Part shown: one piece after another, positions 1 through 64,000 of the stretch | Layout: every line of letters starts with the position of its first letter | How positions within the stretch are numbered: position 1 is the stretch's first letter | Made by a program: the position numbers and the translations under genes | NCBI GenBank assembly: GCA_007376805.1 | Contig: VMGX01000001.1 | Span: 1,034 to 65,033 of the forward strand | Direction of reading: 5' to 3' | DNA length: 64,000 nt | Source of the DNA: Parcubacteria group bacterium Athens0714_16 | GTDB lineage: Bacteria; Patescibacteriota; Minisyncoccia; Phycocordibacterales; 21-14-all-36-13 | The notes under the pieces: model-generated | Told to the model about the DNA's origin: nothing | What the model saw: the letters and a program-made list of their open reading frames with translations, nothing else | The model's database searches: none

Positions 1-298
1 GTAAAAAATCATTCGTCTTAAGTTTTTTTGCGGCGTCAGAAATTGTATTTGTGTTTACAAGTGCTGCTCTAATCGCAGTTAAATCTCCCTCTGGTTTTTC
101 GGGGTATTTATTATATAAAAATCTAGTTACAGCTAGCTCGAGAACGGCATCGCCTAAAAATTCTAATCTTTCATTGTGCCCAGTATTTCCTTTTCTATTT
201 TCGTTTAAATATGAACGATGGGTAAACGCTTGTTTTAGAATATCTTTATTTTTAAATTCTACTTTTATTATTTTCTCAAATTCTGCAAAATCAATCAT
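1..298 (-). CDS. rnc: Ribonuclease III, N-terminal part (3' end cut by window edge)
   Basis: Minus-strand reading from ATG at 296-298 gives MIDFAEFEKIIKVEFKNKDILKQAFTHRSYLNENRKGNTGHNERLEFLGDAVLELAV, which contains the RNase III signature ERLEFLGDA. The + ORF 51..374 in the track is its antisense shadow. Confidence 0.85.
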   Translation of the reverse strand, partial: MIDFAEFEKIIKVEFKNKDILKQAFTHRSYLNENRKGNTGHNERLEFLGDAVLELAVTRFLYNKYPEKPEGDLTAIRAALVNTNTISDAAKKLKTNDFL

Positions 299-306
299 AT
301 TTATGC

Positions 307-1221
307 CTATTTCTTGCCTAATAATATATTTATGGCCTTTGTCACAATTGGAAGAATATCATCATAAAGATTAAGGTCAACTATCTCTTTTAATTTAAAC
401 CATTTTGCATTATCAAGCCCACCGGATTTTCCAAGTTTTAATTCTTTATATTTTGCTTCTCCAAGAAAATACATAACCTGTTTTCTTATCTTTCCTTTTT
501 CTGGATCTGATGCAATATATTCATTGCTTCCTAATTTTTCTTTTATTTTTATATCAACACCTATTTCTTCTTTTATTTCTCTTACAGTCGCTTCTTTTTC
601 ATCTTCTCCTGCCTCTATTCTTCCTTTTGATAATGTCCAATGCCCAAACACATCATGCACAAATGCAAGATATATTTCATTTCCGGCCTGCGCGGGCAAA
701 TCTTTTTTGGCATAAACAACCGAACCACCAAGTTTTTCTATTGGCATTTCTTCATATGGAATATCTTTAATTTTTTTCTTTGTAGTTTCTTCCTTCCCTG
801 GTTCACCCAATTCTTTATATACAGAACCCAAAACTCCATTAACAAATCTACCACTACTTTCACCACCAAATCCTTTTGCAAGTTCTATGGATTCATTTAT
901 AGCAACCTTCGGAGGGACTTCTTTTCTACTAGAAAAAAGAAGTTCATACAAACCAATTCTTAAAATATTTCTATCAATAACCGCTATTTTTTCAATAGGC
1001 CATTCTGGGGCAGCCTTTGTTATGATACCGTCAAGTTTGGGTAAATTTTTAACAACACCTTTTGCAAGGTTTTTTATAAATTCACCATCATCAACACCAG
1101 GAGCAAACTCTTCTATATTTCGATTAATAATTTCATCCAATTCTTTTGTTTTTTTCCCAGAAAAATCCCACTCAAAAAGAGATTGCATTACTATTGACCG
1201 CGAAAGATGTCTGTTTGCCAT
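307..1221 (-). CDS. nusB: NusB antitermination factor fused to a C-terminal Nudix hydrolase domain
   Basis: N-terminal ~150 aa are NusB-like (RSIVMQSLFEWDF, RNILRIGLYELLF, PPKVAINESIELAK). After a Lys/Glu linker there is a Nudix fold with box GRIEAGEDEKEATVREIKEEIGV. Confidence 0.75.
   Translation of the reverse strand: MANRHLSRSIVMQSLFEWDFSGKKTKELDEIINRNIEEFAPGVDDGEFIKNLAKGVVKNLPKLDGIITKAAPEWPIEKIAVIDRNILRIGLYELLFSSRKEVPPKVAINESIELAKGFGGESSGRFVNGVLGSVYKELGEPGKEETTKKKIKDIPYEEMPIEKLGGSVVYAKKDLPAQAGNEIYLAFVHDVFGHWTLSKGRIEAGEDEKEATVREIKEEIGVDIKIKEKLGSNEYIASDPEKGKIRKQVMYFLGEAKYKELKLGKSGGLDNAKWFKLKEIVDLNLYDDILPIVTKAINILLGKK
683..706. repeat. GC-rich hairpin module H3 inside the nusB-Nudix CDS
   Basis: ccggcctgcgcgggcaaatctttt, encodes KKDLPAQAG on the minus strand. 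Confidence 0.8.
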
Positions 1222-1301
1222 AATAGATAAAGAACAAATTAAAAATTCTATTAAATTTTTTTAATAAATAACTTTTTGAAAAAAATTGTAGATCAAAGCT
1301 C

Positions 1302-1559
1302 TTACTCAGAGAGTTTTGATTTATCAGGCTCTTGTCCAAGTGCTTTTCTTTTTGCTTTTGTTCTTTTTGTTTTCTTTGCAATTTTCGATTGCATATCAAC
1401 AACGGTTCTTCCTCTATATTTACCACAGTTTTCACAAGCTCTGTGCATTACATGTAAAGAGCCACATTCTTTGCATTTTGAAAGTTGTGGTGCACTTATT
1501 GCGTGATGAGCTCTTCTATTGCCTGTGTGAGCTCTTGTATGTCTCATTCTTACTGTCAT
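1302..1559 (-). CDS. rpmF: 50S ribosomal protein L32 (with basic C-terminal tail)
   Basis: MTVRMRHTRAHTGNRRAHHAI followed by CKECGSLHVMHRACENCG. This is the typical L32 N-terminus plus Cys4 knuckle. Confidence 0.8.
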   Translation of the reverse strand: MTVRMRHTRAHTGNRRAHHAISAPQLSKCKECGSLHVMHRACENCGKYRGRTVVDMQSKIAKKTKRTKAKRKALGQEPDKSKLSE

Positions 1560-1820
1560 GATTTCATCCTAAAACCCAAAAAGGTTCGGACAAGCAACAG
1601 TATATAATATTCGTTTAAAAATATCAAATTGACTACCACACCACAGCCCCACTTTCTTATAACAAACCATAAATCTTAATTTTAAATTTTGTAACTCTTT
1701 TTCAGTTTTATGATACTTTGTCTTTTCTAGAAAAGTGGAGCTGGATCCTCAAAAAATATAGTCGCTCCGCTCCTTATTTTTTGGGAAATAAAAAAGACCC
1801 GAGATTAATCGGGCCTCCTA

Positions 1821-2405
1821 CTAAGTGTGGGAAAGTATTTTGCCAAGTCGGTTTTTTTGATAATCCGACTTTAATTTTTTTAATCTGGTTAAAAGACCAG
1901 ACATATGCGCTATCTGACAAAACAGCTTATCGTTGATTGAAAGTTCTTCAATCAATCTAATGAAAGCCACTTTGTGTTGACCATAGAGATTTGGTAAAAC
2001 CTCTATCGCCAACTCCCATCTTGGAAGTTCGGTGTCAACGTCAATTTTGGTTGGAGAACCAATTTCTTGGTCTTCTTCAACTAAAAAGAAAAACTGGATA
2101 TGCCCATCTTTTAAAATCTTATGATGAACATATCTTGCTTTTTTTACACGTCGTCCTGTTTCTTCCATCCATTCGTGTTCAAGTGTTTCAAAAGGCGTTT
2201 CTCCTACTTCAAAAGGAGTACCACCGTTTTCACTTTTCCCACCAGGAAATTTTGTTTGACTAAACCAGTTTTTGCCCAATACGGACACAACGAGAACAAA
2301 AATATGGCCGTTTTCAATTTTAAATTTTATTCCGGCCGAGAATGATTCTTTTTTGGCAAATTTCTTTGTCAAAAGTTCACCAATATTTAGTTGATTTAAC
2401 TCCAT
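1821..2405 (-). CDS. Nudix-family hydrolase (divergent)
   Basis: GGKSENGGTPFEVGETPFETLEHEWMEETG resembles an extended Nudix box (GX5EX7REXXEEXG). Confidence 0.5.
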   Translation of the reverse strand: MELNQLNIGELLTKKFAKKESFSAGIKFKIENGHIFVLVVSVLGKNWFSQTKFPGGKSENGGTPFEVGETPFETLEHEWMEETGRRVKKARYVHHKILKDGHIQFFFLVEEDQEIGSPTKIDVDTELPRWELAIEVLPNLYGQHKVAFIRLIEELSINDKLFCQIAHMSGLLTRLKKLKSDYQKNRLGKILSHT

Positions 2406-2480
2406 TATTTAAAGAACTCCATTTATTTTATCTAAGTACAGAATACCATATAATAAATAAAAAGTAAAGGGGGTCAAAAA

Positions 2481-3153
2481 TTACTTAATTTTGAAGTTTT
2501 TTAGGTATGTTTTTCTGTGTATTTTAGAAATTCCATATTTTTTTATATTTTTAATATGCAAAGCAGTCCCGTATCCCTTATGTTTGTGAAATTCATATTT
2601 TGGATATTTTTTTGATAAATCGCACATAACTTTGTCACGAGAGACTTTTGCAACAATTGATGCCAGAGCAATTACCTTTTCTTTCTCGTCACCTTTTATT
2701 ATTGTTTTTTGATTTAAAAATTTTTCAGGAGCTTTTATTCCTCCGTCTAACAAAACTCTGCATGTTTTAGGGTTGATATTTTCCAAACATTTATTAATTG
2801 CCTTTTGAATTGATTTTGAAATTCCTATTTTATCTATTTCTGAATTACTTACGTAAGCAATTTTATAATCAACAATCCCTTTCTTTTTCAGTTCTTTAAT
2901 TTTCTCAAACCACTCCTCTCTTTTTCCTGACGATAATTGTTTTGAATCCTTAACTCCACTAAAAACAGACATTTTAAAATTTTTTGCATTTATCTGCGCC
3001 TGCCCCGTAGCCAGAGCGTAACTCTGTCATCTGCGTTAATCTGCGATTTATTGGAACAATAAATGCACAAACACAAACAGGTCCAGCCAACGGTCCTCTC
3101 CCAACTTCATCAATTCCAATTAGATATTTTATTTTTCTAGAATTTGTGATCAT
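2481..3153 (-). pseudogene. rnhB: Ribonuclease HII split into two frames by a GC-rich repeat insertion and frameshift
   Basis: The N-terminal fragment from ATG 3151-3153 reads MITNSRKIKYLIGIDEVGRGPLAGPVCVCAFIV (catalytic DEVGRG) and then runs through the CGCAGAT-repeat insert to TAA at 2974-2976. The C-terminal ORF 2481..2972 (GVKDSKQLS...HKHKGYGT) is in the +1 frame. The break lies next to an A6/T4 homopolymer. Confidence 0.7.
2992..3047. repeat. CGCAGAT-repeat-containing GC-rich insert inside rnhB
   Basis: atctgcg occurs three times (2992, 3029, 3040) around gcctgccccgtagccagagcg. Confidence 0.75.
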
Positions 3154-3227
3154 ACTTAAATTATAAAGTTTTGAACCAGAAACTCAAAATTAAAAAAAAC
3201 TAACCAACTAAACTAAATATAAATCTC

Positions 3228-3265
3228 GGACCACCTATCTCTGCGATAGCAGAGATAGGTGGTCC
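3228..3265. repeat. Hairpin family H1 (stem N10 + tctctgc gatagc agaga)
   Basis: ggaccacctatctctgcgatagcagagataggtggtcc. Confidence 0.8.
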
Positions 3266-3288
3266 GTATAAAATATTTAAATATCATT

Positions 3289-3314
3289 AAAAAAGCACCA
3301 CATTCGTGGTGCCT
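3289..3314 (-). terminator. Terminator of 3322..3612
   Basis: gcaccac attc gtggtgc, with an A-run on the plus strand (U-run on the minus strand). Confidence 0.65.
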
Positions 3315-3321
3315 TAAAAAA

Positions 3322-3612
3322 TCAAAAAAGGAACTTTTTTCTTTTTACGAAAATAAACACGGAAGAAATAAAAAATAAAATTATACCAGACCATGTCAGA
3401 ATTATTCTGACATTTACAGGTAAATAAAGATTATCTTCTGGATCTTCATAAAAAAATAAGACCAAACAAATTCCAACAAATCCAACAATAACAACAGAAA
3501 GCATTATCCCAAACGTAACGGCAAAAAAGAGAGCCATTGGCTTGTTGTAGATTTCTGAATTGCCATTTTTTGCCAATTTAAAAATTGGCCCTGGCATTGG
3601 ATTAAAAATCAT
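3322..3612 (-). CDS. Small membrane protein, unknown function
   Basis: 96-aa ORF with two long hydrophobic segments, followed by a hairpin terminator. Confidence 0.4.
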   Translation of the reverse strand: MIFNPMPGPIFKLAKNGNSEIYNKPMALFFAVTFGIMLSVVIVGFVGICLVLFFYEDPEDNLYLPVNVRIILTWSGIILFFISSVFIFVKRKKFLF

Positions 3613-3770
3613 AAGACCTCCAAACTTTTTATAGAACTATTTAACTAAATTATACATATATTAAATATCTTGTCAATCTTTTGTGTTTTTAAATTTTGAC
3701 ATTTTTAACTGTTATTTTCCATTTTGATTTTTTCATTTTGAATTTTATTCGTCATGTTATACTATTAATA

Positions 3771-6700
3771 ATGAATCCCAAATTTACACATCTCCACACT
3801 CACTCTCATTACAGCTTGCTTAATGCATTACCAAAAATACCGGAACTTGTTTCTGCTACAAAAGAAAAAAATATGAGCGCCGTTGCTCTTACTGATAACG
3901 GAAATCTTTATGGTGCAATTGAATTTTATAAAGAATGTAAAAAAGAAAACATAAAACCAATTATAGGTGTTGATTTTTATGTTGCACTTCGCACACGGCA
4001 CGATAGACAACCAGGGATTGATAGTAAAAGATACAGATTGGTGTTGTTAGCAAAAAATCATGATGGATATAAAAATTTAATAAAATTAGTAAGTGATTCA
4101 CATCTTACTGGTTTCTATTACAAACCAAGAATAGACAAAGAACTAATGAAAAAATATTCTGAAGGACTTATTGCAATAATTCCATCTTTTAGTGGAGAAA
4201 TAATAGAAAAAGTAAAAAACAGTGATTTTGAAACAGCAAAGAAAATTTTAAATGAGTATGAAGAAATTTATGGAAAAGAAAATTTGTTTGTAGAAATTAC
4301 ACATCACCCAGAAATTGACGGACATAATTTTATAACGAAAAAAACAATTGAATTTGCAAAAGACCTGTCCGCCTCTGGCGGAAGTGGAGCAAATTTAGTG
4401 GCATCACATGATGTTTATTATATACACCCAGAAGATAGAGAGGCACGAAATACACTTTTATCTATACAAACAAATCTTGACTTTGGCTCCAATAAACGAC
4501 TAACAAGCGAAGATGAGGACTTTTCTTTTATAGGACAAGAACAGGCAGAAAAATATTTTGCTGAAATTCCCGAAGCACTTGAAAACACACAAAAAATTTC
4601 TAACATGTGTAATTTAGAAATTAGTCTTGGTGGCTGGATCTTCCCTGAGGCAAAATCTACCAACGGATTAAACCATGATGACGAATTGTATAAATTAATA
4701 TACGACGGTTTAATTGAAAGAAAATTGGAAAAAACAGAAGAAGTTTTAAAAAGAATTGAATACGAGTATGGAATAATAAAAAAGAAAGGATATTGTCCAT
4801 ACTTTTTGGTTGTTAGTGATTTATTAAAATTCGCATTAAAAAATAACATCTTTACAAACACCAGGGGTTCTGCTGCTGGCTCACTTGTTTCTTATTTAAT
4901 TGGAATAACAAATATAAATCCTCTTGAATATCAAATTCCATTTGAAAGATTTTTAAATCCCGATAGGCCTTCGCTCCCCGATATAGATATTGATATGGCA
5001 GATAACAGGCGAGATGAAATGGTTCAATATGCAAAAGAAAAATATGGAGAAGACAGAGTCGCACAAATTGGGACATTCGGAACAATGGCAGCACGAGGAG
5101 CAATTCGTGACACAGCACGAGCATTAGGTTATCAATATGAAATCGGAGATAAAATATCAAAACAGATTCCTCTTGGGAAACAAGGTTTCCCAATGACAAT
5201 AGATAGAGCACTGGATGAAAATTCTGATTTGAAAAAAATGTACGCGACAGATAAAGACGTTAAAAAAATTGTAGATATGGCAAGAAAAATTGAAGGATGT
5301 GCAAGACACATTTCCGTTCATGCAGCAGGTATCGTTATCTCTCCAATTCCAGTAACAGAGTTCACACCAATTCAATTTGATCCGAAGGGTGGAAAATTAA
5401 TAACACAATATGATATGTATTCTATAGACCCCGACTATGGTGGTGTAGGACTTTTAAAATTTGATTTTCTTGGTTTAAAAAATCTCTCAATACTCGCAAG
5501 CTCAGTTGATTTAGTAAAAAAAATAAAAGGTGTGGATATTGATATACAAAATATTCAAATTGATGACAAAAAAACATTTGAGATGTTGGCTCGTGGAGAA
5601 ACTATGGGCGTATTTCAAATGGGTAGTGATGGGATGACAAAATATTTAAAAGATTTAAGACCGACCGAAATAAGAGATATAAACGCAATGATTGCTCTTT
5701 ATCGTCCCGGCCCGATGGCTTTTATTCCTGAATATATTAAAAGAAAAAGAAATCCTAAACTTGTAAAATATATTGACGAGAGATTAAGAAAAATTCTTGA
5801 AAAAACTTATGGGATTTTGATTTACCAGGACGATATTCTACTTATAGTCACAGAGCTTGCTGGCTATTCTTGGGCAGAGGCAGATAAATTTAGAAAAGCT
5901 GTTGGGAAAAAAATTCCACAAGAGATGCAAGCGCAAAAAGAAAAGTTCACCAGTGGTTGTATCAAAAACGGGATGAAACCAGATGTTGCAAAACAACTTT
6001 GGGAAATGATTGAAACATTCGCGGCATATGGTTTTAATAAGGCCCATTCTGTAAGTTACGGCAGAGTTACATATCAAACTGCTTACATGAAAGCTAATTT
6101 CCCTGTTATTTATATGTCCGCACTTCTAACCGCAGATGCAGGAGATGTTGAAAAAATTTCCGAAACAATTAACGAATGTAAAAGAATGGGGATTGAAGTT
6201 TTGCCCCCAAACATAAATGAAAGTTTTGGTAATTTTACTGTTATAGAAGAAGACGGAAAAGACAAAATTCGTTTTGGACTTTACAGTATCAAAAACTTTG
6301 GGGAAGGTATCGCTGATAAAATTATTACTACAAGAAAAGAGAGCGGTAGATTTAACTCGCTGGAAGATTTTTTAAATAAAGTAAAAGATAAAAATGTAAA
6401 TAAAAAATCTTTAGAAGCACTCATAAAATGTGGTGCCATGGATGAACTTGGTGAACGAGGACAAATGTTTGAAAATGTAGAAGATTTATTGTTGTATCAT
6501 CGCGAAGGGAAAAAAACAGACGAATCACAGGAGTCGTTGTTTGGTTTGATGGCAGATAGTTCAACAATACCAAAACTAAAACTCAATGAATCAATGCCCG
6601 CAACACAAACTGATAAGCTAACATGGGAAAAGGAACTGCTTGGTTTATACATTTCCGGACACCCACTTGATAAATTCAAAAACCAGCTCGAAAAAAGACA

Positions 6701-6998
6701 ATATTCCATAAAAAGAGTTCTAGATGGTCTGGAAGATGGTATGCAAGTAGCCGTTGCGGGTATAATAAATGAAGTTAAATACATAAACACGAAAAGCGCC
6801 GAAAAAATGGCTTTTGTTAATTTTTCAGATTTTACGGGAACTATTGAGATTGTTGTATTCCCAAAAATATTTGAAAAATATAAAGAATTTTTAGAACCTA
6901 ATTTATGTGTAGTAATAAAAGGACGAATTTCTTACAGAAATGATTCAATAAGTTTGCTCGCGGAAGCTGTAAAAAAATTAGAGGAAGAAAAAAAATAA
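3771..6998 (+). CDS. dnaE: DNA polymerase III alpha subunit
   Basis: PHP motif FTHLHTHSHYSLL directly after ATG 3771. Conserved GSAAGSLVSY, PDIDID, YRPGPM and HSVSYG motifs are present. The track start at 3696 is an unlikely hydrophobic extension. Confidence 0.95.
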   Translation: MNPKFTHLHTHSHYSLLNALPKIPELVSATKEKNMSAVALTDNGNLYGAIEFYKECKKENIKPIIGVDFYVALRTRHDRQPGIDSKRYRLVLLAKNHDGYKNLIKLVSDSHLTGFYYKPRIDKELMKKYSEGLIAIIPSFSGEIIEKVKNSDFETAKKILNEYEEIYGKENLFVEITHHPEIDGHNFITKKTIEFAKDLSASGGSGANLVASHDVYYIHPEDREARNTLLSIQTNLDFGSNKRLTSEDEDFSFIGQEQAEKYFAEIPEALENTQKISNMCNLEISLGGWIFPEAKSTNGLNHDDELYKLIYDGLIERKLEKTEEVLKRIEYEYGIIKKKGYCPYFLVVSDLLKFALKNNIFTNTRGSAAGSLVSYLIGITNINPLEYQIPFERFLNPDRPSLPDIDIDMADNRRDEMVQYAKEKYGEDRVAQIGTFGTMAARGAIRDTARALGYQYEIGDKISKQIPLGKQGFPMTIDRALDENSDLKKMYATDKDVKKIVDMARKIEGCARHISVHAAGIVISPIPVTEFTPIQFDPKGGKLITQYDMYSIDPDYGGVGLLKFDFLGLKNLSILASSVDLVKKIKGVDIDIQNIQIDDKKTFEMLARGETMGVFQMGSDGMTKYLKDLRPTEIRDINAMIALYRPGPMAFIPEYIKRKRNPKLVKYIDERLRKILEKTYGILIYQDDILLIVTELAGYSWAEADKFRKAVGKKIPQEMQAQKEKFTSGCIKNGMKPDVAKQLWEMIETFAAYGFNKAHSVSYGRVTYQTAYMKANFPVIYMSALLTADAGDVEKISETINECKRMGIEVLPPNINESFGNFTVIEEDGKDKIRFGLYSIKNFGEGIADKIITTRKESGRFNSLEDFLNKVKDKNVNKKSLEALIKCGAMDELGERGQMFENVEDLLLYHREGKKTDESQESLFGLMADSSTIPKLKLNESMPATQTDKLTWEKELLGLYISGHPLDKFKNQLEKRQYSIKRVLDGLEDGMQVAVAGIINEVKYINTKSAEKMAFVNFSDFTGTIEIVVFPKIFEKYKEFLEPNLCVVIKGRISYRNDSISLLAEAVKKLEEEKK
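4368..4382. repeat. GC-rich hairpin H4 inside the dnaE CDS
   Basis: tccgcctctggcgga, encodes part of SASGGSG. Confidence 0.75.
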
Positions 6999-7073
6999 TC
7001 TCCCAACTTGGACACCGAGTGTCCAAGTGACCACAAATTTATTTACTTGCTGGAATAATAAAAGAAATGGAAT

Positions 7074-7104
7074 AAAAAAAGACGACCAAGCGATCGTCTT
7101 TTAT
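7074..7104. terminator. Bidirectional terminator between dnaE and 7113..7739
   Basis: aaaaaaagacga ccaagcga tcgtcttttatttt. Confidence 0.65.
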
Positions 7105-7112
7105 TTTCTAAT

Positions 7113-7739
7113 TTAATGAAAAAAATATGGACGCTTATTCTCAATAAAGCGAGAAAATAAAAAGAAATTTTCTGTTTCTAAAATTTCTCTTGAAATTTCT
7201 ACTGCATCGTCATGTGAAATATGACTCTGCAAAATTGCTAAAGCGAGCATAAGAATACTATCACCCCTATCTCTTTCTGGTAAACCAGAAAAAGAGTATC
7301 TCCGCATGGCTGGTCTTGCAAAAATTGCGCCACCAAATTCATTTTTTTCTTCCCTTTGTGACTCAAAACTAGTTACGTGGCCCTCCGGTAGATGAACAAA
7401 TAACCGTTCTCCTTTTTCTCGAGAATAAAATATGTATTTATTCTCTTTTTCGGGTCGAATAATACCAATTTCTGCCCAAAGTTGGACATCATACTGTTTT
7501 TCACCAAATATACATAGATACCCACCAGCCCTGTTTTCCCAATCTTTTTTTATCTCGTCTGAGAAATTACCATTTTGGAAAAAAAGAACCAATTCTTTCA
7601 AAAGAAAGTACGCCCTTTCTAAAATGAATGTTTCTTCATGTTTTGAATATAATGATTTGATTATCATTTTTATAACTCCCAATTTATTTGTGAAAGAAAT
7701 ATCTGTTTTATATATACACTTTAAAATAAGCCCCGTCAA
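7113..7739 (-). CDS. Hypothetical protein
   Basis: 208-aa ORF with no recognisable motif. Start codon uncertain. Confidence 0.35.
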   Translation of the reverse strand: MTGLILKCIYKTDISFTNKLGVIKMIIKSLYSKHEETFILERAYFLLKELVLFFQNGNFSDEIKKDWENRAGGYLCIFGEKQYDVQLWAEIGIIRPEKENKYIFYSREKGERLFVHLPEGHVTSFESQREEKNEFGGAIFARPAMRRYSFSGLPERDRGDSILMLALAILQSHISHDDAVEISREILETENFFLFSRFIENKRPYFFH

Positions 7740-7786
7740 TCCAGCACTTATTTTATATATTTAAAAAAAATGTTAATATAATTCTT

Positions 7787-9580
7787 ATGGAAAAAGACCA
7801 GAAAATACAAAATATAAGACATTCGCTTTCGCATTTACTCGCGTCAGCTGTTTTAAGCTTATATCCAGATACAAAAATGACAATCGGTCCAGCTATTGAA
7901 AACGGATTCTATTATGATTTTGATTTTACAACACCGATTTCAGACAAAGATTTGCCAAAGATAGAAAAGAAGACGAAAGAAATATTAAAAAAATGGGATA
8001 AATTTGAAAAAATTGATGTTTCAGAAAAAGAAGCAAAAGAAAAATTTAAAGATAATCCATACAAATTAGAACTTATAGAAGACCTAATAAAAGATGGACA
8101 AAAAATAACATTTTATAAATCAGGTGATTTTGTTGACCTATGTGGTGGTGGTCACGCAGAAAGTGCAAAAGATATAAAACCCGATTCTTTTAAATTAAAT
8201 AAAACTGCTGGTGCATATTGGAGAGGAAGTGAAAAAAATAAAATGCTCACTCGTATATATGGTCTTGCCTTTGAAACAAAAAAAGAACTTGATGAATATA
8301 TACAAATGCAAGAAGAGGCAAAAAAAAGAGACCACAGAAAATTAGGAAAAGAATTAGATTTGTTCCACATGGACGATATGGTTGGTTTGGGGCTTCCTCT
8401 TTGGCATCCTAAGGGTGCATTGTTATGGAGAGTTATTGAAGAATTTTGGTATAAAGAACATTTAAAAAATGGGTATGATTTAGTAAGAAGTCCACATATC
8501 GGAAATAGAACTCTTTGGGAAACATCTGGCCATTGGGGTTTTTATAATAAATCAATGTATCCACCACTTGAAGTTGGACAAACTTTGGAAGAAAGACAAC
8601 AAAATAAAAAAACCGAAGTTTCTGAAGAATATCTTTTGAAACCGATGAATTGTCCATTTCATATAGAAATTTACAAAAATAATCCAAAATCTTATAGGAA
8701 TTTACCATTGCGTTGGGCAGAGTGTGGAACCGTTTATAGATTTGAAAAAAGAGGAGAGCTTTCTGGATTAACAAGAGTCCGTGGTTTTACACAAGATGAT
8801 GCACACATAATATGCAGAAAGGACCAGGTAGAAGAAGAACTAAAAAGAGTCATTGATTTTATTTTGTTTATATACAAATCATTCGGTTTTGATATTGAAA
8901 AAGTAAAAGTGTATCTTTCGTTGAGAGACCCAAAAAATAAGGACAAATATGCCGGTGGAGATGCTGGTTGGGAGTTTACCGAGACTATGTTAAGGAAAGT
9001 TGCAATAGATAAAAAATTAAATTTTAAAGAGGAATTAGGTGAAGCTGCTTTTTATGGACCAAAACTTGATTTTAAAATTGAAGATGCTCTTGGACGGGAA
9101 TGGCAATGTTCAACACTACAATTTGATTTTAACTTAACAGAGAGATTTGATTTAACATTTGTAAACGCAAAAGGTGAACCGGAAAGACCTTATATGCTCC
9201 ATAGAGCATTGTTTGGAAGTTTTGAAAGGTTTATAGGTCTTTTGATAGAACATTACGCTGGAGCGTTTCCTGTGTGGCTATCACCTGTTCAGATTGTAGT
9301 TCTTCCTATTTCTGAAAAACATTTAGAATATGCAAAAAATATATTTGAAAAACTAAAAGAAAATGAATTGAGAGCTGAATTAGATGATTCAAATGAGACA
9401 CTTGGCAAAAAAATAAGAAATTCAAAATTACAGAAAAATCCTTATATGATTATTGTTGGCGATAATGAAGTAGAAAATAAATCTGTAACTCTTGAATCAC
9501 GAGACGGAACAGGTATGAAAGATATAAAATTAGAAGAAGCAATTGAAAAACTAAAAAAAGAAATTACCGAAAAAAAATGA
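7787..9580 (+). CDS. thrS: Threonyl-tRNA synthetase (lacks N-terminal TGS domain)
   Basis: SHLLA, CGGGH, class II motifs (FRNE-like YRFEKRGELSGLTRVRGFTQDDAHI), and a C-terminal anticodon-binding domain. Confidence 0.95.
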   Translation: MEKDQKIQNIRHSLSHLLASAVLSLYPDTKMTIGPAIENGFYYDFDFTTPISDKDLPKIEKKTKEILKKWDKFEKIDVSEKEAKEKFKDNPYKLELIEDLIKDGQKITFYKSGDFVDLCGGGHAESAKDIKPDSFKLNKTAGAYWRGSEKNKMLTRIYGLAFETKKELDEYIQMQEEAKKRDHRKLGKELDLFHMDDMVGLGLPLWHPKGALLWRVIEEFWYKEHLKNGYDLVRSPHIGNRTLWETSGHWGFYNKSMYPPLEVGQTLEERQQNKKTEVSEEYLLKPMNCPFHIEIYKNNPKSYRNLPLRWAECGTVYRFEKRGELSGLTRVRGFTQDDAHIICRKDQVEEELKRVIDFILFIYKSFGFDIEKVKVYLSLRDPKNKDKYAGGDAGWEFTETMLRKVAIDKKLNFKEELGEAAFYGPKLDFKIEDALGREWQCSTLQFDFNLTERFDLTFVNAKGEPERPYMLHRALFGSFERFIGLLIEHYAGAFPVWLSPVQIVVLPISEKHLEYAKNIFEKLKENELRAELDDSNETLGKKIRNSKLQKNPYMIIVGDNEVENKSVTLESRDGTGMKDIKLEEAIEKLKKEITEKK

Positions 9581-9598
9581 GGCCATGTTATTAAAAAT

Positions 9599-9632
9599 AA
9601 AAGCGAAGTTGTTAAACAACTTCGCTTTTTTA
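9599..9632 (+). terminator. thrS terminator
   Basis: agcgaagttg ttaaa caacttcgct followed by tttttt. Confidence 0.75.
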
Positions 9633-9857
9633 AACTCTTTGGTATTCAATCCCGTCAATAATGTCGGTAACAGATTTGGGTATTGGGTTATCTTTTATTC
9701 CACAACTTAACTCTTTTCTTAAATCATTTAGAATTTGTGGAATATATTCTTCTGGTATCTCAGTCCCAAGATAAACATTGTTTAATCGGGTTGTTGTTTT
9801 AACAGAACAAACAACTTTTCTCAAGACCCCAGATTTCATGGCCTCAACAATATTCAT
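9630..9857 (-). CDS. Hypothetical small protein
   Basis: 75-aa ORF only. Confidence 0.3.
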   Translation of the reverse strand: MNIVEAMKSGVLRKVVCSVKTTTRLNNVYLGTEIPEEYIPQILNDLRKELSCGIKDNPIPKSVTDIIDGIEYQRV

Positions 9858-9940
9858 AAATCCTCCTTTTTAATTATCTACAATCTAGAATAATCTTTCC
9901 TAATAAAAAGTCAATATATTAAAAATGTGTGCATAAATAC

Positions 9941-9976
9941 ATCAATGGTACCGTTCGTACGAACGGTACCATTGAT
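9941..9976. repeat. 36-bp perfect palindrome
   Basis: atcaatggtaccgttc gtac gaacggtaccattgat. Confidence 0.85.
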
Positions 9977-10030
9977 GGTTATAAACAAAAATTGTGGAGA
10001 AAAATAAAAAAATGCCCTTAAGGGCATTTT

Positions 10031-10156
10031 TTACACCTTTCTTCTATAACTTTGTTTGGTTTTTACTAATTTAAAACCAATAGAATTTTTGAAATTTGAA
10101 GGGGTTCTAAAAGCCGGCTTCCCTTTCTTATTCCCAACTTTTGCATAATTACGCAT
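10031..10156 (-). CDS. Possible small basic protein (41 aa)
   Basis: ATG 10154-10156 to TAA 10031-10033: MRNYAKVGNKKGKPAFRTPSNFKNSIGFKLVKTKQSYRRKV. Highly basic and followed by a hairpin terminator at 10006..10031. Not in the ORF track because it is under 60 aa. Confidence 0.25.
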   Translation of the reverse strand: MRNYAKVGNKKGKPAFRTPSNFKNSIGFKLVKTKQSYRRKV

Positions 10157-10214
10157 ATTTTTTTAATTAAATCTTAATAAACTTTTTGTTTAATATTATT
10201 TTTCGCTAGTAGAT

Positions 10215-10799
10215 TTATTGCTTTGTTGTTTTTTTGCATCTTGTATAACAAAAACAATTTGCTGTATGGTCATTTACCATACCAACTGCTTGCATATGAG
10301 CATACACGACAGTTGGCCCCAAAAACTTAAACCCTCTTTTTTTCAAATCCTTTGAAAAATCTTCTGCTTCTTTTGTAATTGCAGGTAAATCTTTCAATGT
10401 TTTTCTCTTTCCATCAATTTGTTTTCCTTTTACAAATCCCCACATATATTTACTAAAGCTTCCAAATTCCCTCTGAACTTCTAAAAATCTTTTTGCGTTA
10501 TTAATAGTCGATTCTATTTTTAACTTATTTCTAATTATACCTATGTTTTTTAATAATTTATTAACATCTTTTTTTGTAAATTTGGATATTTTTTTCGGAT
10601 TAAAATTTGCGAAGGCTCTTTTATATCCATTTCTCCTGTAAAGTATTGTTCTCCAAGATAGCCCGGCTTGTGCACTCTCTAACACAAGAAATTCAAAAAT
10701 CTTTTTATCATCCTTTATTGGCACACCCCACTCCTCATCGTGATATCTTATCATTAGCAAATCATTACCAGGCCAAACACAACGAGTTTTTTCTTTCAT
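10215..10799 (-). CDS. tag: DNA-3-methyladenine glycosylase I
   Basis: CVWPGNDLLMIRYHDEEWGVP, FLVLESAQAGLSWRTIL and a C-terminal H..C..C zinc site, typical of Tag. Confidence 0.9.
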   Translation of the reverse strand: MKEKTRCVWPGNDLLMIRYHDEEWGVPIKDDKKIFEFLVLESAQAGLSWRTILYRRNGYKRAFANFNPKKISKFTKKDVNKLLKNIGIIRNKLKIESTINNAKRFLEVQREFGSFSKYMWGFVKGKQIDGKRKTLKDLPAITKEAEDFSKDLKKRGFKFLGPTVVYAHMQAVGMVNDHTANCFCYTRCKKTTKQ

Positions 10800-10931
10800 C
10801 CTGTAGTGAAAAATGGCATTGCTCTAAGAGAGCACGGCTATTTTTGTTGTTAATATTGATAAAATTTTTTCTCTTAAATTATACATTTTAATATTTTTTT
10901 TATTAATGCCATTTTCTACTACGGGATTCAT
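10800..10931 (-). mobile_element. Family A inverted-repeat mini-element, copy A1 (abuts tag ATG)
   Basis: Ends cctgtagtgaaaaatggcat ... atgccattttctactacggg plus attcat. Starts at the base after the tag start codon. Confidence 0.8.
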
Positions 10932-10948
10932 AACTTTTGTTGAACATT

Positions 10949-11173
10949 CTACAATTTTCCAATTTCTTTTAAATCTTTATCGGGTATATATAAAACTAAA
11001 AGACCAATCACAATCCCAACAATTCCACTATATAATGGGTTTATATTAAAAAATGAGTCAAAACTATCTAAAATATACCAAACACCACGCCAAACAAGAA
11101 CAAGCCCAATAACTACGGCAACATTTTTAGAAAAATAATTAATTAGAGATATTTTTTTTTGTTCTGTATTCAT
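10949..11173 (-). CDS. Small two-TM membrane protein
   Basis: 74-aa ORF with two hydrophobic helices. Its ATG abuts repeat A2. Confidence 0.4.
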   Translation of the reverse strand: MNTEQKKISLINYFSKNVAVVIGLVLVWRGVWYILDSFDSFFNINPLYSGIVGIVIGLLVLYIPDKDLKEIGKL

Positions 11174-11391
11174 CCTGTAGTGAAAAATGGCATTATTCTA
11201 AAAGAACGCGACCATTCTTACTATTAATACTAATAAAAAACTTATCCTGTGGTAAAATTATTTTTAATATTTTATATTTACGAGCTAATTTTATAAAAAA
11301 TATTACCTGCCCCGTGAAATTTAAAAACTATTTCACTGGGGTGGATTCAAAAGCTCATTCATCGCTTTTGAATTTTTACTACGGGATTCAT
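11174..11391 (-). mobile_element. Family A element, copy A2 (218 bp, carries extra nested hairpins; abuts ATG of 10949..11173)
   Basis: Same left end and the same terminal ctactacgggattcat. The interior has ccccgtgaaat/atttcactgggg and attcaaaagc/gcttttgaat hairpins. Confidence 0.75.
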
Positions 11392-11430
11392 ATATTTTAA
11401 TTATATTAAATAAATAGTTTGAACACAAAT

Positions 11431-11552
11431 CAAAACTCTCTAAATGAGAGTTTTGATCCATAATGCTTTGTTTTTTTGAAACTCTCTAAATGAGAGTTTT
11501 GATCCATAATGCTTTGTTTTTTTGTTTTTTTGAAACTCTCTAAATGAGAGTT
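11431..11552. repeat. Tandem repeat (about 46-54 bp x 2.5) of hairpin plus GATCCATAAT motif
   Basis: aaactctctaaatgagagttttgatccataatgctttgttttttt repeated. ORF 11430..11612 over it is spurious. Confidence 0.85.
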
Positions 11553-11622
11553 ATAAGTATTTAAATTTGATTTGTGTTTAAAAAGAAAACGGCCATTTGG
11601 CCGTTTTATCAATAAAAAAATC

Positions 11623-11910
11623 CTATTTCTGAGATGGTAAAATATTATTTTTTACCAAACTCGCAACAAACACTTCGTTGTCATCATTCCCATTGTCATT
11701 TTGCCCGGGAAAAAGACGAAAACAATTGTTGCTTTTACAATCAATCAAAAAACCTTTTCTTTGGACCAAACAGGAACAGACACAACATTTTTTTTCTTGT
11801 GGAAGTATAGTCCCAGCATTTATAGATTCTCTGGGTTCTCCTAAAACTTCCGAAACAATTCCCATAACATCTCTGAATGTTCCATCAGCAATTGCTTGGT
11901 TCAGATCCAT
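11623..11910 (-). CDS. Hypothetical Cys-rich protein
   Basis: 95-aa ORF with a CCVCSC...C..NNC cluster. Terminator at 11581..11610. Confidence 0.35.
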   Translation of the reverse strand: MDLNQAIADGTFRDVMGIVSEVLGEPRESINAGTILPQEKKCCVCSCLVQRKGFLIDCKSNNCFRLFPGQNDNGNDDNEVFVASLVKNNILPSQK

Positions 11911-12002
11911 AACTCCTCTCCTTGTGTATTTTGGTTTTTAACAAAACAACGGTTCTTTTTGAATATATCACTGTTTTTAAACAAAAACAAACTCTGAAAT
12001 AT

Positions 12003-12033
12003 AAAAACACACAACTTTCTGTTGTGTGTTTTT
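12003..12033 (-). terminator. Rho-independent terminator after the tRNA-Ala 3' segment
   Basis: acacacaac tttct gttgtgtgt with a U-run on the minus strand. Confidence 0.7.
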
Positions 12034-12040
12034 ATATTTG

Positions 12041-12053
12041 TGGACCAGAGAGG
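12041..12053 (-). other. Detached 3' segment of tRNA-Ala(UGC): T-stem 3' strand, acceptor 3' strand and discriminator
   Basis: CCUCU CUGGUCC A pairs with GGGGG (two G:U) and with GGGCCAG, giving G3:U70. A terminator hairpin follows at 12003..12033. Confidence 0.7.
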
Positions 12054-12165
12054 ACTCGACACAGGTCTCTAATTCGCTACGCTCATAAGAGCCTGTCGTC
12101 ACGACTCGGCGACAAGCACTCGCTTTGCTCGTCTTGTATACCGCCTCCGTCTTTCGAGTCCTAAC
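12049..12165 (-). repeat. Repeat X, distal copy (117 bp), ends in the true tRNA-Ala T-stem strand
   Basis: 116/117 identical to 15909..16025; the single difference is 12064 g versus 15924 a. Confidence 0.95.
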
Positions 12166-12312
12166 ACATCATATAAAACTTCAAACCGCTTGAAAAGCTA
12201 TCTTTCTAGATTTTGGATCTATTATAATTCAAGTCCAAAACTACAAAATATGCTTATAAATGCTTAAGGAGTTATTTATGAAAGGGGCACAAAGAGAGTA
12301 TTGAATTATTTA

Positions 12313-14052
12313 TCAACTAATTTTAAGTTTTTCTGCCCAGCAGTTTTTATTTTCTTCGTCTGGCACTGCAATTACCAATAATCTGCTCGGACGAGATATT
12401 GCCACATAGACATTTCTTAATTCTTCCTCTTCAGATATTTTACTGTTAGCTAACATAGTTTTGTAAGATTTCATCACTTTCTTTTTAAGAAATACAAGAA
12501 CTGCTTCAAAAGTTTCTCCTTTCACTTTATGAATTGTGCTAGGTCTATAGTCTGTTGGGACACTGTCAATATGTTCTTGTGGAAAGAGTTGAGAAAATTG
12601 TGCCTCCTTTAGGTTTTGATTTATTTTTAATTCAAATTCGTAATTTTTAGAACTAATGACTAAATTTGCTTCAGCTATCCACGCTCCAAGTCTAGTTGCA
12701 CTAACTGCTTTTGGGAGTAATTTTACAAATTTATATAACTCTTTTCTTAAGTTGCTAAATCCTCGTTCTTCAACAAACATATTAAAATTTTCTTCTGAAA
12801 AGTATGAGATGTTCTGTGTTGCCTTTAAGAAACCTCTTTCAATATATTTCATACCTCTAATAAAATCATTTCTATCATATAGGAACTTACCAAGAGCAAA
12901 ATCTCTGGTAAATGGAGATCCAACTAGCCAAGGACTTTCTCTATTGGGATTAGAGATAGCTTGTGTAAAAAAACTTTTTGACCTAAATAACACAGCTACA
13001 TTTTTAGGATTAAATTCAATACCATATTCCTTACACTTATTCTTGAAACTATTTAAGGTGGATTTTTTACCAGTAATAGTCTCCTCGTATGTCCATATTT
13101 CAGGACAGATATCACAGTCTTTTACTTTTTTATTAGTGGCAATGATTTTTCTTTCTCCTAATGAAGAAAAATTATAGACGACATCACATATTTTTTGTGA
13201 ACTACGCCAACTTTCATCTAGAATAATAGAATTGTTTTTCCAGTCCTGTTCTTTTTCTATGAATAAACTGGGTTTTGCGTCATTCCACTCAAATATAGCT
13301 TGATCTGGGTCGCCCACAATCATTATATTTTCCAAACCAGATTTTACAATAATATCTATGATTTGCATTTGTATTTCGGTGGTATCTTGTGCTTCATCAA
13401 TAATGAAAACAGGAAATCTTAAAGCCAATGATCTAGCAATTTTAGGATACTGCTCTAATATCTTTAATGCAAAATAGTTTGCATCTGCTTGAGTTGCAAA
13501 ACCCTTCTCATTAAAATCTTTCTTCATTTTTTGTAGTTTTTCATAATGACCATTCACTGTTTTTCCATTAGCATTTATTTTATTAGGAAAACCACCGAAG
13601 AAGTATTGAGCATCATTTTTTGGACACAAATCACCGTCTATTTTGTAACTAACTTTATCAAAGTATCTATTATAGTCTCTTTCATAAGCACCACCATTCC
13701 AAATACCGTATGGTTCTCCAACCATTATTGGGCGTTTTTCACAACCCAGAACAAGATGTCCAAACGGGAGAAAAATATATTGATTTATAAAACTATCAAT
13801 CGTGCCTAAAAAATGTGGGTAAGAAATGTGTGTATCAAAATCTTTTATACAGTTATCTCTTATTTCTTGCCAAGCAGTATTGGTAAAAGATATAGTAGCT
13901 ATACCTTTATATTCTTCAGTCCATTCAGATATTAACTTTGAGAATTTAGCTGAAACGCAGTATGTTTTACCGCTACCTGGACAAGCACGAACAACAAATT
14001 TTCCAGTTTTTCCTAAAACCTCTCTTTGTTTGTCTGATAATTTACTGAACAT
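12313..14052 (-). CDS. gajB: UvrD-like superfamily 1 helicase, GajB-like
   Basis: Walker A ACPGSGKTY, DEAQD box (FIIDEAQDT), and C-terminal VHKVKGETFEAVLV. It starts 3 nt after the gajA stop. Confidence 0.75.
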   Translation of the reverse strand: MFSKLSDKQREVLGKTGKFVVRACPGSGKTYCVSAKFSKLISEWTEEYKGIATISFTNTAWQEIRDNCIKDFDTHISYPHFLGTIDSFINQYIFLPFGHLVLGCEKRPIMVGEPYGIWNGGAYERDYNRYFDKVSYKIDGDLCPKNDAQYFFGGFPNKINANGKTVNGHYEKLQKMKKDFNEKGFATQADANYFALKILEQYPKIARSLALRFPVFIIDEAQDTTEIQMQIIDIIVKSGLENIMIVGDPDQAIFEWNDAKPSLFIEKEQDWKNNSIILDESWRSSQKICDVVYNFSSLGERKIIATNKKVKDCDICPEIWTYEETITGKKSTLNSFKNKCKEYGIEFNPKNVAVLFRSKSFFTQAISNPNRESPWLVGSPFTRDFALGKFLYDRNDFIRGMKYIERGFLKATQNISYFSEENFNMFVEERGFSNLRKELYKFVKLLPKAVSATRLGAWIAEANLVISSKNYEFELKINQNLKEAQFSQLFPQEHIDSVPTDYRPSTIHKVKGETFEAVLVFLKKKVMKSYKTMLANSKISEEEELRNVYVAISRPSRLLVIAVPDEENKNCWAEKLKIS

Positions 14053-14055
14053 AAA

Positions 14056-15813
14056 TTATTCATTTTTAGCAACATATTTTATAGCTTTTTCAATATATTT
14101 AGGGATGATAAAGTTATCAAAAGCCGATTGATCATTTTCTAGTCTAACCGCTAATCTGTGAGCTAATTCTGATTTTGATTTTTGATCATCAACTTTGTCA
14201 GCAAAATTCTTTGCATAAATTTTTTCATCTTTGTCTGGTGTTATTACTGTTAATGGATGAAATTCTTTATATATTTCTAATAATAATGTTTGATTATATT
14301 TACTTGCCAAAAAAAGCTCATATTCAAAAGTCATTTCTCCAGTAAAAACTTTTAATAAGCCAGTTTCTAATGTTTTTACTTTTCCTGCTCTTGTAGAACC
14401 ATCATCATTGATATTTTTCCTATCATCATCTGTTATAACGGCACAACGATGATTTATTCTTTTTTGTGAGTCAGATGAATTAAAAAGTTTTGCAAAGTGT
14501 TCAAAAGCAACCCCGTTTATATTTACAACTTCAATTCCAAGATTGTTAAGAAAATAATTTATACCTATCTTTTTACTGAAAATTGGTAATAATAATGACT
14601 CTGATATTCCTTCTACTAGGATTGTTCCATTTGCAAAGAATAACTGTGATTTTGTGACATCTAAAAATTTTTGAAGGAATTTTTTATTATTTTCATTTAG
14701 TTCAGAGTTTATTACAGAAAGAGCAAAAGTTTCATTTGATATATGTTGTAAAACAATCAAGGAGTCTAGACCAGCTTTTGCTGTTATTGTTGGAGAATGA
14801 GACGAAACAAAGGTCTGAAAATTTTGATTAGTAGAAAGTTCTGACAAATAATTAAAAAATAGGTTTTGTAGCTGTGGATGTAAGTGAGCTTCTGGTTCTT
14901 CAATTAAAAGTGAAAAATAAGAGTTTGAGTCTTTTTCTTTTTTTTGTTTTATGTCTCCTAAAACAGTAGCTATATATATTAAATTGTTATACCCCAAACC
15001 ATTCTGCCAAATACTCAAATAGCGTTGTTCGTAAGTAGGGTCTTTATCAAGAATATCTTTATCAAAAACTGGTATTTGTATATGTAGATTGTTAAGTATT
15101 TCCGCAAAACCAAGTCCACTAAAACTAATTTCTATTTTTTGAGTTTTATCAGAAAATGTAGTTTTATCTAAATGTTCACAGACTTTTTCTTTACCTTTAT
15201 TTATAAAATCTTTCCAATTTTCATTTTCTAACACCGTTTTTATTTCTTTTACCAATCCTTTTTTCTGCTCTTCTGTGTATGTTTCAATCTCGGAATAAAG
15301 TCTAGATAATTTACTATCTTTAAATGGTTTCAAAAACTGTTCTGCGTCTCGGAGAGCTCCCAAATGAACATAGTTAATTAACTGTAATACCTCATTAGAT
15401 ATTTGCTGTCCTTCATTTTCTCCACCCCATATTTTATATTTTAACTTTCCTTTTACATCTAAATAATATCTTATATGTAATTGTAGACTTGTTTCTCCAT
15501 TATCCTCATCAATTGTTAACATTTCTCTAAAAATTGCAGTTTCTGACTCATCTTCTATAACAAAAAGTAAATCAAATTTAACTTCATTTGTAATTTGAGC
15601 TGGATTGGTTCTGTCAATGTGAAAATCATTTTCTTTTGAAAAATATATATCTCTTCGTAAACTTCCCCAACCAAGAGATAAGCGTAAAGCATCAACGATT
15701 GCAGTTTTTCCAACATTGTTTTCTCCTACTAAAATATTGAGTCCTTTCTTAAAATGGAGAATGAGGTCTTTTACTGTTCTATAGTTTTGTATTCTAAAAT
15801 CTCTTAAATACAT
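14056..15813 (-). CDS. gajA: OLD-family ATPase plus Toprim nuclease, GajA-like
   Basis: From ATG 15811-15813: MYLRDFRIQNYRTVKDL..LVGENNVGKTAIVDAL (ABC/AAA15-type Walker A), LLIEEPEAHLHP (Walker B/D-loop), and Toprim ILVEGISE ... AVITDDD. The track start at 15924 runs into repeat X and is rejected. Confidence 0.8.
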   Translation of the reverse strand: MYLRDFRIQNYRTVKDLILHFKKGLNILVGENNVGKTAIVDALRLSLGWGSLRRDIYFSKENDFHIDRTNPAQITNEVKFDLLFVIEDESETAIFREMLTIDEDNGETSLQLHIRYYLDVKGKLKYKIWGGENEGQQISNEVLQLINYVHLGALRDAEQFLKPFKDSKLSRLYSEIETYTEEQKKGLVKEIKTVLENENWKDFINKGKEKVCEHLDKTTFSDKTQKIEISFSGLGFAEILNNLHIQIPVFDKDILDKDPTYEQRYLSIWQNGLGYNNLIYIATVLGDIKQKKEKDSNSYFSLLIEEPEAHLHPQLQNLFFNYLSELSTNQNFQTFVSSHSPTITAKAGLDSLIVLQHISNETFALSVINSELNENNKKFLQKFLDVTKSQLFFANGTILVEGISESLLLPIFSKKIGINYFLNNLGIEVVNINGVAFEHFAKLFNSSDSQKRINHRCAVITDDDRKNINDDGSTRAGKVKTLETGLLKVFTGEMTFEYELFLASKYNQTLLLEIYKEFHPLTVITPDKDEKIYAKNFADKVDDQKSKSELAHRLAVRLENDQSAFDNFIIPKYIEKAIKYVAKNE

Positions 15814-15908
15814 AAGATATATTTTACCACATTTTGTCAAAAAAATCTTGAAAAAAATAGAAAAACTTACAAATACGATGTTGAAAACCAAAGAGAGAAT
15901 GAGATCAT

Positions 15909-16025
15909 AGAGGACTCGACACAAGTCTCTAATTCGCTACGCTCATAAGAGCCTGTCGTCACGACTCGGCGACAAGCACTCGCTTTGCTCGTCTTGTATA
16001 CCGCCTCCGTCTTTCGAGTCCTAAC
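15909..16025 (-). repeat. Repeat X, proximal copy (117 bp), fused to the tRNA-Ala T-loop
   Basis: It starts right after UUCGAGU of the tRNA. Its first bases (UAGGACUCGAA) are an inverted copy of the T-loop. It is followed by AUGAUCU, a decayed CUGGUCC. Confidence 0.95.
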
Positions 16026-16083
16026 TCGAACCCCCTACCTCCTCAGTGCAAGTGAGGCGCTCTACCAGGTGAGCTACTGGCCC
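16024..16083 (-). tRNA. tRNA-Ala(UGC), positions 1-60 only (interrupted after the T-loop)
   Basis: GGGCCAG UA GCUC ACCUGGUA GAGC G CCUCA CUUGCAC UGAGG AGGUA GGGGG UUCGAGU, then repeat X instead of the T-stem 3' strand. Confidence 0.8.
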
Positions 16084-16151
16084 ATTTGTTTTTATAACAC
16101 AATAATTCTACACGATTTTATTATAATTACAATAATAAACGTGTAAACAAA

Positions 16152-17147
16152 TTAATACAAAGTAAGATTTATAAGATGATTTATAAAACTTGGTAAACCT
16201 ACCCCAACCTCATTTAATTCTCTAACGAAAGGAGCATTTTCAGACAGGTCTGGCAAAGCATTCGTTTCCAACAAATAAATTCCCCTTCTTGGAGAAACAA
16301 TAAAATCAGATCTTGAGTAGTGTCTAAGATTCAAAACATTATGTGCTTTGTTCGCTATTTTTTGTACATCTTTTTTTAAACTTATGGGCAAACTTGTTGG
16401 ACATGAAAATGTTGTACCACCCGCCTGAGCGGGCAAGTCTTTTTTAGAATAATCAAAAAAATCTTCACCCTTATTTAATATTATTTCCAAAGGCATCAAC
16501 TCATATGTTTCTTCATTTCTAAAATTATCAATTACTCCACATGTGATTTGTTTTCCTTCTATAAATTCCTCAACTAAAATAGTCTCATATTTATTTAATA
16601 AATCTCCTAAAGAGAAAAGTAATGTATCGAAATCTCTCGCAACAAAAATATCATTTGAAGAGCCCCCAGAAACAGGCTTCATAATTAATGGTATACCAAA
16701 TCCCCTAAATATATCCAAAGCAATTTTTTCAACCTCCAAATCATTTTTTACAATTATATATCTAGGTGTTTTTAGCCCCGCATTTTCAAATATTTTTTTT
16801 GCAAAATATTTATTAAAACTCATAAGTGATGGCAACGCCCGAGAACCTGTGTATGGTATAGAAAAATTATTAAGAACTCTCTGTAGAGAACCGTCCTCAC
16901 CAAAATCACCGTGTATAGAATTTATAACTAAATCTACATCTCTCAATATTTTTTCTGGACTTGTTTGAACACCTCTAAGATTCCAAGATAAGTCTTTTGA
17001 AATAATTACATCTTTGACGATGTATTCTTTGGGTATATTTTTAATAAAGGATACGCCTGTATTTAAAGATAGTCCGCGTTCTTTCCCCGGACCACCCCGA
17101 AGAAGACCAATTTTTATTTCTTTTCCAGAATCAATAAAGTTTTTCAT
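16152..17147 (-). CDS. ddl: D-alanine--D-alanine ligase
   Basis: ATP-grasp fold (IPLIMKPVSGGSSNDIFV, LVEEFIEGKQITCGVI) and C-terminal SRSDFIV...YLLETNALP. Confidence 0.9.
   Translation of the reverse strand: MKNFIDSGKEIKIGLLRGGPGKERGLSLNTGVSFIKNIPKEYIVKDVIISKDLSWNLRGVQTSPEKILRDVDLVINSIHGDFGEDGSLQRVLNNFSIPYTGSRALPSLMSFNKYFAKKIFENAGLKTPRYIIVKNDLEVEKIALDIFRGFGIPLIMKPVSGGSSNDIFVARDFDTLLFSLGDLLNKYETILVEEFIEGKQITCGVIDNFRNEETYELMPLEIILNKGEDFFDYSKKDLPAQAGGTTFSCPTSLPISLKKDVQKIANKAHNVLNLRHYSRSDFIVSPRRGIYLLETNALPDLSENAPFVRELNEVGVGLPSFINHLINLTLY
16420..16443. repeat. GC-rich hairpin module H3 inside the ddl CDS
   Basis: cccgcctgagcgggcaagtctttt, 21/24 identical to 683..706, and also encodes KKDLPAQAG. 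Confidence 0.8.
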
Positions 17148-17282
17148 CCTGTAGTGAAAAATGGCATCGCTCTAAAAGAGCGCTGCTATTCTTGTTATTA
17201 ATATTGATAAATTTTCTTTCATGATATTACTTATTTTTGATATTTTCTTTCTCTTAATGCCATTTTCTACTACGGGATTCAT
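17148..17282 (-). mobile_element. Family A element, copy A3 (abuts ddl ATG)
   Basis: Same termini as A1, 135 bp. Confidence 0.8.
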
Positions 17283-17385
17283 CCACAATATTATACAATA
17301 AAAAATTTATTTAAATAAGTCTGCCGGTTGATTTTTCTCTAAAATAGGGATAATATCCAAAACAGAAAATATAGGAGTTTGGAAT

Positions 17386-18111
17386 ATGAACATTATTGAT
17401 TTTAGTACACCATTCAGAAAACAAAAGCGAGTACTTAAATTCATTAGATTTTTACTCAATGTTTTCTATGGTTTTAAGGTGATGGGTTTAGAAAACTTAG
17501 AAAAATTACCTAAAAACAAAGGCGTTATATTTGCGCCAATTCATTCGGTTTTTTTAGATGTTTTCTTTACTCCAGCGGCTCTTTATCAAAATCTTAATTT
17601 ATTACCCTTTTTTCATGTAATAAGAGAAAGAAGAGAATATAAACAAACTTTGCTAAAATGGATTTTGGGTGGAAAATTTATTAAAGGTTGGGGTGCTTAT
17701 TCTCTTTTATCACCTTTCCACAATACATTATTATCTTATTTTGAAAGCCTTAAAATTCACATAGAAATTCTGGAGGCGGGAAAAAGTTTGATAATTTTTC
17801 CCGAGGGTGCAGTGAGAAATGGAAAATGGGCTGTTAAAAACAAGAAAATACTCAAAGCTCAACCCGGCGTAGCAATACTTGCTTTTATTACAGGGTGTCC
17901 TGTTGTTCCAGTCCTTATAAAATTGAAAAACACAAAAAGCACTGGGCTTAAAAAATTTATTCCGTTTTTTGGCAAGGCAAGTGTTAAATTTGGAGAACCT
18001 TTATTTTTTGATCAATTATTTAACGGTGAATCAAATGGTGAAAATTTTGAAGATTTTTTAAATGCTTCAAAATTTATTGTTAAAAAAATTGATGAGCTAG
18101 GCGGTTTATGA
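17386..18111 (+). CDS. 1-acyl-sn-glycerol-3-phosphate acyltransferase family protein
   Basis: HX4D motif (PIHSVFLDV) and FPEGAV motif. SD AGGAG lies upstream. Confidence 0.7.
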   Translation: MNIIDFSTPFRKQKRVLKFIRFLLNVFYGFKVMGLENLEKLPKNKGVIFAPIHSVFLDVFFTPAALYQNLNLLPFFHVIRERREYKQTLLKWILGGKFIKGWGAYSLLSPFHNTLLSYFESLKIHIEILEAGKSLIIFPEGAVRNGKWAVKNKKILKAQPGVAILAFITGCPVVPVLIKLKNTKSTGLKKFIPFFGKASVKFGEPLFFDQLFNGESNGENFEDFLNASKFIVKKIDELGGL

Positions 18112-18126
18112 AAACCGCCTTTTTTA
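18099..18126 (+). terminator. Terminator of the first plsC paralog
   Basis: aggcggttt atga aaaccgcct tttttt. Confidence 0.65.
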
Positions 18127-18221
18127 ATTTTTGTAACACAACAAAAACACATGAATTAAGATGGTTGCTTTTTTCTTCCAAAAGAATAAGATTCATTCCA
18201 GATAATATAGGAGTTTGAAAT

Positions 18222-18968
18222 ATGAATAATAAGGTTAAATATTGTAAATTTTGGCCTTTGTTCTTACAACATTTGATTTGGATACCAACTAGAATTGCTT
18301 TAAAATTTTTTTTTGATTTTAAAGTAATTGGTTTAGAAAATGTAAAAAAGGTACCCAAAAAATATGGAATAATCTTTGCATCTAATCATGCGAGTGGTTT
18401 GGATCCGGTTTTCATTCCATCCGCACTTCCATTTTTATCAAGATTTCTTCCAACATACAATATGACTCGTGGGGAAGGAAAATTTTCATATAAAAATAAA
18501 CTTATGAATTTTCTCCTTGTAACCCTCAGGCCAATTTTCAAGTTGTGGGGTGCATATCCAGTATCGTTTTTAGTACATAAAACATTCGCGGGATATAAAA
18601 ACATACTGAGAACGCACATAAAGATGTTACATGAAAGAAAAAGTGTAATCATCTTCCCTGTTGGAGCAATAAAAGAAAGGAGAATACAAGAAAGGCCTGG
18701 CACCGGTATTTCATTTATTGCTCACACTGTTCAATGTAAAATAATCCCAACGAGAATTTGGATATATGGGCTTGATAAAAATGAAGGTATGACTCTTAAA
18801 AAAATTCTTTTGAGAAAATACAAGGTAAGAGTTTTTTTGGGAGAAATTTTAGAATCTGAAAATATTTTTTCCGGCGATGAAATAACTGAAAAAAATATGA
18901 CAGACGAGTATTTGTATACTGCAAATCAAATTGTTGATGCAATAGCAAAATTAGGCGACTCAAACTGA
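18222..18968 (+). CDS. 1-acyl-sn-glycerol-3-phosphate acyltransferase family protein (tandem paralog)
   Basis: NHASGLDP (HX4D) and FPVGAI motifs. The upstream region is nearly the same as that of 17386 (ataggagtttgaaatatg). Confidence 0.7.
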   Translation: MNNKVKYCKFWPLFLQHLIWIPTRIALKFFFDFKVIGLENVKKVPKKYGIIFASNHASGLDPVFIPSALPFLSRFLPTYNMTRGEGKFSYKNKLMNFLLVTLRPIFKLWGAYPVSFLVHKTFAGYKNILRTHIKMLHERKSVIIFPVGAIKERRIQERPGTGISFIAHTVQCKIIPTRIWIYGLDKNEGMTLKKILLRKYKVRVFLGEILESENIFSGDEITEKNMTDEYLYTANQIVDAIAKLGDSN

Positions 18969-19179
18969 GCCGCCTTTTTTAATCTTTATTGAATAAATTA
19001 ATTTTTTCTCTCATTTCCTTTTCTGGAGTCAAAAATTTAAGAAGATTTGAAAACCTTGTACCAGTTGACCCAACAAACTGAAATAAAAAAAGAACTATCT
19101 TTCTCATTTTTTCTCCCGTTGATTATAATAAATTTCTATTTTGATATTATCATCTAATTACTTCTTTATCAAGAGATGT

Positions 19180-20466
19180 TTAATATTTTTCACCTTTCAA
19201 ATATTTTCCCAAAAAATCTCTTTTAAATTCAAAAAAAGTATCGTCTAAGATAGATTGTCTCATTTTTTTAACAAGATTAACTATAAAATATAAATTGTGT
19301 ATGGAAGCGAGTGTTGCACCAAGCATTTCTTTTGATCTAAAAAGATGTGATAAATATGCCTTAGTGTAGCTTGCCCCGCCATGGCGGGATGAACATGTGT
19401 AACAATCACAATTTTCATCGAGTTTTGAAAAATCATTTTTATACTTAGCATTTAATATATTTATCTTTCCACTCGTTGTATACATAGTTCCATTTCTAGC
19501 AATTCTTGTTGGTGCAACACAATCAAACGTGTCTATTCCATTTTCAACGCCTATAAATAAATCTATCGGTTCGCCTATACCCAAAAGATGTCTAGATTTT
19601 TCTTCTGGCAAAATTGAATTAATCCAAACAAGTGATTTATCTATGTCATTTTTCTCAAATGAACCACCTATACCAAATCCATTGAAATCCATCGCTCCGA
19701 TTGTTTTTGCACTTTCCTTACGTAGTTTTTCATTATTACCACCTTGAACTATGCCATAAATCGCAGATGGACGCGGATCAGACGCAGATTTACGCAGATC
19801 AAAATTTAATTTTTTATGATGTATGAGACATCTGTCTGCCCAGCGGTGTGTTCTATTCATTGCCTCTTCAAGATATTTTTCAGAGTTGTTTGGAGACGTA
19901 CATTCATCAAACGCAAAAATTATATCCGCACCTATATTATGTTGAATTTCAATTGATTTTTCCGGAGTAAAAAAATGTGGACTCCCATCTATGTGTGATT
20001 TAAATTCGACTCCTTCTTCTTTTATTTTTATACTTCCCTTTTGTAAAAATTCTTCGTTTTTATAAATTTTTTTTGCTAATTCATCTACATCATTTGTTTG
20101 GTTATTTATTTTACTAACATCAGAATCAAAACCAGAACCAAGAGAAAATACTTGAAAACCACCTGAGTCAGTTATTGTCGGCCCGTCCCAATTCATAAAT
20201 TTTCCTAAACCACCGGCAGATTTTACAATTTTATCTCCGGGTTCCAAATATAAATGATAAGTATTGGCCAAAACAACTTCTGCACCTAAATCTTTTACTT
20301 GCTCAGGTGTGAGTGCTTTAACAGTTGCCTTTGTTCCCACAACAGAAAAAGCTGGAGTTTTTATTATTCCATGCGATGTTTTTATTTCGCCAACTCTTCC
20401 TAAATATTCTTTTCCGCCAGAGGCGGATCCGCCTCTGGCGGAAATTCTTTTTTCTATTCTAAACAT
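19180..20466 (-). CDS. tgt: Queuine tRNA-ribosyltransferase, enlarged by three repeat-derived inserts
   Basis: TPAFSVVGTKATVKALTPEQVKDLGAEVVLANTYHLYLEPG, FTDSGGFQVFSL, GIGGSF and CDCYTC zinc site. It is 428 aa, against my recollection of ~375 aa for E. coli Tgt. Confidence 0.9.
   Translation of the reverse strand: MFRIEKRISARGGSASGGKEYLGRVGEIKTSHGIIKTPAFSVVGTKATVKALTPEQVKDLGAEVVLANTYHLYLEPGDKIVKSAGGLGKFMNWDGPTITDSGGFQVFSLGSGFDSDVSKINNQTNDVDELAKKIYKNEEFLQKGSIKIKEEGVEFKSHIDGSPHFFTPEKSIEIQHNIGADIIFAFDECTSPNNSEKYLEEAMNRTHRWADRCLIHHKKLNFDLRKSASDPRPSAIYGIVQGGNNEKLRKESAKTIGAMDFNGFGIGGSFEKNDIDKSLVWINSILPEEKSRHLLGIGEPIDLFIGVENGIDTFDCVAPTRIARNGTMYTTSGKINILNAKYKNDFSKLDENCDCYTCSSRHGGASYTKAYLSHLFRSKEMLGATLASIHNLYFIVNLVKKMRQSILDDTFFEFKRDFLGKYLKGEKY
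19375..19388. repeat. GC palindrome inside the tgt CDS
   Basis: cccgccatggcggg (perfect), encodes RHGGA. Confidence 0.7.
19762..19800. repeat. CGCAGAT 10-nt periodic repeat inside the tgt CDS
   Basis: cgcagatggacgcggatcagacgcagatttacgcagatc. Confidence 0.8.
20413..20442. repeat. Two abutting H4 hairpins inside the tgt CDS
   Basis: tccgccagaggcgga + tccgcctctggcgga, encodes SARGGSASGG. Confidence 0.8.
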
Positions 20467-20550
20467 GTTAGTGAATAATATAACAAATCGAGCCCTTTTT
20501 AAAAGGGCTCGATAGTTTTTCTTTTTAACTTTTACTTTTCAAAAAATTTC

Positions 20551-21054
20551 TTATTGCGTATTTTCTGCTGGCAAACTTTCTACACTAATTAATTCAACTT
20601 TAAAATTCAAGTTTGAATTTGCTGGTATTGGACCTAATTCCTGATTACCATATCCAAGTGTTGGAGATATTTTTAATTCTCTTGTCCCACCAACTTTCAT
20701 GCCTTTAACTCCTAAATCCCATCCCTGTATAACTTCTCCTGCTCCAAGCACAAATTGAAATGGTTGATTTCTTTTATATGAAGAATCAAAAATTGTTCCA
20801 TCATCAAGTGTCCCCTCATAATTAACCGTGACCAACATTCCATTTTCTGCTACCAAACCATCTCCAACCTGAACATCTGTGGCTACCAAACCTTCAACTG
20901 TGGGTAAATTATTATTTGTTGCCATATTTTCATTTGTTTGATCATTTAAACCAATACTATTGAAATCAATAAAAGAATTTACTAAAAAAAACAAAACGAA
21001 TACCACAACCACTCCAACCACTATTGCTATGTTTTTATTTAATTTTTTATCCAT
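20551..21054 (-). CDS. Membrane-anchored FKBP-type peptidyl-prolyl isomerase
   Basis: N-terminal TM helix, then YEGTLDDGTIFDSSYKRNQPFQFVLGAGEVIQGWDLGVKGMKVGG. Confidence 0.85.
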   Translation of the reverse strand: MDKKLNKNIAIVVGVVVVFVLFFLVNSFIDFNSIGLNDQTNENMATNNNLPTVEGLVATDVQVGDGLVAENGMLVTVNYEGTLDDGTIFDSSYKRNQPFQFVLGAGEVIQGWDLGVKGMKVGGTRELKISPTLGYGNQELGPIPANSNLNFKVELISVESLPAENTQ

Positions 21055-21396
21055 ATTTTTTTATCTTGTAAGTTAATAATTATTAAAATGATGTTTTCGC
21101 CTGTTATATATTTTAACCCAAAAATGACACAACCTGCAAACTTTTGTGTATAAATGAAAAAGCAATCTAAATTTAAAACCTCTGGGAGAGGTTTTAAATC
21201 CATAATATCTTTGTGAAAGCTTTTTCATCCATAATTGATTTTTTAAATGAAAAAAGCCACCCGAAGGCAACTTTCTTCATGGCATCCGCCTTAACAAAAC
21301 CGAAGTAGTGCAAAGACGAACACCGATATAAATGATACTACGGACAGAGTAGATTACAAGGAATTTAATTCAAAACTGTGGATAACTTTTTATAAT

Positions 21397-21423
21397 AAAA
21401 AAGACGCGTTTTCACGCGTCTTT
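21397..21423 (-). terminator. Terminator of 21436..22365
   Basis: aaaaaagacgcg tttt cacgcgtcttt. Confidence 0.7.
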
Positions 21424-21435
21424 ATGAAATCTCCA

Positions 21436-22365
21436 TTAACTCCAAGAATCTATCTGCTCCTGGAGAGTTTTCGGAAAAATTCTACTCTCTCTAAGCAACA
21501 CGTTTATCATATAAAAACATGTGGCCATTTTATTTCCGCCCAATAGAGCATTCTTAAATGAAACTGGACCATTGTGATCTTTTATAGAATTAGCCAACTT
21601 TTTCATTGTTTCTATATCTTCAAGAGATAACAAATCCCAATTTTTTTGAAGAAAATCCAATTCATCCAGACCCCACAAAATTTTTATAAAATGTTCTCTA
21701 TTTTTTGCAAGAATTTTTGGTGTATGTCTATAATCACTAAAATTACATACCCACGCGTTCGTAGAAAGTTTGTAGAGAAAATCTATTGCAATTTTCCAAG
21801 AATGATTATCGGTACTTCTTCGGGGAATGTTTCTTATAAAAGAAAAAAATTCAATTGCTTTTGATAATATAATATATTCTTTTACATCTATAAGATAAGG
21901 CCACCATGACGGTTCATTGTATGCTTCTTTAAAATCGTTACCGCGTGTGTTATCTTTCAAAAATTTTTGACAGAGAACAGAAAAAGCTTTCATCGCTATT
22001 TTTTGTCTCAAAGATTGACGACTTATACTAACTTTTTTCCCTTCGTGATCGATATCAATTTCATTCTGGTCTTCTCTTGTTCCTGAAGAGAAAGAAGAAT
22101 AATTTGAATATCCGTAAGAATAATCGAAATACAATTTAATTACATCCGAGAAAGAAATGCCAAGATCGTCATACATATCTTCATCTAAACCATGGTGTAA
22201 TAAACTAAGAATTTCTTTGTACTCATTAGACATATTTAGCGTATCTCTCCAAATACAACGATTGCTAGTGTTTGTTATTTTTTTCCCCGGTAAAACTTCG
22301 TTTCGCTCAAATTCAATTTGAGACAAAAGTTCTTGTTTCTTCTGTTCTTCGTTTGTAGTTTCCAT
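21436..22365 (-). CDS. Hypothetical protein (309 aa)
   Basis: Long ORF with no motif recognised. Terminator at 21397..21423. Confidence 0.4.
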   Translation of the reverse strand: METTNEEQKKQELLSQIEFERNEVLPGKKITNTSNRCIWRDTLNMSNEYKEILSLLHHGLDEDMYDDLGISFSDVIKLYFDYSYGYSNYSSFSSGTREDQNEIDIDHEGKKVSISRQSLRQKIAMKAFSVLCQKFLKDNTRGNDFKEAYNEPSWWPYLIDVKEYIILSKAIEFFSFIRNIPRRSTDNHSWKIAIDFLYKLSTNAWVCNFSDYRHTPKILAKNREHFIKILWGLDELDFLQKNWDLLSLEDIETMKKLANSIKDHNGPVSFKNALLGGNKMATCFYMINVLLRESRIFPKTLQEQIDSWS

Positions 22366-22493
22366 TTTAAAAACTCCTTATTTATTTTAATGAACTATGC
22401 CCAGCTATTTAGGGCCTGTTTGAACAATACAGAAAAGACACAACTTTGTCAATTTCTCTATTTTATTATTTACAAGCTTTATTATTCAAAAAA

Positions 22494-22525
22494 CTATCCC
22501 CTTATTCGCTACAATTAGAGAATAG
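22494..22525. repeat. Hairpin family H2
   Basis: ctatccccttattcgctacaattagagaatag. Confidence 0.7.
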
Positions 22526-22569
22526 TTTATCTGTTTTAAAATAACATCTACGCTATAGCGTAGATGTTA

Positions 22570-22625
22570 TTTTTGTTTTCTTGTTTTCTTGTTTTATTGT
22601 TTTTTTTTGCTTTCTTGCTTTTTGA
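22570..22625. repeat. Degenerate 8-bp periodic T-rich tract (ttttcttg-like)
   Basis: ttttgttttcttgttttcttgttttattgtttttttttgctttcttgc. Confidence 0.5.
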
Positions 22626-22628
22626 TTC

Positions 22629-23027
22629 TTACTCCGTAGTTACTCCGTCAAACTCAGGCCCATCTGTATTTGCTTCTTCTTTTGTCGCACGAACAATTCC
22701 GTCTTTATGATGAGCTGGTGAATAAATTGTATAAAGTTTCAAGTTTTTTTTGTTTGATGTGTTTATAATATTGTGTTTTGCACCAGCTGGAACAACAACT
22801 GCAAAATCATCTTCAATCGCATATTCGTTTCTGTCTATAATGCATTTCCCCTTCCCTTTTTCAAATCTAAAAAATTGGTCATTGTCTTCATGAACTTCCA
22901 TACCAATTTCTTCTCCTGGTAATAAACTCATCAAAACTAATTGACTATGTTTACCAGTGTAAAGAACTTTACGAAAATTATTATTTTCTTCTGTTTCCTT
23001 TTCTATGTTTTTTACAAATCCTTTCAT
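22629..23027 (-). CDS. Cupin-domain protein
   Basis: GEEIGMEVHEDNDQFFRFEKGKG ... VVVPAGAKHNIIN matches the two-motif cupin pattern. Confidence 0.6.
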   Translation of the reverse strand: MKGFVKNIEKETEENNNFRKVLYTGKHSQLVLMSLLPGEEIGMEVHEDNDQFFRFEKGKGKCIIDRNEYAIEDDFAVVVPAGAKHNIINTSNKKNLKLYTIYSPAHHKDGIVRATKEEANTDGPEFDGVTTE

Positions 23028-23099
23028 AATTTTTTTGTGAGATTAGTTTTAATTAACTTGTAAAATTATATCACAAGAACCGTGAAAACATAAAAACAT

Positions 23100-23130
23100 C
23101 CCAGTTAAATATGCTTTGCATTTAACAGGG
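23100..23130. repeat. Minimal family B-like hairpin
   Basis: cccagttaaatatgctttgcatttaacaggg. Confidence 0.5.
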
Positions 23131-23162
23131 TAAGTAAAATCAAGAAAATACAAAAAACATTA

Positions 23163-23202
23163 GTGACGCCGTATCTCTGCTATAGCAGAGATACGGCGTC
23201 AC
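23163..23202. repeat. Hairpin family H1
   Basis: gtgacgccgtatctctgctatagcagagatacggcgtcac. Confidence 0.8.
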
Positions 23203-23223
23203 TTCATAAAACCAAAAATAAAC

Positions 23224-23256
23224 CATCCCCTTATTCCATTGGATTAGAGAACGAAT
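23224..23256. repeat. Hairpin family H2
   Basis: catccccttattccattggattagagaacgaat. Confidence 0.65.
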
Positions 23257-23278
23257 AAAAATTGAAAAAAACTAATTA

Positions 23279-23920
23279 CTATTTAATTATATTTTCCCAG
23301 ATATATTCTATATCTTGTTTTTCTTTCCATAATTTCACTATTTTTTCTCTTAATTCTTTATGTTGTGGATATCCTGTGTCTTCCAAATTCTCTGGCATTA
23401 AATCTTTACAAACAAAATTTAAAAGAATAGTGAGAGATTCTTTTATATCGTGATATTTTTGAGACCCCAGTTTATCAACCCAAGATTTTCCCCACCTATA
23501 CCAAGTATAAAAATGCCAAAGCTCGTGCATTATTGAATGTCTCTGAACTCCCTTACCGATACAGGCAAATGTATAATTTTCTTTAATGTTATATGGCAAC
23601 CTTTCATTGACTGTTAGATATATCGTTACATCTTCTTTTAGAAAAACTTTAAAAATTTCTTCTGCTCTTTTTTGAAATTTTTCGGAAATATTATCAAATT
23701 CTTTTTGATATTTTGATACATATTCGTTTACATTAAAATTGTTTTCTTTTAAATATTCATCTATAAATAGGGATGCGGATTTTTCGTCTGGATTTTCTCC
23801 AAATTTGGAAACTAATTTTGTATATGCAATAGTGGGTGATTGGGAAAGAATTGAACTTTTTCCTTTATTTAATAAACACCAAACATCTTTTTCTTTTTCA
23901 TATTTAAATTTTACTTTCAT
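23279..23920 (-). CDS. Hypothetical protein with HEXXH motif
   Basis: Contains HSIMHELWHFYTW (HEXXH). Otherwise unassigned. Confidence 0.4.
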   Translation of the reverse strand: MKVKFKYEKEKDVWCLLNKGKSSILSQSPTIAYTKLVSKFGENPDEKSASLFIDEYLKENNFNVNEYVSKYQKEFDNISEKFQKRAEEIFKVFLKEDVTIYLTVNERLPYNIKENYTFACIGKGVQRHSIMHELWHFYTWYRWGKSWVDKLGSQKYHDIKESLTILLNFVCKDLMPENLEDTGYPQHKELREKIVKLWKEKQDIEYIWENIIK

Positions 23921-23957
23921 ATTTTTTTATTATTTTTAAAAAATTTTTAAATCTTAT

Positions 23958-23989
23958 CTATCCCCCTATTCGCTACAATTAGAGGATAG
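23958..23989. repeat. Hairpin family H2
   Basis: ctatccccctattcgctacaattagaggatag. Confidence 0.7.
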
Positions 23990-24029
23990 AAAACTACAAT
24001 GAAGATAAAAAAAATATTTCAGATAAATT

Positions 24030-24287
24030 TTAATTTGGACAAGGAGCAAAATCGCAATTTGGTCCTGTTCTTCCCACACCCGAGCCGTCAGGGCAAAGTT
24101 TTGCCTCTGTAGTGCAAAAAATCTGTTCTCCACATTGCTCTGTTGGTATTGGAGAACTTGGATTACCGTGTTTAACCCACCCATTTCCTTCACAAATCCA
24201 ATTATCTTCGTCCCCACGAATAATAAACATTACTGCAAGTAATATTAATAAAACTATAATCGTTATAATTTGTTTTTTTGTTGTCAT
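24030..24287 (-). CDS. Small secreted or anchored Cys-rich protein
   Basis: N-terminal TM/signal helix followed by six Cys (CEGNGW...CGEQIFC...CPDG...CDFAPC). Confidence 0.4.
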   Translation of the reverse strand: MTTKKQIITIIVLLILLAVMFIIRGDEDNWICEGNGWVKHGNPSSPIPTEQCGEQIFCTTEAKLCPDGSGVGRTGPNCDFAPCPN

Positions 24288-24294
24288 ATTTAAT

Positions 24295-25263
24295 CTACTT
24301 CTTTAATTCTTTAATGAATAAATCTCTAAGAAGTTTTATCTCGTTATCGTCATATAGTGATATTGCAATAACAATTGGACATTTTTTCTCTAGTTTTTTA
24401 ATAATTTTATCTATTTGTTTTTTATCGTCAATTAAATCTGTTTTTGTTAAGACAACAATTTCTTTTTTATTCAAAAGTTCCTTATCAAATTGTTCAAGTT
24501 CTTTTCTTATTGTTTTATAAGCACCCTCAACATCTTCATTTTCCAAAGAAATTAAATGGACAAGCATTTTCGTTCGTCTAATGTGTTTTAAAAATTTATG
24601 CCCGAGTCCTTTCCCTTCTGATGCACCTTCAATAAGCCCCGGAATATCCGAAATTATATACCCATAAAATTCTCCGAGATTTGGTTCAAGTGTTGTGAAT
24701 GGATGCGCACCAACTTTTGCGTTAGCGTTTGTAATCGCATTCAACAAACTCGATTTGCCAGCATTTGGAAGTCCTATCAACCCAATATCTGCAACAAGCT
24801 CAACTTCAATATAAAAATCAGCTTCCTCTCCCGGCCACCCATTTGTAAATTCTTTTGGACTTCTGTTTGTTGAACTTTTATAGTGTTCGTTCCCGCGACC
24901 ACCGGCACCTCCTTTAAGTAATAATAATTTTTCGCCCTCTTCAAGAAGTGATACTTTTTCACCTGATCTTATATTTGTAATAACAGAGCCAATCGGAAGT
25001 AAAATTTCCAAGTCAGTCCCAACGGCGCCGTGCAAACTTTTTTTCATACCATCACCACCTCGTTCGGCAACAAATTCTTTTTTTGTGCGATATTTAGATA
25101 ATATTTGTGAATCACGAACAGCCGTGGCAATAACATTACCGCCGTAACCACCATCACCTCCCGAAGGACCGGCAAACTCTTTCCCCTTTTCATGACGCCA
25201 ACGAACAACACCGTCGCCACCATCACCAGCTTTCGCATGTATTTTTAATTCATCTATAAACAT
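24295..25263 (-). CDS. obg: GTPase Obg (short form)
   Basis: MFIDELKIHAKAGDGGDGVV Gly-rich Obg fold, then G1 GLPNAGKSS, DIPGLIEGA, TKTD. Confidence 0.9.
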   Translation of the reverse strand: MFIDELKIHAKAGDGGDGVVRWRHEKGKEFAGPSGGDGGYGGNVIATAVRDSQILSKYRTKKEFVAERGGDGMKKSLHGAVGTDLEILLPIGSVITNIRSGEKVSLLEEGEKLLLLKGGAGGRGNEHYKSSTNRSPKEFTNGWPGEEADFYIEVELVADIGLIGLPNAGKSSLLNAITNANAKVGAHPFTTLEPNLGEFYGYIISDIPGLIEGASEGKGLGHKFLKHIRRTKMLVHLISLENEDVEGAYKTIRKELEQFDKELLNKKEIVVLTKTDLIDDKKQIDKIIKKLEKKCPIVIAISLYDDNEIKLLRDLFIKELKK

Positions 25264-25292
25264 AACTTAATATTACATTATTAAATGAATAT

Positions 25293-26411
25293 TTAATAAT
25301 TTGTGATTTTTTCTAAAGTTGGCTTTGTCATCACATTTATAATATTAAAACGTAATCGCCCAACAACATCTCCATGTGAAGTTTCAACATTAACGCGCCA
25401 TTTGCCCGGAACTAACCCTTCTTGCATTGAGTATGTTCTATAGCCATTTTCACGCCCACCAGTGACCTTGAGGTCCACAGTGCTCACAGTGACCCATTTG
25501 CCACTTGTTTCATCATAGTGCTCCCAAACATGGATAATATCTGCATTTATGAGTGTCGGGGAAAATATTGAACTATATGCATAAATTGGAGAATTTGGCG
25601 TTTTGTGAAAATCTTCATAAAATTTAAAATAATCACTCCATTTTTTGTTTTCTTGTTCGGCTAAATAATTTCCACTCACGTCTCTAGTGATTGAGTGATA
25701 AACGCCAGCGTCTTTCAATGAAAGTGGAATTGGTGGAATAAGTTTCAAAAAATATAAAATGTTCGTAATGAAGAAAATTCCAAAAATTGAAATTAAAAGT
25801 ATTTTTTTACTCTTATGAAATTTTTCTCTACCAAAATACCCGAGAATTAAAATAAACAAACCAATCAAAACCAAACTCACGGCACCGCTTAATAAAAATA
25901 CATCCTGACCAATTCTGTGTAATACAACTGGAACTATAAAAATCGCAAACAAGAAAATAGACAAATAAAACAAAGTAATTTGAAAACTAATTCTAGAATA
26001 ATGTTTCTTAAGAGATTCGTTCGCTGTAAACGCCGCTAAAAGAATTAATAAGAATGGCCAGCTCACAAGCAGTGTTGAACTTCTGAAATAAAATACTAGA
26101 AAAACGCTCAACAGCCCACCAAATGTAAACTGTAAAATATTTATGAGCCAAAAATGAATCTTGTCTGGGTCTTTTGGATCAATACCCTCCATTTCCTTAC
26201 GATTTATCATCACTATACAAACCGCAACAACCAAGAAGTGAATTATAATCCAAAAATTTTCCCACAATGTGTCCACGCGTTTTAATGTGATCGCATCAAA
26301 AACGAATCCGCTCACAAGCGAAAAAGATGAAATTGGTCTTTCAAATCTCGTGAAAATTTTTACTGCATATTTAACAAAAAATAAATTTCTGATTTTATTT
26401 AAAAAATTCAT
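25293..26411 (-). CDS. Multi-pass membrane protein with C-terminal soluble domain
   Basis: About 7 hydrophobic helices, then a beta-rich C-terminus (GKWVTVSTVDLKVTGGRENGYRTY..GKWRVNVET). Reminiscent of DUF2914-type proteins, from memory only. Confidence 0.45.
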   Translation of the reverse strand: MNFLNKIRNLFFVKYAVKIFTRFERPISSFSLVSGFVFDAITLKRVDTLWENFWIIIHFLVVAVCIVMINRKEMEGIDPKDPDKIHFWLINILQFTFGGLLSVFLVFYFRSSTLLVSWPFLLILLAAFTANESLKKHYSRISFQITLFYLSIFLFAIFIVPVVLHRIGQDVFLLSGAVSLVLIGLFILILGYFGREKFHKSKKILLISIFGIFFITNILYFLKLIPPIPLSLKDAGVYHSITRDVSGNYLAEQENKKWSDYFKFYEDFHKTPNSPIYAYSSIFSPTLINADIIHVWEHYDETSGKWVTVSTVDLKVTGGRENGYRTYSMQEGLVPGKWRVNVETSHGDVVGRLRFNIINVMTKPTLEKITNY

Positions 26412-26485
26412 GATTATAATTAATAATTATATCATCTTCTTAAAATTTATTTTAAAAACAAAAAGGCATCATTTTATGATGCCTT

Positions 26486-27083
26486 TTATTTAACACATTC
26501 TCTAATTACAGAACAAAATTTTAAAAGTTCTTTTTTATCGTTTATAAGTCTTTCTCTCATACCACGACTTATTTCAATTTGAACACCTTTCAATTTGAAC
26601 ACCTTTCCCGGAGATACATTTGTTACAAATATTTTTAGGTGAATCGCCCATAACATTTTTTGTTGATTCAAGAACTTTAAACCCACCATTTGTTAGAACG
26701 TCTTCAATATCTTTAATAAGTGAGTAATCAAGTCCTCCCAACATAACAAAATCATCTAATTCGTGTTTTCCGTGTATTGAAATTACTTTTTTACTTTTAG
26801 AAACCAAATCAAGACATTTTGGTTCATCAAAAGTAGAACTTGAAACATGAAAAATTGTATTATTTTTTTCTTTTATTCCTTGAAAACTATAAAAAGCAAA
26901 AATGTTTCCAGCCAATTCTCTAGCAATTTCAGTTGTGTGTGGTTCTATTCTCCCGCCATGAATAGCAATTACAACACATGGTGTTTTTATGTCGTTTGTC
27001 TCAATTTGGAAATCAACACCCTCTGTCTCGTTTTCTTTTATTTCTTCAAAATTTTTGTATGTTCCTGACATTTTGTTCTCCAT
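26486..27083 (-). pseudogene. Poly-gamma-glutamate hydrolase-like (UPF0714/DUF867-like) gene, frameshifted by a 16-bp tandem duplication
   Basis: VVIAIHGGRIEPHTTEIARELA resembles that family. The reading frame ends at 26574 just after the duplicated 16-mer. Removing one copy joins it in frame to ORF 26486..26689 (..KGVQIEISRGMRERL..). Confidence 0.55.
26572..26603. repeat. 16-bp perfect tandem duplication (ttcaatttgaacacct x2)
   Basis: Read directly. It explains the frame change between ORFs 26574..27083 and 26486..26689. Confidence 0.9.
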
Positions 27084-27153
27084 TCAATGTTAAAAAACTA
27101 TTTTCAATGGTCTTTATATCACAAAATAATCATAAAAAGCAATTTTTCAAAAT

Positions 27154-27552
27154 TTATTTTTTTATTTTTTCTGCAATTTTAAGTTTACCAAGATAATATT
27201 GAACGCCCAATACGTGATTTGGCACATGCCACACGGCAACAGCTTGACCAGCTGAACGAGCTATAAATTTTGCAAAATCTGATTTAGATTTGCGAGCTGA
27301 CGCATGTGAGTCAAGTGAAAGTTTACGCACAGAGGGCATACCTAATTCCATTTTCCCCTGTGCCCATGCTCTGAGTAATTCTATAGCTTTGCGTGGATGT
27401 TTGTCTTTTGGATATTCCTTTTCAAAAATTGGTAGAACGCGCTCCACTTGTTTAACAACTTTGAGGGCTAATAATTTGTGTTCGTGTGAATTACGCACCA
27501 AAGATTTATAATCTTTAGATTTTGAAGGTTTTGAAAATTTTTTTGCTTTCAT
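27154..27552 (-). CDS. Hypothetical helical protein
   Basis: 132-aa ORF, basic N-terminus, no firm family assignment. Confidence 0.4.
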   Translation of the reverse strand: MKAKKFSKPSKSKDYKSLVRNSHEHKLLALKVVKQVERVLPIFEKEYPKDKHPRKAIELLRAWAQGKMELGMPSVRKLSLDSHASARKSKSDFAKFIARSAGQAVAVWHVPNHVLGVQYYLGKLKIAEKIKK

Positions 27553-27564
27553 TGGTTATTTTTT

Positions 27565-27596
27565 CTATTCTCTAATTCCGTTGGATTAGAGAATGG
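27565..27596. repeat. Hairpin family H2 (overlaps the arsR stop)
   Basis: ctattctctaattccgttggattagagaatgg. Confidence 0.8.
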
Positions 27597-27852
27597 ATAA
27601 AATATGTTTAATAAAAATATCATTTTTATCTGCTATAAAATAATATTGTTCCAAACCAACTTGTTCACTCTCAACAAAACCAGATGTTTTCAATACTTGC
27701 AGATGTCTAGATGTCGCATTGAATGATAGCTTCATTTTTTCTGCAATCACACCAACAGTGGATTTTGATTCTTTCGCCAAAAAATTAATTATTTCTAAAC
27801 GACGACGATTTGCTAATGCTTTGTATTTTCTTTCAACTTCACTATATTTCAT
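27586..27852 (-). CDS. ArsR-family winged-helix transcription regulator
   Basis: From ATG 27850-27852: MKYSEVERKYKALANRRRLEIINFL..STVGVIAEKMKLSFNATSRHLQVLKTSGFV. Its last codons lie inside hairpin repeat H2. Confidence 0.75.
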   Translation of the reverse strand: MKYSEVERKYKALANRRRLEIINFLAKESKSTVGVIAEKMKLSFNATSRHLQVLKTSGFVESEQVGLEQYYFIADKNDIFIKHILSIL

Positions 27853-27906
27853 ATTTAATATTATACAAAAATATATTATTAATAAAACCTTATACACATA
27901 TTATTT

Positions 27907-27938
27907 CCATTCTCTAATTCCGTTGGATTAGAGAATGG
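27907..27938. repeat. Hairpin family H2 (upstream of arsR)
   Basis: ccattctctaattccgttggattagagaatgg, 31/32 identical to 27565..27596. Confidence 0.8.
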
Positions 27939-27953
27939 AGATTTGTATGAAAA

Positions 27954-28415
27954 TCATTTTATAAACCCTCCGTGAAAAATTGCGTAATAAATAAGTTTCC
28001 CATCTTTCAGGATTTCTTCCCTTCCTTCAAATTTACCGAGTGTGCCTAAAGTGTTATTTTTATACTCATAATTCTCAATTTTAAAATTTTTTGGTCCGCG
28101 AACTGGAATAATGTCATCATAGTCTTGCGCAAGTGCTTTTCTTAAAAAAATGTAGATATCTTTCTCGTTCTCCTTTTCATCAATAATATATCCATTGTAA
28201 TTCATACCCCAAATTGGCTTTCCGTTTTCATATATAATTTCTTCGCCAATAAAATCGTGTGAACCGAAATATGTATCATGATATAAAAACTCTCCTTCTT
28301 TATATTCGTAATCTTTTGAACCAGATTTTTGCGAAGTAATTCTTTTTGCTTTTTCAGAAGCATAAGTATTTTTCTTCGCTGTCTTCAAAAAATTTGTTAG
28401 TTTATTTAAGTTCAT
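27954..28415 (-). CDS. Hypothetical protein (DUF5680-like, from memory)
   Basis: Start moved to ATG 28413-28415 (MNLNKLTNFLKTAKKNTYAS). Contains YHDTYFGSHDFIGEEII..GKPIWGMNYNGY. Confidence 0.45.
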   Translation of the reverse strand: MNLNKLTNFLKTAKKNTYASEKAKRITSQKSGSKDYEYKEGEFLYHDTYFGSHDFIGEEIIYENGKPIWGMNYNGYIIDEKENEKDIYIFLRKALAQDYDDIIPVRGPKNFKIENYEYKNNTLGTLGKFEGREEILKDGKLIYYAIFHGGFIK

Positions 28416-28932
28416 GGTTTTTGAGATTTCTGTAACCAATAATTGCAAACGGTATTGATATAATTTGAAGTATTAAAATTGAATAAGTTCCTAAAATGTA
28501 GGCATATGCGATTAAAATTATATGACCTGCTATATAGAGAAGCCAACCAATTGGATTTCGCAAAACTAAAAATACTGCACCAATGACAAACAATACAACC
28601 ATACTGTCTTCCAATACCCAATTTGGCGATCCTAAATTAAATAAAAAGATTACTACAATACCTATAATAGTTATACCACCCATAAGAAATGTGAGCCGTT
28701 TTTCCACTTTTTCAAATTTTTGCCATAAAAAAAATCCAAAAACAAATATAATGCCACTGGTAATTTCCAATATTGAATATGCAAAAGATCCTTTATGTAA
28801 AGTAACTAATGTAAAAGCAATTGAACCTAAAAATCCAAATAACCAACCCAATCTTTTTCCAGAACTCAAGAATACCTTTTGTATAAAATAAAAAATAGAA
28901 CCTAAAATTTCTATAATAACAAAATAATTCAT
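28402..28932 (-). CDS. Six-TM small membrane protein, possibly PnuC-like transporter
   Basis: 176 aa and very hydrophobic. The resemblance to nicotinamide riboside transporters is weak. Confidence 0.35.
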   Translation of the reverse strand: MNYFVIIEILGSIFYFIQKVFLSSGKRLGWLFGFLGSIAFTLVTLHKGSFAYSILEITSGIIFVFGFFLWQKFEKVEKRLTFLMGGITIIGIVVIFLFNLGSPNWVLEDSMVVLFVIGAVFLVLRNPIGWLLYIAGHIILIAYAYILGTYSILILQIISIPFAIIGYRNLKNHELK

Positions 28933-28935
28933 AAA

Positions 28936-29229
28936 CTATATTAGAAAAAGTGAAATCAAAAAGAGAATTACAAAACAAGCGAAAAATCCGACAGTTTTGA
29001 TGAAGAAAGAGAATGCTTCTTGTTTTTGATTTTCCATATAAAGATGAATTGGTTCAGACAGAAATAGAAATCCCATAATTGAAGCTGATAATACAAAAAG
29101 ACTCAACATAATCATAGGAATAATTATGGGGTCATCGTGCACCAAAATAAGGGTCACAATATTAATAACCAAAACAATAACAACAATATATAGTGCTGCT
29201 GCTATCGCATATAAAAATGGTTTCTTCAT
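28936..29229 (-). CDS. Small three-TM membrane protein
   Basis: 97-aa hydrophobic ORF. Its ATG abuts repeat A4. Confidence 0.4.
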   Translation of the reverse strand: MKKPFLYAIAAALYIVVIVLVINIVTLILVHDDPIIIPMIMLSLFVLSASIMGFLFLSEPIHLYMENQKQEAFSFFIKTVGFFACFVILFLISLFLI

Positions 29230-29363
29230 CCTGTAGTGAAAAATGGCATTACTCTAATAGAGTATTACTATTCTTGTTGTTAATGCTAATAAATTTTCTT
29301 TCGTAAAATTGTTCATTTTTTAATATTTTTTATATTCATGCCATTTTCTACTACGGAATTCAT
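29230..29363 (-). mobile_element. Family A element, copy A4 (abuts ATG of 28936..29229)
   Basis: Same termini (right end ctactacggaattcat), 134 bp. Confidence 0.8.
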
Positions 29364-29381
29364 AATAATTTAATTAAATTT

Positions 29382-29861
29382 TTAATCTTTAATAAATAAA
29401 ATTTTTCTACCAGTTTCATTTTGCATTGATTTAATTAAATTTTCTCCTTCTTTTGAATAAATCCAAGCATATAAAGATGCATTCTTAGCATTTGGAATTT
29501 TTTCGAAAGCTTCTTTTATTAATCCTTTTGCATATCCCCTTTGTCTATACTCTGGCAAAACAAAAACAGCGCAAAGATAAAGCGACTCAAACTTTTTTTC
29601 TTCTGTTGCAATATTCAAAAGTTCCTTTTCTGTAATTTCTTTTTTGAGAAATTTATTCATTGTATCTACACTTGTGGGAACAACAACAATCCACGCGATT
29701 GGATCTCCTTTTTCATTAAATTTGAAAATAATAGTGTCTTTGTGTATTAAATGAAGTTTATCTGTCGAATCTTGATTTATTGGAATTTGATTTGGGTCAT
29801 TCTGTGTACCAAAAAATTCTTCTGCAATTTTTCTTACTTTTTCTGAAGTACCTTGGTTCAT
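29382..29861 (-). CDS. GNAT-family N-acetyltransferase
   Basis: Acetyl-CoA motif A-like VLPEYRQRGYAKGLIKEAF. Confidence 0.7.
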   Translation of the reverse strand: MNQGTSEKVRKIAEEFFGTQNDPNQIPINQDSTDKLHLIHKDTIIFKFNEKGDPIAWIVVVPTSVDTMNKFLKKEITEKELLNIATEEKKFESLYLCAVFVLPEYRQRGYAKGLIKEAFEKIPNAKNASLYAWIYSKEGENLIKSMQNETGRKILFIKD

Positions 29862-29961
29862 AAAAATTAATTTCTAAGACAGAAAATAGGGACTCGGTCA
29901 CAAATCACTAATTATTTTTACAACAAAGTTGAAAAAATAAATAAGTGTTTGCCGACCCCAA

Positions 29962-30019
29962 CTCAGCGACAAGCACTCACTTTGCTCGTCTTGTATACCG
30001 CTTCCGTCTTTCGAGTTCC
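29962..30019 (-). repeat. Partial X-like repeat about 60 nt downstream of tRNA-Gln
   Basis: GGAACTCGAAAGACGGAAGCGGTATACAAGACGAGCAAAGTGAGTGCTTGTCGCTGAG matches the first ~58 nt of X with 5 mismatches by eye. Confidence 0.8.
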
Positions 30020-30079
30020 AATCCACACGAGCAATCGAGTGGAATTTTTAACACATAGCTATGTTAAAAATTTCGCTTG

Positions 30080-30150
30080 CTGGGGGATAGGGACTCGAAC
30101 CCCAATACCTTGCGCCAAAGGCAAGTGTCCTACCATTAGACGATCCCCCA
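30080..30150 (-). tRNA. tRNA-Gln(UUG)
   Basis: UGGGGGA UC GUCU AAUGGUA GGAC A CUUGC CUUUGGC GCAAG GUAU UGGGG UUCGAGU CCCUA UCCCCCA G. It has the U1:A72 pair that I recall as typical of bacterial tRNA-Gln. Confidence 0.85.
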
Positions 30151-30183
30151 AAATTCACTAAATCACTAAAACATAAAAACAAT
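30151..30183 (-). repeat. 8-bp phased tract directly upstream of tRNA-Gln
   Basis: aaattcact aaatcact aaaacata aaaacaat; 24 nt (aaatcactaaaacataaaaacaa) are identical to the parB copy. Confidence 0.7.
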
Positions 30184-30319
30184 TGTATAATATCACTATT
30201 TCCCAATTTTGTGGATAACTTTGACTTTTTTTTCTAATTCTTTATACTTATATATGTCTTATGGTTTAGTTATAAACTATAAGGGTATTACATCCAAGAG
30301 TAGCCCTCCGCGAGGAGGG

Positions 30320-30919
30320 CTACTTTTCTTTTTGTTCTCTGTGTTGTAACTCTCTCCCCCATATATCATCTTTTATTTTTAACACATCTTTATATCCATT
30401 TCCTCCAGTTCTTAATTCTTCGGAAATATTATTCTTTGAAGAATAAATATAAACTTTCTTGTTAGCATTTTTTAGATAATTCACCAATGCCAAAAAATCT
30501 GAATCGCCAGAAAATAGAATCGCTTCTTGATAATCTTTTTTAAAATGTAACATGTCTATAGTCATCTCAACATCCATATTTCCTTTTTCTTTTATAAAAT
30601 CTCCAATATTATTATGAATCGGTATTCTTTTCAATTCTTTTTTTCTCACAACAAACTCTAATCCCTTTTTTAAATAAGTATAAAACTTATGTTTCCCGTC
30701 TAAATCATAATCTCTGGTCCCATTTGCTGGATAAGCGGTGTAATAAAAAATTTTGATATTTTTTGCTTTGTGAGAATTTTTAAGAAAAAATTTTAATTTT
30801 TCATAGTTAAAAAATTTCCCTTTAGCCTTTTGTGCTTCCCACAAATTAGATGCATCAATAAAAACAAAAGCTGTTTTGTTTTTATTTTCATTTTCGTCTT
30901 TAGTAGTCACGTGATTCAT
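30320..30919 (-). CDS. NYN/LabA-like domain protein
   Basis: FIDASNLW ... MDVEMTIDM ... LFSGDSDF pattern of NYN ribonuclease-like domains. Confidence 0.7.
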   Translation of the reverse strand: MNHVTTKDENENKNKTAFVFIDASNLWEAQKAKGKFFNYEKLKFFLKNSHKAKNIKIFYYTAYPANGTRDYDLDGKHKFYTYLKKGLEFVVRKKELKRIPIHNNIGDFIKEKGNMDVEMTIDMLHFKKDYQEAILFSGDSDFLALVNYLKNANKKVYIYSSKNNISEELRTGGNGYKDVLKIKDDIWGRELQHREQKEK

Positions 30920-30946
30920 TTTTTATATTTATTTTATGGTTCAATA

Positions 30947-30978
30947 CTTTATTGCTTTATTGCTTTATTGCTTTATTG
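30947..30978. repeat. 8-bp tandem repeat ctttattg x4
   Basis: Read directly, upstream of the NYN gene start. Confidence 0.85.
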
Positions 30979-31006
30979 TTTTTTTGTTGAGCATATTATC
31001 ACAATG

Positions 31007-31102
31007 CTTTGTGCGGGAAAATTCATAGGATATCCGGCATCACTCCGGTTCAATTAAGAGCGGCTGACAACCTGACTCTTCCTTGAATTTTCCCGCACAA
31101 AG
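31007..31102. other. 96-nt element closed by a perfect 19-bp stem, with a GC-rich three-way interior; unassigned structured element or MITE
   Basis: ctttgtgcgggaaaattca ... tgaattttcccgcacaaag. Inner hairpins ccgg-catcact-ccgg and agag-cggctgacaacctga-ctct. Confidence 0.5.
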
Positions 31103-31131
31103 TATTATTTTTTATTATTTAAAATACTAAT

Positions 31132-32166
31132 CTACTCCTTTTGAATTATTTTTACCAGCGCCAACTCTACTGGCAATTGTGCAACTGCCGACTTCCCTAT
31201 CTGATTATAAACATCTATAAACTCTTTCAAAACTGATGACTTTATATTTGTATCTTTGTCATCTGCAATTTTTTTCAAAAAATTATAATCTTCTTCATTT
31301 ACTTCATCTTTAATTTCTTTACTCATTTCTTTTGAAAATCTAAGAAGCAAAATCATTCTCAATTTATGAAGAAGAAGTTTTGTAAAAACTTTCATATCTA
31401 TATTATTATTCACGGCTTCATTTACTGATTTTAAAGCATCACTCAATTTTTCTTCATTAATATTTTTTATCAAATCATTCACAAGCTCGCCCCGTGGAGC
31501 ACCTGTTATTCTTTCAACCTCTTCAACACTTATTTTTTTGTCGTCCGTTGACCTTATTATTTTTTGTAAAATTCCAATCGCATCTCTAAATGAGCCGTCG
31601 CCTAAAAGTGCAATCAAATCTGAAGATGATGGGTCAAGTGTAAAACCTTCCTTCTTCGTAATTTTTTCTATATTTTCTTTTATTATTGTTTGGTTTGGTT
31701 TTTTAAATTGATAAACTTCACATCTCGAAATAACCGTATCGGGTAATTTATACATTTCTGTTGTAGCCAAAATAAAAATCGCATACTTTGGTGGTTCTTC
31801 AAGTGTTTTGAGAAGTGCGTTAAAAGCTTCTTTTGTTAACATGTGAACTTCATCAATAATATAAACTTTATATGGCGATTCAAACGGAAGTGTATTGATT
31901 GATTCACGAAGCTCACGAATATCATCAATCCCACGATTTGAAGCGGCGTCAATTTCATAAAGATCATTTCCTGTGCACCCTATTTCTTTTGCCAAAATTC
32001 TCGCAACGGTAGTTTTCCCGGTCCCACGACTGCCAGCAAATAAATAAGCGTGTGATATTGAGTCATTTTTAATTGCTCCTTCAATTACATCGGTAACATG
32101 CTTTTGACCAAGCACATCCTTAAATTTTTCAGGACGATATTTACGATATAGTGCAATTTCGGACAT
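31132..32166 (-). CDS. dnaX: DNA polymerase III gamma/tau subunit (short, 344 aa)
   Basis: From ATG 32164-32166: MSEIALYRKYRPEKFKDVLGQ, GSRGTGKTT, IIDEVHML, SRC sensor motif. Confidence 0.9.
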   Translation of the reverse strand: MSEIALYRKYRPEKFKDVLGQKHVTDVIEGAIKNDSISHAYLFAGSRGTGKTTVARILAKEIGCTGNDLYEIDAASNRGIDDIRELRESINTLPFESPYKVYIIDEVHMLTKEAFNALLKTLEEPPKYAIFILATTEMYKLPDTVISRCEVYQFKKPNQTIIKENIEKITKKEGFTLDPSSSDLIALLGDGSFRDAIGILQKIIRSTDDKKISVEEVERITGAPRGELVNDLIKNINEEKLSDALKSVNEAVNNNIDMKVFTKLLLHKLRMILLLRFSKEMSKEIKDEVNEEDYNFLKKIADDKDTNIKSSVLKEFIDVYNQIGKSAVAQLPVELALVKIIQKE

Positions 32167-32282
32167 AAAGTAATTATAAAGCACCCTAAGTAAAATTGAA
32201 AGAATCGAAAAATTTTACCGGGCAAGAAAATTTCAGAATTTGGAATTTAAAAAAACCGATTATTAAACCGGTTTTAAAAAAT

Positions 32283-32642
32283 TCAAGGAACAAGATGTTT
32301 ATCAACGATCTGGTTGGGTTTTGTAGGCACAATTGGTTTTTCTTCTGAAAAGCCAAATAAATAATTATCCCACCCAAGTTGTTTGATATATTCGCTTGTT
32401 GCCGAACCATTAACATATTCTTCACGTTGATTTTCATTTTTTATTGAATCCATACGTTTTCGAATTTCATCAGTCACGTGTGGCATACCTCTTACATATT
32501 CTCTTTCTTCGTCTGTAAGTTCAGACCACCTGAGCTCAAAAGTCAAAAAACGTTGTAAACCTCTTATTTTTTCAATTCGTTCTTCATTAACAAATTGATT
32601 AGTATATTTCCTAATTTCTTCAACAATTTTTTCTTCTTTCAT
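32283..32642 (-). CDS. Hypothetical protein
   Basis: 119-aa charged ORF with no motif. Confidence 0.4.
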   Translation of the reverse strand: MKEEKIVEEIRKYTNQFVNEERIEKIRGLQRFLTFELRWSELTDEEREYVRGMPHVTDEIRKRMDSIKNENQREEYVNGSATSEYIKQLGWDNYLFGFSEEKPIVPTKPNQIVDKHLVP

Positions 32643-32711
32643 TTAAATTCTCCTTTTAATGTTAAAAAACTATTTATTTCAATCTCAATATATAGAAAGT
32701 TTTAAGAAAAG

Positions 32712-33698
32712 TCAATTTTTTAAATACTCGTGAATTATTTTTTCAACATCTTTTGCATTCTTTGTTTCCATTAATTTTGTTCTTAATTCTTTTGCGCCAT
32801 CCCAACCGTTTACATACGCTTTAAAATGTTTTTTCATAACATCAAAATGTTTCCTGCCTGCGCAGGCGGGTCCATCCCCAAAAATTTTTACAAAAAGTTT
32901 TGTGTGTTCTAAAAGAATTTTTAACTTTTGTTCTGTTGTCGGTTCAAAATTTTCATTCAAAAGCCACGGTTTACCAAAAAATCCTCTGCCTATCATTATT
33001 CCATCACAACCAGTTTCTTTGGCACGCGCCAATCCTTCTTTTCTGCTTTTTACATCCCCGTTTCCTATTATCAAAGTTTTTGATTTTAAACTATCACGAA
33101 TCTCAACGGCGCACATCACGACAGACCAATCGGCCGGAACTTTTGACATTTCTTTTTTGGTTCGCGCATGAATCGTAATCGTGACAGGATTTTCTGCGAG
33201 TAATTCTGGAAGCCATTTTTCAATTTCATTTTTGTTATAACCAATTCGTGTCTTTATAGACACCGGAATTTCTCCCGCCCCTTCTTTTGCAGAACAAATT
33301 ATTTGGCGAGCGAGTTTTGGATTTTTTATAAGTTCCGCCCCTGCTCCTTGTTTCAAAACACTTTTGTCTGGACATCCCATATTTATATCAATTCCATCAA
33401 AACCCATTTTTACAACAAGTTCACATGCCTTTTTTATTGTTTCTGGTTTTGAACCAAATAATTGTGCAACAATTGGTCTTTCGGTTTCAGAAAAAATTAA
33501 ATGTTGTTTTAAAACATCTTTTCCTTTGCTTAAAAGCCCATCAGCGGAAACAAATTCCGTAAACATAACGTCTGGCCCGCCTACGGACGGGTTAAATTTT
33601 CCATATTTAGCAATAATTTGTCTAAATGGTGCATCTGTAACATCATACATTGGTGCAACACAAAAAAATGGTTTTTTTAGTTTTGTCCAAAAAATCAT
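32712..33698 (-). CDS. dus: tRNA-dihydrouridine synthase
   Basis: APMYDVTDAPFR, GIDINMGCP, ITIHARTK, GNGDV motifs. Confidence 0.9.
   Translation of the reverse strand: MIFWTKLKKPFFCVAPMYDVTDAPFRQIIAKYGKFNPSVGGPDVMFTEFVSADGLLSKGKDVLKQHLIFSETERPIVAQLFGSKPETIKKACELVVKMGFDGIDINMGCPDKSVLKQGAGAELIKNPKLARQIICSAKEGAGEIPVSIKTRIGYNKNEIEKWLPELLAENPVTITIHARTKKEMSKVPADWSVVMCAVEIRDSLKSKTLIIGNGDVKSRKEGLARAKETGCDGIMIGRGFFGKPWLLNENFEPTTEQKLKILLEHTKLFVKIFGDGPACAGRKHFDVMKKHFKAYVNGWDGAKELRTKLMETKNAKDVEKIIHEYLKN
32853..32870. repeat. GC-rich hairpin H3 inside the dus CDS
   Basis: cctgcctgcgcaggcggg, encodes GPACAGR. Confidence 0.7.
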
Positions 33699-33792
33699 AA
33701 TCTCAAGATACTACCACGATAATAGAAGTTGACAATGATATTTAACAGAGTATTATCTTTTATAAATTTTGTTCACTGAGGAGGTTTTAAAC

Positions 33793-34032
33793 ATGTCTAA
33801 AGATAAAACAGTAATACAACTCGTTGATGAGCTGTATAGAAATTTTAACTATACGGTAGGACAATGTATTACAGATATGTTGTCCAATAGCAAAATAACT
33901 CTTGATGATTTGAAAAAAGACCGGAGTTTAAAGAAATTGGACTGGATGTCTGTAGAACAACAAACGGACTCGTGGGAAGTTAAAGAAATAGCCAAAATGA
34001 AAATCGAGGGTAAAAAAGCGGTGCCGATATAA
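33793..34032 (+). CDS. Hypothetical small protein
   Basis: ATG 33793 is preceded by GAGGAGG. 79 aa. Confidence 0.35.
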   Translation: MSKDKTVIQLVDELYRNFNYTVGQCITDMLSNSKITLDDLKKDRSLKKLDWMSVEQQTDSWEVKEIAKMKIEGKKAVPI

Positions 34033-34130
34033 ATCGGCATTTTTTTTATAAAAAATAAGTGCTGGATTTAAACTGTGGCAAAGATCTAAAAATCCACTGT
34101 CAAACATCGAGTGTTTGACATTTAGAAAGA

Positions 34131-34988
34131 TTATTTCAATCGATAAAACACCTTCTTACCAAACCTTAAATCAATATAATCCAACTGAACATTATCACTC
34201 AGCCCTTTTACTAATGTTCTTTCATTTAGAATAGTCATTAAATTATTAAAAATCTCTCCAAGGTTATCATCACTATTAAATATTATTTTTCCGTCATAAA
34301 AATTATAATTTTTTGAATTGTCACCCAAATATATTTCATAATCACCACTATCATTAGCAAAAAATGATATTGGGTTTACGTTGGCATCTTTTATAGATTT
34401 TACAAAAAAAGATATTCCTTTAAATTTTTCACTATTTAAAAAATTACTCCCTATCTGTTCTTTACCTGTTATGTTTCCATAATTTCTAAAAAAAACACTA
34501 CCAGAAAAAGTTGGGGCTTCGGTGTATATAAAACCATCTTCATCCAAAAAATAACACTGCTCTTCTGTATTTATTTTTTTACCACACCATAAACCAGCGG
34601 GGCTTCTTTCTTTTATTGTTATGTTAATTCCGTTAAAACCAATTCTTTCGATGTCTACGTTTTTTATTCTTTTAAATTTTTCATAAATATTTGTTTTTAT
34701 TTTTTCTTTTCCATAAATAAAAATATTTGTTTTTGGATACAAACTTAAATATTTTCCAACAATATTATTATTAGCTACCCCCAATATTTCTTTTTCGGTC
34801 ACAACTGAGCCTTCATTTTTTACAACTATATTTACTATATTTATACTACTAATTTTCGAAACAAAGATTGATGCAACAAAAAGTATCAACAAAATCAAAA
34901 CCACCAAAAGAATTCTGGTTAAAAATTTTTTTCTTCTTATCTCTGTTACTTTGGAGGAACTAATTCTGCTTTTTTTTCTAAATAACAT
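34131..34988 (-). CDS. FtsQ/DivIB-like cell-division protein
   Basis: Basic N-terminus, a single TM, then a POTRA-like segment (INIVNIVVKNEGSVVTEKEIL). Confidence 0.5.
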   Translation of the reverse strand: MLFRKKSRISSSKVTEIRRKKFLTRILLVVLILLILFVASIFVSKISSINIVNIVVKNEGSVVTEKEILGVANNNIVGKYLSLYPKTNIFIYGKEKIKTNIYEKFKRIKNVDIERIGFNGINITIKERSPAGLWCGKKINTEEQCYFLDEDGFIYTEAPTFSGSVFFRNYGNITGKEQIGSNFLNSEKFKGISFFVKSIKDANVNPISFFANDSGDYEIYLGDNSKNYNFYDGKIIFNSDDNLGEIFNNLMTILNERTLVKGLSDNVQLDYIDLRFGKKVFYRLK

Positions 34989-35003
34989 TTTCCTCTTTGT
35001 GTT

Positions 35004-36272
35004 TTACAATTTTTTTATAAGTTTTTTACCTAAATATTTTGCAAGTACATCCGGAATAATTATTGAGCCATCTTTTTGTTGGCCATTTTCAATTGCTGAT
35101 ATTAAAGCCCTGGATGTTATTGCGGTGTTGTTTAACGAATGAGCATATTTCATTTTCCCATCATCGTCTTTATATCTAATATTTAATCTTCTTGTTTGAA
35201 AATCGTGGAAATATGAACATGAATGAGTTTCTCTATATTTTTTTTCAGAAGGCATCCATGCTTCTATATCATATTTTTTAACCTGCCCAAGCCCAAGATC
35301 TCCAGAAGAACAAATAACAACTCTGTATGGGACATCCAAATCCTGCATAATTTCTTCTGAATTTTTTAAAAGCTCTTCGTGCCATTTTACACTTTCTTCG
35401 TGGCTTGCTTCACAAAGCACCACCTGTTCAACTTTATAAAACTCATGAACTCTAAATAATCCTTTCGTATCTTTTCCATGACTTCCTGCTTCGCGTCTGA
35501 AACAAGGAGAAAAAGAAATAAATTTTATTGGGAGAGATTTTTTATCAACAACTTCATTCATATAATAACCCATGGTAGCAACTTCAGCTGTTCCAGAAAG
35601 AAAATCTCCGTCTTGAGTTTTGTATAAATCCTCTTCGCCCTGTGGAAGATATCCCGTGCCAACAAAAGGTTCTCTAGAAACCATTGATGGAACTATCATG
35701 GGAGTAAAACCTTTTTTCGTAACAAATTTATCAATTGTGTATTGCCAAAGCGCAAGGTTTAAAAGAGCTCCTTCGTTTTTCATAAAATAACCACGAAATC
35801 CGGCAACCTTCGCACCTCTTTCAAAATCAACCATGTCAAGATTTTTCATAATCTCAACATGACTTTTGATATCAAAATCAAATTCAGGAATATCACCCCA
35901 TTTTCTTACTTCTTTATTATCTTCTTCTCCCTTACCATCGGGGACAGACATATCTGGTATGTTTGGAACCTGCAACATAATAATTTGCCACGCCTTTATC
36001 ACTTCCCTCATTTCATCTTCTTCTTTCTGCATTTCTATTTTAAGTTTCTGCATGTCTGCTATAAGAAAATTTCTTTCATTTTGATCTTTTGCTACTGATA
36101 TTCTTTTTGTAACTTCATTTTGTTCATTTCTTTTTTTATCAACCGACACAATAAGAGATTTTCTTTTTTCATCAAGACCAATAAGCTCATCAATATCTAC
36201 TTTGATTAACTTTTTCTTTGTGGCCTCTTTAATTAGGTCTTTATTTTCTCTTATAAACTTTATATCTAACAT
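35004..36272 (-). CDS. serS: Seryl-tRNA synthetase
   Basis: MLDIKFIRENKDLI coiled-coil arm, class II motifs FRREAGS and LNNTAITSRAL. Confidence 0.95.
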   Translation of the reverse strand: MLDIKFIRENKDLIKEATKKKLIKVDIDELIGLDEKRKSLIVSVDKKRNEQNEVTKRISVAKDQNERNFLIADMQKLKIEMQKEEDEMREVIKAWQIIMLQVPNIPDMSVPDGKGEEDNKEVRKWGDIPEFDFDIKSHVEIMKNLDMVDFERGAKVAGFRGYFMKNEGALLNLALWQYTIDKFVTKKGFTPMIVPSMVSREPFVGTGYLPQGEEDLYKTQDGDFLSGTAEVATMGYYMNEVVDKKSLPIKFISFSPCFRREAGSHGKDTKGLFRVHEFYKVEQVVLCEASHEESVKWHEELLKNSEEIMQDLDVPYRVVICSSGDLGLGQVKKYDIEAWMPSEKKYRETHSCSYFHDFQTRRLNIRYKDDDGKMKYAHSLNNTAITSRALISAIENGQQKDGSIIIPDVLAKYLGKKLIKKL

Positions 36273-36300
36273 ATATTTTTGTTATAATAAATATTAACAT

Positions 36301-37167
36301 ATGGAAAATAATATACAAAAACTCAACCCGCGCGAATTTCCAGAACTTTTGAAGGAAATTACCGATCCACCAAAACAACTTTTTATAAGAGGTACTTTCC
36401 CGAACGAAAAAGAAAACAAATTTTTATGTGTAGTTGGCTCAAGAAAATATACACCCTATGGGAAAGAGGCCTGTAGAAAAATTATCGAAGGACTCGCTGG
36501 ATATCCAATAGTCATAGTGTCTGGACTGGCGATCGGTATAGATAGCGTTGCTCACAAAACAGCTCTTGAGGTTGGTCTGAAAACAATTGCCGTTCCCGGT
36601 TCGGGATTGGATGACTCTGTTTTGTATCCATCTATGAATAAAATACTTGCAAAAAATATACTAGAAAAAAACGGTGCATTAATTTCAGAATTTGAACCCA
36701 CCTTCAAAGCTACCCCGTGGAGCTTTCCGCAGAGAAACAGAATTATGGCAGGAATGTCAAATGCAGTTCTTGTAATAGAAGCTGAGAAAATTTCTGGGAC
36801 ACTAATAACATCCCGCCTTGCGACTGAATATAACAGAGATGTTCTCACAATCCCTGGTTCTATATTTTCAAAAAATTCAGAAGGACCACACATGTTATTA
36901 AGAACCGGCGCCACACCAATAACATGTGCAGGGGATGTGTTAATCGCATTAAATATAGAAAGTGAACAAAACAAAAATAAAAAAACTTTATTTGAAAATT
37001 TATCAAAAGATGAAATTGCTGTTATAAATTTATTGAAAGAACCACTTATAAAAGATGAGTTGATAAGAAATTTAAATATACCAATCAGTTCCGCAAATAT
37101 ATTATTGAGTACGATGGAATTAAAGGGACTTATATCAGAAAGAATGGGAAAAATATTTCTGGTATAA
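36301..37167 (+). CDS. dprA: DNA-processing protein DprA
   Basis: VVGSRKYTPYG, VSGLAIGIDSVAHK, FPQRNRIMAG and a C-terminal winged helix. Confidence 0.9.
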   Translation: MENNIQKLNPREFPELLKEITDPPKQLFIRGTFPNEKENKFLCVVGSRKYTPYGKEACRKIIEGLAGYPIVIVSGLAIGIDSVAHKTALEVGLKTIAVPGSGLDDSVLYPSMNKILAKNILEKNGALISEFEPTFKATPWSFPQRNRIMAGMSNAVLVIEAEKISGTLITSRLATEYNRDVLTIPGSIFSKNSEGPHMLLRTGATPITCAGDVLIALNIESEQNKNKKTLFENLSKDEIAVINLLKEPLIKDELIRNLNIPISSANILLSTMELKGLISERMGKIFLV

Positions 37168-37209
37168 AAAACCGACCTTTGTTTTTCACAAAAGTCGGGA
37201 TTTAAAAAC

Positions 37210-37464
37210 TCATTGGTTCTCCAATACAAAATTTTTGTCGTCTTTCTCTATTTCTTTGTTTTGATTCCATAAAATAGAAAATATTACGGAAGCAACAAAA
37301 ATTATAAGAGCAAAAACAAGCAAACATATTAAAGAAATAGATGTTACCAAATTTAAATAATCGAGGAGCAAAAATGATAAAAAAATTATTACTCCATCAA
37401 GAATCAAAATTCTTGTAAAGAACCAAGTAAACGAAAACACTGAAACAGACCTGTAATTTTCCAT
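37210..37464 (-). CDS. Small membrane protein
   Basis: ATG 37462-37464 is preceded by TAGGAGTGGGT. Three hydrophobic helices. The track start at 37521 is a TTG extension. Confidence 0.35.
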   Translation of the reverse strand: MENYRSVSVFSFTWFFTRILILDGVIIFLSFLLLDYLNLVTSISLICLLVFALIIFVASVIFSILWNQNKEIEKDDKNFVLENQ

Positions 37465-37527
37465 ACCCACTCCTACGCTATATCTACAATAATTTATACC
37501 ACAAAAATTAAAGCAGAGCAATCATTC

Positions 37528-37678
37528 ACCCTGTTAAATAATTCTTATGTTTTATTTTTATAAAACATAAGAATTAAAAATTAATAATATAAATATGAAC
37601 AAAAATTTAAAAAATAAACTTTTAAAATTGAAAACATTCATAATTTTTTAATTATTTCTAATTTTTATTTAACAGGGT
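37528..37678. mobile_element. Family B inverted-repeat mini-element, copy B1
   Basis: accctgttaaata ... tatttaacagggt termini with an AT-rich interior. Confidence 0.7.
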
Positions 37679-37719
37679 AAAGTTTTGTAAATTTTAAATT
37701 AAGAGTTATACTCCTTTAA

Positions 37720-37762
37720 ACGCAGATATACGCGGATAGCAAACCGCAGATCAATGCAGATA
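37720..37762. repeat. CGCAGAT periodic repeat, intergenic copy upstream of topA
   Basis: acgcagatatacgcggatagcaaaccgcagatcaatgcagata. Confidence 0.75.
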
Positions 37763-37797
37763 TAAAAAATAAAAAAATAATTAACTAATAAATAATA

Positions 37798-37923
37798 TGA
37801 ATCCCGTTAGAGACAGCGGTCACGGGATTAAAAATAAAATTTAAAACAACATGAATTACGGTCGTAATATTATAAAAAATAAAAAGATAGATCGTGGGTT
37901 AACCGCGACCTGTCTCTAACGGG
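37798..37923 (+). mobile_element. Family A-like element with different stem sequence, abutting the topA ATG
   Basis: ATGAATCCCGTTAGAGACAG ... CTGTCTCTAACGGG then ATGAAA of topA. Same boundary logic (ATGAATCCCG ... CGGG|ATGAA). Confidence 0.65.
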
Positions 37924-40107
37924 ATGAAACTTTTAATCGTAGAATCACCAGCAAAATCAAAAACAATTTCAAAGTATCTCAACGATTTACCCGGAGATAC
38001 TGAGTATGTTGTAAAAGCAAGTGTTGGACATATAAGAGATCTACCAAAAAGTAACAAAAAGGCCATCGACATTGAGGCCGGCTTTATTCCTTATTACGAA
38101 ATAACAAAAGGCAAAGAAAAAATAATAAGTGAGTTAAAAAAATTTTCAAAAAAAGCAGACGAAGTTTTGTTGGCGACAGACCCCGACCGCGAGGGTGAAG
38201 CAATCGCGTGGCATATAAAAGAAGTTACCGGTTTAAAAAATCCTAAAAGAATTGTTTTCAACGAAATAACAAAGGAAGCCATTCAAGAAGCGATTAAACG
38301 TCCGCGTGAAATTGATGACGATCTAAGAAAGGCACAAGAAGCCAGAAGGGTTTTAGATCGACTCGTTGGCTATGATTTATCTGGATTAATTTGGAAAAAA
38401 GTAAGATACGGTCTTTCTGCTGGGAGAGTCCAGTCCCCGGCTCTTAGAATTGTAATGGAAAAAGAAAGAGAAATAAGAGCTTTCAAGCCAGAAGATTTTT
38501 GGACAATTACTGCTGATGTTGAAAACAAAGAAAAGTTTACATTAACTTGCGCTGAGGAACCGAGAGATAAAAAAGAGGTAGATAGAATCACCGAAGTCGG
38601 AGAAAAAGGAAAATGGATTGTTGGTGATATAAAAAAAACAGAAAGAAAACAATCCCCGAAAGCTCCATTTATAACTTCAACATTACAACAAACAGCAAGT
38701 AATAGATTGGGATTTTCTCCATCAAAGACAATGGGAGTTGCACAAAAATTATATGAATCGGGTTATATAACATATATGAGAACCGACAGTACTACACTGA
38801 GTTCAACCGCCATTGAACAAATGGAAAAAATAATCAAGAAAAAATATGGTGAAACATATTTTAAATTAAGAATTTATAAAAATAAGAGTAAGGTCGCACA
38901 GGAAGCACATGAAGCAATAAGACCTACAAATTTTAGCCTTGAAAATGCTGGTGCAAATGAAGAACAAAAAAGATTATACAAATTAATTTGGACAAGAACC
39001 GTTTCATCACAAATGGAAGATGCAAAAATATCTAACACAAAAATAATTGCAACAATAAATGATGGTGAAATACCAAATTTCAGTATAAACGGGTCAATCA
39101 TTCTTTTTGATGGATGGATGAAGATAGACAGAGATGATGGAGAAAAAAACAATGAACTACCAGACGTTTCTGTGGGTGAAAAACTAAAACTTCTTAAAAT
39201 AACTCCCGAAGCAAAACAAACACAACCACCCTCAAGATACACCGAAGCTGGCTTAATAAAAGAACTTGAAAAACGAGATATCGGCAGGCCGTCAACCTAC
39301 GCAACAATAATGAAAACTTTAAACGACCGTGGTTATGTTGAGAAAAAAAACAAAACACTTTTCCCCACCGACACTGGTGATGTGGTTAGTTCTTTTATTG
39401 AACAAAATTTTGAAAACTATGTGAGTGATTCTTTTACTGCTGAAATGGAAAATGAGCTTGATGAAATAGCAAACGGAAAAAGAGATTACACAAAAACATT
39501 AAAAGATTTTTATGGGCCATTTAATAAAATAGTTATGTCAAAAGAAAACATAGAAAAAATAACAAATATGGGCGATGCTCCAAGTGAATTTAAGTGCCCA
39601 GAATGTGGGGCTGATATGGTTATAAAATTAAGTAAAAATGGAAAATTTATGAGTTGTGGGAAATTCCCAGAATGTAATGGTGCAAGAACAATCGACGGAG
39701 GAATTATTGATCCACCCAAAGAAACCGGGGAACTTTGCCCTGATTGTAAAACAGGAAAACTGATAGAAAGACACGGCCGTTTTGGAAAATTTATTGCTTG
39801 TTCTAATTATCCAAAATGTAAATTTATAAAAGAAAGTGAAAATAATACTGAAAATCTAAAAAACGACACGGGCGTTGGTTGTCCAATTTGTAAGAAAGGA
39901 ACAATGGTAGAAAAGAAAGGAAAATTTGGAATATTTTATAGTTGTTCAAATTATCCAAAATGTAAGAACGCAATAAAAGCAAAACCAACTGGGGATATTT
40001 GTAAGGAATGCGGTTCTTTAATGATGGAAGGAACAAAAACAATACCGACCCGTTGTAGTAAAAAAGAATGTCCTAATCATAATCCTCATAAGCTGAAAAG
40101 CTCTTAG
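37924..40107 (+). CDS. topA: DNA topoisomerase I with C-terminal zinc ribbons
   Basis: MKLLIVESPAKSKTI Toprim, DPDREGE, active-site region YITYMRTDS, and three CxxC...CxxC ribbons. Confidence 0.95.
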   Translation: MKLLIVESPAKSKTISKYLNDLPGDTEYVVKASVGHIRDLPKSNKKAIDIEAGFIPYYEITKGKEKIISELKKFSKKADEVLLATDPDREGEAIAWHIKEVTGLKNPKRIVFNEITKEAIQEAIKRPREIDDDLRKAQEARRVLDRLVGYDLSGLIWKKVRYGLSAGRVQSPALRIVMEKEREIRAFKPEDFWTITADVENKEKFTLTCAEEPRDKKEVDRITEVGEKGKWIVGDIKKTERKQSPKAPFITSTLQQTASNRLGFSPSKTMGVAQKLYESGYITYMRTDSTTLSSTAIEQMEKIIKKKYGETYFKLRIYKNKSKVAQEAHEAIRPTNFSLENAGANEEQKRLYKLIWTRTVSSQMEDAKISNTKIIATINDGEIPNFSINGSIILFDGWMKIDRDDGEKNNELPDVSVGEKLKLLKITPEAKQTQPPSRYTEAGLIKELEKRDIGRPSTYATIMKTLNDRGYVEKKNKTLFPTDTGDVVSSFIEQNFENYVSDSFTAEMENELDEIANGKRDYTKTLKDFYGPFNKIVMSKENIEKITNMGDAPSEFKCPECGADMVIKLSKNGKFMSCGKFPECNGARTIDGGIIDPPKETGELCPDCKTGKLIERHGRFGKFIACSNYPKCKFIKESENNTENLKNDTGVGCPICKKGTMVEKKGKFGIFYSCSNYPKCKNAIKAKPTGDICKECGSLMMEGTKTIPTRCSKKECPNHNPHKLKSS

Positions 40108-40267
40108 TTTGAAACTTCTAAATGAAGTTTCAAAGAATCGTGCCAGATTTATCCATATTTTAACTTTTCAGCCCATAATTGAGGTTTTTAATCCCTTTTT
40201 CTTTTTTTTATTTTAAAATTTGGTATTTCCTACTTTTTAACAAATGGGGTTATAATCTAATAACCAC

Positions 40268-41788
40268 ATGAACACAGACGTAAAAAAACTAACTGATGGA
40301 TTTTCAGAAGAAGAAAGCTGCATAATAAAGAAAGCTTTTGAATTTGCTGAAAAACACCATAAACAACAAAAGAGACTCTCTGGTGAACCTTACTTTATCC
40401 ATCTATATAAAACCGCCTATATATTAAAAGAACTCGGTATGGGTCCAAAAACAATCGTTGCTGGGTTACTTCATGATGTTATAGAAGATGGTTGGACCGA
40501 TGAAAATATAATAAAAAAAGAATTCGGTGAAGAAATTATTTTTTTAATCGAGGGAGTAACAAAGCTTGGAAAAATAAAATTTGGAGGAGTAAAAAGATAT
40601 GTCGAAAGCTTAAGAAAATTACTTATAGCAACATCAGAAGACATTCGCGTACTCATAATAAAACTAGCTGACCGTTTACATAATATGAGAACGTTGGAAT
40701 ATATAAAAGATGACGAAAAAAGAAAAAGAATCGCAACTGAAACAATAGAAGTATATGCACCGATTGCCCATAGATTGGGTATGGGAAAATTAAAATGTGA
40801 ACTAGAAGATTTGTCTTTTAAATATTTATTTCCAGATGAATACAGCGCTGTAAAAAAAATGTTGGAAGACAAACATGGAAAAAACATCAAATCATTAAAA
40901 GAAATAAATGACGTTTTAAAAAAGAACTTGGAAAAAGAAAAGATTCACATTGAGGAAATGGGCTATAGAAAAAAACATTTGTATAGTTTGTATAAAAAAT
41001 TACAACAAAAAGAAATGGATATAGATAATGTTTTTGATGTTTTTGCTTTAAGGGTAATCGTTCCTACCATTGGAGACTGTTATAAAGTACTTGGTATTGT
41101 ACACAGTATATGGAAACCATTACTAGGAAAAATAAAAGATTACATCGCGACACCAAAACCAAATGGGTATAAAAGTATACATACAACTATATTTACCGGA
41201 AATGGAGATGTTGTAGAAATTCAGGTCAGAACAATGGAAATGCATAAGGAAGCCGAATACGGAATTGCCGCACATATTTCTTACAAAGAAAAAAACAATG
41301 AAAAAAACTCAAAGAAAGATTTGTTGTGGTTTAATAAAATTTCATCTTTGGCAAAAAAAGAAAGCTTAAATACTTCAACTGATGAAATTAAAAAAGAACC
41401 ACCAAAATGGATAAAGGACCTAGCTGAAATCCAAACAGAAATCCCAACATCAGAAGATTTTATGAACACTTTAAAAAATGATTTTTTTGAGAACAGAATT
41501 TTCGTATTTACACCAAATGGAGATGTTATTGATTTACCTATGAATTCGACACCATTGGATTTTGCATATCACATACACTCAGATATTGGAGACCACGCCT
41601 CTGGTGCAAAAGTAAATAATAAATTTGTATCACTTGATACGAATTTAAAAAACGGAGATATCGTTGAAATAACGGTAAACAAAAATGGTCACCCAACACA
41701 AAAATGGTTAAGCATCGTAAAAACATCAACAGCCAAAAGATTTATAAGACAATCTTTGTTAAAAAATTCAAATTCAAAACATTCTTAA
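40268..41788 (+). CDS. Bifunctional (p)ppGpp synthetase/hydrolase, RelA/SpoT homolog (HD-Synth-TGS)
   Basis: HD domain (LLHDVIEDG), synthetase (YKSIHTTI..EIQVRT) and a TGS domain at the C-terminus. Confidence 0.9.
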   Translation: MNTDVKKLTDGFSEEESCIIKKAFEFAEKHHKQQKRLSGEPYFIHLYKTAYILKELGMGPKTIVAGLLHDVIEDGWTDENIIKKEFGEEIIFLIEGVTKLGKIKFGGVKRYVESLRKLLIATSEDIRVLIIKLADRLHNMRTLEYIKDDEKRKRIATETIEVYAPIAHRLGMGKLKCELEDLSFKYLFPDEYSAVKKMLEDKHGKNIKSLKEINDVLKKNLEKEKIHIEEMGYRKKHLYSLYKKLQQKEMDIDNVFDVFALRVIVPTIGDCYKVLGIVHSIWKPLLGKIKDYIATPKPNGYKSIHTTIFTGNGDVVEIQVRTMEMHKEAEYGIAAHISYKEKNNEKNSKKDLLWFNKISSLAKKESLNTSTDEIKKEPPKWIKDLAEIQTEIPTSEDFMNTLKNDFFENRIFVFTPNGDVIDLPMNSTPLDFAYHIHSDIGDHASGAKVNNKFVSLDTNLKNGDIVEITVNKNGHPTQKWLSIVKTSTAKRFIRQSLLKNSNSKHS

Positions 41789-41819
41789 AAAACAAAAAAA
41801 ATATCGTGGATAAAAAAGC
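41787..41819. repeat. 33-bp direct repeat copy 1 containing CGTGGATAA
   Basis: aaaaaacaaaaaaaatatcgtggataaaaaagc, repeated at 41888..41920. Confidence 0.8.
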
Positions 41820-41887
41820 CCAAAATTGATTAAAATCAAGCACGACTCTTTAAAATCTCATTCGGAGATTTTAAAGTCAGAGCTTTA

Positions 41888-41920
41888 AAAAAACAAAAAA
41901 AATATCGTGGATAAAAAAGC
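41888..41920. repeat. 33-bp direct repeat copy 2 containing CGTGGATAA
   Basis: Identical 33-mer, adjacent to the parB terminator hairpin. Confidence 0.8.
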
Positions 41921-41937
41921 TCCCCCGGAGCTTTTTT
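41913..41937 (-). terminator. parB terminator
   Basis: aaaaaagctcc ccc ggagctttttt. Confidence 0.65.
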
Positions 41938-41939
41938 AT

Positions 41940-42962
41940 TTAAATAGAAAAATTTTTTATTGAATATATTTCTTCTTCATTTTCTGAATCGTTGTCTTCG
42001 TTTTTTTCAAAATAGAAATTATCACCAACATCTTTCATTTCTTCTTTTAAATTAATTCCTTCCGCTGAAACAATCTCTTCACCTCCATTTTCATGTATGT
42101 ATTTGTCCAACATATCTCCGACACCTTTTACACCACCAGTTGAATTTATCAAATCCAAAATTGTTCTTAAATCATTCGGAGAAAAATAATCTATAACTAT
42201 TTTCCCACCAATATCTTTTCTTTCTATTTGAACACGGGTTCCCAAAGATTGAGAAAGTTTACTTTCAATTTCAACAATTTCAGGATCATAATCATAATCT
42301 TTTTTACGAACCTTGTCCTGTGCAATCTTTCTCGCAATATGTTCTGCTTCTCTAACGGTAATTTTTTTATACAAAACTTCTTTAAACAACGTCTCTTGTT
42401 CTTCTGGTCTATCTTTTAACATCATCATAGGCCTTGCGTGACCTTCTGAAACTTTTCCGCAAACAATTGCCTCTTGCATTTTATCTGGTAATGAAAGTAA
42501 ACGAATTGTGTTTGAAACATATTCCCTACTTTTTCCTAACTTTCTTGCAATTTCATGATGTTTAAAATTAAATTCTGACGCCAGTTGGAAAAAAGCTCTT
42601 GCTCTATCAATTGGATTCAAATCCTCTCTTTGGAGATTTTCTATTATTGCCATTTCAAGTTTCATTCTTCCATCTTCTTCCCCACTTCTTATAATTGCAG
42701 GAACCTGTGAAAGCCCAGCGATTTTTGCAGCTCGATATCTTCTTTCACCAGCGATTAATTCATATTGGGTCATCAAGCCACCATCGTCTCTTGTAATTTC
42801 TAAACGAGTAACAACAAGCGGTTGAAGAATCCCATATTGTTTTATAGATTCAGCTAAATCATTGAGTCGATTTTGGTCAAACTCAGTTCTTGGTTGATAT
42901 GGATTTGGTCTTATTTTATTTACCTCTATCCAAAATATTGAATTGTCTTGAAAGTTGGACAT
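41940..42962 (-). CDS. parB: Chromosome partitioning protein ParB/Spo0J
   Basis: GILQPLVV, ELIAGERRYRAA, IIENLQREDLNPID, HTH SREYVSNTIRLL. Confidence 0.9.
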   Translation of the reverse strand: MSNFQDNSIFWIEVNKIRPNPYQPRTEFDQNRLNDLAESIKQYGILQPLVVTRLEITRDDGGLMTQYELIAGERRYRAAKIAGLSQVPAIIRSGEEDGRMKLEMAIIENLQREDLNPIDRARAFFQLASEFNFKHHEIARKLGKSREYVSNTIRLLSLPDKMQEAIVCGKVSEGHARPMMMLKDRPEEQETLFKEVLYKKITVREAEHIARKIAQDKVRKKDYDYDPEIVEIESKLSQSLGTRVQIERKDIGGKIVIDYFSPNDLRTILDLINSTGGVKGVGDMLDKYIHENGGEEIVSAEGINLKEEMKDVGDNFYFEKNEDNDSENEEEIYSIKNFSI

Positions 42963-42965
42963 AAT

Positions 42966-43005
42966 AAATCATGAAATCACAAAATCACTAAAACATAAAA
43001 ACAAA
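42966..43005 (-). repeat. 8-bp phased tract directly upstream of the parB ATG
   Basis: Plus strand reads aaatcatg aaatcaca aaatcact aaaacata aaaacaaa. Confidence 0.7.
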
Positions 43006-43074
43006 AATACTATCTAACAGAGTTAATTTTAACATTTTATTTTTGTAAAATGAATAGTGAGTTCAAAATATATG

Positions 43075-43156
43075 TGCCGCGGGAGAGAATCGAACTCTCA
43101 TGAATTACTTCACACGATTTTGAGTCGTGCGCGTCTACCAATTCCGCCACCGCGGC
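43075..43156 (-). tRNA. tRNA-Leu(CAA)
   Basis: GCCGCGG UG GCGGAAUUGGUAGACGC G CACGA CUCAAAA UCGUG, long variable arm, GAGAG UUCGAUU CUCUC CCGCGGC A. Confidence 0.85.
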
Positions 43157-43274
43157 ATATAATCAGATTACTTAATTTTTAACTAAAAATCAATCAAATA
43201 TTGTTTTTACATAAAACCGAATTATAATAGAAAAAGAGCAAAATTTTAAAATAAAAAATCTTGCTCTTATATTC

Positions 43275-43604
43275 TTAATCTTTACTTACTTTTTTGTTGG
43301 TTGCTATGAATTCAACGTCATAATACCAAAAAGAAAAATAGTGGTCTTTTTTAGGATATCCTTTATTTTTCCACCATAGATAAGCTTCTTCATTACTGTT
43401 TTTCAAAACATCCAGCGCTGTTTTCTGGTCTACAAAAAAACAACTCTTTTTGGGTTTTTTAACAGACTTCTTGCTAACAATATTATAGGCTGTTCTTTTT
43501 TCATCATCAAAGAATGATATTGGTAATAAAAGACCAACCCAAGCTTCTTTTACCCACTGTGGCTTCCCAGTTGGTGCTCTTTCTACTTTTATACTTCCAA
43601 TCAT
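43275..43604 (-). CDS. Hypothetical protein
   Basis: 109-aa ORF only. Confidence 0.35.
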   Translation of the reverse strand: MIGSIKVERAPTGKPQWVKEAWVGLLLPISFFDDEKRTAYNIVSKKSVKKPKKSCFFVDQKTALDVLKNSNEEAYLWWKNKGYPKKDHYFSFWYYDVEFIATNKKVSKD

Positions 43605-43674
43605 TAAATCCTCCGGATTATTATTTTAATTTTAAATTTTACAAAATCTGTTTCAGAATATAACATATTCAATA

Positions 43675-44616
43675 ATGACAAACAAGAAACAAAAAATCAT
43701 TGTAATCCTCGGACCGACGGCTTCTGGAAAGAGTGATTTGGCTGTAAAACTCGCTAAAAAAATTAATGGTGAGATTATTTCTGCTGATTCAAGGCAGGTT
43801 TATAAAGGAATGAATATTGGAACTGGGAAAATCACATCAAAAGAAATGGGTAAAATCCCACACCATTTACTTGATATTAAAGACCCCAAAAAACAATTTA
43901 CAGTCGTTGATTTTAAAAAATTAACAGAGAAGGAAATCCAAGAAATATTAAAGAGAAACAAAACACCAATAATCTGTGGTGGGACTGGTTTTTATATAGA
44001 TGCGATTGTTAAGAATATAAATTTCACACAAGTTGGACCTGACAAAAAGTTAAGAAAAGAATTAGAAAAAAAATCTGTTGAAGAATTGTTTAGGATGTTA
44101 AAAAAATTAAATCCAGCTCGTTCTAAAAACATTGATTCAAAAAATAAGAGACGGCTCATTCGGGCTATAGAAATAGCAAAAAATCATAAAATCACAAAAT
44201 CACAAAACCATAAAATCAAAGAAAACAAACTGTCCCCCTATTCGCTACAATTAGGGGATAAACAAAAATATGAGTTTTTAGAGATTGGAGCAAAAACCGA
44301 AAATGAAAAATTGAGAAAATTAATTCATGACCGACTTATAAAAAGAATTAAAAAAGGAATGATAAACGAAGTTAAAAAGCTCCACGAAAATGGCGTGAGT
44401 TGGAAAAGATTAGATGACTTTGGTCTTGAGTACAGATTTATTTCTCGTTATCTTCGTGGCTTATTATCAAAAGATGAAATGATTCAACAATTAGAAACAA
44501 AAATTTGGCAATTTTCCAAACGCCAAAAAACATGGTTTAAAAGAAATAAAAATATAAAGTGGTTTGAATTAAAGGATTATAAAAAGATTGAAAAAGAACT
44601 AAAAGAGTTTCTATAA
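43675..44616 (+). CDS. miaA: tRNA dimethylallyltransferase with repeat-derived internal insert
   Basis: GPTASGKS P-loop, ISADSRQVYKGMNIGTGK, PHHLLD, GGTGFY. Confidence 0.9.
   Translation: MTNKKQKIIVILGPTASGKSDLAVKLAKKINGEIISADSRQVYKGMNIGTGKITSKEMGKIPHHLLDIKDPKKQFTVVDFKKLTEKEIQEILKRNKTPIICGGTGFYIDAIVKNINFTQVGPDKKLRKELEKKSVEELFRMLKKLNPARSKNIDSKNKRRLIRAIEIAKNHKITKSQNHKIKENKLSPYSLQLGDKQKYEFLEIGAKTENEKLRKLIHDRLIKRIKKGMINEVKKLHENGVSWKRLDDFGLEYRFISRYLRGLLSKDEMIQQLETKIWQFSKRQKTWFKRNKNIKWFELKDYKKIEKELKEFL
44181..44220. repeat. 8-bp phased tract inside the miaA CDS
   Basis: aaatcata aaatcaca aaatcaca aaaccata aaatcaaa, translated as KNHKITKSQNHKIK. Confidence 0.7.
44233..44258. repeat. Hairpin family H2 inside the miaA coding sequence
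   Basis: tccccctattcgctacaattagggga, translated as SPYSLQLG. Confidence 0.7.
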
Positions 44617-44695
44617 AACAGTAAGTGTCATTCGGTTTTGAAACTTATTATTAATAAATAAGAGTAAAATAGAATTCTAATCTATATTTTATTTT

Positions 44696-45604
44696 TTATT
44701 TAAGTAATTCGTCTTTCACAAATTTACCCCATTCTGAAAAGTCCTCTGGGGAATAAGAATTGAGCATAACTGGTTGTCTTACTGGATGATAGCACCATGC
44801 AAACCAGCTAAAGCCATTCTCAATAATAAATTTTTTTAAAGGTAGAGCATATTCCTCTCTTGTAGATTTCATCATTTCTTCTTTAGGATTTAATCGTTCA
44901 TAACCACATTCCGTTATAATAATTGCGTGATTCTCTTTTAATTTTTTAACATTTATTTTGTCTAAATCCTTACTCCCAGGATAAATCATTATTCCAAAAA
45001 CAATATTATTTCCTTCAAATTGATTATCAAACAATGCATTAAGATTTTGTGGCCAATTCATGGCAGCAATAACAACAATATTTTCAGAATATTTTCTAAT
45101 TATACTAACAATAGAAGATGCAAACTCAACCCATTCTTTACCATTTATTCCTAAATAAAGAGCGGAAAGGATTTCAAAAAGTACATGGGATTCGTTGCCA
45201 TATCTTTTGGCTAATATCTCCGCAGTTTTTTTAGCTATTTCTGGTCTAGCATCATATTTCATATAACCCTCAATCAAAGTACCAGGCTGTCTTGTCTCTC
45301 CAGTAATAGGATTTCCTTGTCCGTGCCAGTCAAGAAGACAATACATATTGAGTTCTTTACATAAAGACACAATGGGATCCAATATATCTTCACAGTAATT
45401 TTCTCTCGACTGAAAATAGGCAGGACAAATTGGAACAGTAATAGCATTGGCTCCTATTTTTTTGATATTCTTGATATCTTCTAAGAAATCGTGATTCTCT
45501 TGATACTTTAAAACGCACGGGGAATTAATATTAACTCCCTTAAGAATTACCTCGTTGTTAGATTGATTTAATATTTTGTTTAATTCTATGTGTATTTTTT
45601 TCAT
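44696..45604 (-). CDS. Glycoside hydrolase, family 5-like (TIM barrel)
   Basis: LLDWHGQG and IITECGY (candidate nucleophile Glu) resemble GH5. The acid/base NEP motif is not clear. Confidence 0.5.
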   Translation of the reverse strand: MKKIHIELNKILNQSNNEVILKGVNINSPCVLKYQENHDFLEDIKNIKKIGANAITVPICPAYFQSRENYCEDILDPIVSLCKELNMYCLLDWHGQGNPITGETRQPGTLIEGYMKYDARPEIAKKTAEILAKRYGNESHVLFEILSALYLGINGKEWVEFASSIVSIIRKYSENIVVIAAMNWPQNLNALFDNQFEGNNIVFGIMIYPGSKDLDKINVKKLKENHAIIITECGYERLNPKEEMMKSTREEYALPLKKFIIENGFSWFAWCYHPVRQPVMLNSYSPEDFSEWGKFVKDELLK

Positions 45605-45619
45605 TTATTCATTGCTATG

Positions 45620-45690
45620 CGGGTCCACGAGGATTTGAACCTCGATCTTCGGTTTTGGAGACCGAAATTCTACCATTGAACTATAGACCC
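45620..45690 (-). tRNA. tRNA-Trp(CCA)
   Basis: GGGUCUA UA GUUC AAUGGUA GAAU U UCGGU CUCCAAA ACCGA AGAU CGAGG UUCAAAU CCUCG UGGACCC G. Confidence 0.85.
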
Positions 45691-45748
45691 TTATTTAAGA
45701 TAATATCACAAAAAAATAACTTAAAAACCTCTGGGAGAGGTTTTTAAG

Positions 45749-46099
45749 TTATTTTTTTGTTATGTGTTCTAAACGGTCAACACGAGTTTTCAGCAGTTTA
45801 AATTCATCACGAGTAATTTGATTATGTCTTATTATCGATAATTCTTTTTTTACAGTCCCCATATCATTCTCTACATTTTCAAGTCGATTTTCTACACCGC
45901 CAAGTTGATTTTCTACACCGCCAAGTCTATTTTCTACATTTTCAAGTCTAGCCGTATGTTCTGTCACAATTTCTTTAACATCACCCAATACCTCACCAAA
46001 TACTTTAAATTGAGATCTTATATCTTCAAGTACAACAGTATATTCATCTCTAGAATGATGATTTTGAGTACTTTCTTTTTTGATTATCTTCTTCGTCAT
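45749..46099 (-). CDS. Coiled-coil protein with short tandem repeats
   Basis: LENVENRLGGVENQLGGVENRLENVEND repeat encoded by nucleotide tandem repeats near 45880-45950. Confidence 0.4.
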   Translation of the reverse strand: MTKKIIKKESTQNHHSRDEYTVVLEDIRSQFKVFGEVLGDVKEIVTEHTARLENVENRLGGVENQLGGVENRLENVENDMGTVKKELSIIRHNQITRDEFKLLKTRVDRLEHITKK

Positions 46100-46136
46100 G
46101 ATTTTATAATATCATAACTATTAATTACAAAACAAA

Positions 46137-46298
46137 TTACTTCTTACTCTCTTTATGTGGTGTATGTGCCTTGCACCATTTACAATACTTCTTTAATTCT
46201 ATTTTTTCAACAGTAGTTTTTTTATTTTTCCTTGTATAGTAATTAACCCTCTTGCAAGTGGTACATTGAAGTTTTATAAGATTTTTCTGTGAAGCCAT
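46137..46298 (-). CDS. rpmG: 50S ribosomal protein L33
   Basis: ATG 46296-46298 to TAA 46137-46139: MASQKNLIKLQCTTCKRVNYYTRKNKKTTVEKIELKKYCKWCKAHTPHKESKK. This is the L33 CxxC...CxxC pattern. Not in the ORF track (53 aa). Confidence 0.8.
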   Translation of the reverse strand: MASQKNLIKLQCTTCKRVNYYTRKNKKTTVEKIELKKYCKWCKAHTPHKESKK

Positions 46299-46399
46299 AT
46301 CCAAGGAGAATACTATATTTTATCAAATCGTGCAAATATTAAAATAATAAAAAAAATCGAGGCAATTTTAATGCCTCGATTCAAACACAAAGAACTTTG

Positions 46400-47392
46400 T
46401 TAATTAAATGTCAATCTCAATGAACCAAAAACAGCCCAATCTTTCTTTTCTTCACCGAGAGGTGTTTGATAGTCAATAATTAATTTATTATTGACTAAAT
46501 CCCCGACGTTGAAATTAAACGAAACACCGGTAGTAATAAAACTTCTTTTCCCAGTGGAACTCTCTAAACCATTTTCAGCTTGAACATGCCAATCAAAATT
46601 ATTAAATTTTAATCCAGTAGCCATTCTATAGCTAAAAAGAGCTTCTTCAAAAAAAACATCCCCGTTGAAAAAAAATGGGCCACTTTTTGAATTGTACAAA
46701 TCAAAACCAGCTCCCCATCTTAATCTTTCATTTGAATATTCAAAAGAAGATTCAATGGTTAAATCATAGTTAATAATATTAACTATGAGTAGCCCAGATG
46801 TTTGGAGATTCGTATTTTTACCTTCACCATAAAAAGGTTTTTGCCCTATTGGATATGCAAGATTTGTTACATCAAATATAAATTTGACATTTTTCTGTGC
46901 CTGTAATTCTATCTGAACTCCGCCGGCATAAAGACCAAAAAATGGTTCTCCAACTCCCAACCCTTTCGCTGTGTATGTTTCGTATTCATAAGGAACAGAC
47001 AAAGCAGCTGCGGTTTTAAATCTACCAATTTTTATACTAACTGGTAATTCAACAGCAAAACTGGTTTGGATATAAATTTGATTTACAAAATCTTGAGAAA
47101 GAATTTCCATTTTGTCTTCACTTTTTTTAAGTGAAACATCTGTTTTCAATTCCAAAAAATTATATTTCAATCCAACAAGTACTCTTAATTCATTGAATTG
47201 AATCGATGCCGAATCGTTCTTTATTTTTTTAAAATCAGCCACTAAAAAACCAGCCGACGAAACAGAAAATAAATCTTTAGAAAAAAGAATATTGTGTTCT
47301 TTTCCGTTTAAAATTTGTTTCTGTGAAAAAATGTTTGACGAAATAAATATCGTCAAGAGTAAGAAGTGGGTTAGAAAAATACTTTTTTTCAT
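46400..47392 (-). CDS. Secreted protein with beta-barrel-like alternating pattern
   Basis: Signal peptide MKKSIFLTHFLLLTIFISSNIFS, many amphipathic beta-strand-like segments rich in G/Y/F, and a C-terminus ..GSLRLTFN. Confidence 0.45.
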   Translation of the reverse strand: MKKSIFLTHFLLLTIFISSNIFSQKQILNGKEHNILFSKDLFSVSSAGFLVADFKKIKNDSASIQFNELRVLVGLKYNFLELKTDVSLKKSEDKMEILSQDFVNQIYIQTSFAVELPVSIKIGRFKTAAALSVPYEYETYTAKGLGVGEPFFGLYAGGVQIELQAQKNVKFIFDVTNLAYPIGQKPFYGEGKNTNLQTSGLLIVNIINYDLTIESSFEYSNERLRWGAGFDLYNSKSGPFFFNGDVFFEEALFSYRMATGLKFNNFDWHVQAENGLESSTGKRSFITTGVSFNFNVGDLVNNKLIIDYQTPLGEEKKDWAVFGSLRLTFN

Positions 47393-47602
47393 TTTGAAAC
47401 TCCTATATTGTTTTTGGTTTGTTATTTTAAAAAACTCAATCTAATGAAAAAGTAATACAAAATGAGAAGCTAGTCAATTATAATTTTAAAAATTATTTTT
47501 TTATAACAAAAATAATCATATTTAGAGCCATTTTTTTAATTATTATTTAATTTATAAAAAACGCGTGTAAAATTTACACGCGTTTTTTATTTGTTTTCAA
47601 AA

Positions 47603-47674
47603 CCCTGTTAAATCCTGCTTCACTCAACATAGACAAAGCAGTAATCCGACCAACTGGCGGATTATTTAACAGGG
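47603..47674. mobile_element. Family B-like short element, copy B2
   Basis: ccctgttaaat ... atttaacaggg termini around two small GC hairpins. Confidence 0.6.
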
Positions 47675-47678
47675 CGAG

Positions 47679-47927
47679 TTATTTAACAAGATAAACAATC
47701 GCCCCCTCCTTGGTTTCTTCAGATAATTTTATAGCGACATCATCCCCTTTCTTCGCAGAATTTACATCCTTATGATCTATTTGCATTGAATCTATGGTTT
47801 CCTCAAACTCTATATCTCCTTTCATAATTTTTATCTTGTCGCCTTTTTTAAGAGAACCATTTAGTTTTATCACGGCAACATTTATCTTATCAAACCAGTG
47901 TGTAATTACACCTATTTCTTTTTCCAT
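47679..47927 (-). CDS. Small beta-barrel protein resembling translation-factor domain II
   Basis: GVITHWFDKINVAVIKL..LKKGDKIKI...KKGDDVAIKL pattern. Confidence 0.4.
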   Translation of the reverse strand: MEKEIGVITHWFDKINVAVIKLNGSLKKGDKIKIMKGDIEFEETIDSMQIDHKDVNSAKKGDDVAIKLSEETKEGAIVYLVK

Positions 47928-48348
47928 ATTAAAATTTTAAAATCCAATAACTTCTATTAAGTGAGGTTGCCCATGTCGACCATAAGCATGGAAACTGCAA
48001 TTAATTATATCAGATACAAAAAAGGAGTTAAGCAAACAATTTTATTAACTATTTAAATGGCTTTAACTGGGCTTAAAATATATCTCAAGAAGAGACTTAT
48101 TTAAAAAAATATTGTGGATTAAAATTCTCTAATGGAGAGTTTTTTAAAAAAAAATAAAAAATTATGGATGAAAACTCTCCAGTGAAGAGTTTTCATTTGT
48201 GCAGTATATTGAAATTAGTCCGAACGCATTTTTCCGAAAAATCCCCCCCGCGAAAATCCGAAAATACGGCGGAGCCGTATCGCTAACAATTTTCACCCTA
48301 CGGGTGATCTGCCTCTGGCATGACAAGTTTTTCTTTGGCGGCAATCAA

Positions 48349-49059
48349 TTAATTACTCGGAGCAATACCAACCCGTTCAGGATTATCAAAAATGACATTC
48401 TCACAAAATTCAACAAATTTTTTTTTAATCTCCGTCGTCTCCGGACTACTCGAAGGAAAAGGCGGACGAGAATCCATAAATGGTTTCTCAATCCATTTTT
48501 GTCCGCCTCTTACAAAATTTTCTCTCAATCCGGCAGACCCCAAATCCCACTTATGTCTTTTAACCGAATTCTCTAACTTGTTAGCTTCCGTATATATTTC
48601 ATTTATGTATCGGCTATATGCATCTATGAGTTTCTTCTCAGAATACATTTCTCCAAATTCGTGGGTGCTGTCTTCTACTTGTTTTTCGGAAAGTTTAGAA
48701 AAGAAGCCGGCTCTCCTTGCCAAATCCATTGCCCCAGCGTGTTTCTTGAACAGGGCGAAAATTTCATTTTTGTGTTCCGCTAAAAATCCTTTGGCAATCA
48801 ATACACGATCTCTTTTTCGAATTAGTCCGATATCAAAAATTTTCGATAGTATTCTGAAAATAAAACTTAAGGCAAAATTGATTATAGCGCCGACCACAAA
48901 AATACCGATTAACAAACCCCATATGCCGAAAAACAAAAATCCAAAAATACCAACGACCAACATTAAACCCCAAGGAAAAGCGTCATAATCCCAACTTTTC
49001 TTTATGATAATTAAAGAAATAACTGTCGCAATTATGAATATCCAAAGTCCAGTTTCCAT
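48349..49059 (-). CDS. Hypothetical membrane protein (3 TM plus cytoplasmic domain)
   Basis: The N-terminal 75 aa are hydrophobic and the rest is charged. The antisense ORF 48392..48988 is rejected. Confidence 0.4.
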   Translation of the reverse strand: METGLWIFIIATVISLIIIKKSWDYDAFPWGLMLVVGIFGFLFFGIWGLLIGIFVVGAIINFALSFIFRILSKIFDIGLIRKRDRVLIAKGFLAEHKNEIFALFKKHAGAMDLARRAGFFSKLSEKQVEDSTHEFGEMYSEKKLIDAYSRYINEIYTEANKLENSVKRHKWDLGSAGLRENFVRGGQKWIEKPFMDSRPPFPSSSPETTEIKKKFVEFCENVIFDNPERVGIAPSN

Positions 49060-49068
49060 AAAAATAAA

Positions 49069-49320
49069 TTAAGCTAACGCTGGGTATGAGCCATTACATT
49101 TTATATCTAAACAACTGTTACAAATCTGATGGAAAATTCCGGTTTCTACGGTTTTTTCATCGCAGAACTTTTTCTCCATTTCGTTTAATGGCTTTTGGCA
49201 AAATTCGCATTTTTCAAATATGAAACCGGATTTTGATTCGTATATCATAGGATTAAAAAATTTTCTTTCCCCAAAATGCGAAACCGCCAATTCGTTTTTG
49301 CCCCCAAAATTGAATACCAA
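49069..49320 (-). CDS. Hypothetical Cys-rich (zinc-ribbon-like) small protein, start uncertain
   Basis: CEFC..17 aa..C..then CNSC..C. The track start is a TTG; an internal ATG (MIYESKS, 49246-49248) is an alternative. Confidence 0.3.
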   Translation of the reverse strand: MVFNFGGKNELAVSHFGERKFFNPMIYESKSGFIFEKCEFCQKPLNEMEKKFCDEKTVETGIFHQICNSCLDIKCNGSYPALA

Positions 49321-49397
49321 TTAGTAGCCGAGTCCGCCGAAATGGCGGATAAACTCCGCGAGGCGAACCTTCAAAACTTGCAATTTCCTCAATGGTG

Positions 49398-49464
49398 GAA
49401 CCTACGTAGCCCAAAGGGCGACAGATTTACAGTCTGTTGCGATTGACCGCTCCGCCACCGACGC
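49398..49464 (-). tRNA. tRNA-Tyr(GUA)-like gene, canonical to T-loop position 56 with no matching 3' end found in the window
   Basis: GCGUCGG UG GCG GAGCGGUCAAU CGC A ACAGA CUGUAAA UCUGU CGCCCUUUGGGCUAC GUAGG UUC, then unrelated GC-hairpin sequence. The D-arm, anticodon arm and long variable arm closely parallel bacterial tRNA-Tyr. Confidence 0.55.
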
Positions 49465-49473
49465 AACAGGTGT

Positions 49474-49501
49474 ATAATAACAAAAAAAAATACATTTTCA
49501 A
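49474..49501 (-). promoter_or_regulatory. Promoter for the tRNA-Tyr-like gene
   Basis: Minus strand TTGAAA-N16-TATTAT. The predicted start is 3-4 nt before G1 of the tRNA-like sequence. Confidence 0.5.
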
Positions 49502-49518
49502 AATATAAATAATTATTT

Positions 49519-52224
49519 TTACACTCCGACTTTCCTTTTCTGGGGTTCTTTCAAAATAGGGCTTTTTTTCTTTGAGATATTTTTGCTCTCTTTTTTAACA
49601 TCAAAAATTAATTCATTTTTATCATCAATACCAATAGCAACCGTTCCCCCCTCTGCAACACTCCTTGATACCATTATATTGGCCATAGGAGTCAAAATCT
49701 TGCTTTGTATGAGCCTTTTTAGTGGTCTAGCACCATATTGTGGGCTATATCCTTCACTGGCAATAAATGTCAAAACTTCTGGTTTTATTTCCATATTTAT
49801 ATTTTTATCAAACAATCTTTTTTGAACCATACCAATTTGAATATTAACAATTTCTCTTATTGCTTCTTTGCTCAAAACATTAAATACAATTATTTCATCC
49901 AAACGATTTAAAAATTCTGGTCTAAAATAATCTTTCAGTGCGTTTGTTACTCTTTTCTTTGCATCTTCGTATTCTTCACCGTCGTCGCTATTATCAAACC
50001 CTATGGTCTGCATCTTATCTATAAATTCACTTCCAATATTTGATGTCAAAATAATAACCGTGTTTTTAAAATTAACCACCCTTCCCTTTGAATCGGTTAA
50101 TCTTCCGTTATCAAGAACCTGTAAAAGAATATTAAACACTTCTGGATGTGCTTTTTCTATTTCATCAAATAAAATAACAGAATAAGGTCTATGTCTAACC
50201 ATCTCTGTTAAAATTCCACCCTCTTCATATCCAACATAACCGGCCGGCGAACCTATCATTTTTGAAACGGAATGTCTTTCCATAAATTCAGACATATCCA
50301 CACGAATAAGTGCCTTATCATCACTAAACAAAAATCTAGCGAGTGTTTTTGTAAGTTCCGTTTTCCCAACACCTGTTGGTCCAAGAAACATAAAAGAACC
50401 TATCGGTTTTTCTGGGTCAGAAATTCCAACACGAGATCTTTTAATTGCATCTGTAATTTTTCTCACAGCTTCGTCCTGACCAATAACACTTTTTTTGAGT
50501 TCTTCTTCCATTCTCGAAAGTTTTTGAACTTCCCCTTCAAGCATCTTCGTAACAGGTATCCCGGTCCACTTTGAAACAACCTCGGCTATATCCGATTCAA
50601 CAACTTCTTCTCTAAGTATTCTTCTTGAACTTTGTAGTTTTTTTAATTTTTTTGTTTTTGTTTCAAGTTTCTTTTCTAGTGCGGGAATTTCACCATATCT
50701 TATTTCTGCAACACGAGAAAGGTCGGATAAAATCTCCGCATTATCTGCATTGATTCTTGACTTCTCTAAATCTTTTTTTATTTCTTTTATTTCTGAATAT
50801 GTATCTTTTTCTCCAAGCCACTTTAATTCAAGTTCTGAAGTTTTTTCTCTCAAATCAGCAATTTCTTTTTCAATTTCTTTTACTCTTTCTTTTGCTTTTT
50901 TACCACCCGAAGAAGTACTGGCTTCTTTCTTAAGAGCTTGTTTCTCTATTTCTAAACGAAGAATTTTTCTATGGGTTTCTTCAAGAATTGGTGGTTTATT
51001 TTCCAAAGACATTCTTAGTGAAGAACATGCTTCGTCTATGAGATCGACAGCCTTATCGGGCATAAATCTATCACTTATATATCTGCTACTTAAATTAACA
51101 GCAGAAACTATTGCTTCATCTAAAATTTTAACTCCGTGAAAAATTTCATATTTTTCTTTTAAACCACGAAGAATTGCAATTGCATCTTCAAGAGATGGTT
51201 CTTGAACATAAACTGGTTGAAATCTTCTGGTTAGTGCTGGATCTTTTTCTATGTGTTTTTGGTACTCCTTTAATGTCGTTGCCCCAACGGCTCTAAGTTC
51301 CCCCCGAGAAAGTGCTGGCTTTAACATGTTTGAAGCATCCATGGCTCCTTCGGCGGCACCCGCACCAACAATCGTATGAATTTCATCAATAAATAATATT
51401 ATTTTACCTTTTGATTTTTCGATATCTTTTATTATTCCCTTTAATCTTTCTTCAAACTCGCCTCTGTATTTTGTTCCTGCAATAAGTGAACCTAAATCAA
51501 GAGAAACAATGTCTTTGTCTTTTAATGATTCCGGCACGTCTCCACTGCTCATCCTTTGTGCGAGTCCTTCAATAATTGCAGTTTTGCCAACTCCCGCTTC
51601 TCCTATCAATATAGGATTATTTTTTGTTCTTCTGGATAATATTTGTATTATTCTATTTATTTCTTTATCTCTTCCGATAACTGGGTCAAGTTTATTTTCT
51701 GAAGCAAGTTTTGTTAAACTTCTTGTATATTTACCAATAGATCTTAATTTTTTAGGTGCTTCAACTTCTGTATCTTTATTATTTCTTATTTCTTCAAGAG
51801 CTTTTAAAACCATTTCTTGAGTTATTTTAAAACGAGACAAAACAGTTTTTGCTGAACTTTCAACACTAAACATTGAAAGAAAAATATGTTCCGTAGAAAC
51901 AAATTCATCATTCAATCTTTGTGCAACCTTTGATGATTCTTCAAGAATTCTTGCAAACTCTGGTGTTAAATACATTTGATATGATGGGGATAAAACAGTT
52001 GAACTTTCTGGCCTATCAAGCATTTCAATGACAGAATCAGTTAGCAATACGATATCAACGTCCAAAATTTCCAATATTGAAAAAACCATACTTTCTTCTT
52101 GTAAAATCAGAGCAGCCAAAAGATGCGCTGGATTTACACTGTTTTGACCACGTTCAATAGCTAGCTCGTGAGCTCTTTTGATTGCTTCTTTTCCTTTTGT
52201 TGTAAAATTATGAAATGGTGGCAT
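49519..52224 (-). CDS. clpB: Chaperone ClpB (two AAA+ modules plus middle coiled coil)
   Basis: [24 protein letters not shown], sensor motifs, and a long coiled-coil M domain. Confidence 0.95.
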
Positions 52225-52303
52225 AACAATAAATGATTTTAATACTAAATTTAAAACTAGTCAGATAGAAATATTATACGACAATTCTAAATTGTAGTCA
52301 ATT

Positions 52304-53209
52304 CTATTTTTTTACAGAATCTTTTGGGTCGGGCAATTTAACAAGACCTAATTGTTCTATTATATAATCTGAGGGAATAATAATAAATCCATCTTTTGAA
52401 ATTACATTTAAACCAACGACTTCTCCAAAAAGATTAAGTAATGGGACTCCCATAATTTTTATTGGTTGTATAGATGTTTGAATTTCTGACGTTATTGTTT
52501 TTTTAACTTCCGGTGTTGCATCCTTACCATTTGCTTTCTCAACAGCTTCTTTAACTACAATATTTTCCTGTAAAATACTTGAAACAATTCCTTCTGTAAC
52601 AGAATCTCTATCTTCCCCGCCTATGGCAATCACCGTTTGCCCTAATTTCAAATTTTTTGAATCTGAAAAAGACACTGGATTAAATACATAATTTTCTTTA
52701 TCTTTTACACTTGTTATATCTCCTATAAAAATATTGCTCCCATCGTTACTTTTATCTTCTATAGAAAATGTCCTGTTATCATATGTTGAAATAATATAAT
52801 TTTTTTGTTTATTAAAAAAACTACCATCCGAAATTATTCTTCCGTCTTTAGATACAACAACACCTATTGATACAAAAGCTCCGAGTTTATTATTTTCTTC
52901 TTTGGTGCCCGTGTCTAATTTTTCATATATTCTTACAATACTTTTTGAACCATTTTCAATAGATTTTGTTATTAAATCTTCCTCTTTAACAACAACGGTT
53001 TTTTCTGAGGTTATAACTGATGCGCCCTGTTTATCTGGAACAATTTTTTCAATAGTTCTTTCCAAAATTCTATTAACGGTTTGGGTGGTGCCTGGAGGAG
53101 TTTGGCCTAAAAGAGTGACGGTCACTATTCCGGTTGCAATAGAAGTAACAAAGCTTACAAGTAGTGTAAGAAGTATTATTTGTTGTTTTGTTAGTTCTTC
53201 AAGCTTCAT
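52304..53209 (-). CDS. Membrane-anchored trypsin-fold (HtrA-like) protein, catalytic residues not evident
   Basis: LKLGQTVIAIGGEDRDSVTEGIVSSI and IQTSIQPIKIMGVPLLNLFGEVVGLNV align by eye to the HtrA core. The GNSGGP serine and the TNxHV histidine are replaced. Confidence 0.45.
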   Translation of the reverse strand: MKLEELTKQQIILLTLLVSFVTSIATGIVTVTLLGQTPPGTTQTVNRILERTIEKIVPDKQGASVITSEKTVVVKEEDLITKSIENGSKSIVRIYEKLDTGTKEENNKLGAFVSIGVVVSKDGRIISDGSFFNKQKNYIISTYDNRTFSIEDKSNDGSNIFIGDITSVKDKENYVFNPVSFSDSKNLKLGQTVIAIGGEDRDSVTEGIVSSILQENIVVKEAVEKANGKDATPEVKKTITSEIQTSIQPIKIMGVPLLNLFGEVVGLNVISKDGFIIIPSDYIIEQLGLVKLPDPKDSVKK

Positions 53210-53259
53210 TGGAACTTATTGTATTTTATTATTTATAAAATATCAAGCCCTTTCTTGGT

Positions 53260-54459
53260 TTATACGAATTTTTTGAGCTTTTCCACAACAAAATCCAAAT
53301 CCTCTTTCGTTGTTTCTTTTCCTAGAGAAAATCTCACACCCCCCATTTTTACTTTATCTCTATTTATGGCATTTAAAACATAAGAATCGCCATCCTTATT
53401 ATTTAAACAAGAGCTTTTCGTTGAACAAAAAATTTTGTTTTCATCAAGTTGAACCACAAGAAATTCGTGGTCTACATTTTTAAATGAAATATTTATATTA
53501 TTTGGAGTTCTTTGTTCTATGCTTCCATTTAATTTAGAATCTGGAATTTCTTTTAAGATTCTATCTATAAAATATTCGCGTAATTTTAAAATTTTATTTG
53601 AAATCTCTTCTCTTTCGTTTGATGCAATTTCAAGAGCTTTAGATAAACCAACAATGAGTGGAATATTTTCTGTCCCGGACCTTAACCCAAATTCTTGAGA
53701 GCCACCAAAAAATAGTGGTTGAATTTTTATTCCATTTTTAATATACAGAGCACCAACTCCTTTTGGCCCGTATATCTTTTGCCCATCTATGGTTAACATA
53801 TCAACGCCAAGTTTTTTAACATCCAAACCAAAAAATAAAGGTGCCTGACTTGCATCTGTGTGAAATATTGGAAATTCTAAATTTGGGAATATTGAATTTT
53901 TAGAATTAATTTTTCTGTGTTTTCTGATTATTTTTGCAATTTCTGAAATTGGTTGTATTGTTCCTATTTCATTATTTACCATCATTATAGAAACAAAAAT
54001 TGTTTTTTCTTTAATACTTGCTGTAAATTCTTTTAAATCAACAAGTCCTTGCTCATTAACTTTTACATAACTCACGCTAAGCCCATCTTCTTCCAAATGT
54101 TTAAAAGTTTTTAAAACTGATGAATGTTCAATTTCACTCGTAATTGCATGATAACCATTTAATGTTCCTGTCTCTTTTTTTATTTGATTAAAAAATCCAA
54201 GAATCGCTAAATTATTTGATTCTGTCCCGCCGGATGTAAAAATTATTTCTTTCGCGTTTGCACCAAAAATTTTAGCAATTTTTTCTCGTGATTCATCAAG
54301 TGTTTTTTTTGCATCTCTGCCAAACTTGTGATTTTCACCAGCATTTCCATATTTTTCATTCCAGTATGATTTCATTACGTCTAAAACCTCCCTGCTTACA
54401 GGTGTTGATGAAACATAATCTAAACATATTTCTTTTTCTTTTTTGCTAAAAAAATTCAT
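53260..54459 (-). CDS. Cysteine desulfurase / class V aminotransferase
   Basis: From ATG 54457-54459. Motifs FTSGGTESNN, HTDASQA, DGQKIYGPKGVGALY and GTENIP. Confidence 0.85.
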   Translation of the reverse strand: MNFFSKKEKEICLDYVSSTPVSREVLDVMKSYWNEKYGNAGENHKFGRDAKKTLDESREKIAKIFGANAKEIIFTSGGTESNNLAILGFFNQIKKETGTLNGYHAITSEIEHSSVLKTFKHLEEDGLSVSYVKVNEQGLVDLKEFTASIKEKTIFVSIMMVNNEIGTIQPISEIAKIIRKHRKINSKNSIFPNLEFPIFHTDASQAPLFFGLDVKKLGVDMLTIDGQKIYGPKGVGALYIKNGIKIQPLFFGGSQEFGLRSGTENIPLIVGLSKALEIASNEREEISNKILKLREYFIDRILKEIPDSKLNGSIEQRTPNNINISFKNVDHEFLVVQLDENKIFCSTKSSCLNNKDGDSYVLNAINRDKVKMGGVRFSLGKETTKEDLDFVVEKLKKFV

Positions 54460-54544
54460 AAATAATATATTATCAAAATAACACATTAATAACTGTTTTA
54501 AAAATAAAAAAAACACGCTCAATGGAGCGTGTTTAAACATAAAC

Positions 54545-54910
54545 CTAGTGGATTTTTTTATCTTTTAATAACTTTGTATCCACCGCCACAATATCAATAG
54601 AAATTTCATCTTTTATTATAGGAAAATTTCCGTCCGACTGAACAAACAAAAGAAAATTTTTATTTTCTCTTTTTGCCAATACTACGTAATCAAAATATTC
54701 TCTTTTCCCATTATTTTCCTTTACAAAATATGCCGAGATCGCGGAGGGAGGTTCTGTTTTTACTTCAACAATTTTAGTAATATCAGAGTATCCCTTACCA
54801 TTCAGAAATACTTTAATTTCATCTTCGTTTTGATCAGGTGTGGTCCCACATGCCTGGAACAAAACTAGTGAAGAAACTAACAAAACAAACAAAACTGCTA
54901 ACTTTTTCAT
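54545..54910 (-). CDS. Lipoprotein, unknown function
   Basis: Signal peptide plus lipobox LFQAC. Confidence 0.5.
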   Translation of the reverse strand: MKKLAVLFVLLVSSLVLFQACGTTPDQNEDEIKVFLNGKGYSDITKIVEVKTEPPSAISAYFVKENNGKREYFDYVVLAKRENKNFLLFVQSDGNFPIIKDEISIDIVAVDTKLLKDKKIH

Positions 54911-55002
54911 TTGAATACTCCCTTTTGTGAATGAATTTTATTGAACTATTTATATATATAATATACCTATTTAAAAATTCTGTCAAGCTTTTATTTCTTA
55001 AA

Positions 55003-55042
55003 CTGACGTCCTATTTTTGCTATCGCAGAAATAGGACGTCAG
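55003..55042. repeat. Hairpin family H1 (variant)
   Basis: ctgacgtcctatttttgctatcgcagaaataggacgtcag. Confidence 0.75.
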
Positions 55043-55070
55043 TTCTTTACTTTTTACTTCGCTGTTTCTT

Positions 55071-55118
55071 TGATTTAGTGATTTGGTGATTTAGTGATTT
55101 CCTGATTTTGAGATTTTG
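55071..55118 (+). repeat. 8-bp phased tract (TGATTTNN x6) upstream of infB
   Basis: tgatttag tgatttgg tgatttag tgatttcc tgattttg agattttg, then tggtattat (extended -10-like). Confidence 0.7.
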
Positions 55119-55163
55119 TGGTATTATTCTTCATATCAAGCACTATTGTGCTTGTTTTATTTT

Positions 55164-56675
55164 ATGCCAAACAAAGAAGAAAAAAACATAACCGAACGAC
55201 CCCCTATTATTGTTGTAATGGGTCATGTTGACCATGGAAAATCAACTTTGTTAGATTACATAAGAAAGACAAATATTGTCGCCTCAGAAGCCGGTGGTAT
55301 AACCCAACACATATCTGCCTATGAAGTCGCTCATAAGAACAAGCAAGGTGCAGAACAAAAAATAACATTTCTTGATACTCCCGGGCACCAAGCATTTTCC
55401 GCAATGCGTTCAAGGGGGGCAAATGTTGCAGATATGGCAATTTTAGTTGTTTCAGCAGAAGACGGTGTAAAAACACAGACAATGGAAGCATATGAGGCAA
55501 TCAAAAAAGCTGACGTTCCGTTTGTTGTTGCAATAAACAAAATAGACAGACCACAAGCAAATTTAAATAAAGCAATATCTGATTTAATTGAAAATGGAAT
55601 TTATATTGAAGGATATGGTGGTGATATTCCATATGTTCCAATTTCTGCTAAAACAGGCGAAGGCGTTGATAAATTATTAGATATAATTTTATTGGTTTCT
55701 CAAATGGAAGAATTAAAAGGTGATAATTCTAAAAACGCAGAAGGTTTTGTTATTGAAACAAATGTTGACCCCAAAAAAGGTATTTCAGCAACTTTGATAA
55801 TAACAAATGGAAAAATAAAAAATGGTATGCACATAGCAGTTGGAGAAAGCATGGCACCCGTAAGAATAATGGAAGATTTTTCTGGTAAAAAAATTACAGA
55901 GGCAACATTTTCTTCTCCAATAAGAATAACTGGTTTTACAAAAGCACCAGAAATTGGATTACCTTTTAAAACATTTGAATCAAAAAAAGAAGCCGAACAA
56001 TATGCAGTCGAACATAAGGAACTAATTTGCAAAGAAAATAATAGTGGCATTCAAAATCAAAATTCATACAAAACAATTGTTCCCGTAGTTATCAAAGCCG
56101 ATGTTCTTGGAAGTGTTGAAGCGATTAAAAATGAAATAAGTAAATTGGCTAACGAAAAAATTTGTATCAGATTTGTTCAAACCGGTGTTGGTTCAATATC
56201 AGAAAACGATGTAAAAAACGTTGGTAATGACAAAAACACGTTGATTATAGGTTTTAATGTTTTAGTTGAAGACCTCGCAAATCAGATAGCAGAAAAATTT
56301 GAAACAAAAATAAAAGTTTTCAACATAATATATGAACTCACAGATTGGGTTAAGGGTGAAATAGAAAGAATCACACCAAAAATAAAAACTGAGGAAATTA
56401 CGGGCGTTGCAAAAATAATTAGAGTTTTCAGTAAAACAAGAGATAAACAAATTATAGGAGGACGAGTTGATGAAGGCACTTTGAAAATAAAAGAGAGTGT
56501 GAAAATTTTGAGAAGAGATGAAGAAATTGGGACTGGAGTCATTATAGAATTACAACAACAAAGAGCTGACATAAAAGAAGCTTCTGTTGGTACAGAGTTT
56601 GGTGCTAAAATAGAATCTAAGATTACAATCGCTCAGGGAGATAAAATAAAATCTTTCAACATCGTTGAAATTTAA
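55164..56675 (+). CDS. infB: Translation initiation factor IF-2 (short form, G domain onward)
   Basis: From ATG 55164: MPNKEEKNITERPPIIVVMGHVDHGKSTLLD, DTPGH, NKID. Confidence 0.9.
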   Translation: MPNKEEKNITERPPIIVVMGHVDHGKSTLLDYIRKTNIVASEAGGITQHISAYEVAHKNKQGAEQKITFLDTPGHQAFSAMRSRGANVADMAILVVSAEDGVKTQTMEAYEAIKKADVPFVVAINKIDRPQANLNKAISDLIENGIYIEGYGGDIPYVPISAKTGEGVDKLLDIILLVSQMEELKGDNSKNAEGFVIETNVDPKKGISATLIITNGKIKNGMHIAVGESMAPVRIMEDFSGKKITEATFSSPIRITGFTKAPEIGLPFKTFESKKEAEQYAVEHKELICKENNSGIQNQNSYKTIVPVVIKADVLGSVEAIKNEISKLANEKICIRFVQTGVGSISENDVKNVGNDKNTLIIGFNVLVEDLANQIAEKFETKIKVFNIIYELTDWVKGEIERITPKIKTEEITGVAKIIRVFSKTRDKQIIGGRVDEGTLKIKESVKILRRDEEIGTGVIIELQQQRADIKEASVGTEFGAKIESKITIAQGDKIKSFNIVEI

Positions 56676-56814
56676 ATTCAAAAGCCCTGGGAGGGCTTTT
56701 GAATCCATAATTATTTTTTTGTGTTATGCCCTGACTTTAAAATCTCTAAATGAGATTTTAAAGAAACGTGTTGGTTTTTAGACCGTTATGGGCTTTTGAA
56801 TCCATAATTATTTT

Positions 56815-57141
56815 ATGACATTAAGACAAGAAAAAGTAAGGGGACTTATAACAGAGCTTTCTGCTGAATTTATACAATACCAAGCAAACACAAAATCAAT
56901 GATAACAGTTACTGATTGTAATGTTTCTAGTGATTTGAAAAAATCTACAATATTTGTAACTGTCTTCCCTGCTGAAAATGAAAAAGAAGCAATGGATTTT
57001 TTAAAAAGAAAACGAAGAGAGTTTAGAGAATTTATTAAATCAAAAATGAAGTTTATGAGAAGTGTTCCATTTTTTGATTTTGAAATAGATAAAGGGGAAA
57101 AGAACAGACAAAGAATTGATGAAATCTCAAATAAAATATAG
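56815..57141 (+). CDS. rbfA: Ribosome-binding factor A
   Basis: 108 aa, in the conserved position after infB, with the ITVTDCNVSSDLKKSTIFV pattern. Confidence 0.8.
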   Translation: MTLRQEKVRGLITELSAEFIQYQANTKSMITVTDCNVSSDLKKSTIFVTVFPAENEKEAMDFLKRKRREFREFIKSKMKFMRSVPFFDFEIDKGEKNRQRIDEISNKI

Positions 57142-57166
57142 AATAGATTGTGTTTCTTTGATAAAC

Positions 57167-57241
57167 GGCCGCGTAGCCAAGTGGTAAGGCGAGAGTCTGC
57201 AAAACTCTTACACATGGGTTCGATTCCCGTCGCGGCCTCCA
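57167..57241 (+). tRNA. tRNA-Cys(GCA), CCA encoded
   Basis: GGCCGCG UA GCC AAGUGGUAA GGC G AGAGU CUGCAAA ACUCU UACAC AUGGG UUCGAUU CCCGU CGCGGCC U CCA. Confidence 0.9.
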
Positions 57242-57256
57242 TAGCATGTTGAAATT

Positions 57257-57338
57257 GCCCGGGTGGCGGAACTGGTATACGCGCACGACTTAAAATCGTG
57301 TCCTGTATGGGATGCGGGTTCGATTCCCGCCCCGGGCA
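57257..57338 (+). tRNA. tRNA-Leu(UAA)
   Basis: GCCCGGG UG GCG GAACUGGUAUA CGC G CACGA CUUAAAA UCGUG UCCUGUAUGGGAU GCGGG UUCGAUU CCCGC CCCGGGC A. Confidence 0.9.
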
Positions 57339-57507
57339 CAAAGTAATTGGGGAATAAGCAAATTTCCTCCAGAGACGGACAAGTATTTGCTTATGTCGGG
57401 AATCGAATGATTTTTTATGTTGAGCGTAGCGAAACAAAAAATCACGGGTGAGCAAAGCGAAATTCCCCCTGCCTGCGCAGGCAGGGCCCCGGGCACAAAG
57501 TGATTGG
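57339..57507 (+). repeat. tRNA-Leu(UAA) 3'-flank element ending in a duplicate of the tRNA 3' end
   Basis: 57329..57350 (gccccgggcacaaagtaattgg) recurs at 57486..57507 with 1 mismatch. The interior has stems ATAAGCAAAT/ATTTGCTTAT, TGATTTTTT/AAAAAATCA and GGGAAT/ATTCCC. Confidence 0.8.
57467..57486. repeat. GC-rich hairpin H3 (perfect 7-bp stem) inside the tRNA-Leu(UAA) flank element
   Basis: ccctgcctgcgcaggcaggg. Confidence 0.75.
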
Positions 57508-57562
57508 AGAGAAAACAAATTCAAAATGTTTTTTTGATTTTTTAATTAAAAACTTTTTATAT

Positions 57563-57635
57563 CCGCCCGTAGCTCAGTTGGTAGAGCAGCTGCCTCTTAA
57601 GCAGACGGTCGTAGGTTCAAATCCTACCGGGCGGA
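57563..57635 (+). tRNA. tRNA-Lys(CUU), C1:G72 acceptor
   Basis: CCGCCCG UA GCUC AGUUGGUA GAGC A GCUGC CUCUUAA GCAGA CGGUC GUAGG UUCAAAU CCUAC CGGGCGG A. Confidence 0.85.
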
Positions 57636-57778
57636 CATGAAGTGTCCTGCGCGAGAAAACAAATTTATTTGTTTTTGTGTAGGATTTGAAAGGAATTTCG
57701 TTATTGAGTCCGAGTTTTTGCAAGGACGAAATCGAAATTCACCAGCGACCGTTGGGCGAAAATCCTACCGGGCGGACA
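57636..57778 (+). repeat. tRNA-Lys 3'-flank element ending in a duplicate of the tRNA 3' end
   Basis: 57619..57637 (aaatcctaccgggcggaca) recurs exactly at 57760..57778. Confidence 0.85.
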
Positions 57779-57838
57779 AAAAATAGTATAGTGGTCATAA
57801 AATATAAGTTTATTTTCAATTATTTTTTTAAATTAATA

Positions 57839-57868
57839 TTGGCAAACGCTATGTGTCTTAGGTATAAT
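57839..57868 (+). promoter_or_regulatory. Promoter of the LAGLIDADG gene (TTGGCA-N18-TATAAT), probably giving a leaderless transcript
   Basis: ttggcaaacgctatgtgtcttaggtataat. The ATG is 6 nt downstream of the -10 element. Confidence 0.55.
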
Positions 57869-57874
57869 ATAAAT

Positions 57875-58507
57875 ATGGAAAGATTAAAAAAAGTAAAAAT
57901 AAAATGGAGTGCAAATTTCGCTTATGCAATTGGTTTAATTACTACTGATGGTAATTTATCGCCAGATGGAAGGCATTTAAACATCACATCAAAAGATTTA
58001 AAATTGATTACGGATTTTAAAAAATGCCTCAATATCAAAAATAAAATTGGAAAAAAAGCACGAGGACATAGTAAAGAAAAAAAATATTTTGTTGTACAAT
58101 TTGGAGATGTTAATTTTTATGAGTTTTTGTTATCTATAGGATTAATGGCAGCAAAATCAAAAACATTATCTAAAATAGATATACCTAAAAAATATTTTGT
58201 TGATTTTTTAAGAGGATGTATAGACGGGGATGGGAATATTAGTATAAGTTATCATCCAGAAAGTAAACACCCGCAATTAAAAATAAGATTGGCTTCTGCA
58301 AGTTTAAATTTTCTTGAGTGGATTGAGAATGAAGTTTATAAACATATAAAAACAAACGGTGGTTGGATTTCTAAAGATAAATCAGTGTTTACTCTAAATT
58401 ATGCTAAAAAGGACTCTGTTAAATTATTAAAATTCATGTATTATAAAGGAGATTATTATTATTTAAAAAGAAAGTATCGGATTGGAAGAATGTTCTTAAA
58501 TAAATAA
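57875..58507 (+). CDS. Free-standing LAGLIDADG homing endonuclease (double motif)
   Basis: FAYAIGLITTDGNL and FLRGCIDGDGNI motifs. ATG 57875 lies 6 nt after TATAAT (57863-57868), so the mRNA is probably leaderless. The track start at 57686 overlaps tRNA-flank sequence and is rejected. Confidence 0.8.
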   Translation: MERLKKVKIKWSANFAYAIGLITTDGNLSPDGRHLNITSKDLKLITDFKKCLNIKNKIGKKARGHSKEKKYFVVQFGDVNFYEFLLSIGLMAAKSKTLSKIDIPKKYFVDFLRGCIDGDGNISISYHPESKHPQLKIRLASASLNFLEWIENEVYKHIKTNGGWISKDKSVFTLNYAKKDSVKLLKFMYYKGDYYYLKRKYRIGRMFLNK

Positions 58508-58526
58508 TTGGTTTTTAATGTTTTAT

Positions 58527-58607
58527 GCCGGGGTGGCGAAATGGTAGACGCGCTACGCTTAGGACGTAGTTTCGAAAGGAGTGGAGGTTCAAGTCCTCTC
58601 CCCGGCA
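58527..58607 (+). tRNA. tRNA-Leu(UAG)
   Basis: GCCGGGG UG GCG AAAUGGUAGA CGC G CUACG CUUAGGA CGUAG UUUCGAAAGGAGU GGAGG UUCAAGU CCUCU CCCCGGC A. Confidence 0.9.
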
Positions 58608-58758
58608 CATGAACGAAGTGAGAGTGACGAGAGTAAACAAATTTATTTGTTTGCGAGAGAGGATTTGAAAATCTTTTCGTTATTTATGAAGAGCTTTGCT
58701 CTGAATAAATCGAAAAGATGAACAGAATCTGTAAGATTCAAGTCCTCTCCCCGGCACC
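58608..58758 (+). repeat. tRNA-Leu(UAG) 3'-flank element ending in a duplicate of the tRNA 3' end (distal copy followed by CCA)
   Basis: 58588..58608 (ttcaagtcctctccccggcac) recurs exactly at 58738..58758. Homologous to the Lys element. Confidence 0.85.
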
Positions 58759-58811
58759 AGTAGTAACTTGTTGAAAATTGAAAATTAAAAAATTAAAATA
58801 AGAAATTTGCT

Positions 58812-58834
58812 TTGGCAAACGCTATGTGTCTTAG
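58812..58834 (+). promoter_or_regulatory. Second copy of the 23-nt promoter-like box, with no gene behind it
   Basis: ttggcaaacgctatgtgtcttag is identical to 57839..57861, followed by catatag. Confidence 0.4.
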
Positions 58835-58898
58835 CATATAGAAACAATCTTAGCAAAAAATAAGCTTAATTGAAAGATTTGAATGTTCTTTAAAAAAC

Positions 58899-58925
58899 AA
58901 AATCCGCATAATGCGGATTTTGTTT
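58899..58925. terminator. Hairpin terminator between the tRNA cluster and the pilin-like array
   Basis: aaaatccgcat aa tgcggatttt with flanking A/T runs. Confidence 0.65.
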
Positions 58926-58949
58926 TTAAATTTCAAATTTAAATTTTGT

Positions 58950-59186
58950 TTATGCTCCTATTGTATTTTTTATGATTCCTATAATCCCATAAACAGCAAA
59001 CATGATAAACATCCCGACTATTCCCCATATCATATGTTGCTTACCCTGTTCTCTTTGTTCATCACTATCAGCCTTTATAACATACTGGGTAACTCCCCAG
59101 ATGAAATAAATCAGCGCAAAAACAAAAAGTAAGAGTATTATCGGATTTATTATTTGATCACTTATTTTATTCAATAGGTCTGTCAT
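58950..59186 (-). CDS. TrbC/VirB2-like small two-TM protein (paralog 1, no signal peptide)
   Basis: Shares ...A.SDEQREQGKQHMIWGIVGMFIMF with the five genes upstream. Confidence 0.5.
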   Translation of the reverse strand: MTDLLNKISDQIINPIILLLFVFALIYFIWGVTQYVIKADSDEQREQGKQHMIWGIVGMFIMFAVYGIIGIIKNTIGA

Positions 59187-59226
59187 AAATATATAATTTC
59201 TATAAGCCTAAGACTTTTATACTTTT

Positions 59227-59583
59227 CTAGTAGGTTGTGCCTGGAAGTGTAACAGTTGTGTCTGCGTCTCCTGGTACTTCAAGTGTTCCTTGTAGTAAGT
59301 AAACTACTCCCCAGACTGAAACCATAACAAACAAAGCAATTATCCCGTATATCATTATGCTTTTTCCTTCCTTTGCTTTTGCTTCATCTCCCGCATTCAA
59401 GATATATTGTGCAAGGCCGTAGAAGAAATATAGAAGAGCCAATGTCATAATTATAGGAACAAGTGTATCAATCCATCCTCCTACTTTTTCAATTATAGTC
59501 AATGGAGCATTATCATTAGTAACAGCAAGAGTAACAAATGGTAATAAAAACGCCATTGAAGATATTGATAGTATTTTTTTCAT
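59227..59583 (-). CDS. TrbC/VirB2-like small membrane protein (paralog 2)
   Basis: Signal peptide, TM, NAGDEAKAKEGKSIMIYGIIALFVMVSVWG. Confidence 0.55.
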   Translation of the reverse strand: MKKILSISSMAFLLPFVTLAVTNDNAPLTIIEKVGGWIDTLVPIIMTLALLYFFYGLAQYILNAGDEAKAKEGKSIMIYGIIALFVMVSVWGVVYLLQGTLEVPGDADTTVTLPGTTY

Positions 59584-59656
59584 AATTATTATTATTTACT
59601 AATTGTTAATTTAAATTTTACGACCTTTTTTATTTTACACAATAACGTGTTAATAA

Positions 59657-60004
59657 TTAATCGACTTGTATGGTTGGAACTGTCGGCGATATTGATTCTG
59701 TTACTCCAAACGTTCTCTGTAGAAAACCAACCAATCCCCACACTGAAATCATAACAAACAAGGCAATTATTCCATATATCATTATGCTTTTCCCTTCTTT
59801 TGCTTTTGATTCGTCCCCCGCATTCATAATATATGTTGCAAGACCATAAAAGAAGTATAAAAGGGCTAAGGTCATAACTATGGGAACAAGCGCTTCAACC
59901 CATGCTTGTAATTTCCCAATCAAAGTTTCGGCCGTTGTTGAATCGGCTGCAAATAAAAATAATGGAGCTAAAAAAATTGATGATACTAAAGCTATTTTTT
60001 TCAT
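59657..60004 (-). CDS. TrbC/VirB2-like small membrane protein (paralog 3)
   Basis: From ATG 60002-60004 (MKKIALVSS). NAGDESKAKEGKSIMIYGIIALFVMISVWG is nearly identical to the core of paralog 2. Confidence 0.55.
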   Translation of the reverse strand: MKKIALVSSIFLAPLFLFAADSTTAETLIGKLQAWVEALVPIVMTLALLYFFYGLATYIMNAGDESKAKEGKSIMIYGIIALFVMISVWGLVGFLQRTFGVTESISPTVPTIQVD

Positions 60005-60177
60005 AATATTTTTGTGTTTTTTTAACACATTTTTGATTAAAATCTCCTAATTTTTTTATCAAAAGATTATATTAATAATAATGTAATAAAGCCCTTTAAT
60101 CAATAATAAACTGTGGATTAAACAGACATAATTCTTTAAAATCTCATTAAGAGATTTTAAAGTCAAAGATTTTCAAA

Positions 60178-60492
60178 CTAAATACCAAATGTTTTTCTGA
60201 GAACACCCACCAGCGCCCAAATCGAGAAAATAACAAACAAACCAACTACCCCATAAAGCATTTTATTTCTACCCTCTTCTAATGCCTTCGTATCTCCTGC
60301 AGAACGAATAAATTCTGTAAGACCAAACAAAAACCATAAAAAAGAAAGACTGATTAGCAATGGAACAATAGAATTAATTAAAAGTTCTGCCGTGCTGTTT
60401 GCTATCTCTTTAAAATTACTTCCCGTTATAGTTGCCGCGCCAACAATCGAAGGTATCGTAAAAGAAAAAATGAGTAAGATTATTTTTTTCAT
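60178..60492 (-). CDS. TrbC/VirB2-like small membrane protein (paralog 4)
   Basis: Signal peptide, SAGDTKALEEGRNKMLYGVVGLFVIFSIWA. Confidence 0.55.
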   Translation of the reverse strand: MKKIILLIFSFTIPSIVGAATITGSNFKEIANSTAELLINSIVPLLISLSFLWFLFGLTEFIRSAGDTKALEEGRNKMLYGVVGLFVIFSIWALVGVLRKTFGI

Positions 60493-60562
60493 GATTTTGA
60501 TATATTGTAAATATTAAAAAATTTAACACCCTCCTTTAAAAGCTCTGGACGAGCTTTTAAAG

Positions 60563-60937
60563 TTATTTAAGATTATTAATAGTTCCACTAACAACAGCAG
60601 CTATCAAATTTGCCCCCAAAATAACAGCCGCGCCAATAACAACATAAAGTAATATTTCTTTTGCTTTTGTTATTTCTTCTGGCTTCCCCTGGGCCTTCAC
60701 AAACAAAAAACCAGCATAAATTATAAAAAATATAATTACCACACTACCTATGGGTGTCACTATATCTGTCAAAATTTTTGTTATTAGAGCCGGAACGGTT
60801 TTGGTTGTGCCCAGCGGATTAGTTAATTGTCCTGTCACATTTACATCCTCAGCATTAGCCCAGTATAAAGGAAAAAGCAACAAAAAAGATGCCATGCCCC
60901 ATGCTACTATTTTAATTTTTTCTATTTTAAAATACAT
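60563..60937 (-). CDS. TrbC/VirB2-like small membrane protein (paralog 5)
   Basis: AQGKPEEITKAKEILLYVVIGAAVILGA. Same architecture, more divergent. Confidence 0.5.
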   Translation of the reverse strand: MYFKIEKIKIVAWGMASFLLLFPLYWANAEDVNVTGQLTNPLGTTKTVPALITKILTDIVTPIGSVVIIFFIIYAGFLFVKAQGKPEEITKAKEILLYVVIGAAVILGANLIAAVVSGTINNLK

Positions 60938-60989
60938 ATTTTTTAATTGTTAAATCTATTAATTTAAATTAAATATTGTGAGTTAAATA

Positions 60990-61415
60990 TTATTTTAAAA
61001 CTTTTAAATAACTACCATCAATAAGTAATGCGTTCGCAATTGTATTAACGATAAGCCACGCAGCTAAAACTATAATAAATCCTATTAAAACATTCAAAAA
61101 AATTGTATGGGCTTTTTCTATTTGTCCCGGTTTCCCGCCGGCTGTTAAATATAAAACACCTGCATATGTAAACATTCCTACCGCAATTGGAGCAGCTATA
61201 TAAAAGGCAAATGTCATTATATTTTGAACAAGTGTTATCATGTCATTAAAACCACATCCACCGTTTGCATTTGTGCAAGTAGAAGCATCAATTATACCAT
61301 TTGGTGGTGGCGGAGCAGTTTCTGTCGCAAATAAGATAACTGGACTAAGTAATATAAATAACAAAACCAAAAACATTGGCAAAAAAAAGAGAATTTTTTT
61401 ATTTTTATTTATCAT
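60990..61415 (-). CDS. TrbC/VirB2-like small membrane protein (paralog 6)
   Basis: TAGGKPGQIEKAHTIFLNVLIGFIIVLAAW. Same architecture, with a Cys pair in the exposed segment. Confidence 0.5.
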   Translation of the reverse strand: MINKNKKILFFLPMFLVLLFILLSPVILFATETAPPPPNGIIDASTCTNANGGCGFNDMITLVQNIMTFAFYIAAPIAVGMFTYAGVLYLTAGGKPGQIEKAHTIFLNVLIGFIIVLAAWLIVNTIANALLIDGSYLKVLK

Positions 61416-61438
61416 ATTTTTAATTTATTTTGTAAATA

Positions 61439-62776
61439 TTATCGGCTTATGGGCTCTCCAGAAATTTTTGATGTCAAATTTTGTATCTCCATACTTGCTC
61501 TTTTAATAGAATCACTCACTCTAAATCTACTGGAAGTAACATTTTCAATCATATCTTTAAATATTGTGTTTGTCTCCGTAGAACTTGGATCCAACCAAGC
61601 CTTACCAATTATAGCAGAATCATAAAAAACACCCCTGTATGCATCTACCTGTTTTTCAGCAAGCAATGTTCTTTTTACTGGAGGCAAATTAAAATATTTG
61701 CTAAACAATAAAGAAGCATCGTCTCCAATTAAATAGCCGGCCACATTTATAACACTAGTTACATTAGCAGAACTTTTTAAAGCCGCTATGGCATTCATAT
61801 TTGCAAATGTTTTGTTTATTTTACTATTTCTTATTTGTGGTAATTTTGCTACATCAAAATTAAGGTTTGGATTTTTTTGTCTTAACACATTCAACTCGCT
61901 TGAAAAACCAAAATAAAATGCAAGATTACCAGCCAAAAATTCTTTTGAAGAATTACTGATTGATCTATTCCACGTATACATTTCCTTTGATGGATTTGAA
62001 AACTCGGTATAAAATCTAATTGCTGATTCTGTCGCGGGTACAACATTTCCTGTTTTTTCATCCAGCGCACTCTGAACTTTATTGTTAATATTTCTTGTTG
62101 TTACTAAATTACCGGCTTGCATAATTAATGCAGAAATAATTTCTTTAGCATTGTTAACATTGCTAAATTCACCGAATGCAATTGTTTCTCTCTGTAAATT
62201 TTGTGCATTATCTTTTAGAGTAATTTTTTTGACCATTGAATAAATTTCATCCCAATATACCGGCGGTTTAACAATTCCCGCATTTGATAACATATCTCTA
62301 TTCCAATACATAACCAGTGGGTCAATCGTAATTGGAAATGCTATAACGCCTTCATTGTTTAAAAAAATCTCTGCACCTTCTACAAAACTATCTTTAAAAT
62401 TTCTTTCAGAAAAACTAGAAAATGGAATACTAAATATTTTATTTTCGTATTTTAAAATTTTATCCTGAGAAAGAATAATCGCGTCTGGCCCAACACCTGA
62501 GGCAATGGCCTCTATTAATTGGCTATCAAAATTTTCTTTATCAATTTGTTTGTAGTTTATTTTAAATGGTGTTAAATCACTTGATCCAATTTCATTTGAA
62601 ATTTGATTGAATGTGTTTTTGTCCATTGTACCCCACAAAGATATTTCTGCCGTAATGATGCCCGAGTTTGGTTTTTGTGTCGCAAAGAAAATAACGCCAA
62701 TGACGGCAAAAACTGCGAAAACTGCAATTACTATTGTTTGAAAATTTTTCACCCCGTTAGAGATAGAGAGCCCCAA
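61439..62776 (-). CDS. Membrane-anchored extracellular solute-binding-protein-like protein
   Basis: N-terminal TM anchor, then a ~400-aa periplasmic-binding-protein-like sequence. Assignment is by overall pattern only. Confidence 0.5.
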   Translation of the reverse strand: MGLSISNGVKNFQTIVIAVFAVFAVIGVIFFATQKPNSGIITAEISLWGTMDKNTFNQISNEIGSSDLTPFKINYKQIDKENFDSQLIEAIASGVGPDAIILSQDKILKYENKIFSIPFSSFSERNFKDSFVEGAEIFLNNEGVIAFPITIDPLVMYWNRDMLSNAGIVKPPVYWDEIYSMVKKITLKDNAQNLQRETIAFGEFSNVNNAKEIISALIMQAGNLVTTRNINNKVQSALDEKTGNVVPATESAIRFYTEFSNPSKEMYTWNRSISNSSKEFLAGNLAFYFGFSSELNVLRQKNPNLNFDVAKLPQIRNSKINKTFANMNAIAALKSSANVTSVINVAGYLIGDDASLLFSKYFNLPPVKRTLLAEKQVDAYRGVFYDSAIIGKAWLDPSSTETNTIFKDMIENVTSSRFRVSDSIKRASMEIQNLTSKISGEPISR

Positions 62777-62876
62777 GCTCTCGTTGATTAATTAATAAAT
62801 TGCGACTTTTTAATTTAATTTTATATTTATTCATTATATTTGATAAATTATTACTCTGTGCAATCTCTAGCGGGGT

Positions 62877-63407
62877 TCATTGATTTTTTCTCAAAATAAA
62901 CCCGTAATGATATTCTCCAGCAGAAATCTTTTTTTCAACCAAAAAACCAGCTTCTTCTAAAAGTTTTTTCGCTGTTTCTTCTAATACAATACTTTCTTCT
63001 GAGGGGCCTATACCACCAAAAGAACCACTCCATTCTATAAAAAGTAGTCTTCCTCTTGATTTTATTATTCTAAAAACTTCTTTTAAAAAAGATTTCTTAT
63101 TTTCTACTTGAAAAAAAAGATTTGAAACAATCGCCGCATCGACTGATTCATTCCCCAAACGAGTACCATTTTCCTTTTCTGCATCACCCCAAATTATTTC
63201 TATGTTGAAAATATTGTTTTTTCTGGATTCGTTTTTTATTTTTGACAATAAATCGTTTTGAATATCAATTGCATAAACAACTCCGAGCTCTCCAACTTCC
63301 TTTGCTGCGGCAAAACTATTAAAACCAGAACCGGCACCAATATCAGCCACCTTCATTCCGTGACTTAAATTAAATTGTTTTATGTTGTTCTGTGGATCTA
63401 TAAACAT
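62877..63407 (-). CDS. Class I SAM-dependent methyltransferase
   Basis: Motif I VADIGAGSGFNS, motif II AIDIQ, post-I acidic residue. Confidence 0.75.
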   Translation of the reverse strand: MFIDPQNNIKQFNLSHGMKVADIGAGSGFNSFAAAKEVGELGVVYAIDIQNDLLSKIKNESRKNNIFNIEIIWGDAEKENGTRLGNESVDAAIVSNLFFQVENKKSFLKEVFRIIKSRGRLLFIEWSGSFGGIGPSEESIVLEETAKKLLEEAGFLVEKKISAGEYHYGFILRKNQ

Positions 63408-63555
63408 TTACCCTGTTAAATAAAATTTGAACTTTTTTTCAAATTTTAATTTTAAATTTTTAATTATTAAAAATATGACCATTGTGTTCTCCTGTCTTTC
63501 TTTATTACACTCATAAAAATACCACTTTTTATTTAAAATTATTTAACAGGGTAAA
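63408..63555. mobile_element. Family B element, copy B3, between SD and ATG of the methyltransferase gene
   Basis: tttaccctgttaaataa ... ttatttaacagggtaaa perfect termini. AAGGAG at 63556..63561, ATG at 63405..63407. Confidence 0.75.
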
Positions 63556-63608
63556 CTCCTTAATTATAAACCAAAACAAATCTTTTGGGTTAAAAAGTGG
63601 GGAAAAGA

Positions 63609-64000
63609 TTACAAACAAATTAAGGATACAATACTATCTCCTTCTCTAAGTTTCATTATTCTGACTCCCTGTGTTTGTCTCCCAAGTGTTGGAATTTCTT
63701 CAATATCTATTCTTATAACTTGGCCTTTTTTTGATATTGATATTATTTCTTCTTCTATCGTAGTAACAAGTTTTGATGACATCAATTCACCCGTTTTTGG
63801 GGTTATTTTTGCCGTTTTAATGCCACTTCCTCCTCTTTTCTGTACTTTATACTCTTTTAGTGGGGTTTTCTTGCCGTAGCCATTTTTTGTTATAACGAGC
63901 AAATTAATATCTTTCAAATCTTTCTTAGCAATATCAATACCGACAACTTCATCCTGTTTCCCAAGTTTTATAGCACGAACTCCCGCTGCGGTTCTTCCCA
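63609..64000 (-). CDS. gyrA: DNA gyrase subunit A, C-terminal beta-pinwheel (5' part beyond window)
   Basis: The frame stays open to the window edge (..GRTAAGVRAIKLGKQDEVVGI..). GyrA CTD repeats: TKNGYGKKTPLKEYKVQKRGGSGIKT, GRQTQGVRIMKL. Confidence 0.85.
   Translation of the reverse strand, partial: GRTAAGVRAIKLGKQDEVVGIDIAKKDLKDINLLVITKNGYGKKTPLKEYKVQKRGGSGIKTAKITPKTGELMSSKLVTTIEEEIISISKKGQVIRIDIEEIPTLGRQTQGVRIMKLREGDSIVSLICL

Follow-up and report, generated by a model that had tools for sequence, protein, structure and literature searches.

Short GC-rich in-frame insertions in a patescibacterial tgt gene, probably REP/RPE-like repeat elements

The window analysed here, a 64-kb stretch of DNA (64,000 nucleotides) from Parcubacteria group bacterium Athens0714_16, has a GC content of 31.5% and contains GC-rich palindromes, with 31 GC-rich hairpins (stems of at least 5 bp) as against 3.8 ± 2.2 in shuffled sequence. 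One of its genes, tgt, carries three GC-rich inserts:

19180–20466, minus strand: tgt (queuine/guanine tRNA-ribosyltransferase), 428 aa, host of inserts 1–3
20413–20442, minus strand: insert 1, a family A element; perfect 30-nt palindrome, codons 9–18, SARGGSASGG
19762–19797, minus strand: insert 2, a family 2 element; 36-nt unit, codons 224–235, LRKSASDPRPSA
19372–19389, minus strand: insert 3; 18-nt insertion, codons 360–365, SRHGGA

The tgt open reading frame encodes a complete Tgt (Pfam TGT, E = 5e-135, residues 23–422), which matches Tgt chains in the PDB (E about 1e-92) and can be aligned to the Z. mobilis enzyme. Its catalytic Asp residues and Cys3-His zinc site are intact despite the inserts, with D100, D187, D302, C353, C355, C358 and H390 invariant in a 99-sequence Tgt alignment. 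Comparison with Z. mobilis Tgt adds a fourth, AT-rich insertion of about 33 aa (aa 112–146). Searches against Rfam, by E-value for the tgt region and at gathering thresholds for the whole window, returned nothing but tRNAs.

The original prediction had placed three in-frame GC-rich motifs inside tgt, and the sequence bears this out: in codon alignments with relatives 65–86% identical, all three are kept or missing as codon-multiple indels, even among close relatives (Tgt 79–86% identical). Insert 1 consists of TCCGCCAGAGGCGGA followed by TCCGCCTCTGGCGGA, two abutting 15-nt hairpins (TCCGCC-AGA-GGCGGA and TCCGCC-TCT-GGCGGA) that occupy exactly 30 nt between codons 8 and 9. A clean 30-nt gap takes its place in five relatives (L004, L005, L007, L008 and L009), while L003 carries half of it (a single unit) and the copy in L001 is decayed; the N-terminal stretch, earlier judged about 11 aa longer, thus exceeds that of close relatives by exactly 10 aa (30 nt). 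Insert 2 (CTGCGT-AAA-TCTGCG-TCT-GAT-CCGCGT-CCA-TCTGCG) is made of four direct TCYGCGT repeats in helical phase and forms no palindrome. It had been described as four 10-nt CGCAGAT units, and four there are, although their sequence is CGCAGAT or CGCGGAT and their spacing 10–11 nt; the insert is missing from L003, L009 and L010 and degenerate in L008. Insert 3, with its core CCCGCCATGGCGGG at 19375–19388 (hairpin CCCGCC-AT-GGCGGG), begins one residue past zinc ligand C358 of the CxCxxC site. It is present in L001, L004, L007, L010 and L135, decayed in L008, and absent from L003, L005, L009 and most distant Tgts; the codons at its boundaries are AAA followed by AAT when the site is empty and TCA...AGC when it is filled, a net gain of 18 nt. 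The three segments are therefore length-variable insertions, the opposite of an ancestral, conserved length.

Among the best 120 Tgt homologues, most lack all three inserts, as do the Z. mobilis, T. maritima and eukaryotic Tgt chains in the PDB. The peptide SA[KR]GGSASGG occurs in 13 of these 120, requiring at least 10 state changes on a simple neighbour-joining tree, and a hairpin-type insert in the zinc loop occurs in 23–24, requiring at least 17. One Tgt site may hold different element families in different lineages, and insertions are nested at tgt sites of L001 and L007, with a 15-nt near-duplication. Phylogenetic clustering of insert presence is nevertheless significant, though weak (p about 0.01 and 0.002), and all 13 copies of insert 1 sit at one identical codon boundary, with K/R and mostly S encoded in their loops, even in divergent Tgts. 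These regularities favour a reading in which the segments are ancestral, functional parts of patescibacterial Tgt that some lineages have lost, their likeness to repeats being coincidental. Against this stand the many homologues without inserts, the predicted disorder of insert 1 and a stem constraint that acts on DNA rather than peptide (both described below); above all, identical DNA units in unrelated genes and in non-coding DNA largely refute it, and we consider it very improbable. For insert 1 within Tgt, one old insertion followed by many precise losses, or selection on the peptide, would fit the alignments better than repeated random insertion, and if the copy is indeed old, its intact stems need an explanation beyond selfish spread.

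Repeats of the same kinds occur elsewhere in the window:

4368–4385, plus strand: single family A hairpin TCCGCCTCTGGCGGA (+AGT) in dnaE, frame 0, SASGGS
37721–37757, plus strand: CGCAGAT-type units (family 2-like), intergenic, upstream of topA
2992–3046, minus strand: CGCAGAT-type units and further GC-rich sequence in rnhB, reading frame broken
32853–32870, minus strand: family C palindrome in dus, encoding PACAGR (CCTGCCTGCGCAGGCGGG on the plus strand)
16419–16436, minus strand: diverged family C copy in ddl, in another frame, LPAQAG
682–699, minus strand: diverged family C copy in a nusB-NUDIX gene, LPAQAG
57467–57486: intergenic family C copy, perfect 20-nt palindrome CCCTGCCTGCGCAGGCAGGG, downstream of tRNA-Leu(UAA)

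Recurrence of the first two motifs had been anticipated correctly. The dnaE hairpin (gene assigned by Pfam) repeats the tgt 15-mer exactly at 4368–4382, and six residues are missing at this site from the L067 and L128 homologues, which indicates a 6-codon insertion; in L067 dnaE the copy falls in a variable region, so that no clean pair of filled and empty sites is available. Units of the second motif lie upstream of topA and inside rnhB, where the downstream open reading frame (2481–2972) covers only positions 34–196 of the Pfam RNase_HII profile. The third motif fared differently, as no dispersed copy of it was found in the window: the hairpin expected downstream of a tRNA-Tyr-like gene follows what is in fact tRNA-Leu(UAA) and belongs to the family of CCTGCCTGCGCAGGCAGG. 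Insert 3 is of the same general kind as this 18-nt palindrome; in the alignments it is an indel-polymorphic hairpin, and at most a putative member of a dispersed family.

Family C provides direct comparisons between close relatives. The L007 dus orthologue (81% identical) lacks the window's copy and instead carries a clean 18-nt CCTGCCTGCGCAGGCAGG at another site (TGG^GAT); that the palindrome occupies different positions in the orthologous dus genes of two close relatives points to independent insertion. The window's own dus copy replaces flanking codons and is no clean insertion. The ddl site is matched by a 6-aa gap in L008 and by CCTGCCTATGCAGGCAGG in L007, and the nusB-NUDIX site by a 6-aa gap in the L067 homologue. 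Outside tgt, all the GC-rich hairpins tested in the window's coding sequences (dnaE, ddl, dus and nusB-NUDIX) prove to be insertions of six codons when compared with homologues.

Beyond the window, a pattern scan of GTDB species genomes found family A at no fewer than 120 loci. Its consensus, TT-TCCGCC-NRA-GGCGGA-TCCGCC-TYN-GGCGGA-AA, is strand-symmetric and encodes the same peptide in either orientation; stems are 6 bp and loops 3 nt, and among the matches listed, the NRA loop precedes the TYN loop in all 119 doublets, and true singletons are a handful only. Hosts among these matches include many classes of Patescibacteria, Omnitrophota, Kiritimatiellae, Verrucomicrobiota, Planctomycetes, Ignavibacteriota, Chloroflexota and others, and the sequence is nearly identical across these phyla at host GC contents from 30% to 70%. 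Family 2, the unit of insert 2 with its phasing of about 10.5 nt, was likewise found at no fewer than 120 loci in metagenomes, and the 36-nt unit itself recurs in L134, at the zinc-loop site of a second Tgt, and in L030, inside an unrelated open reading frame. A handful of other double-hairpin families appeared in the loci scanned for them, with stems CCACCC, TGGGAGC, ACAAGGT, ACTATCC and TTGGGTTT. Inserts 1 and 2 are thus copies of dispersed repeat families present in many other genes and genomes; the original prediction had taken the motifs for repeats, and their spread, which crosses phyla, is wider than it supposed. In L033, three copies of family A lie within 6.6 kb, and the unit that is repeated measures only about 34–36 nt.

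Several simple accounts of this distribution were set aside. An adapter, linker or assembly artefact is contradicted by recurrence at the same tgt codon in independent projects, by decayed and half versions, and by family A copies on megabase long-read contigs among the GTDB matches listed. A DNA-uptake sequence would need a far higher density than that seen in the window, which holds one double and one single copy of family A, or about one per 30 kb. Spread by a viral vector finds little support in IMG/VR, where 2.9 million viral contigs gave only three matches. A pair of family A copies 1.8 kb apart in L016 was considered as a parent autonomous element; the pair flanks ordinary genes, with no transposase, and is part of a 184-nt intergenic repeat.

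The elements occupy both intergenic DNA and genes, and the genic copies are overwhelmingly in one frame. Among the family A matches listed, 71 of 119 copies lie in open reading frames of at least 200 aa, and 59 of these 71 are in frame 0, read as SAxGGSAxGG (binomial p = 8e-18), in hosts that include rpoB, rpoC, dnaE, PheRS-beta (twice), a class II aminoacyl-tRNA synthetase, Mfd and an S41 peptidase. Across family A the two loops encode K, R, G, E or Q and F, S, L or Y, respectively. The result is a small, flexible, Ser/Ala/Gly-rich peptide located in loops of the host protein. An AlphaFold model of the window's Tgt (mean pLDDT 85) agrees with the expectation that surface loops would receive the inserts: all are frame-preserving and fall in predicted loops or at helix ends, insert 1 forming a loop between strands 2–7 and 24–30 that is predicted to be disordered (pLDDT < 50), and insert 3 falling in coil. 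Codon compatibility and landing in loops would account for the survival of such elements in coding DNA.

The stems themselves are conserved at the nucleotide level. At identical Ser, Ala and Gly residues, third-base identity is 86% in the stems of insert 1, compared with 36% in the rest of tgt (Fisher p = 2e-23) and 31% in the loops, in lineages whose proteins are about 60–65% identical; and because non-synonymous changes in the stems of the Tgt copies are about as frequent as synonymous ones, the constraint is on the DNA and not on the peptide. This pattern raises the possibility that the hairpins are functional nucleic-acid signals under selection (recognition sites for a host protein, mRNA-stability or translation-pausing structures, or chromosome-organisation or self-marking sites are all possible), with codon compatibility an adaptation for placement in genes. 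As RNA, insert 1 would fold into a 15-bp hairpin (-30.6 kcal/mol, z = -6.8) 22 nt past the tgt start codon, and the near identity of family A across phyla and base compositions, its fixed loop order and strand symmetry, and the phasing of family 2, which resembles arrays of protein-binding sites, all point the same way. However, copies are freely lost or decayed in the close relatives L001, L003 and L008 with no compensation seen, their locations are dispersed among unrelated genes and intergenic regions, the density in the window is low, and neither an Rfam family nor an associated protein is known for these hairpins. We regard a signalling role as an unlikely account of the inserts as a whole.

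How the elements enter DNA is indicated by their boundaries. Comparison of filled and empty sites shows seamless entry, lengths that are multiples of three, and palindromes whose two strands read identically; no target-site duplication accompanies the insertions in tgt and L007 dus, and a flanking direct repeat is missing from 106 of 117 family A copies among the matches listed. AAAGAAT repeats next to insert 1 were examined as a possible target-site duplication and proved homologous to K-rich codons of the empty site, a low-complexity coincidence. Family A flanks are T-rich on one side and A-rich on the other, with T occupying position -2 on the left in 86% of cases and, after reverse-complementing, on the right in 79%, and beyond these T-rich and A-rich positions the flank profile contains no GTAG or CGTC. 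Seamless entry would also be expected if replication and repair had made and homogenised the inserts, by template switching at quasi-palindromes, slipped-strand duplication or gene conversion between short GC-rich repeats, with permissive loops accumulating them. Such processes could explain the half, double and nested forms at one site (L003, and L001 and L007 with their near-duplication), the replacement of flanking codons by insert 3 and by the window's dus copy, and the many different hairpin sequences within a single L049 open reading frame, and quasi-palindrome correction would yield perfect arms. Yet de novo copying of local AT-rich sequence would not place one 30-mer at 120 or more loci across phyla, or one 18-mer at two dus sites, and the sharp boundaries and T/A flank preference point to a defined unit. 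An origin in replication and repair processes therefore seems to us decidedly unlikely.

On balance, and from evidence that is comparative throughout, we consider it probable that the tgt inserts are very short, GC-rich, non-autonomous repeat elements of a REP/RPE-like kind that are tolerated in coding DNA. Patescibacteria genomes are populated by such elements, of which at least two families occur in many other phyla as well. They may be selfish or near-neutral DNA, like REP/REPINs and the RPEs of Rickettsia, and would be mobilised in trans by a putative enzyme, most plausibly a hairpin-recognising single-strand transposase of the HUH/Y1 type, since transposition of that sort leaves no duplication behind and its excision is precise. 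Selection would purge copies that disrupt the frame or the structure, repeated gain and loss would produce the patchy distribution among Tgt orthologues, and stems might stay intact because insertion was recent, because copies are corrected, or because the hairpin is itself constrained. No Y1 transposase homologue was found in the 64-kb window. Y1_Tnp genes near tgt in the related loci L137 and L049 were considered as mobilisers and are flanked by their own, unrelated hairpins.

More tentatively, the 30-nt double hairpin, and perhaps the 36-nt unit, could represent an undescribed cross-phylum class of ‘coding-adapted’ mini-elements, either spread horizontally by dedicated, putative machinery among co-habiting, mostly uncultivated bacteria or kept as a nucleic-acid signal for a conserved host factor, and acting generally to supply essential proteins (such as RpoB, RpoC, DnaE, aminoacyl-tRNA synthetases and Tgt) with loop insertions. 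The class would be marked by strand symmetry, lengths in multiples of three, a near absence of stops in six frames, and seamless insertion at T-rich^A-rich sites. A literature search found no description of these families, GGSASGG and the DNA core GGCGGATCCGCC returning only cloning primers, linkers or unrelated papers. The occurrence of one and the same 30-mer within essential genes across many phyla would, if general, provide a concrete and testable source of the short loop insertions that distinguish orthologous proteins. The inserts can also mislead gene calling, alignment and phylogeny when the genomes are assembled from metagenomes (the rnhB frameshift is an example), and they are markers of recent genome dynamics in unculturable organisms. 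Finally, the conservation of the stems as nucleotide sequence prompts one to ask what might recognise or restore them.

Known systems share some of these features. Yeast mitochondrial GC clusters, which include in-frame inserts in var1 and the translationally bypassed ‘byp’ elements of Magnusiomyces, are mobile, and their terminal AG/TAG repeats are regarded as target duplications (PMC8811140). Like them, the elements described here are short GC-rich palindromes of a very AT-rich genome whose loops evolve faster than their stems, which merge or nest, and which can sit in frame; unlike them, they are bacterial rather than mitochondrial and have no terminal repeats, and translational bypassing is hinted at by the rnhB frameshift alone. 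PARCELs offer a second parallel in their coding dyad symmetry, punctate spread over distant clades, and proposed horizontal transfer with intragenomic shuffling, but they are 75-nt units in long tandem arrays that form whole domains of accessory or surface open reading frames, whereas ours are single 18–36-nt insertions in conserved enzymes. MITEs combine terminal inverted repeats with target-site duplication; the present elements differ from them, 106 of 117 listed copies being without a direct repeat. Palindrome-associated elements derived from IS200/IS605 move by ‘peel and paste’ single-strand transposition, have hairpin ends, and leave seamless empty sites with no target-site duplication, and these last three traits recur in the elements described here. 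Known elements of that type are, however, larger; their two ends differ from each other, making them asymmetric, and each insertion falls 3′ of a specific tetra- or pentanucleotide. Here both flanks are symmetrically constrained and the whole unit is only 30 nt.

Closer parallels are found among REPs, GC-rich hairpins of 20–40 nt, often in inverted doublets, whose mobilisation is attributed to Y1 (RAYT) transposases acting in trans (PMC3733652). Family A resembles REPs and REPINs as a short GC-rich palindrome in many copies (at least 120 loci) that forms inverted doublets. It differs in lacking a GTAG or CGTC tag, in being not mainly extragenic, and in a sequence conserved across phyla where REPs are species-specific. 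In the 64-kb window, L137 and L049, no cognate RAYT flanked by family A hairpins was found. Intragenic GTAG/CGTC REPs are a minority, often in replication or repair genes, and encode 20–30 extra residues (Di Nocera et al., 2013, PMC3733652). The RPEs, reported from Rickettsia and about 100–150 bp long according to a summary of the original descriptions (Ogata et al., 2000; 2002, as summarised in PMC10969869), share with our elements palindromic repeats in multiple families, an AT-rich reduced genome and no encoded transposase, as well as in-frame placement in unrelated housekeeping genes as extra, fold-compatible peptide segments (here predicted); within the window the genes so occupied are tgt, dnaE, ddl, dus and nusB-NUDIX, and elsewhere they include rpoB, rpoC, dnaE and aminoacyl-tRNA synthetase genes. 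The likeness to RPEs drawn in the original prediction thus holds for the way these elements work, in frame, palindromic and tolerated; it does not extend to size (18, 30 and 36 nt) or to insert 2, which is not a palindrome. Family A is, moreover, perfectly strand-symmetric, and at least two families span many phyla. The elements probably stand outside the RPE families, with nothing to suggest sequence relatedness, and because of the size difference, homology is implausible. In-frame palindromic repeats have so far been regarded mainly as a peculiarity of Rickettsia, together with some intragenic REPs; here far smaller units, of 6, 10 and 12 codons, do likewise in bacteria of the candidate phyla radiation.

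In the window, whose G+C content is 31.5%, GC-rich hairpins number 31 as against 3.8 +/- 2.2 in shuffles (an ~8-fold excess), and three GC-rich segments lie in frame within tgt at exactly the coordinates of the original prediction:

tgt, 19180-20466, minus strand: 428 aa (Pfam TGT at residues 23-422, E = 5e-135; E about 1e-92 against bacterial Tgts of solved structure); 100% identical to a protein of the metagenome-assembled genome 'Parcubacteria group bacterium Athens0714_16' (candidate phyla radiation, Patescibacteria)
insert 1, 20413-20442: TCCGCCAGAGGCGGA + TCCGCCTCTGGCGGA, a perfect 30-nt palindrome; codons 9-18, SARGGSASGG
insert 2, 19762-19797: four CGCAGAT/CGCGGAT units spaced 10-11 nt; encodes LRKSASDPRPSA
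insert 3, 19375-19388: CCCGCCATGGCGGG, within 18 nt coding for SRHGGA, one residue past the third zinc cysteine

On the coding strand insert 2 reads CTGCGT-AAA-TCTGCG-TCT-GAT-CCGCGT-CCA-TCTGCG. A fourth insertion relative to Z. mobilis Tgt (20029-20133; aa 112-146, ~33 aa) is AT-rich, common to Patescibacterial relatives at variable length, and predicted to be disordered (pLDDT < 50).

Relatives found by protein search are 79-86% identical (P0002-P0008) or, in many further cases, 55-68%, and their DNA was fetched and aligned by codon. Presence and absence among these relatives identifies the inserts as length-variable insertions, as had been proposed, and not as ancestral conserved sequence. 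Specifically, the 30 nt of insert 1 are cleanly present or absent at a site that follows the residue 8 codon (ATT/TTA/TTG) and precedes an AAA codon. The site is empty in five close relatives (AAA TTR^AAA AAY), the L003 locus has one 15-nt unit, and L001 has a decayed copy (TCC TCC CGA GGC GGG TCC ATC TTA GGT GGA); in L010 and L134-L137, which are distant relatives, the copies are intact or nearly so. Among the best 120 Tgt homologues, SA[KR]GGSASGG occurs in 13 and a hairpin-type zinc-loop insert (S/L-P-R-H/Q-G-G-A-S, with longer-looped variants) in 23-24, and the two internal sites also hold other, unrelated insert families. On a neighbour-joining tree of these homologues the insert 1 peptide requires at least 10 changes and the zinc-loop insert at least 17, counts that are approximate because the tree is simple; random expectation gives slightly more (means 12.6 and 21.3; p about 0.01 and 0.002), which points to some inheritance plus much gain or loss. 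For insert 1, the invariant position and the loops (K/R and S) would favour a single old insertion with many precise losses and some force preserving the arms, rather than repeated independent hits.

In pairwise comparisons of identical Ser/Ala/Gly residues among six tgt genes with a protein identity of about 60-65%, the third base was the same in 329 of 922 cases outside insert 1 (36%), in 90 of 105 stem codons (86%; Fisher p = 2e-23 against outside) and in 5 of 16 loop codons (31%), and where stems had changed, synonymous and non-synonymous changes were about equally frequent. Given this high stem identity and the even mix of changes, either it is the hairpin arms rather than the peptide that are conserved, or the insert 1 copies are young. 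Of the observations that go unexplained if the insert is purely neutral and inherited vertically, this stem identity is the chief one.

Insert 3 is a net 18-nt difference in which both flanking codons also differ (empty TGT AAA^AAT TAT vs filled TGT TCA TCC CGC CAT GGC GGG GCA AGC TAC); it is missing in three close relatives and decayed in L008. The site of insert 2 is a loop with nested insertions, where the outgroup L010 has nothing; its 36-nt unit (family 2) is shared by the window, L004 and L005, while L001 and L007 have an extra 30-nt hairpin, TTGGAAG-CGAAR-CTTCCAA, between 15-nt near-duplicates, and L007 an additional 60-nt multi-hairpin segment within the 36-nt unit. These nested insertions lie at about 10640-10750 in L001 and about 10640-10830 in L007; the hairpin belongs to a HLEAKLPSEN family present in ~10 other Tgts, and the near-duplicate repeats the start of the family 2 unit.

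The double hairpin of insert 1 (family A) is dispersed far beyond tgt. A scan for TCCGCCNNNGGCGGNTCCGCCNNNGGCGG across one genome per GTDB species (596 Gb) found at least 120 loci, with a chance expectation for 23 fixed bases that we roughly estimate at well below one. The matches listed, placed by the labels of deposited metagenome-assembled genomes (MAGs), span many Patescibacteria classes, Omnitrophota, Kiritimatiellae, Verrucomicrobiota, Planctomycetes, Lentisphaerae, Ignavibacteriota (1.6-Mb long-read contigs), Chloroflexota, Bacteroidota, and Firmicutes-type and proteobacterial MAGs, at local G+C of 30% to 70%; only three matches occurred across 2.9 million viral contigs. Among the matches listed the unit is a doublet (119 cases, 25 of them perfect palindromes), apparent singletons being mostly doublets with one mutated arm, and nearly all copies have a first loop N-R-A and a second T-Y-N, so that the element reads alike on either strand. 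Similarity stops 2-3 nt beyond the 30-mer, where the left side is mostly T and the right mostly A (among the matches listed, T at -2 in 86% of left flanks and, after reverse-complementing, 79% of right flanks), and 106 of 117 listed copies have no target-site duplication. The TT...AAA flanks of insert 1 pre-exist in empty tgt sites; in tgt, at least, they are thus a target preference rather than element sequence. That the hairpins are a functional signal is an explanation that we keep alive, as it would fit both the stem conservation and the identity across phyla.

Within genes, family A is strongly biased in frame: of the 119 doublets listed, 71 fall within ORFs of 200 aa or more, and 59 of these read S-A-x-G-G-S-A-x-G-G (binomial p = 8e-18). 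Among the genes that carry it in frame are rpoB, rpoC, dnaE, PheRS-beta (two copies), a class II aminoacyl-tRNA synthetase, Mfd, an S41 peptidase (two copies) and an amylase-family protein. Three Ignavibacteriota loci (L042 about 6021, L057 about 390, L088 about 2838) have the element at the equivalent place of a C-terminal motif, ...Y.VQF[SAxGGSAxGG]..A..L.SG(V/I)Y..., which we take to resemble a T9SS sorting domain; no Pfam match to such a domain was obtained in these loci at the threshold used. In a Kiritimatiellae MAG (L016 4569-4752 and 6390-6572) the 30-mer sits within a 184-nt intergenic repeat that translates to HPERSEEPALSEVEGI...PRYARNDNKDG-type peptides, presumably akin to other widespread repeats of environmental genomes. 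Double-hairpin palindromes of the same architecture with different stems occur at L137 6607-6642, within mreC, and at L080 755-784 (stem examples TGGGAGC-CGA-GCTCCCA CG TGGGAGC-TCG-GCTCCCA and CCACCC-TAC-GGGTGG CCACCC-GTA-GGGTGG).

Family 2 (CYGCGTNNNTCYGCGTCYNNTCYGCGTNNNTCYGCG) is not palindromic; its four TCYGCGT units are direct repeats with a phasing of 10, 11 and 10 nt. It occupies three independent sites among the fetched loci (the loop site of tgt, the zinc-loop site of tgt in L134, within the loop of an older hairpin insert, and an unrelated ORF in L030) and at least 120 loci in the metagenome collection. Among the matches listed, copies in ORFs of at least 150 aa use four of six frames, reading [LP]RxSASx[LP]RxSA (29 copies), ADLRGLDADLRG-like (22), TQTDADKTQ-like (18) or RRLTQTGRR-like (12), and 40 lie outside any long ORF. 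Looser clusters of its units occur in the window upstream of topA and within rnhB; the predicted recurrence of the tgt motifs elsewhere in the window thus holds for family 2 and, in dnaE, for the insert 1 15-mer. Insert 3 (CCCCGCC-loop-GGCGGGG) was looked for as a dispersed repeat, was not found, and is established only as an indel-polymorphic hairpin. The rnhB gene itself (2481-3170, minus strand) is split, with the N-terminal DEVGRG part and the remainder (Pfam RNase_HII positions 34-196) in different frames on either side of a repeat-laden GC-rich insert with CGCAGAT units and another small hairpin; removing a single A from the run AAAAAATTTTAAAATG would bring the two parts back into one frame, and the split may reflect an assembly error, a pseudogene or recoding.

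All remaining in-gene GC-rich hairpins tested in the window are 6-codon insertions relative to homologues: SASGGS in dnaE, whose 15-mer is identical to that of tgt, LPAQAG in ddl and in a nusB-NUDIX gene, and PACAGR in dus. A single 18-nt palindrome, CCTGCCTGCGCAGGCAGG (family C), yields PACAGR in one reading frame and LPAQAG in another; it is also intergenic at 57467-57486 as a perfect 20-mer and has three copies in the 15.5-kb L007 locus. In dus, where the orthologues from the window and from L007 are 81% identical, family C occupies two different positions, the L007 copy being a seamless 18-nt insertion (TGG^GAT) where the window is empty, and L007 being empty at the window's site, which requires two insertion events and is the clearest evidence of independent insertion. 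The nusB-NUDIX gene (307-1221, minus strand) is one ORF with NusB (aa 7-136) and NUDIX (aa 193-285) domains, and its insert lies in the linker between them.

Repeats of another kind accompany tRNA genes in the window. In the stretches 57257-57505, 57563-57777 and 58527-58760, the genes for tRNA-Leu(UAA), Lys(CUU) and Leu(UAG) each have their own 3' end duplicated ~120-150 nt downstream (for example CCCCGGGCACAAAGTRATTGG), and the three intervening segments have in common a conserved element of ~125 nt, ...AAACAAATTTATTTGTTT...AGGATTTGAAA...TTTCGTTATTGAG...CGAAA..., whose end is a copy of the 3' half (T-arm/acceptor). The arrangement resembles a small family of inserts that target tRNA 3' ends, or of tRNA-like downstream RNAs. 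Separately, one called gene of L134 (5073-7388, 771 aa) joins tRNA-synt_2b/HGTP_anticodon to MreB_Mbl, which in L135 and L137 are two overlapping genes; a fusion or an assembly frameshift is possible.

The tgt inserts had been expected in surface loops, and an AlphaFold2 model computed from 99 sequences (mean pLDDT 85, pTM 0.86) places insert 1 in the turn joining strands 2-7 and 24-30 (pLDDT < 50), insert 2 at the end of helix 196-227 and in the coil after it, and insert 3 in the coil 349-367, which separates the CxCxxC motif from the helix bearing the fourth zinc ligand. None of the catalytic aspartates or Cys3-His zinc residues varies in the 99-sequence alignment. The N-terminal residues upstream of insert 1 are structured and conserved, which puts this insert within the coding region rather than in a leader. 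Judging from Z. mobilis Tgt, insert 3 presumably precedes a helix with aromatic dimer-interface residues, and an effect on dimerisation is therefore conceivable. In computed RNA folding, insert 1 forms a 15-bp hairpin (-30.6 kcal/mol, z = -6.8) beginning 22 nt past the ATG, which could affect tgt translation.

Overall, the elements are discrete units, multiples of three in length, seamlessly inserted, nested and repeatedly gained and lost, distributed across phyla, placed in protein loops and strongly frame-biased in genes, with symmetric T/A flanks in family A. They are probably elements of the REP/REPIN-RPE kind, non-autonomous and either selfish or near-neutral. Their lack of target duplication, precise empty sites and hairpin structure suggest single-strand HUH/Y1 ('peel and paste') transposition as the source, since IS200/IS605 and RAYT single-strand transposition likewise involves hairpins, makes no target duplication and leaves precise empty sites. 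RAYTs are associated with REPs (PMC3733652). Against a simple HUH/Y1 assignment, the elements lack a GTAG/CGTC tag, both flanks are symmetrically constrained, and no cognate transposase was found, there being none in the window and the Y1 genes of L137 and L049 being flanked by their own, different hairpins. Those Y1_Tnp (IS200/RAYT-like) genes (L137 3205-3935 and L049 380-1105) have hairpin copies on both sides, CTGCAAGG-CAAGA-CCTTGCAG and TGWGCAA-TGGGAATCT-TTGCWCA, respectively, by analogy a REPtron-like arrangement in Patescibacteria. Alternatively, replication- or repair-driven generation with gene conversion may have made the inserts; this would account for copies that are half, double or nested and for the changed flanking codons at insert 3, but not for an identical 30-mer at >100 unrelated loci.

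The closest analogues of these elements are the RPEs, which are palindromic, in frame, of several families and about 150 bp long (PMC10969869); intragenic REPs, frequently doublets and frequently in replication/repair genes (PMC3733652); yeast mitochondrial GC clusters, whose var1 inserts are in frame, with loops evolving faster than stems and with terminal repeats (the Magnusiomyces 'byps', by comparison, are bypassed; PMC8811140); and PARCELs, coding repeats with dyad symmetry and a punctate cross-clade distribution (PMC2996958). The likeness to RPEs originally proposed is sound as an analogy, in that the elements are in frame and palindromic, although RPE size is not matched. No description of the 30-nt, 36-nt and 18-nt families was found in Rfam or in the literature, as far as the latter was covered. 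The elements described here work like their analogues but differ from each of them in defining features, whether size, tags, target duplications or array structure, and are both much smaller and much more widely distributed than known elements of this type.

Follow-up and report, generated by a model that had tools for sequence, protein, structure and literature searches.

Introduction

Tyrosine-integrase islands of tRNA and tmRNA genes, with prophages and cis-mobilisable derivatives, use the 3′ end of the gene as target, leave a repeat running from the T-loop to the gene end, keep the gene intact, move the original flank to the far end, accrete in tandem and carry defence cargo; such T-loop-to-end repeats and the use of tmRNA genes are typical of integrase target sites. 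For the recognition of a folded strand proposed below, the closest precedents are the hairpins of integron attC and of the attP of CTX phage (host XerCD), in which inverted arms fold on one strand into a target-like duplex, with strand specificity and with a recombinase that is absent or not adjacent; attC also offers cassettes, 'empty' units and arrays. Miniatures of the IS200/IS605 family (palindrome-associated, REP-like) are small, gene-less, strand-specific hairpins inserted directly 3′ of a defined sequence, with a right end that resembles the target and a guide by the hairpin foot that pairs with it. MITEs are short, non-coding, multi-copy, structured and variable between relatives, and tRNA-like RNAs (the tmRNA domain, viral tRNA-like structures, mascRNA and 3′ external transcribed spacers) combine an acceptor/T-stem-like helix and a single-stranded tail with a same-orientation position behind a tRNA.

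Here we analyse short units behind tRNA genes in a window of 64,000 nucleotides (64 kb) from Parcubacteria group bacterium Athens0714_16 (GCA_007376805.1, VMGX01000001.1:1034-65033), a tiny groundwater bacterium, and their relatives in other DNA of the Candidate Phyla Radiation (CPR). Each unit runs from the tRNA through an apex hairpin, an inverted copy of the tRNA tail (a′), a structured core and a direct copy of the tail (a) to the original flank. The features listed above are those that the units share with the known systems. The units lie between direct repeats of the tRNA 3′ end and the tRNA is reconstituted, as membership among the islands would require, but the units measure 120-190 nt, have no integrase near, and combine a conserved, covarying core with the target in inverted copy; moreover, a single core type serves dozens of tRNAs. 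As in attC, imperfect inverted arms and arrays are present, but R and L boxes (RYYYAAC/GTTRRRY) and a dif-like site are lacking, the arms being a tRNA tail ending TCGAA / CGA; the centre, variable in attC, is conserved (AGACGGAG...GAGTCGGGGTCG...GTGAC), and the units are anchored on any tRNA gene rather than on one attI or dif site. We know of no enzyme that recombines folded sites made of tRNA tails. Compared with IS200/IS605 miniatures, guide and target would be longer (about 20 nt rather than 4-5 nt), the hairpins are unrelated in sequence, and nothing there corresponds to a long palindrome containing the tRNA tail; the fixed 4-5-nt target expected of that family is not found, the flanking identity being a tRNA tail of 17-22 nt that differs from tRNA to tRNA. 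Unlike MITEs, the units have ends that are not mutual inverted repeats, a tRNA-tail repeat of 17-22 nt in place of a 2-10-bp duplication, and an orientation fixed to that of the tRNA. Unlike tRNA-like RNAs, they contain no mimic of a T-loop or D-loop, their stems copy the adjacent tRNA exactly, and there is no sign of processing or charging.

Results

Duplicated 3′ tails behind three tRNA genes

Downstream of tRNA-Cys (57167-57241, + strand; ARAGORN, Rfam), the + strand of the window carries three intact tRNA genes: tRNA-Leu(UAA) at 57257..57339 (ARAGORN; Rfam tRNA 61.5 bits), with the T-loop starting at 57319, discriminator A at 57338 and C74 at 57339; tRNA-Lys(CUU) at 57563..57636 (ARAGORN; Rfam 71.6 bits); and tRNA-Leu(UAG) at 58527..58608 (ARAGORN, Rfam). 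A preliminary description of this DNA had claimed that each is followed by an insert whose end repeats the tRNA 3′ end, and the present analysis confirmed this, with inserts of 157 nt for Leu(UAA), 141 nt for Lys and 149 nt for Leu(UAG). As had been reported, the Leu(UAA) tail at 57329-57350 recurs at 57486-57507 (21 of 22 positions the same), and beyond it a similarity of 86% extends to 57364/57521; the Lys tail at 57619-57637 recurs exactly at 57760-57778. The exact recurrence of the Leu(UAG) tail, 58588-58608, also held, but its distal copy lies at 58737-58757 and not at 58738..58758, an error of one position. The duplicated piece spans the T-loop to just past the discriminator, a claim that survived testing. 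A 17-mer recurring 30-260 nt downstream is found in only seven intervals of the 64-kb window, two of which are these tRNA tails. CCA was correctly said to follow the distal Leu(UAG) copy alone: this copy reads GGCA-CCA-GTA and the proximal one GGCA-CAT. The original CCA overlaps the distal copy, with C74 at 58757, then C58758 and A58759.

The inserts had been described as encoding nothing, and no credible ORF was found in the window units of 141-157 nt; the only ORFs were minus-strand read-throughs over tRNA genes (56808-57524, 57290-57496) or started upstream of the real ATG. The LAGLIDADG homing endonuclease gene at 57875-58507 is real. Insertion driven by this endonuclease was rejected, since homologues lie just upstream of tRNA-Leu in nearly all of 74 loci, with inserts or without. 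Similarity between the Lys and Leu(UAG) regions restarts past the distal copies, at a promoter-like box and a homing-endonuclease gene remnant; the resemblance behind the Leu(UAG) unit comes from another copy of the LAGLIDADG gene, separate and with an internal deletion. In the Rfam 15 search of the window, tRNA families alone reached the gathering score.

Architecture of the inserts

Each insert contains a segment, a′, complementary to the T-loop and the T-stem 3′ strand of its own tRNA, at 57397-57407 in Leu(UAA), 57679-57690 in Lys and 58657-58669 in Leu(UAG). No feature of the inserts is more telling than this inverted tail copy, which the preliminary description had overlooked.

The Leu(UAA) insert (57340..57496, + strand), one unit of 157 nt homologous to a 120-nt unit in the relative L001, contains a hairpin (57354-57394), the inverted T-arm copy CGGGAATCGAA (57397-57407), a helix capped by GAGCGTAGCGA (57408-57444), a second GAGCAAAGCGA loop (57450-57460) and a distal tail copy, ATTCCCC at 57462-57468 plus GCCCCGGGCAC at 57486-57496, divided in two by a palindrome at 57468-57485 (all on the + strand).

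The other two inserts, also on the + strand throughout, share a core termed type B. The Lys insert is one unit of 141 nt (57638..57778; covariance model R1, 76.1 bits, E 2e-15) with an anti-acceptor TGTCC (57643-57647), the hairpin AAACAAATTTATTTGTTT (57657-57674), the inverted T-arm copy GTAGGATTTGAA (57679-57690), helices P2 (57692-57740) and P3 (57746-57758) and the distal tail copy (57760-57778). The Leu(UAG) insert, one unit of 149 nt (58609..58757; R1, 90.1 bits), has the hairpin at 58635-58652, the inverted T-arm copy GAGAGGATTTGAA at 58657-58669, P2 at 58671-58719, P3 (GAATC-TGTAA-GATTC) at 58725-58739 and the distal tail copy at 58737-58757. Both follow the type-B definition, a′, P2, P3 with a UGUAA-type loop and distal tail on the tRNA strand. 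That these two inserts are homologous, as had been proposed, was borne out. AAACAAATTTATTTGTTT occurs exactly twice in the window, at 57657 and 58635, and model R1, built from the Lys and Leu(UAG) core, yields 22 members beyond these two. The compensatory changes reported for the second and inner helices are present as well; GGAATTTCG/CGAAATTC in one insert corresponds to ATCTTTTCG/CGAAAAGAT in the other, and the inner helices likewise covary. A single-stranded unit folds into a cloverleaf-like shape, and the antisense strand of the Lys and Leu(UAG) units folds less well than their sense strand.

Related elements behind tRNA-Gln and tRNA-Ala

A related element lies on the minus strand behind tRNA-Gln (30079-30150, minus strand), at 29886..30078. 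It comprises an apex hairpin (30043-30073), an imperfect inverted T-arm copy with the start of a type-A core (30004-30021) and a partial distal copy, CGAGTCCCTAT (29886-29896), all on the minus strand. The type-A core follows the pattern of 'repeat X', present in two minus-strand copies at the tRNA-Ala locus. Repeat X1 (15909..16024), with a type-A core and a short inverted copy, AGGACTCGAA, adjoins the T-loop of a truncated 5′ part of tRNA-Ala(UGC) at 16025-16083 and is a true interruption of tRNA-Ala inside the T-loop. Repeat X2 (12049..12164) is followed at 12041-12048 by the matching tRNA-Ala acceptor 3′ strand, CTGGTCCA, which gives G3:U70. X1 and X2 bracket GajA (14056-15816) and GajB (12313-14052) of the Gabija anti-phage defence system; the relative L201 has an intact tRNA-Ala beside ddl.

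The Leu(UAA) insert and repeat X had been said to share motifs, and they do have GAGC-N3-GCGA loops and the overall layout in common. The motif GAGCRWAGCGA has nine matches where 0.96 are expected, and occurs at 57422, at 57450, in both copies of X and behind tRNA-Gln.

Filled and empty sites in relatives

The gene order Cys, Leu(UAA), Lys, endonuclease gene, Leu(UAG) is common to the window, L001 and L008, so that orthologous sites could be compared, as the preliminary description had suggested. The window has one unit behind each of the three tRNAs, and L008 has none. L001, the closest relative, lacks an insert at both Lys and Leu(UAG) and has a tandem of three identical 120-nt units behind Leu(UAA). 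Its orthologous Leu(UAG) site without insert is GGCACCAGTAAGG; the filled site in the window reads GGCAC[ATGAA...GGCAC]CAGTA and the empty site in L001 GGCACCAGTA. CCA followed the proximal copy in 0 of 48 cases and was present in 39 of 128 insert-free tRNAs, and six distal copies retain it. The unit sits between C74 of an intact tRNA gene and that gene's original downstream flank, and the tRNA is therefore undamaged. At one and the same site, close relatives may have or lack a unit, and units can multiply in tandem. Empty sites are known from two relatives only; among the fetched loci, no further orthologous pair of empty and filled sites was found beyond the window, L001 and L008, and neither an excised circle nor an empty/filled polymorphism within one population was seen.

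Size and spread of the family

The proposed covariance-model scan was performed with R1, since a regular expression was unsuited to type B. It detected 24 covarying type-B members in 1.16 Mb of related CPR DNA. The type-A core was found at 120 or more metagenome loci. Among the matches listed, 93 of 124 type-A cores had a same-strand tRNA upstream, mostly at a distance of 60-66 nt and with 35 anticodons represented, tmRNA genes preceded three cores and tRNA genes containing group I introns two, and the orientation of the core was always that of the tRNA. Both a′ and a accompanied 9 of 125 tRNAs near endonuclease-gene homologues (0-2 in a control with tails of other tRNAs) and 68 of 301 tRNAs in the 1.16 Mb of fetched DNA. 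Depending on the choice of loci, about 1 in 14 to about 1 in 4 of the sampled CPR tRNA genes have a unit.

Cores that are 90-98% identical bear unrelated a′/a pairs matching different tRNAs. Such near-identical cores beside different tRNAs are, as far as sequence comparison can tell, a sign of mobility, the core apparently moving or being exchanged between tRNA loci. Units occur behind any tRNA species, and some enclose defence, restriction-modification or toxin-antitoxin genes: at L082, a DNA methylase and a Z1/ResIII protein lie between the tRNA tail and a′-core-a, and cargo at other loci includes DNA methylases, DUF3800, the SocA/Panacea antitoxin and GIY-YIG proteins.

The preliminary description had joined all these loci into one family. 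This stands for the common layout and modules, on which the unity of the family, judged by sequence, is based; it does not stand for a single alignable core, as there are at least three core types. The family is modular, widespread in CPR bacteria and apparently undescribed, no description of these elements having been found in full-text searches of the literature.

Covariation and the origin of a′

In type-B cores 22 of 24 pairs change on both sides, and in type-A cores 13 of 16 pairs are compensatory. Pairing was found in 88% of type-B cells, against 57% in shuffles and 33-49% in slid controls. Few non-coding structures in the sampled CPR DNA covary as clearly as these cores, and no RNA family or paper was found for them. 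Wobble pairs occur on the tRNA-sense strand only in both core types, in agreement with the G:U pairs that the preliminary description had noted for this sense; type B has a conserved U.G at the base of helix P3, and type A has 28 G.U and no A.C at a matching position. Folding of the core is confined to the tRNA-sense strand. In type A, a tandem G.A internal loop directly follows a′. Core hairpin loops are almost never GNRA or UNCG (2 of 169), and C(GNA)G triloops occur among them, which is a hint towards DNA; the apex hairpins do contain GNRA and UUCG loops.

Where tRNA stems contain G.U pairs, a′ matched the Watson-Crick complement of the 3′ strand 52 times, compared with 9 instances in which it repeated the 5′ strand. 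An origin of a′ from a duplicated tRNA gene that had lost its middle was accordingly rejected. The stretch from the T-loop to a′ forms one long hairpin, with energies down to -78 kcal/mol. At informative positions, a′ agrees better with the proximal tRNA arm than with the distal copy (188 versus 52), and the distal tail copies are often decayed; these two observations weaken the case for the a′:a duplex as the selected structure. Reverse transcription primed by a tRNA or a hairpin was considered as a source of a′. It remains speculative, because no reverse transcriptase was seen and the stops known for such enzymes do not agree with an a′ boundary at position 54.

Searches for a linked enzyme or a known relative

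No transposase, integrase or reverse transcriptase was found in or beside any unit examined. Clustering of 627 flanking ORFs gave housekeeping families only and no linked enzyme; no integron integrase and no TnpA/TnpB gene was seen among these ORFs, nor any recombinase among the cargo proteins examined. An autonomous relative with the same attachment site was not found in two scans of viral contigs or in about 195 loci (complete genomes were outside the scope). Three matches from the second of these scans were considered as phage attachment sites and rejected, as they lay in coding sequence without the remainder of the motif.

Discussion

A proposed folded single strand that targets tRNA 3′ ends

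The reading that we favour, at what we would call even chances, is that the inserts are non-autonomous insertion elements specific for the 3′ ends of tRNA and tmRNA genes and acting via a folded single strand. A unit contains no gene. It consists of an apex hairpin, often terminator-like; the a′ segment, made of the inverted T-loop, T-stem 3′ strand and acceptor 3′ strand and sometimes split by a small hairpin that is itself conserved; a structured, conserved core, of which there are several types; and the direct copy a of the same tail. We infer that the mobile form may be a single-stranded molecule, probably circular, in which a′ would pair with a and recreate the duplex tRNA-gene tail beside a three-way junction. 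An enzyme encoded elsewhere would recognise this fold and join the unit to the tRNA gene within the common ~20 nt. The near-perfect match of a′ to the neighbouring arm is probably maintained by template-switch correction of the palindrome of tRNA tail, apex and a′, and the resetting of a′ and a when a core reaches a new tRNA is explained by inference only. A DNA rather than an RNA intermediate is the weaker part of the inference: the conserved wobble pairs, the tandem G.A and the tRNA-like outline suit RNA at least as well as single-stranded DNA.

More tentatively, and with the balance of belief against it, the units could form an integron-like cassette system on CPR tRNA and tmRNA genes, with a′-core-a as a folded single-stranded recombination site that mimics the tail duplex and an unlinked enzyme that inserts empty units or defence cassettes behind any tRNA while leaving the gene unharmed. 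In a variant of this proposal, the core may serve as scaffold in a guide RNA, with a′ as the 20-nt guide that brings an unlinked effector to tRNA genes. Mobile units, if that is what they are, have as their landing pad the most conserved sequence of the cell, the T-arm and acceptor end of tRNA, and need no gene of their own. Mobility without a gene, if true, implies an unidentified trans-acting enzyme and possibly a new route for the delivery of defence genes in very small genomes.

A possible RNA module co-transcribed with the tRNA

A purely RNA-level role is not excluded, and we regard its most explicit form as unlikely while leaving it some weight. Here a′-core-a would be a tRNA-like minihelix (acceptor-like stem, side hairpin and extended T-like stem) on a three-way-junction scaffold, co-transcribed with the tRNA. 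It would act as a small RNA cut by RNase P and RNase Z, or a′ would be a 20-nt antisense guide that targets the tRNA 3′ half in cis or in trans and serves regulation, modification or quality control; spread would be a side effect. The strong covariation, the conserved strand-specific wobble pairs and the tandem G.A loop right after the type-A a′ would all be expected of such an RNA, as would the orientation, always that of the tRNA among the matches listed, and unit boundaries that coincide with the tRNA 3′-processing sites N73/C74. Some units, moreover, lie 38-89 nt upstream of the next same-strand tRNA. The Leu(UAA) unit lies 55 nt before tRNA-Lys with no good promoter between, and as tRNA-Lys lacks a convincing promoter of its own, this unit is probably transcribed. 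The better folding of the Lys and Leu(UAG) sense strands and the cloverleaf-like single-stranded fold point the same way.

Several observations nevertheless speak against an RNA module. Most type-A units have a terminator-like UUCG/GAAA hairpin between the tRNA and a′, at which most transcripts should end ahead of the module, and a transcribed a′ would lock up the 3′ half of the tRNA in a hairpin of at least 20 bp. The module is dispensable, as neither L001 nor L008 has it at the orthologous sites behind Lys and Leu(UAG); its core loops are unlike the GNRA and UNCG loops usual in structured RNAs, and Rfam gave no match. Cargo genes and tandem arrays are left unexplained. Should the units act as RNA after all, they would define a novel class of structured RNAs linked to tRNAs. 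Either way, the annotation of tRNA genes is affected by spurious 'pseudo-tRNA' tails and by tRNAs that are split, like the tRNA-Ala of the window. Long palindromes and repeats have an effect on metagenome assembly, and where defence islands are mapped in CPR genomes, the units matter as well.

Less likely readings: decayed islands, introns and local duplication

The repeat from the T-loop to the tRNA end, the use of tmRNA genes, the original flank kept by the distal copy, and the cargo and arrays of some units would also fit decayed tyrosine-integrase islands or prophages, in which the tail copies are attL and attR and the interior is the attachment-site arm left after loss of cargo and integrase, as in cis-mobilisable elements. 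We consider this doubtful, with only a small chance of being right. Independent decay would not yield one layout of 100-190 nt behind 35 tRNA species, and it explains neither the compensatory changes and conserved junction bases of the cores nor an inverted tail copy tailored to each tRNA; furthermore, no integrase was present in the cargo and flanks examined, and no related site on viral contigs.

We think it very improbable that the units are T-loop introns, that is, that the stretch from proximal to distal repeat is spliced out and the tRNA body joined to the distal tail, with a′ as internal guide for both exon ends. It is true that a′ complements both sides of any junction within the repeat, like the internal guide of group I introns, that CCA stands only on the distal Leu(UAG) copy, and that X1 really splits tRNA-Ala in the T-loop. 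The unspliced genes, however, are already complete, high-scoring tRNAs in which splicing would alter CCA alone, units of 120-150 nt are smaller than known self-splicing sizes, the distal copies are often degenerate, and tRNA-Ala would require the removal of about 4 kb including two protein-coding genes. Group I intron and ribozyme models gave no match on the inserts up to E = 10, nor on L030, L005 and L049 up to E = 1, although the same search (RF00028) detected the group I introns present in L100 and L109.

Local tandem duplication or slippage without mobility or function, with chance likeness of the inserts, is hardly credible: short direct repeats can seed duplication, and the L001 array could stem from unequal crossing-over, but the outcomes that the preliminary description had named as refuting its own reading (no additional copies, no covariation, plain tandem duplication) did not occur, the inserted sequence is no copy of neighbouring DNA, the same cores covary and recur at 120 or more unrelated loci, and the motifs occur far above chance.

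Tail duplications and the inverted copy

The window has a G+C content of 31.5% and codes for bacterial IF-2, RbfA, and D-Ala-D-Ala ligase; an exact protein match assigns it to Parcubacteria group bacterium Athens0714_16, of the Candidate Phyla Radiation (CPR). ARAGORN and Rfam identified complete, high-scoring genes for tRNA-Cys (57167-57241), tRNA-Leu(UAA) (57257-57339), tRNA-Lys(CUU) (57563-57636), and tRNA-Leu(UAG) (58527-58608). Repeat comparison bore out the tail duplication that the preliminary description had reported for the last three: their terminal 17-22 nt reappear 141-157 nt downstream. The Leu(UAA) tail (57329-57350) recurs at 57486-57507 with identity at 21 of 22 positions, the Lys tail (57619-57637) recurs exactly at 57760-57778, and the Leu(UAG) tail (58588-58608) recurs exactly at 58737-58757; for the last, the exact duplication and the proximal coordinates had been given correctly, but the distal ones were one base too high. 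Of the tail copies in the window, the distal Leu(UAG) one alone has CCA after it, as described, and the motifs listed earlier were found in the window at a frequency far above chance. A 17-mer recurs within 30-260 nt in seven intervals of the 64-kb window, two of which are these tRNA tails. Other short-range direct repeats (17-mers or longer, recurring 46-101 nt downstream) lie at 11433-11498, 41787-41819, and 56693-56717, with no relation to tRNA genes.

In every insert there is also a segment, overlooked previously, complementary to the T-loop of the adjoining tRNA and to the 3′ strand of its T-stem. This inverted tail copy, termed a′, is CGGGAATCGAA in the Leu(UAA) insert (57397), GTAGGATTTGAA in the Lys insert (57679), and GAGAGGATTTGAA, with one G.U pair, in the Leu(UAG) insert (58657). 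Repeat X, present in two copies near tRNA-Ala (see below), likewise carries one (AGGACTCGAA), as does, imperfectly, an element behind tRNA-Gln. The common order is tRNA, apex hairpin, a′, structured core, distal direct tail copy (a), and original flank. The T-loop, apex hairpin, and a′ form a single long near-perfect palindrome, down to -78 kcal/mol, and a small conserved hairpin, the AAACAAATTTATTTGTTT hairpin of the preliminary description, often lies within a′ at the point equivalent to the acceptor/T-stem junction.

At G.U pairs of the tRNA stems, a′ complemented the 3′ strand by Watson-Crick pairing in 52 cases and carried the 5′-strand base in 9; therefore, a′ was ruled out as a remnant of a duplicated tRNA. 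At positions where the two tails differ, a′ agreed with the proximal copy 188 times and with the distal copy 52 times. Distal copies are frequently decayed or contain insertions. The distal Leu(UAA) copy is split exactly at the T-stem/acceptor junction by a G+C-rich palindrome, CCTGCCTGCGCAGGCAGG (57468-57485), and the near-identical CTGCCTGCCGGCAGGCAGG occupies the equivalent position in an element associated with tRNA-Phe in a distant genome (L006, ~4815-4835). This palindrome may be a small mobile hairpin inside the element.

Empty sites and junctions in relatives

Through homology to the LAGLIDADG protein whose gene lies between tRNA-Lys and tRNA-Leu(UAG), 74 loci of CPR bacteria were retrieved. 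The gene order Cys, Leu(UAA), Lys, endonuclease gene, Leu(UAG) is common to the window, L001 (the closest relative, LAGLIDADG protein 82% identical), and L008. Inserts are absent from L008; in L001 the Lys site is empty and the Leu(UAG) site is insert-free, with the sequence GGCACCAGTAAGG. As the filled Leu(UAG) site in the window reads GGCAC[ATGAA...GGCAC]CAGTA, the unit lies after C74 and ahead of the old flank. Across all loci, CCA followed none of 48 proximal copies, compared with 39 of 128 insert-free tRNAs, and was retained after six distal copies. Behind tRNA-Leu(UAA), L001 carries three identical 120-nt units head to tail (2298-2657), homologous to the window unit, with a 17-nt tail copy at each boundary and CCA after the last unit only. 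This array could have arisen by repeated insertion, unequal crossing-over, or integration of a rolling-circle multimer.

Family size and core structure

In the first 74 loci, the same layout was found behind Gly, Phe, Arg, Val, His, and other Leu genes, and both a′ and a were detected at strict thresholds for 9 of 125 tRNAs, against 0-2 in a control in which each downstream region was searched with another tRNA's tail. In all fetched DNA the count was 68 of 301 tRNAs, a figure inflated by the choice of loci. The type-A core, defined from repeat X by the pattern TCGAA-AGACGGAG ... GAGTCGGGGTCG ... GTGAC-CGA, occurs at no fewer than 120 metagenome loci. Among the matches listed, 93 of 124 type-A cores had a same-strand tRNA upstream, most often at a distance of 60-66 nt, and at least 35 different anticodons were served. 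Three remaining cores (L111, L143, L173) had tmRNA genes upstream, with the element ~60 nt behind the tRNA-like 3′ end; thus, the family is not confined to tRNA genes. Two further cores, on CPR metagenome contigs, lie behind tRNA genes that ARAGORN missed because of a group I intron inside (RF00028; L100 6016-6247, 89 bits; L109 1727-1967, 76 bits).

A covariance-model scan of the kind proposed in the preliminary description was run for the type-B core; the model, derived from the Lys and Leu(UAG) cores together with five look-alikes, returned 24 members in 1.16 Mb, of which only the two known units are in the window. Cores can be 90-98% identical, yet their flanking a′/a pairs are unrelated, each matching different tRNAs. 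We infer that the core moved or was exchanged between tRNA loci, with arms fitted to each tRNA.

The predicted type-A fold is a three-way junction, one arm having a GAC/GTC helix, a G-GA/GA internal loop, and a variable hairpin, and the other a conserved T-C-G/T-G-A base (with a fixed G.U) and a bulged A; both-sided changes occur at 13 of 16 predicted pairs. In the type-B fold, the long helix P2 is accompanied by a short one, P3, whose loop is of the UGUAA type; pairing holds in 88% of cells, versus 57% in shuffles and 33-49% with partners slid. The compensatory changes and tRNA-sense G:U pairs noted earlier both held up: type B is compensatory at 22 of 24 pairs and has a conserved U.G pair at the base of P3, and one type-A position is G.U in 28 cases and A.C in none. 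The wobble pairs and covariation assign the predicted fold to the tRNA-sense strand. Core hairpin loops are of AGYA, GNCG, and C(GNA)G types, with GNRA or UNCG in only 2 of 169, whereas apex hairpins do include the GAAA and UUCG loops typical of terminators. This hints, only weakly, that the core may act as DNA.

Cargo

The T-loop of tRNA-Ala(UGC) (12041-16083, minus strand) is split by ~4 kb in the order X1, GajA, GajB, X2. The repeat X copies X1 (15909-16024, minus strand), abutting the T-loop of the tRNA 5′ part, and X2 (12049-12164, minus strand) enclose a complete Gabija system (GajA, E 2e-153; GajB, E 4e-184). After X2 comes the acceptor strand CTGGTCCA, which matches the 5′ part and forms with it a perfect acceptor stem, including G3:U70. 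In a relative (L201), tRNA-Ala is intact and adjoins the same ligase gene (ddl). Between the tRNA tail and a′-core-a, L082 carries a DNA methylase and a Z1/ResIII protein, and other loci carry DNA methylases, DUF3800, a SocA/Panacea antitoxin, and a GIY-YIG protein. In L038 (~350-700, minus strand), tRNA-His and a distal copy of its tail enclose the gene for a 90-aa GIY-YIG protein. No recombinase was found among these cargo proteins, and clustering of 627 flanking ORFs revealed no enriched mobility gene beside the units.

Proposed nature of the units

Presence or absence at a fixed junction, tandem arrays, independence of tRNA identity, use of tmRNA, occasional cargo, and core exchange between loci suggest that the units are non-autonomous insertion elements using tRNA tails, and the strand-specific covarying fold suggests a single-stranded working form. 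We give this reading an even chance; the enzyme and the nucleic acid remain open. A circularised unit would contain just one tail copy, which could pair with a′ and so rebuild the tail duplex of the tRNA gene beside the conserved junction. Template-switch correction is well established for quasi-palindromes; its role here, fitting a′ to each tRNA by correction of the palindrome, is inferred. The single-stranded folded form has its nearest precedents in folded attC sites and in the attP hairpin of CTX phage.

In the main rival reading, the units are modules working at the RNA level, as tRNA-like small RNAs or as antisense guides in cis or in trans. It is favoured by the conserved wobble pairs and by probable co-transcription in the window, but the apex terminators speak against it, as does the fact that units are dispensable, and we regard it as unlikely. 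Ordinary decayed attachment sites fit poorly and are more doubtful still; an intron is very improbable, and chance duplication fits so poorly that it hardly merits consideration.

Choice of tRNA targets and tail duplication are classical, but the same cannot be said of a structured unit that lacks genes, carries a tailored inverted copy, and serves all tRNAs. No Rfam family matched, none of the viral contigs scanned contained the motif, and the literature searched held no description of such units.

The LAGLIDADG gene and neighbouring features

In nearly all of the 74 CPR loci, with or without inserts, a homologue of the LAGLIDADG gene (57875-58507; Pfam LAGLIDADG_3, E 4e-9) is situated 0-60 nt upstream of a tRNA-Leu, mostly UAG or GAG and sometimes UAA or CAA; the gene is therefore a separate feature. 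The meaning of this conserved pair is unknown; it could reflect homing beside tRNA-Leu genes, joint transcription, or a role resembling that of a maturase. A second exact copy of the promoter-like box TTGGCAAACGCTATGTGTCTTAG lies shortly beyond the Leu(UAG) unit. Behind this box come 11 nt from the start (ATG changed to ATT) and ~18 nt from the end of the LAGLIDADG gene; this region (58812-58898) is an internally deleted copy of the gene. Beyond it, five consecutive paralogous small proteins of 104-141 aa are encoded on the minus strand (59227-61415); all have a signal-like N-terminus and contain two hydrophobic stretches.

Follow-up and report, generated by a model that had tools for sequence, protein, structure and literature searches.

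The locus lies in a tRNA cluster of the window, the whole 64,000-nt stretch of DNA analysed here, and comprises a 23-nt box, a gene for a LAGLIDADG endonuclease with two motifs, an intact tRNA-Leu(UAG), three inserts that follow tRNA genes, and a second copy of the box (Table 1). The first-pass annotation had placed the endonuclease ORF between the insert of tRNA-Lys and tRNA-Leu(UAG), and both its position and the Pfam matches of its product bear this out.

Table 1. Features of the locus, in positions of the window
Feature	Position	Strand	Details
Insert after tRNA-Leu(UAA)	57340..57492	+	its tRNA at 57257-57339
tRNA-Lys(CUU), upstream neighbour	57563..57636	+	conserved order Cys, Leu(UAA), Lys, (endonuclease), Leu(UAG)
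Insert after tRNA-Lys	57637..57778	+	its last 19 nt repeat the tRNA 3′ end
Box copy 1	57839..57861	+	23-mer TTGGCAAACGCTATGTGTCTTAG; read as the relic 5′ half of a tRNA-Leu(UAG) copy
Candidate -10 hexamer TATAAT	57863..57868	+	18 nt after TTGGCA, 6 nt before ATG
LAGLIDADG endonuclease gene, double-motif, free-standing	57875..58507	+	210 aa; motifs GLITTDGNL (residues 20-28) and GCIDGDGNI (residues 114-122)
tRNA-Leu(UAG), intact	58527..58608	+	19 nt past the ORF stop codon
Insert after tRNA-Leu(UAG)	58609..58757	+	its last 21 nt repeat the tRNA 3′ end
Box copy 2 ("orphan")	58812..58834	+	identical 23-mer, then CATATA
Terminator-like hairpin	58899..58927		AAAATCCGCA-TAA-TGCGGATTTT, then GTTTTT; read by eye

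The endonuclease ORF and its product

The ORF is bounded by its own start and stop codons, and LAGLIDADG is the only type of domain that Pfam reports in its product: LAGLIDADG_3 matches with an E-value of 3.7e-9, and LAGLIDADG_1 matches the second half (residues 113-185). An intein (Hint) domain and an additional DNA-binding domain were both sought in the product with Pfam, and neither was found. Around the ORF, group I and group II intron models gave no match at gathering thresholds or at any E-value up to 10, and no other Rfam family was found there. These results agree with the earlier description of the gene as free-standing, lodged in neither an intron nor an intein. An exact-sequence look-up of the product returned no record.

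Each motif contributes one aspartate (D25 and D119), and both are invariant across the 24 aligned homologs, where they belong to a set of 45 invariant columns. The AF2 model of the product (pLDDT 90.7) contains the pseudo-symmetric alpha-beta-beta-alpha-beta-beta-alpha arrangement of the LAGLIDADG fold twice over. Its top PDB match in Foldseek was I-Tsp061I (TM 0.71, E 5e-11), followed by, among others, I-AniI, I-DmoI and I-SceI (E-values from 5e-11 to 1e-5, I-Tsp061I included), and the regulator WhiA was also within the matches. I-Tsp061I (2dch) was the best match at the sequence level too (E 0.004). With two motifs, an acidic residue in each and the modelled fold, the product is placed in the LAGLIDADG superfamily, whose endonucleases cut DNA at specific sites and leave 3′ overhangs of 4 nt.

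The protein is under strong purifying selection: the dN/dS of the endonuclease is 0.07-0.16 at a dS of 0.8-0.9, and the ORF is intact in 79 of the 80 species loci. These dN/dS values, together with the invariant columns and the confident fold, indicate that selection acts on the amino-acid sequence and not merely on the open frame. Motif aspartates, fold, intact ORFs and dN/dS jointly point to an enzyme of the active type, with putative endonuclease activity.

The upstream box and the adjoining tRNA-Leu

The box in front of the ORF had been annotated as a promoter box, with TTGGCA followed by TATAAT and the ATG 6 nt further on. TTGGCA-18 nt-TATAAT is indeed the top promoter-like match in the interval 57100-59000 (11 of 12 positions), and the two hexamers would work as a sigma-70 promoter. 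The short distance between TATAAT and the ATG suggests a leaderless transcript; in 36 of the 47 homologous loci with a recognisable -10 hexamer, 6-7 nt lie between its end and the start codon, and the proposal that the mRNA is probably leaderless can be retained.

The box itself, however, proved to derive from a tRNA gene. TTGGCAAACGCTATGTGTCTTAG occurs exactly twice, both times on the forward strand (Table 1), where chance predicts no match even at three mismatches, and a box precedes the ORF in 60 of 77 testable homologous loci from the 80 related species (consensus ATTGGCAGACGCTATATGTTTTAG). It corresponds to tRNA-Leu positions 13-37 according to nhmmer; copy 1 begins in the D-loop, to which TTGGCA (57839-57844), the candidate -35 element, belongs, takes in one strand each of the D-stem (3′) and the anticodon stem (5′), and stops at the anticodon (CTTAG), 13 nt before the ATG. 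A tRNA-Leu HMM matched the box in a constant register in 29 of 77 loci, compared with none of 770 shuffled sequences. The anticodon of the box also follows that of the neighbouring tRNA, reading TTAG where that tRNA is Leu(TAG) and TTGAG where it is Leu(GAG) (GAG-type in 7/7 GAG loci versus 0/53 TAG loci; Fisher ~3e-9). Six loci have kept a near-complete tRNA 5′ half, in which 27-30 of 34-39 positions equal those of real tRNA-Leu genes. The Rfam tRNA model gave no match on the relic of one species (L002), since half a tRNA offers too few base pairs to score, and after this miss the identity of the relic was judged by nhmmer and by the covariation of the anticodon. As far as sequence comparison can tell, the "promoter box" is the relic 5′ half of the same tRNA that adjoins the ORF on its 3′ side. 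The annotation is corrected accordingly to a pseudo-tRNA half: the promoter-like hexamers stand for copy 1, whereas copy 2 lacks a good -10 element.

Between the window and its closest relative (L001), 22 of the 23 box bases are the same at a dS of ~0.9, and the spacer bases of the relic are more conserved than a plain promoter requires. The relic is no closer to the tRNA of its own genome (67.6% identity) than to those of other genomes (66.5%; p ~0.06), which argues that it has not been refreshed by recent invasions, and in the six near-complete halves the tRNAs of other genomes are closer than the own one (24-26 identical positions). Renewal of the relic from the resident tRNA at each invasion was therefore rejected.

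On the other side of the gene, an intact tRNA-Leu (TAG or GAG) follows the ORF immediately and on the same strand, at -98 to +72 nt from the stop codon, in 71 of the 80 species loci, and the ORF overlaps it in 52. Three divergent members of the family (L149, L151 and L152) likewise precede a tRNA-Leu, while paralogues are found beside tRNA-Phe in L146 and tRNA-Cys in L157. In nine loci gene and box are intact though the tRNA-Leu is no longer co-oriented or adjacent. The tie between endonuclease and tRNA genes claimed by the first-pass annotation is thus upheld by the survey of homologs; the tie to the tRNA inserts is not, as these occur on only ~6 of 77 endonuclease-linked tRNA-Leu genes. The conserved partner of the ORF is tRNA-Leu, not the 3′ inserts. 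Because tRNA-Leu(UAG) has no room for a promoter of its own, it would be co-transcribed with the ORF. The family was found in at least 583 species (at least 309 clusters at 50% identity); a tRNA-half relic that would supply the promoter, an endonuclease ORF that is probably leaderless and an intact tRNA-Leu, usually overlapped by the ORF, would form a widespread and unreported module in hundreds of ultra-small Patescibacteria species.

The gene occupies the Lys/Leu(UAG) site in the window, in L001, L009, L051 and L061, and in other genomes. In L156, L158 and L159, which have the same tRNA cluster, relic and gene are both absent between tRNA-Lys and tRNA-Leu(UAG). This is the presence/absence polymorphism at one site that characterizes homing endonuclease genes, here seen in three empty loci, with an IF-2 identity of only 49-56% between their genomes and the gene-carrying ones. 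Gene and box are missing from three of four sampled syntenic tRNA clusters, and the gene is therefore not core. The anticodon arms of tRNA-Leu are identical in genomes with the gene (L024, L033, L041) and without it (L156, L159), so that a target in the anticodon arm would exist in the host's own intact gene, which argues against a target at that place. In homing, the enzyme cuts the allele without the gene and spares the one that carries it.

Inheritance was compared with that of host genes. Between genomes the endonuclease is 55% identical, versus 49% for IF-2 and 46% for RbfA; its divergence correlates with that of the host with a Spearman coefficient of 0.39-0.46, compared with 0.61 between the two host genes, and the nearest neighbours of endonuclease and host agree in 12 of 24 cases. 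In one clade (L035/L064/L068) IF-2 is 73% identical and the endonuclease only 45-55%, whereas within shallow clades the endonuclease tracks IF-2 and is better conserved. The between-genome similarity, the weaker correlation with the host and the discordant clade are hints of mobility.

tRNA 3′ inserts and additional box copies

The tRNAs that carry inserts in the window are Leu(UAA), Lys(CUU) and Leu(UAG), and a degenerate insert follows Gln; the tRNA-Ala named earlier alongside tRNA-Lys and tRNA-Leu is absent from the window. In gene-carrying clades, inserts follow approximately 12% of the tRNAs (26 of ~215), mostly away from the gene, where they are found on tRNAs for Gly, Phe, His, Val, Trp, Cys and Gln. 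The closest relative carries the gene and has empty insert sites at Lys and Leu(UAG). In L082, recombination between inserts has duplicated the sequence around the gene. A strand test on the insert helices favours the tRNA-sense strand only weakly (p 0.013; the G-U counts are similar) and does not tell RNA from DNA structure. Larger, autonomous versions of the inserts were sought within 8 kb in the loci examined and none was found. Fifty-seven viral-contig matches to a 15-mer of the insert core were dropped, being within the range of chance by our own estimate. The tRNA 3′ inserts are a separate family of structured elements outside the endonuclease unit, on which the endonuclease may act in trans. 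Our literature search yielded no description of such inserts, and an undescribed structured element family after some 12% of the tRNA genes represents a lead of its own.

Box copy 2 begins 54 nt past the 3′-end duplicate of the tRNA-Leu(UAG) insert and, as had been noticed, is an exact copy with no credible ORF behind it. The CATATA behind it makes a poor -10 hexamer, and this copy is not among the calls of the promoter scan. It had been taken for the trace of a lost second endonuclease unit. We do not accept such a remnant: the sequence after the box matches the last 20 nt of the ORF at 17 of 20 positions (p ~0.05 to 0.3), and the orphan is one of many extra copies confined to the lineage of the window, where at least ten sites have the box, some of them tandem arrays in which it is joined to a ~70-nt unit. 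In other species, a search for second box copies near the gene found none. The extra copies are a phenomenon separate from the endonuclease unit.

Further downstream, the terminator-like hairpin of Table 1 sits between the tRNA cluster and convergent pilin genes; a rule-based terminator scan made no calls, this hairpin included.

Origin of the locus and known counterparts

The explanation that we favour, with moderate confidence, is that a free-standing LAGLIDADG homing-endonuclease gene is lodged in a partly duplicated tRNA-Leu(UAG) gene. The gene would have entered the anticodon loop (at about position 36/37) of a tRNA-Leu copy, with the intact copy on the 3′ side of the inserted gene retaining its function. 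TTGGCA, from the relic D-loop, and TATAAT, directly after the anticodon, would drive a leaderless mRNA, and tRNA-Leu would be made on the same transcript and freed by RNase P. The unit may have spread through double-strand-break repair among genomes that share the Cys-Leu-Lys-Leu tRNA cluster, with an inheritance that would now be mostly vertical within clades, and the 23-bp relic would have been retained as a promoter and possibly also as the operator of the enzyme. The endonuclease gene is probably selfish.

Several of the same observations could be explained by domestication, the protein being a host factor that binds or nicks DNA sequence-specifically, for example an autoregulator of the tRNA-Leu(UAG) unit with the box as its operator, and acting at multiple sites in the window's lineage. 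The low dN/dS, the nearly universal integrity of the ORF, also where it is uncoupled from the tRNA, a conservation above that of IF-2 and RbfA between the same genomes, the tracking of IF-2 within shallow clades and the conservation of the whole box spacer all suit such a role, as does the length of the box, which is about that of a LAGLIDADG site. There are precedents as well: I-TevI acts as an autorepressor, and WhiA (DUF199) is a bacterial regulator derived from a LAGLIDADG protein, which has lost the catalytic acidic residues and gained a C-terminal HTH. WhiA, which is among the fold matches, resembles the present protein in that a bacterial LAGLIDADG fold is kept by selection outside introns, but the latter retains both aspartates, invariant in its 24 homologs, and has no added DNA-binding domain. 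The absence of gene and box from three of the four sampled syntenic clusters, the discordant clade and the paralogues beside Phe and Cys tRNAs also speak against domestication, which we regard as possible but rather unlikely. A more specific version appears improbable to us, namely a co-opted factor for which the 23-bp tRNA-Leu-like box is the natural DNA site. It would regulate its own promoter and thereby how much tRNA-Leu(UAG) is made; in the window's lineage it would have many target loci and either regulate them or introduce programmed breaks that promote local amplification. If true, a mimic of a tRNA gene would have given a LAGLIDADG protein a role at multiple sites of the genome.

We consider it very unlikely that, as the first-pass annotation proposed, the endonuclease and the tRNA 3′-flank inserts form one mobile unit in which the enzyme cuts uninterrupted tRNA 3′ regions and thereby spreads the inserts. 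Two inserts do flank the gene in the window, gene and inserts alike go together with partial duplications of tRNAs, gene-carrying clades have many inserts, and recombination between inserts duplicated the surroundings of the gene in L082. Most gene loci, however, have no insert nearby, inserts follow seven other kinds of tRNA away from the gene, and the closest relative has the gene next to empty sites; moreover, the first tRNA copy stays intact, so that an insert does not destroy a target in the 3′ region, and the conserved linkage concerns the 5′ edge of tRNA-Leu.

Still less credible is a passive hitch-hiker, a functionless protein whose ORF stays open since the essential tRNA-Leu(UAG) needs its promoter and translation-protected read-through; the frequent overlap of ORF and tRNA, and a tRNA without its own promoter, fit this idea, whereas the selection at the amino-acid level, the confident fold and the intact genes at loci where the tRNA is inverted or elsewhere do not. 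That the ORF belongs to an intron which interrupts the tRNA-Leu(UAG) anticodon loop and still splices can practically be dismissed: the relic does end at the anticodon, the site of bacterial tRNA group I introns (PMC13011429), but this reading is contradicted by the anatomy of the locus, in which the 13 nt between relic and ATG and the at most 19 nt (often a negative distance) between ORF and tRNA cannot accommodate a ribozyme, a complete and uninterrupted tRNA-Leu instead of a 3′ half follows the ORF, intron models find no match, and the anticodon-stem strand of the relic cannot pair with the 3′ strand of the downstream tRNA.

Among known systems, the archaeal enzymes I-Tsp061I and I-DmoI share with the present protein a length of ~200 aa, two acidic LAGLIDADG motifs and the fold; those two are intron-borne enzymes that cleave rRNA genes free of the intron, whereas the present gene is free-standing beside a tRNA, and the identity to them is only about 16%. 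In its genomic setting the gene resembles segB of phage T4, which encodes a free-standing GIY-YIG homing endonuclease in a tRNA gene cluster and exemplifies "intronless homing". Such homing by free-standing endonucleases has been reviewed (PMC2988022), and SegB is also treated in PMC13096335. Both genes stand free in a tRNA cluster between conserved genes and are polymorphic for presence and absence between related genomes, but SegB is a phage GIY-YIG enzyme whose target is not known to be partly duplicated, while the present gene is cellular, encodes a LAGLIDADG protein and is fused to a relic tRNA half and an intact tRNA. Partial duplication of the host gene is known from mitochondria, where free-standing or gene-fused homing endonuclease ORFs, such as that of Allomyces atp6, bring along or leave behind a second copy of part of it. 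The likeness lies in an insertion after which the host segment exists in a truncated and an intact copy; there the 3′ ends of protein genes are duplicated, and here a tRNA 5′ half that would double as a promoter.

In Patescibacteria (CPR), LAGLIDADG endonucleases have been described in insertion sequences and introns of 16S and 23S rRNA genes (PMC11270868, PMC11809585). These belong to the same phylum and superfamily as the present one but lie inside rRNA genes instead of at tRNA-Leu. A LAGLIDADG gene at tRNA-Leu is reported neither in these two studies nor in a survey of tRNA introns in Patescibacteria (PMC13011429), and no description of the present arrangement was found in the literature searched, in which Patescibacteria LAGLIDADG genes are so far reported only inside rRNA introns; the tRNA-Leu context is new. 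The family adds many compact LAGLIDADG enzymes with targets that could be determined, and it offers a natural test case of a probably selfish nuclease gene entering an essential RNA gene without an intron, where it appears to seize the expression of tRNA-Leu and persists under strong selection in very small genomes. Compared with its archaeal, phage and mitochondrial counterparts, it represents a known enzyme family in a new context.

The endonuclease gene and its tRNA-Leu partner

The ORF located between tRNA-Lys and tRNA-Leu(UAG) had been described in the first-pass annotation as a double-motif LAGLIDADG gene outside any intron or intein, and the searches agree with this. Its product matches Pfam LAGLIDADG_3 (E 3.7e-9) and, on its second half, LAGLIDADG_1; no intein domain was found in the domain search, and the surroundings of the ORF matched neither an intron nor any other Rfam family. 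By sequence, the nearest solved structure is the archaeal intron endonuclease I-Tsp061I, which was also the top fold match (TM 0.71, E 5e-11) of a confident AlphaFold model built from 24 homologs (pLDDT 90.7, pTM 0.89), followed by I-AniI, I-DmoI, I-SceI, intein endonucleases and the LAGLIDADG domain of WhiA. In total 2338 homologs were found at E <=1e-3; nearly all of the 120 listed are ~210 aa long with 58-90% identity, and those with a source name come from Patescibacteria. A profile search gave 309 clusters at 50% identity (E <=1e-30), and at least 583 species genomes contain a relative. The protein is under strong selection: the ORF is intact in 79 of 80 loci, an alignment of 24 sequences has 45 invariant columns, two of them the motif aspartates, and dN/dS is 0.07-0.16 at a dS of 0.8-0.9 between the window, its closest relative (L001) and L082 (L numbers denote loci from related genomes).

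The conserved partner of the gene is a tRNA-Leu located 3' of the ORF, in line with the proposed tie of homologs to tRNA loci. Among the 80 best loci, 71 have a tRNA-Leu on the same strand, -98 to +72 nt from the stop codon, while it is adjacent but inverted in five and the linkage is lost in four. The linked tRNA is Leu(UAG), or Leu(GAG) in the most distant loci, and in 52/80 the stop codon lies within its first 5-98 nt (most commonly at nt 10, 13 or 24). Divergent family members also have a 3' tRNA-Leu, namely Leu(UAG) at L149 and L151 and Leu(GAG) at L152. A single divergent relative was found directly 5' of tRNA-Phe (L146) and another, with 37% identity, directly 5' of tRNA-Cys (L157), the latter again with TATAAT 6 nt ahead of its ATG. 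This branch of the family may generally favour the 5' edges of tRNA genes as its place of insertion. In the literature searched, LAGLIDADG genes of Patescibacteria are reported as rRNA insertions only (PMC11270868, PMC11809585, PMC11608272), and a survey of Patescibacteria tRNA introns reported no LAGLIDADG-bearing tRNA intron and nothing at tRNA-Leu(UAG) (PMC13011429).

Features of the window and of related loci
Feature	Locus	Position	Strand
LAGLIDADG ORF, 210 aa (GLITTDGNL, GCIDGDGNI)	window	57875-58507	+
Box, copy 1	window	57839-57861	
Promoter-like site, TTGGCA-18 nt-TATAAT	window	57839-57868	
Box, copy 2	window	58812-58834	
tRNA 3'-flank inserts	window	57340-57492, 57637-57778, 58609-58757	+
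tRNA 3'-flank insert	window	~29880-30079	-
Putative small transcription unit	window	58835-58927	+
Six tandem pilin-like genes	window	58950-61415	-
RbfA gene	window	just upstream	
Relative 5' of tRNA-Phe (at 3141)	L146	2501-3133	
Relative 5' of tRNA-Cys (at 5041)	L157	4366-5121	
Fragment like tRNA-Lys 5' end	L082	4340-4375	
Tandem box arrays	L082	4880-5284, 6610-6818	
Further box locus	L081	10177-10288	
LOOT RNA	L011	7704-7823	-

A tRNA-Leu relic in the putative promoter box

The promoter proposed for the ORF, with the ATG 6 nt after TATAAT, proved to be the best promoter-like site in 57100-59000 (11/12 positions), and the reported recurrence of the 23-mer TTGGCAAACGCTATGTGTCTTAG in the window is exact, with 0 copies expected by chance. 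The box was found upstream of the ORF in 60/77 loci (consensus ATTGGCAGACGCTATATGTTTTAG). Besides being a candidate promoter, it is the relic 5' half of a tRNA-Leu, as three observations show. An HMM built from functional tRNA-Leu genes matched it in a constant register (tRNA positions ~13-37) in 29/77 upstream regions and in 0/770 shuffled controls. In six loci (L002, L076, L025, L058, L006, L007) the match extends as far as tRNA position 1 or close to it, with 27-30 of 34-39 positions identical to real tRNA-Leu 5' halves. Finally, the end of the box agrees with the anticodon of the linked tRNA, being TTAG or TTGG in 53/53 Leu(TAG)-linked loci and TTGAG in 7/7 Leu(GAG)-linked ones (Fisher ~3e-9, our own calculation from these 53 + 7 loci). 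The TTGGCA of the -35 position is thus the D-loop, and the spacer combines the D-stem's 3' strand with the anticodon stem's 5' strand; the anticodon forms the end of the relic and is directly followed by TATAAT.

Among the 47 loci with a recognisable -10 hexamer, 36 have it ending 6-7 nt before the start codon, leaving no space for a Shine-Dalgarno sequence, which supports the leaderless mRNA suggested earlier for this gene.

The box remains with the ORF where the tRNA is inverted or located elsewhere (L027, L032, L043, L047, L064, L066). Overall the relic is no closer to the tRNA of its own genome (67.6% identity) than to those of others (66.5%), and the six near-complete relics are closer to the latter (27-30 identical positions versus 24-26), so the relic travels with the gene. 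Between the window and L001, 22/23 bases of the box are kept over the divergence at which endonuclease dS is 0.8-0.9.

Inserts, additional box copies and neighbouring genes

The endonuclease and the tRNA inserts had been proposed to form one mobile unit. This did not hold, since only ~6/77 endonuclease-linked tRNA-Leu genes have an insert and the Lys and Leu(UAG) sites of L001 are empty, with flanks matching the window sequence after the duplicate; the inserts are an element family separate from the gene. The tRNA-Ala named among their carriers is absent from the window, where the carriers are Leu(UAA), Lys, Leu(UAG) and, with a degenerate insert, Gln. In the examined loci 26 of ~215 tRNAs (including Leu, Lys, Cys, Gly, Phe, His, Val and Trp) have 15-24 nt of their own 3' end repeated within 70-215 nt downstream, a count that excludes the window's Leu(UAA) and Gln inserts, both found by eye. 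Besides the window, the loci with inserts include L004, L006, L011, L012, L022, L024, L027, L049, L054, L064, L073, L074, L076, L077, L082 and L155. The elements are structured and 70-215 nt long. Their parts are, in order, a terminator hairpin (not always present), the last ~20 nt of the tRNA in antisense (often interrupted by a ~25-nt hairpin), a two-hairpin core and the tRNA 3' end in sense orientation. Their complementarity is specific to the own tRNA (-25.6 vs -18.8 kcal/mol; 0/5000 permutations as extreme), and the consensus fold shows compensatory changes in 18/27 pairs. No Rfam family matched the inserts, which may represent an undescribed class of mobile or regulatory elements. They are polymorphic between relatives and capable of tandem amplification; L082 has tandem and hybrid copies. 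L082 also contains the fragment ATCCGCCCGTAGCTTAGCTGG, which resembles the tRNA-Lys 5' end and lies upstream of the genuine tRNA-Lys, after the Leu(UAA) inserts; it is a further partial duplicate of a tRNA in this cluster.

Multiplication of the box is specific to the lineage of the window: in none of the other 80 species does a second box lie less than 4 kb from the gene. Exact or near-exact copies are present at several other places in the genomes of the two closest relatives. In L082, arrays of the box plus a ~70-nt unit flank the gene on both sides, with two alternating units, some ending in terminator-like hairpins; further copies lie in L081 and L083-L087, from metagenome relatives of the window. 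Solo copies have ~15 further bases in common (CATATATACACTACA). In L083-L086 the solo box is immediately adjoined by a CAT (an ATG when read on the other strand), without a called ORF. The window's copy 2 has a poor -10 element. A second endonuclease gene may have been lost behind it, as first suggested; a 17/20 match to the last 20 nt of the ORF, 45 nt after copy 2, is not significant. Copy 2 is followed by ~65 nt and a terminator-like hairpin, which may together make up a small transcription unit, although the -10 is poor and Rfam gave sub-threshold, terminator-driven matches only.

The window's pilin-like genes are small, encode T4SS-pilin-like membrane proteins (PF18895, TrbC/VirB2) and run towards the tRNA cluster in convergent orientation; L158 and L159 have comparable arrays downstream of their tRNA clusters. 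The RbfA gene just upstream in the window is 100% identical to the one of 'Parcubacteria group bacterium Athens0714_16'. The LOOT RNA of L011 (RF03000, 90 bits) is unrelated to the endonuclease finding. Many loci of Paceibacteria-type gene order are titled 'Saccharibacteria', 'Gammaproteobacteria', 'Armatimonadota', 'Segetibacter' or 'Omnitrophota' (L006, L008-L010, L055, L058, L060, L075, L076 and others), and are probably mislabelled or mis-binned contigs.

Distribution, origin and known relatives of the arrangement

In an unbiased sample anchored on RbfA, three loci (L156, L158, L159) have the Cys-Leu(UAA)-Lys-Leu(UAG) cluster as in the window, with neither gene nor box and with Lys-to-Leu gaps of 3, 65 and 55 nt, respectively. 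Since these syntenic sites lack both, relic and gene are a discrete, patchily distributed insertion directly 5' of tRNA-Leu(UAG). The distance of these genomes to gene-carrying ones is comparable to that among gene-carrying clades. Between the same genome pairs, mean similarity is 55% for the endonuclease, 49% for IF-2 and 46% for RbfA; Spearman correlations are 0.39-0.46 for the endonuclease with IF-2/RbfA and 0.61 between the latter two. Endonuclease and host nearest neighbours agree in 12/24 cases, and shallow clades are concordant with IF-2, while L035, L064 and L068 are 73% identical in IF-2 but only 45-55% in the endonuclease.

Relic half, TATAAT, ORF and intact tRNA follow one another in a conserved order, and empty sites exist. 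The relic would supply the promoter, with transcription beginning at the ATG or close to it; tRNA-Leu(UAG) would have no promoter of its own and be freed by RNase P from the joint transcript, a release that would cleave the mRNA as well in loci whose stop codon is within the tRNA. The unit may have arisen when an endonuclease gene inserted into a tRNA-Leu copy at its anticodon loop, an intact copy being kept 3', and may later have spread through break repair among genomes sharing the tRNA cluster, with vertical inheritance within clades. The anticodon arms of tRNA-Leu are identical in genomes with and without the gene, so a cleavage site there would also occur in the host's own gene. The main rival explanation is domestication of the endonuclease. 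It is kept because the box is a plausible candidate operator for the enzyme: the entire 23-bp relic is conserved, spacer bases included, and a LAGLIDADG site is of roughly the same length.

Two comparable kinds are known, namely endonucleases encoded on their own within tRNA clusters, such as T4 SegB, and endonuclease ORFs leaving partial host-gene duplicates in fungal mitochondria. The gene described here extends these kinds: it is a LAGLIDADG gene of cellular genomes with wide conservation, its putative promoter is formed by a pseudo-tRNA half, and its 3' end overlaps an intact tRNA.
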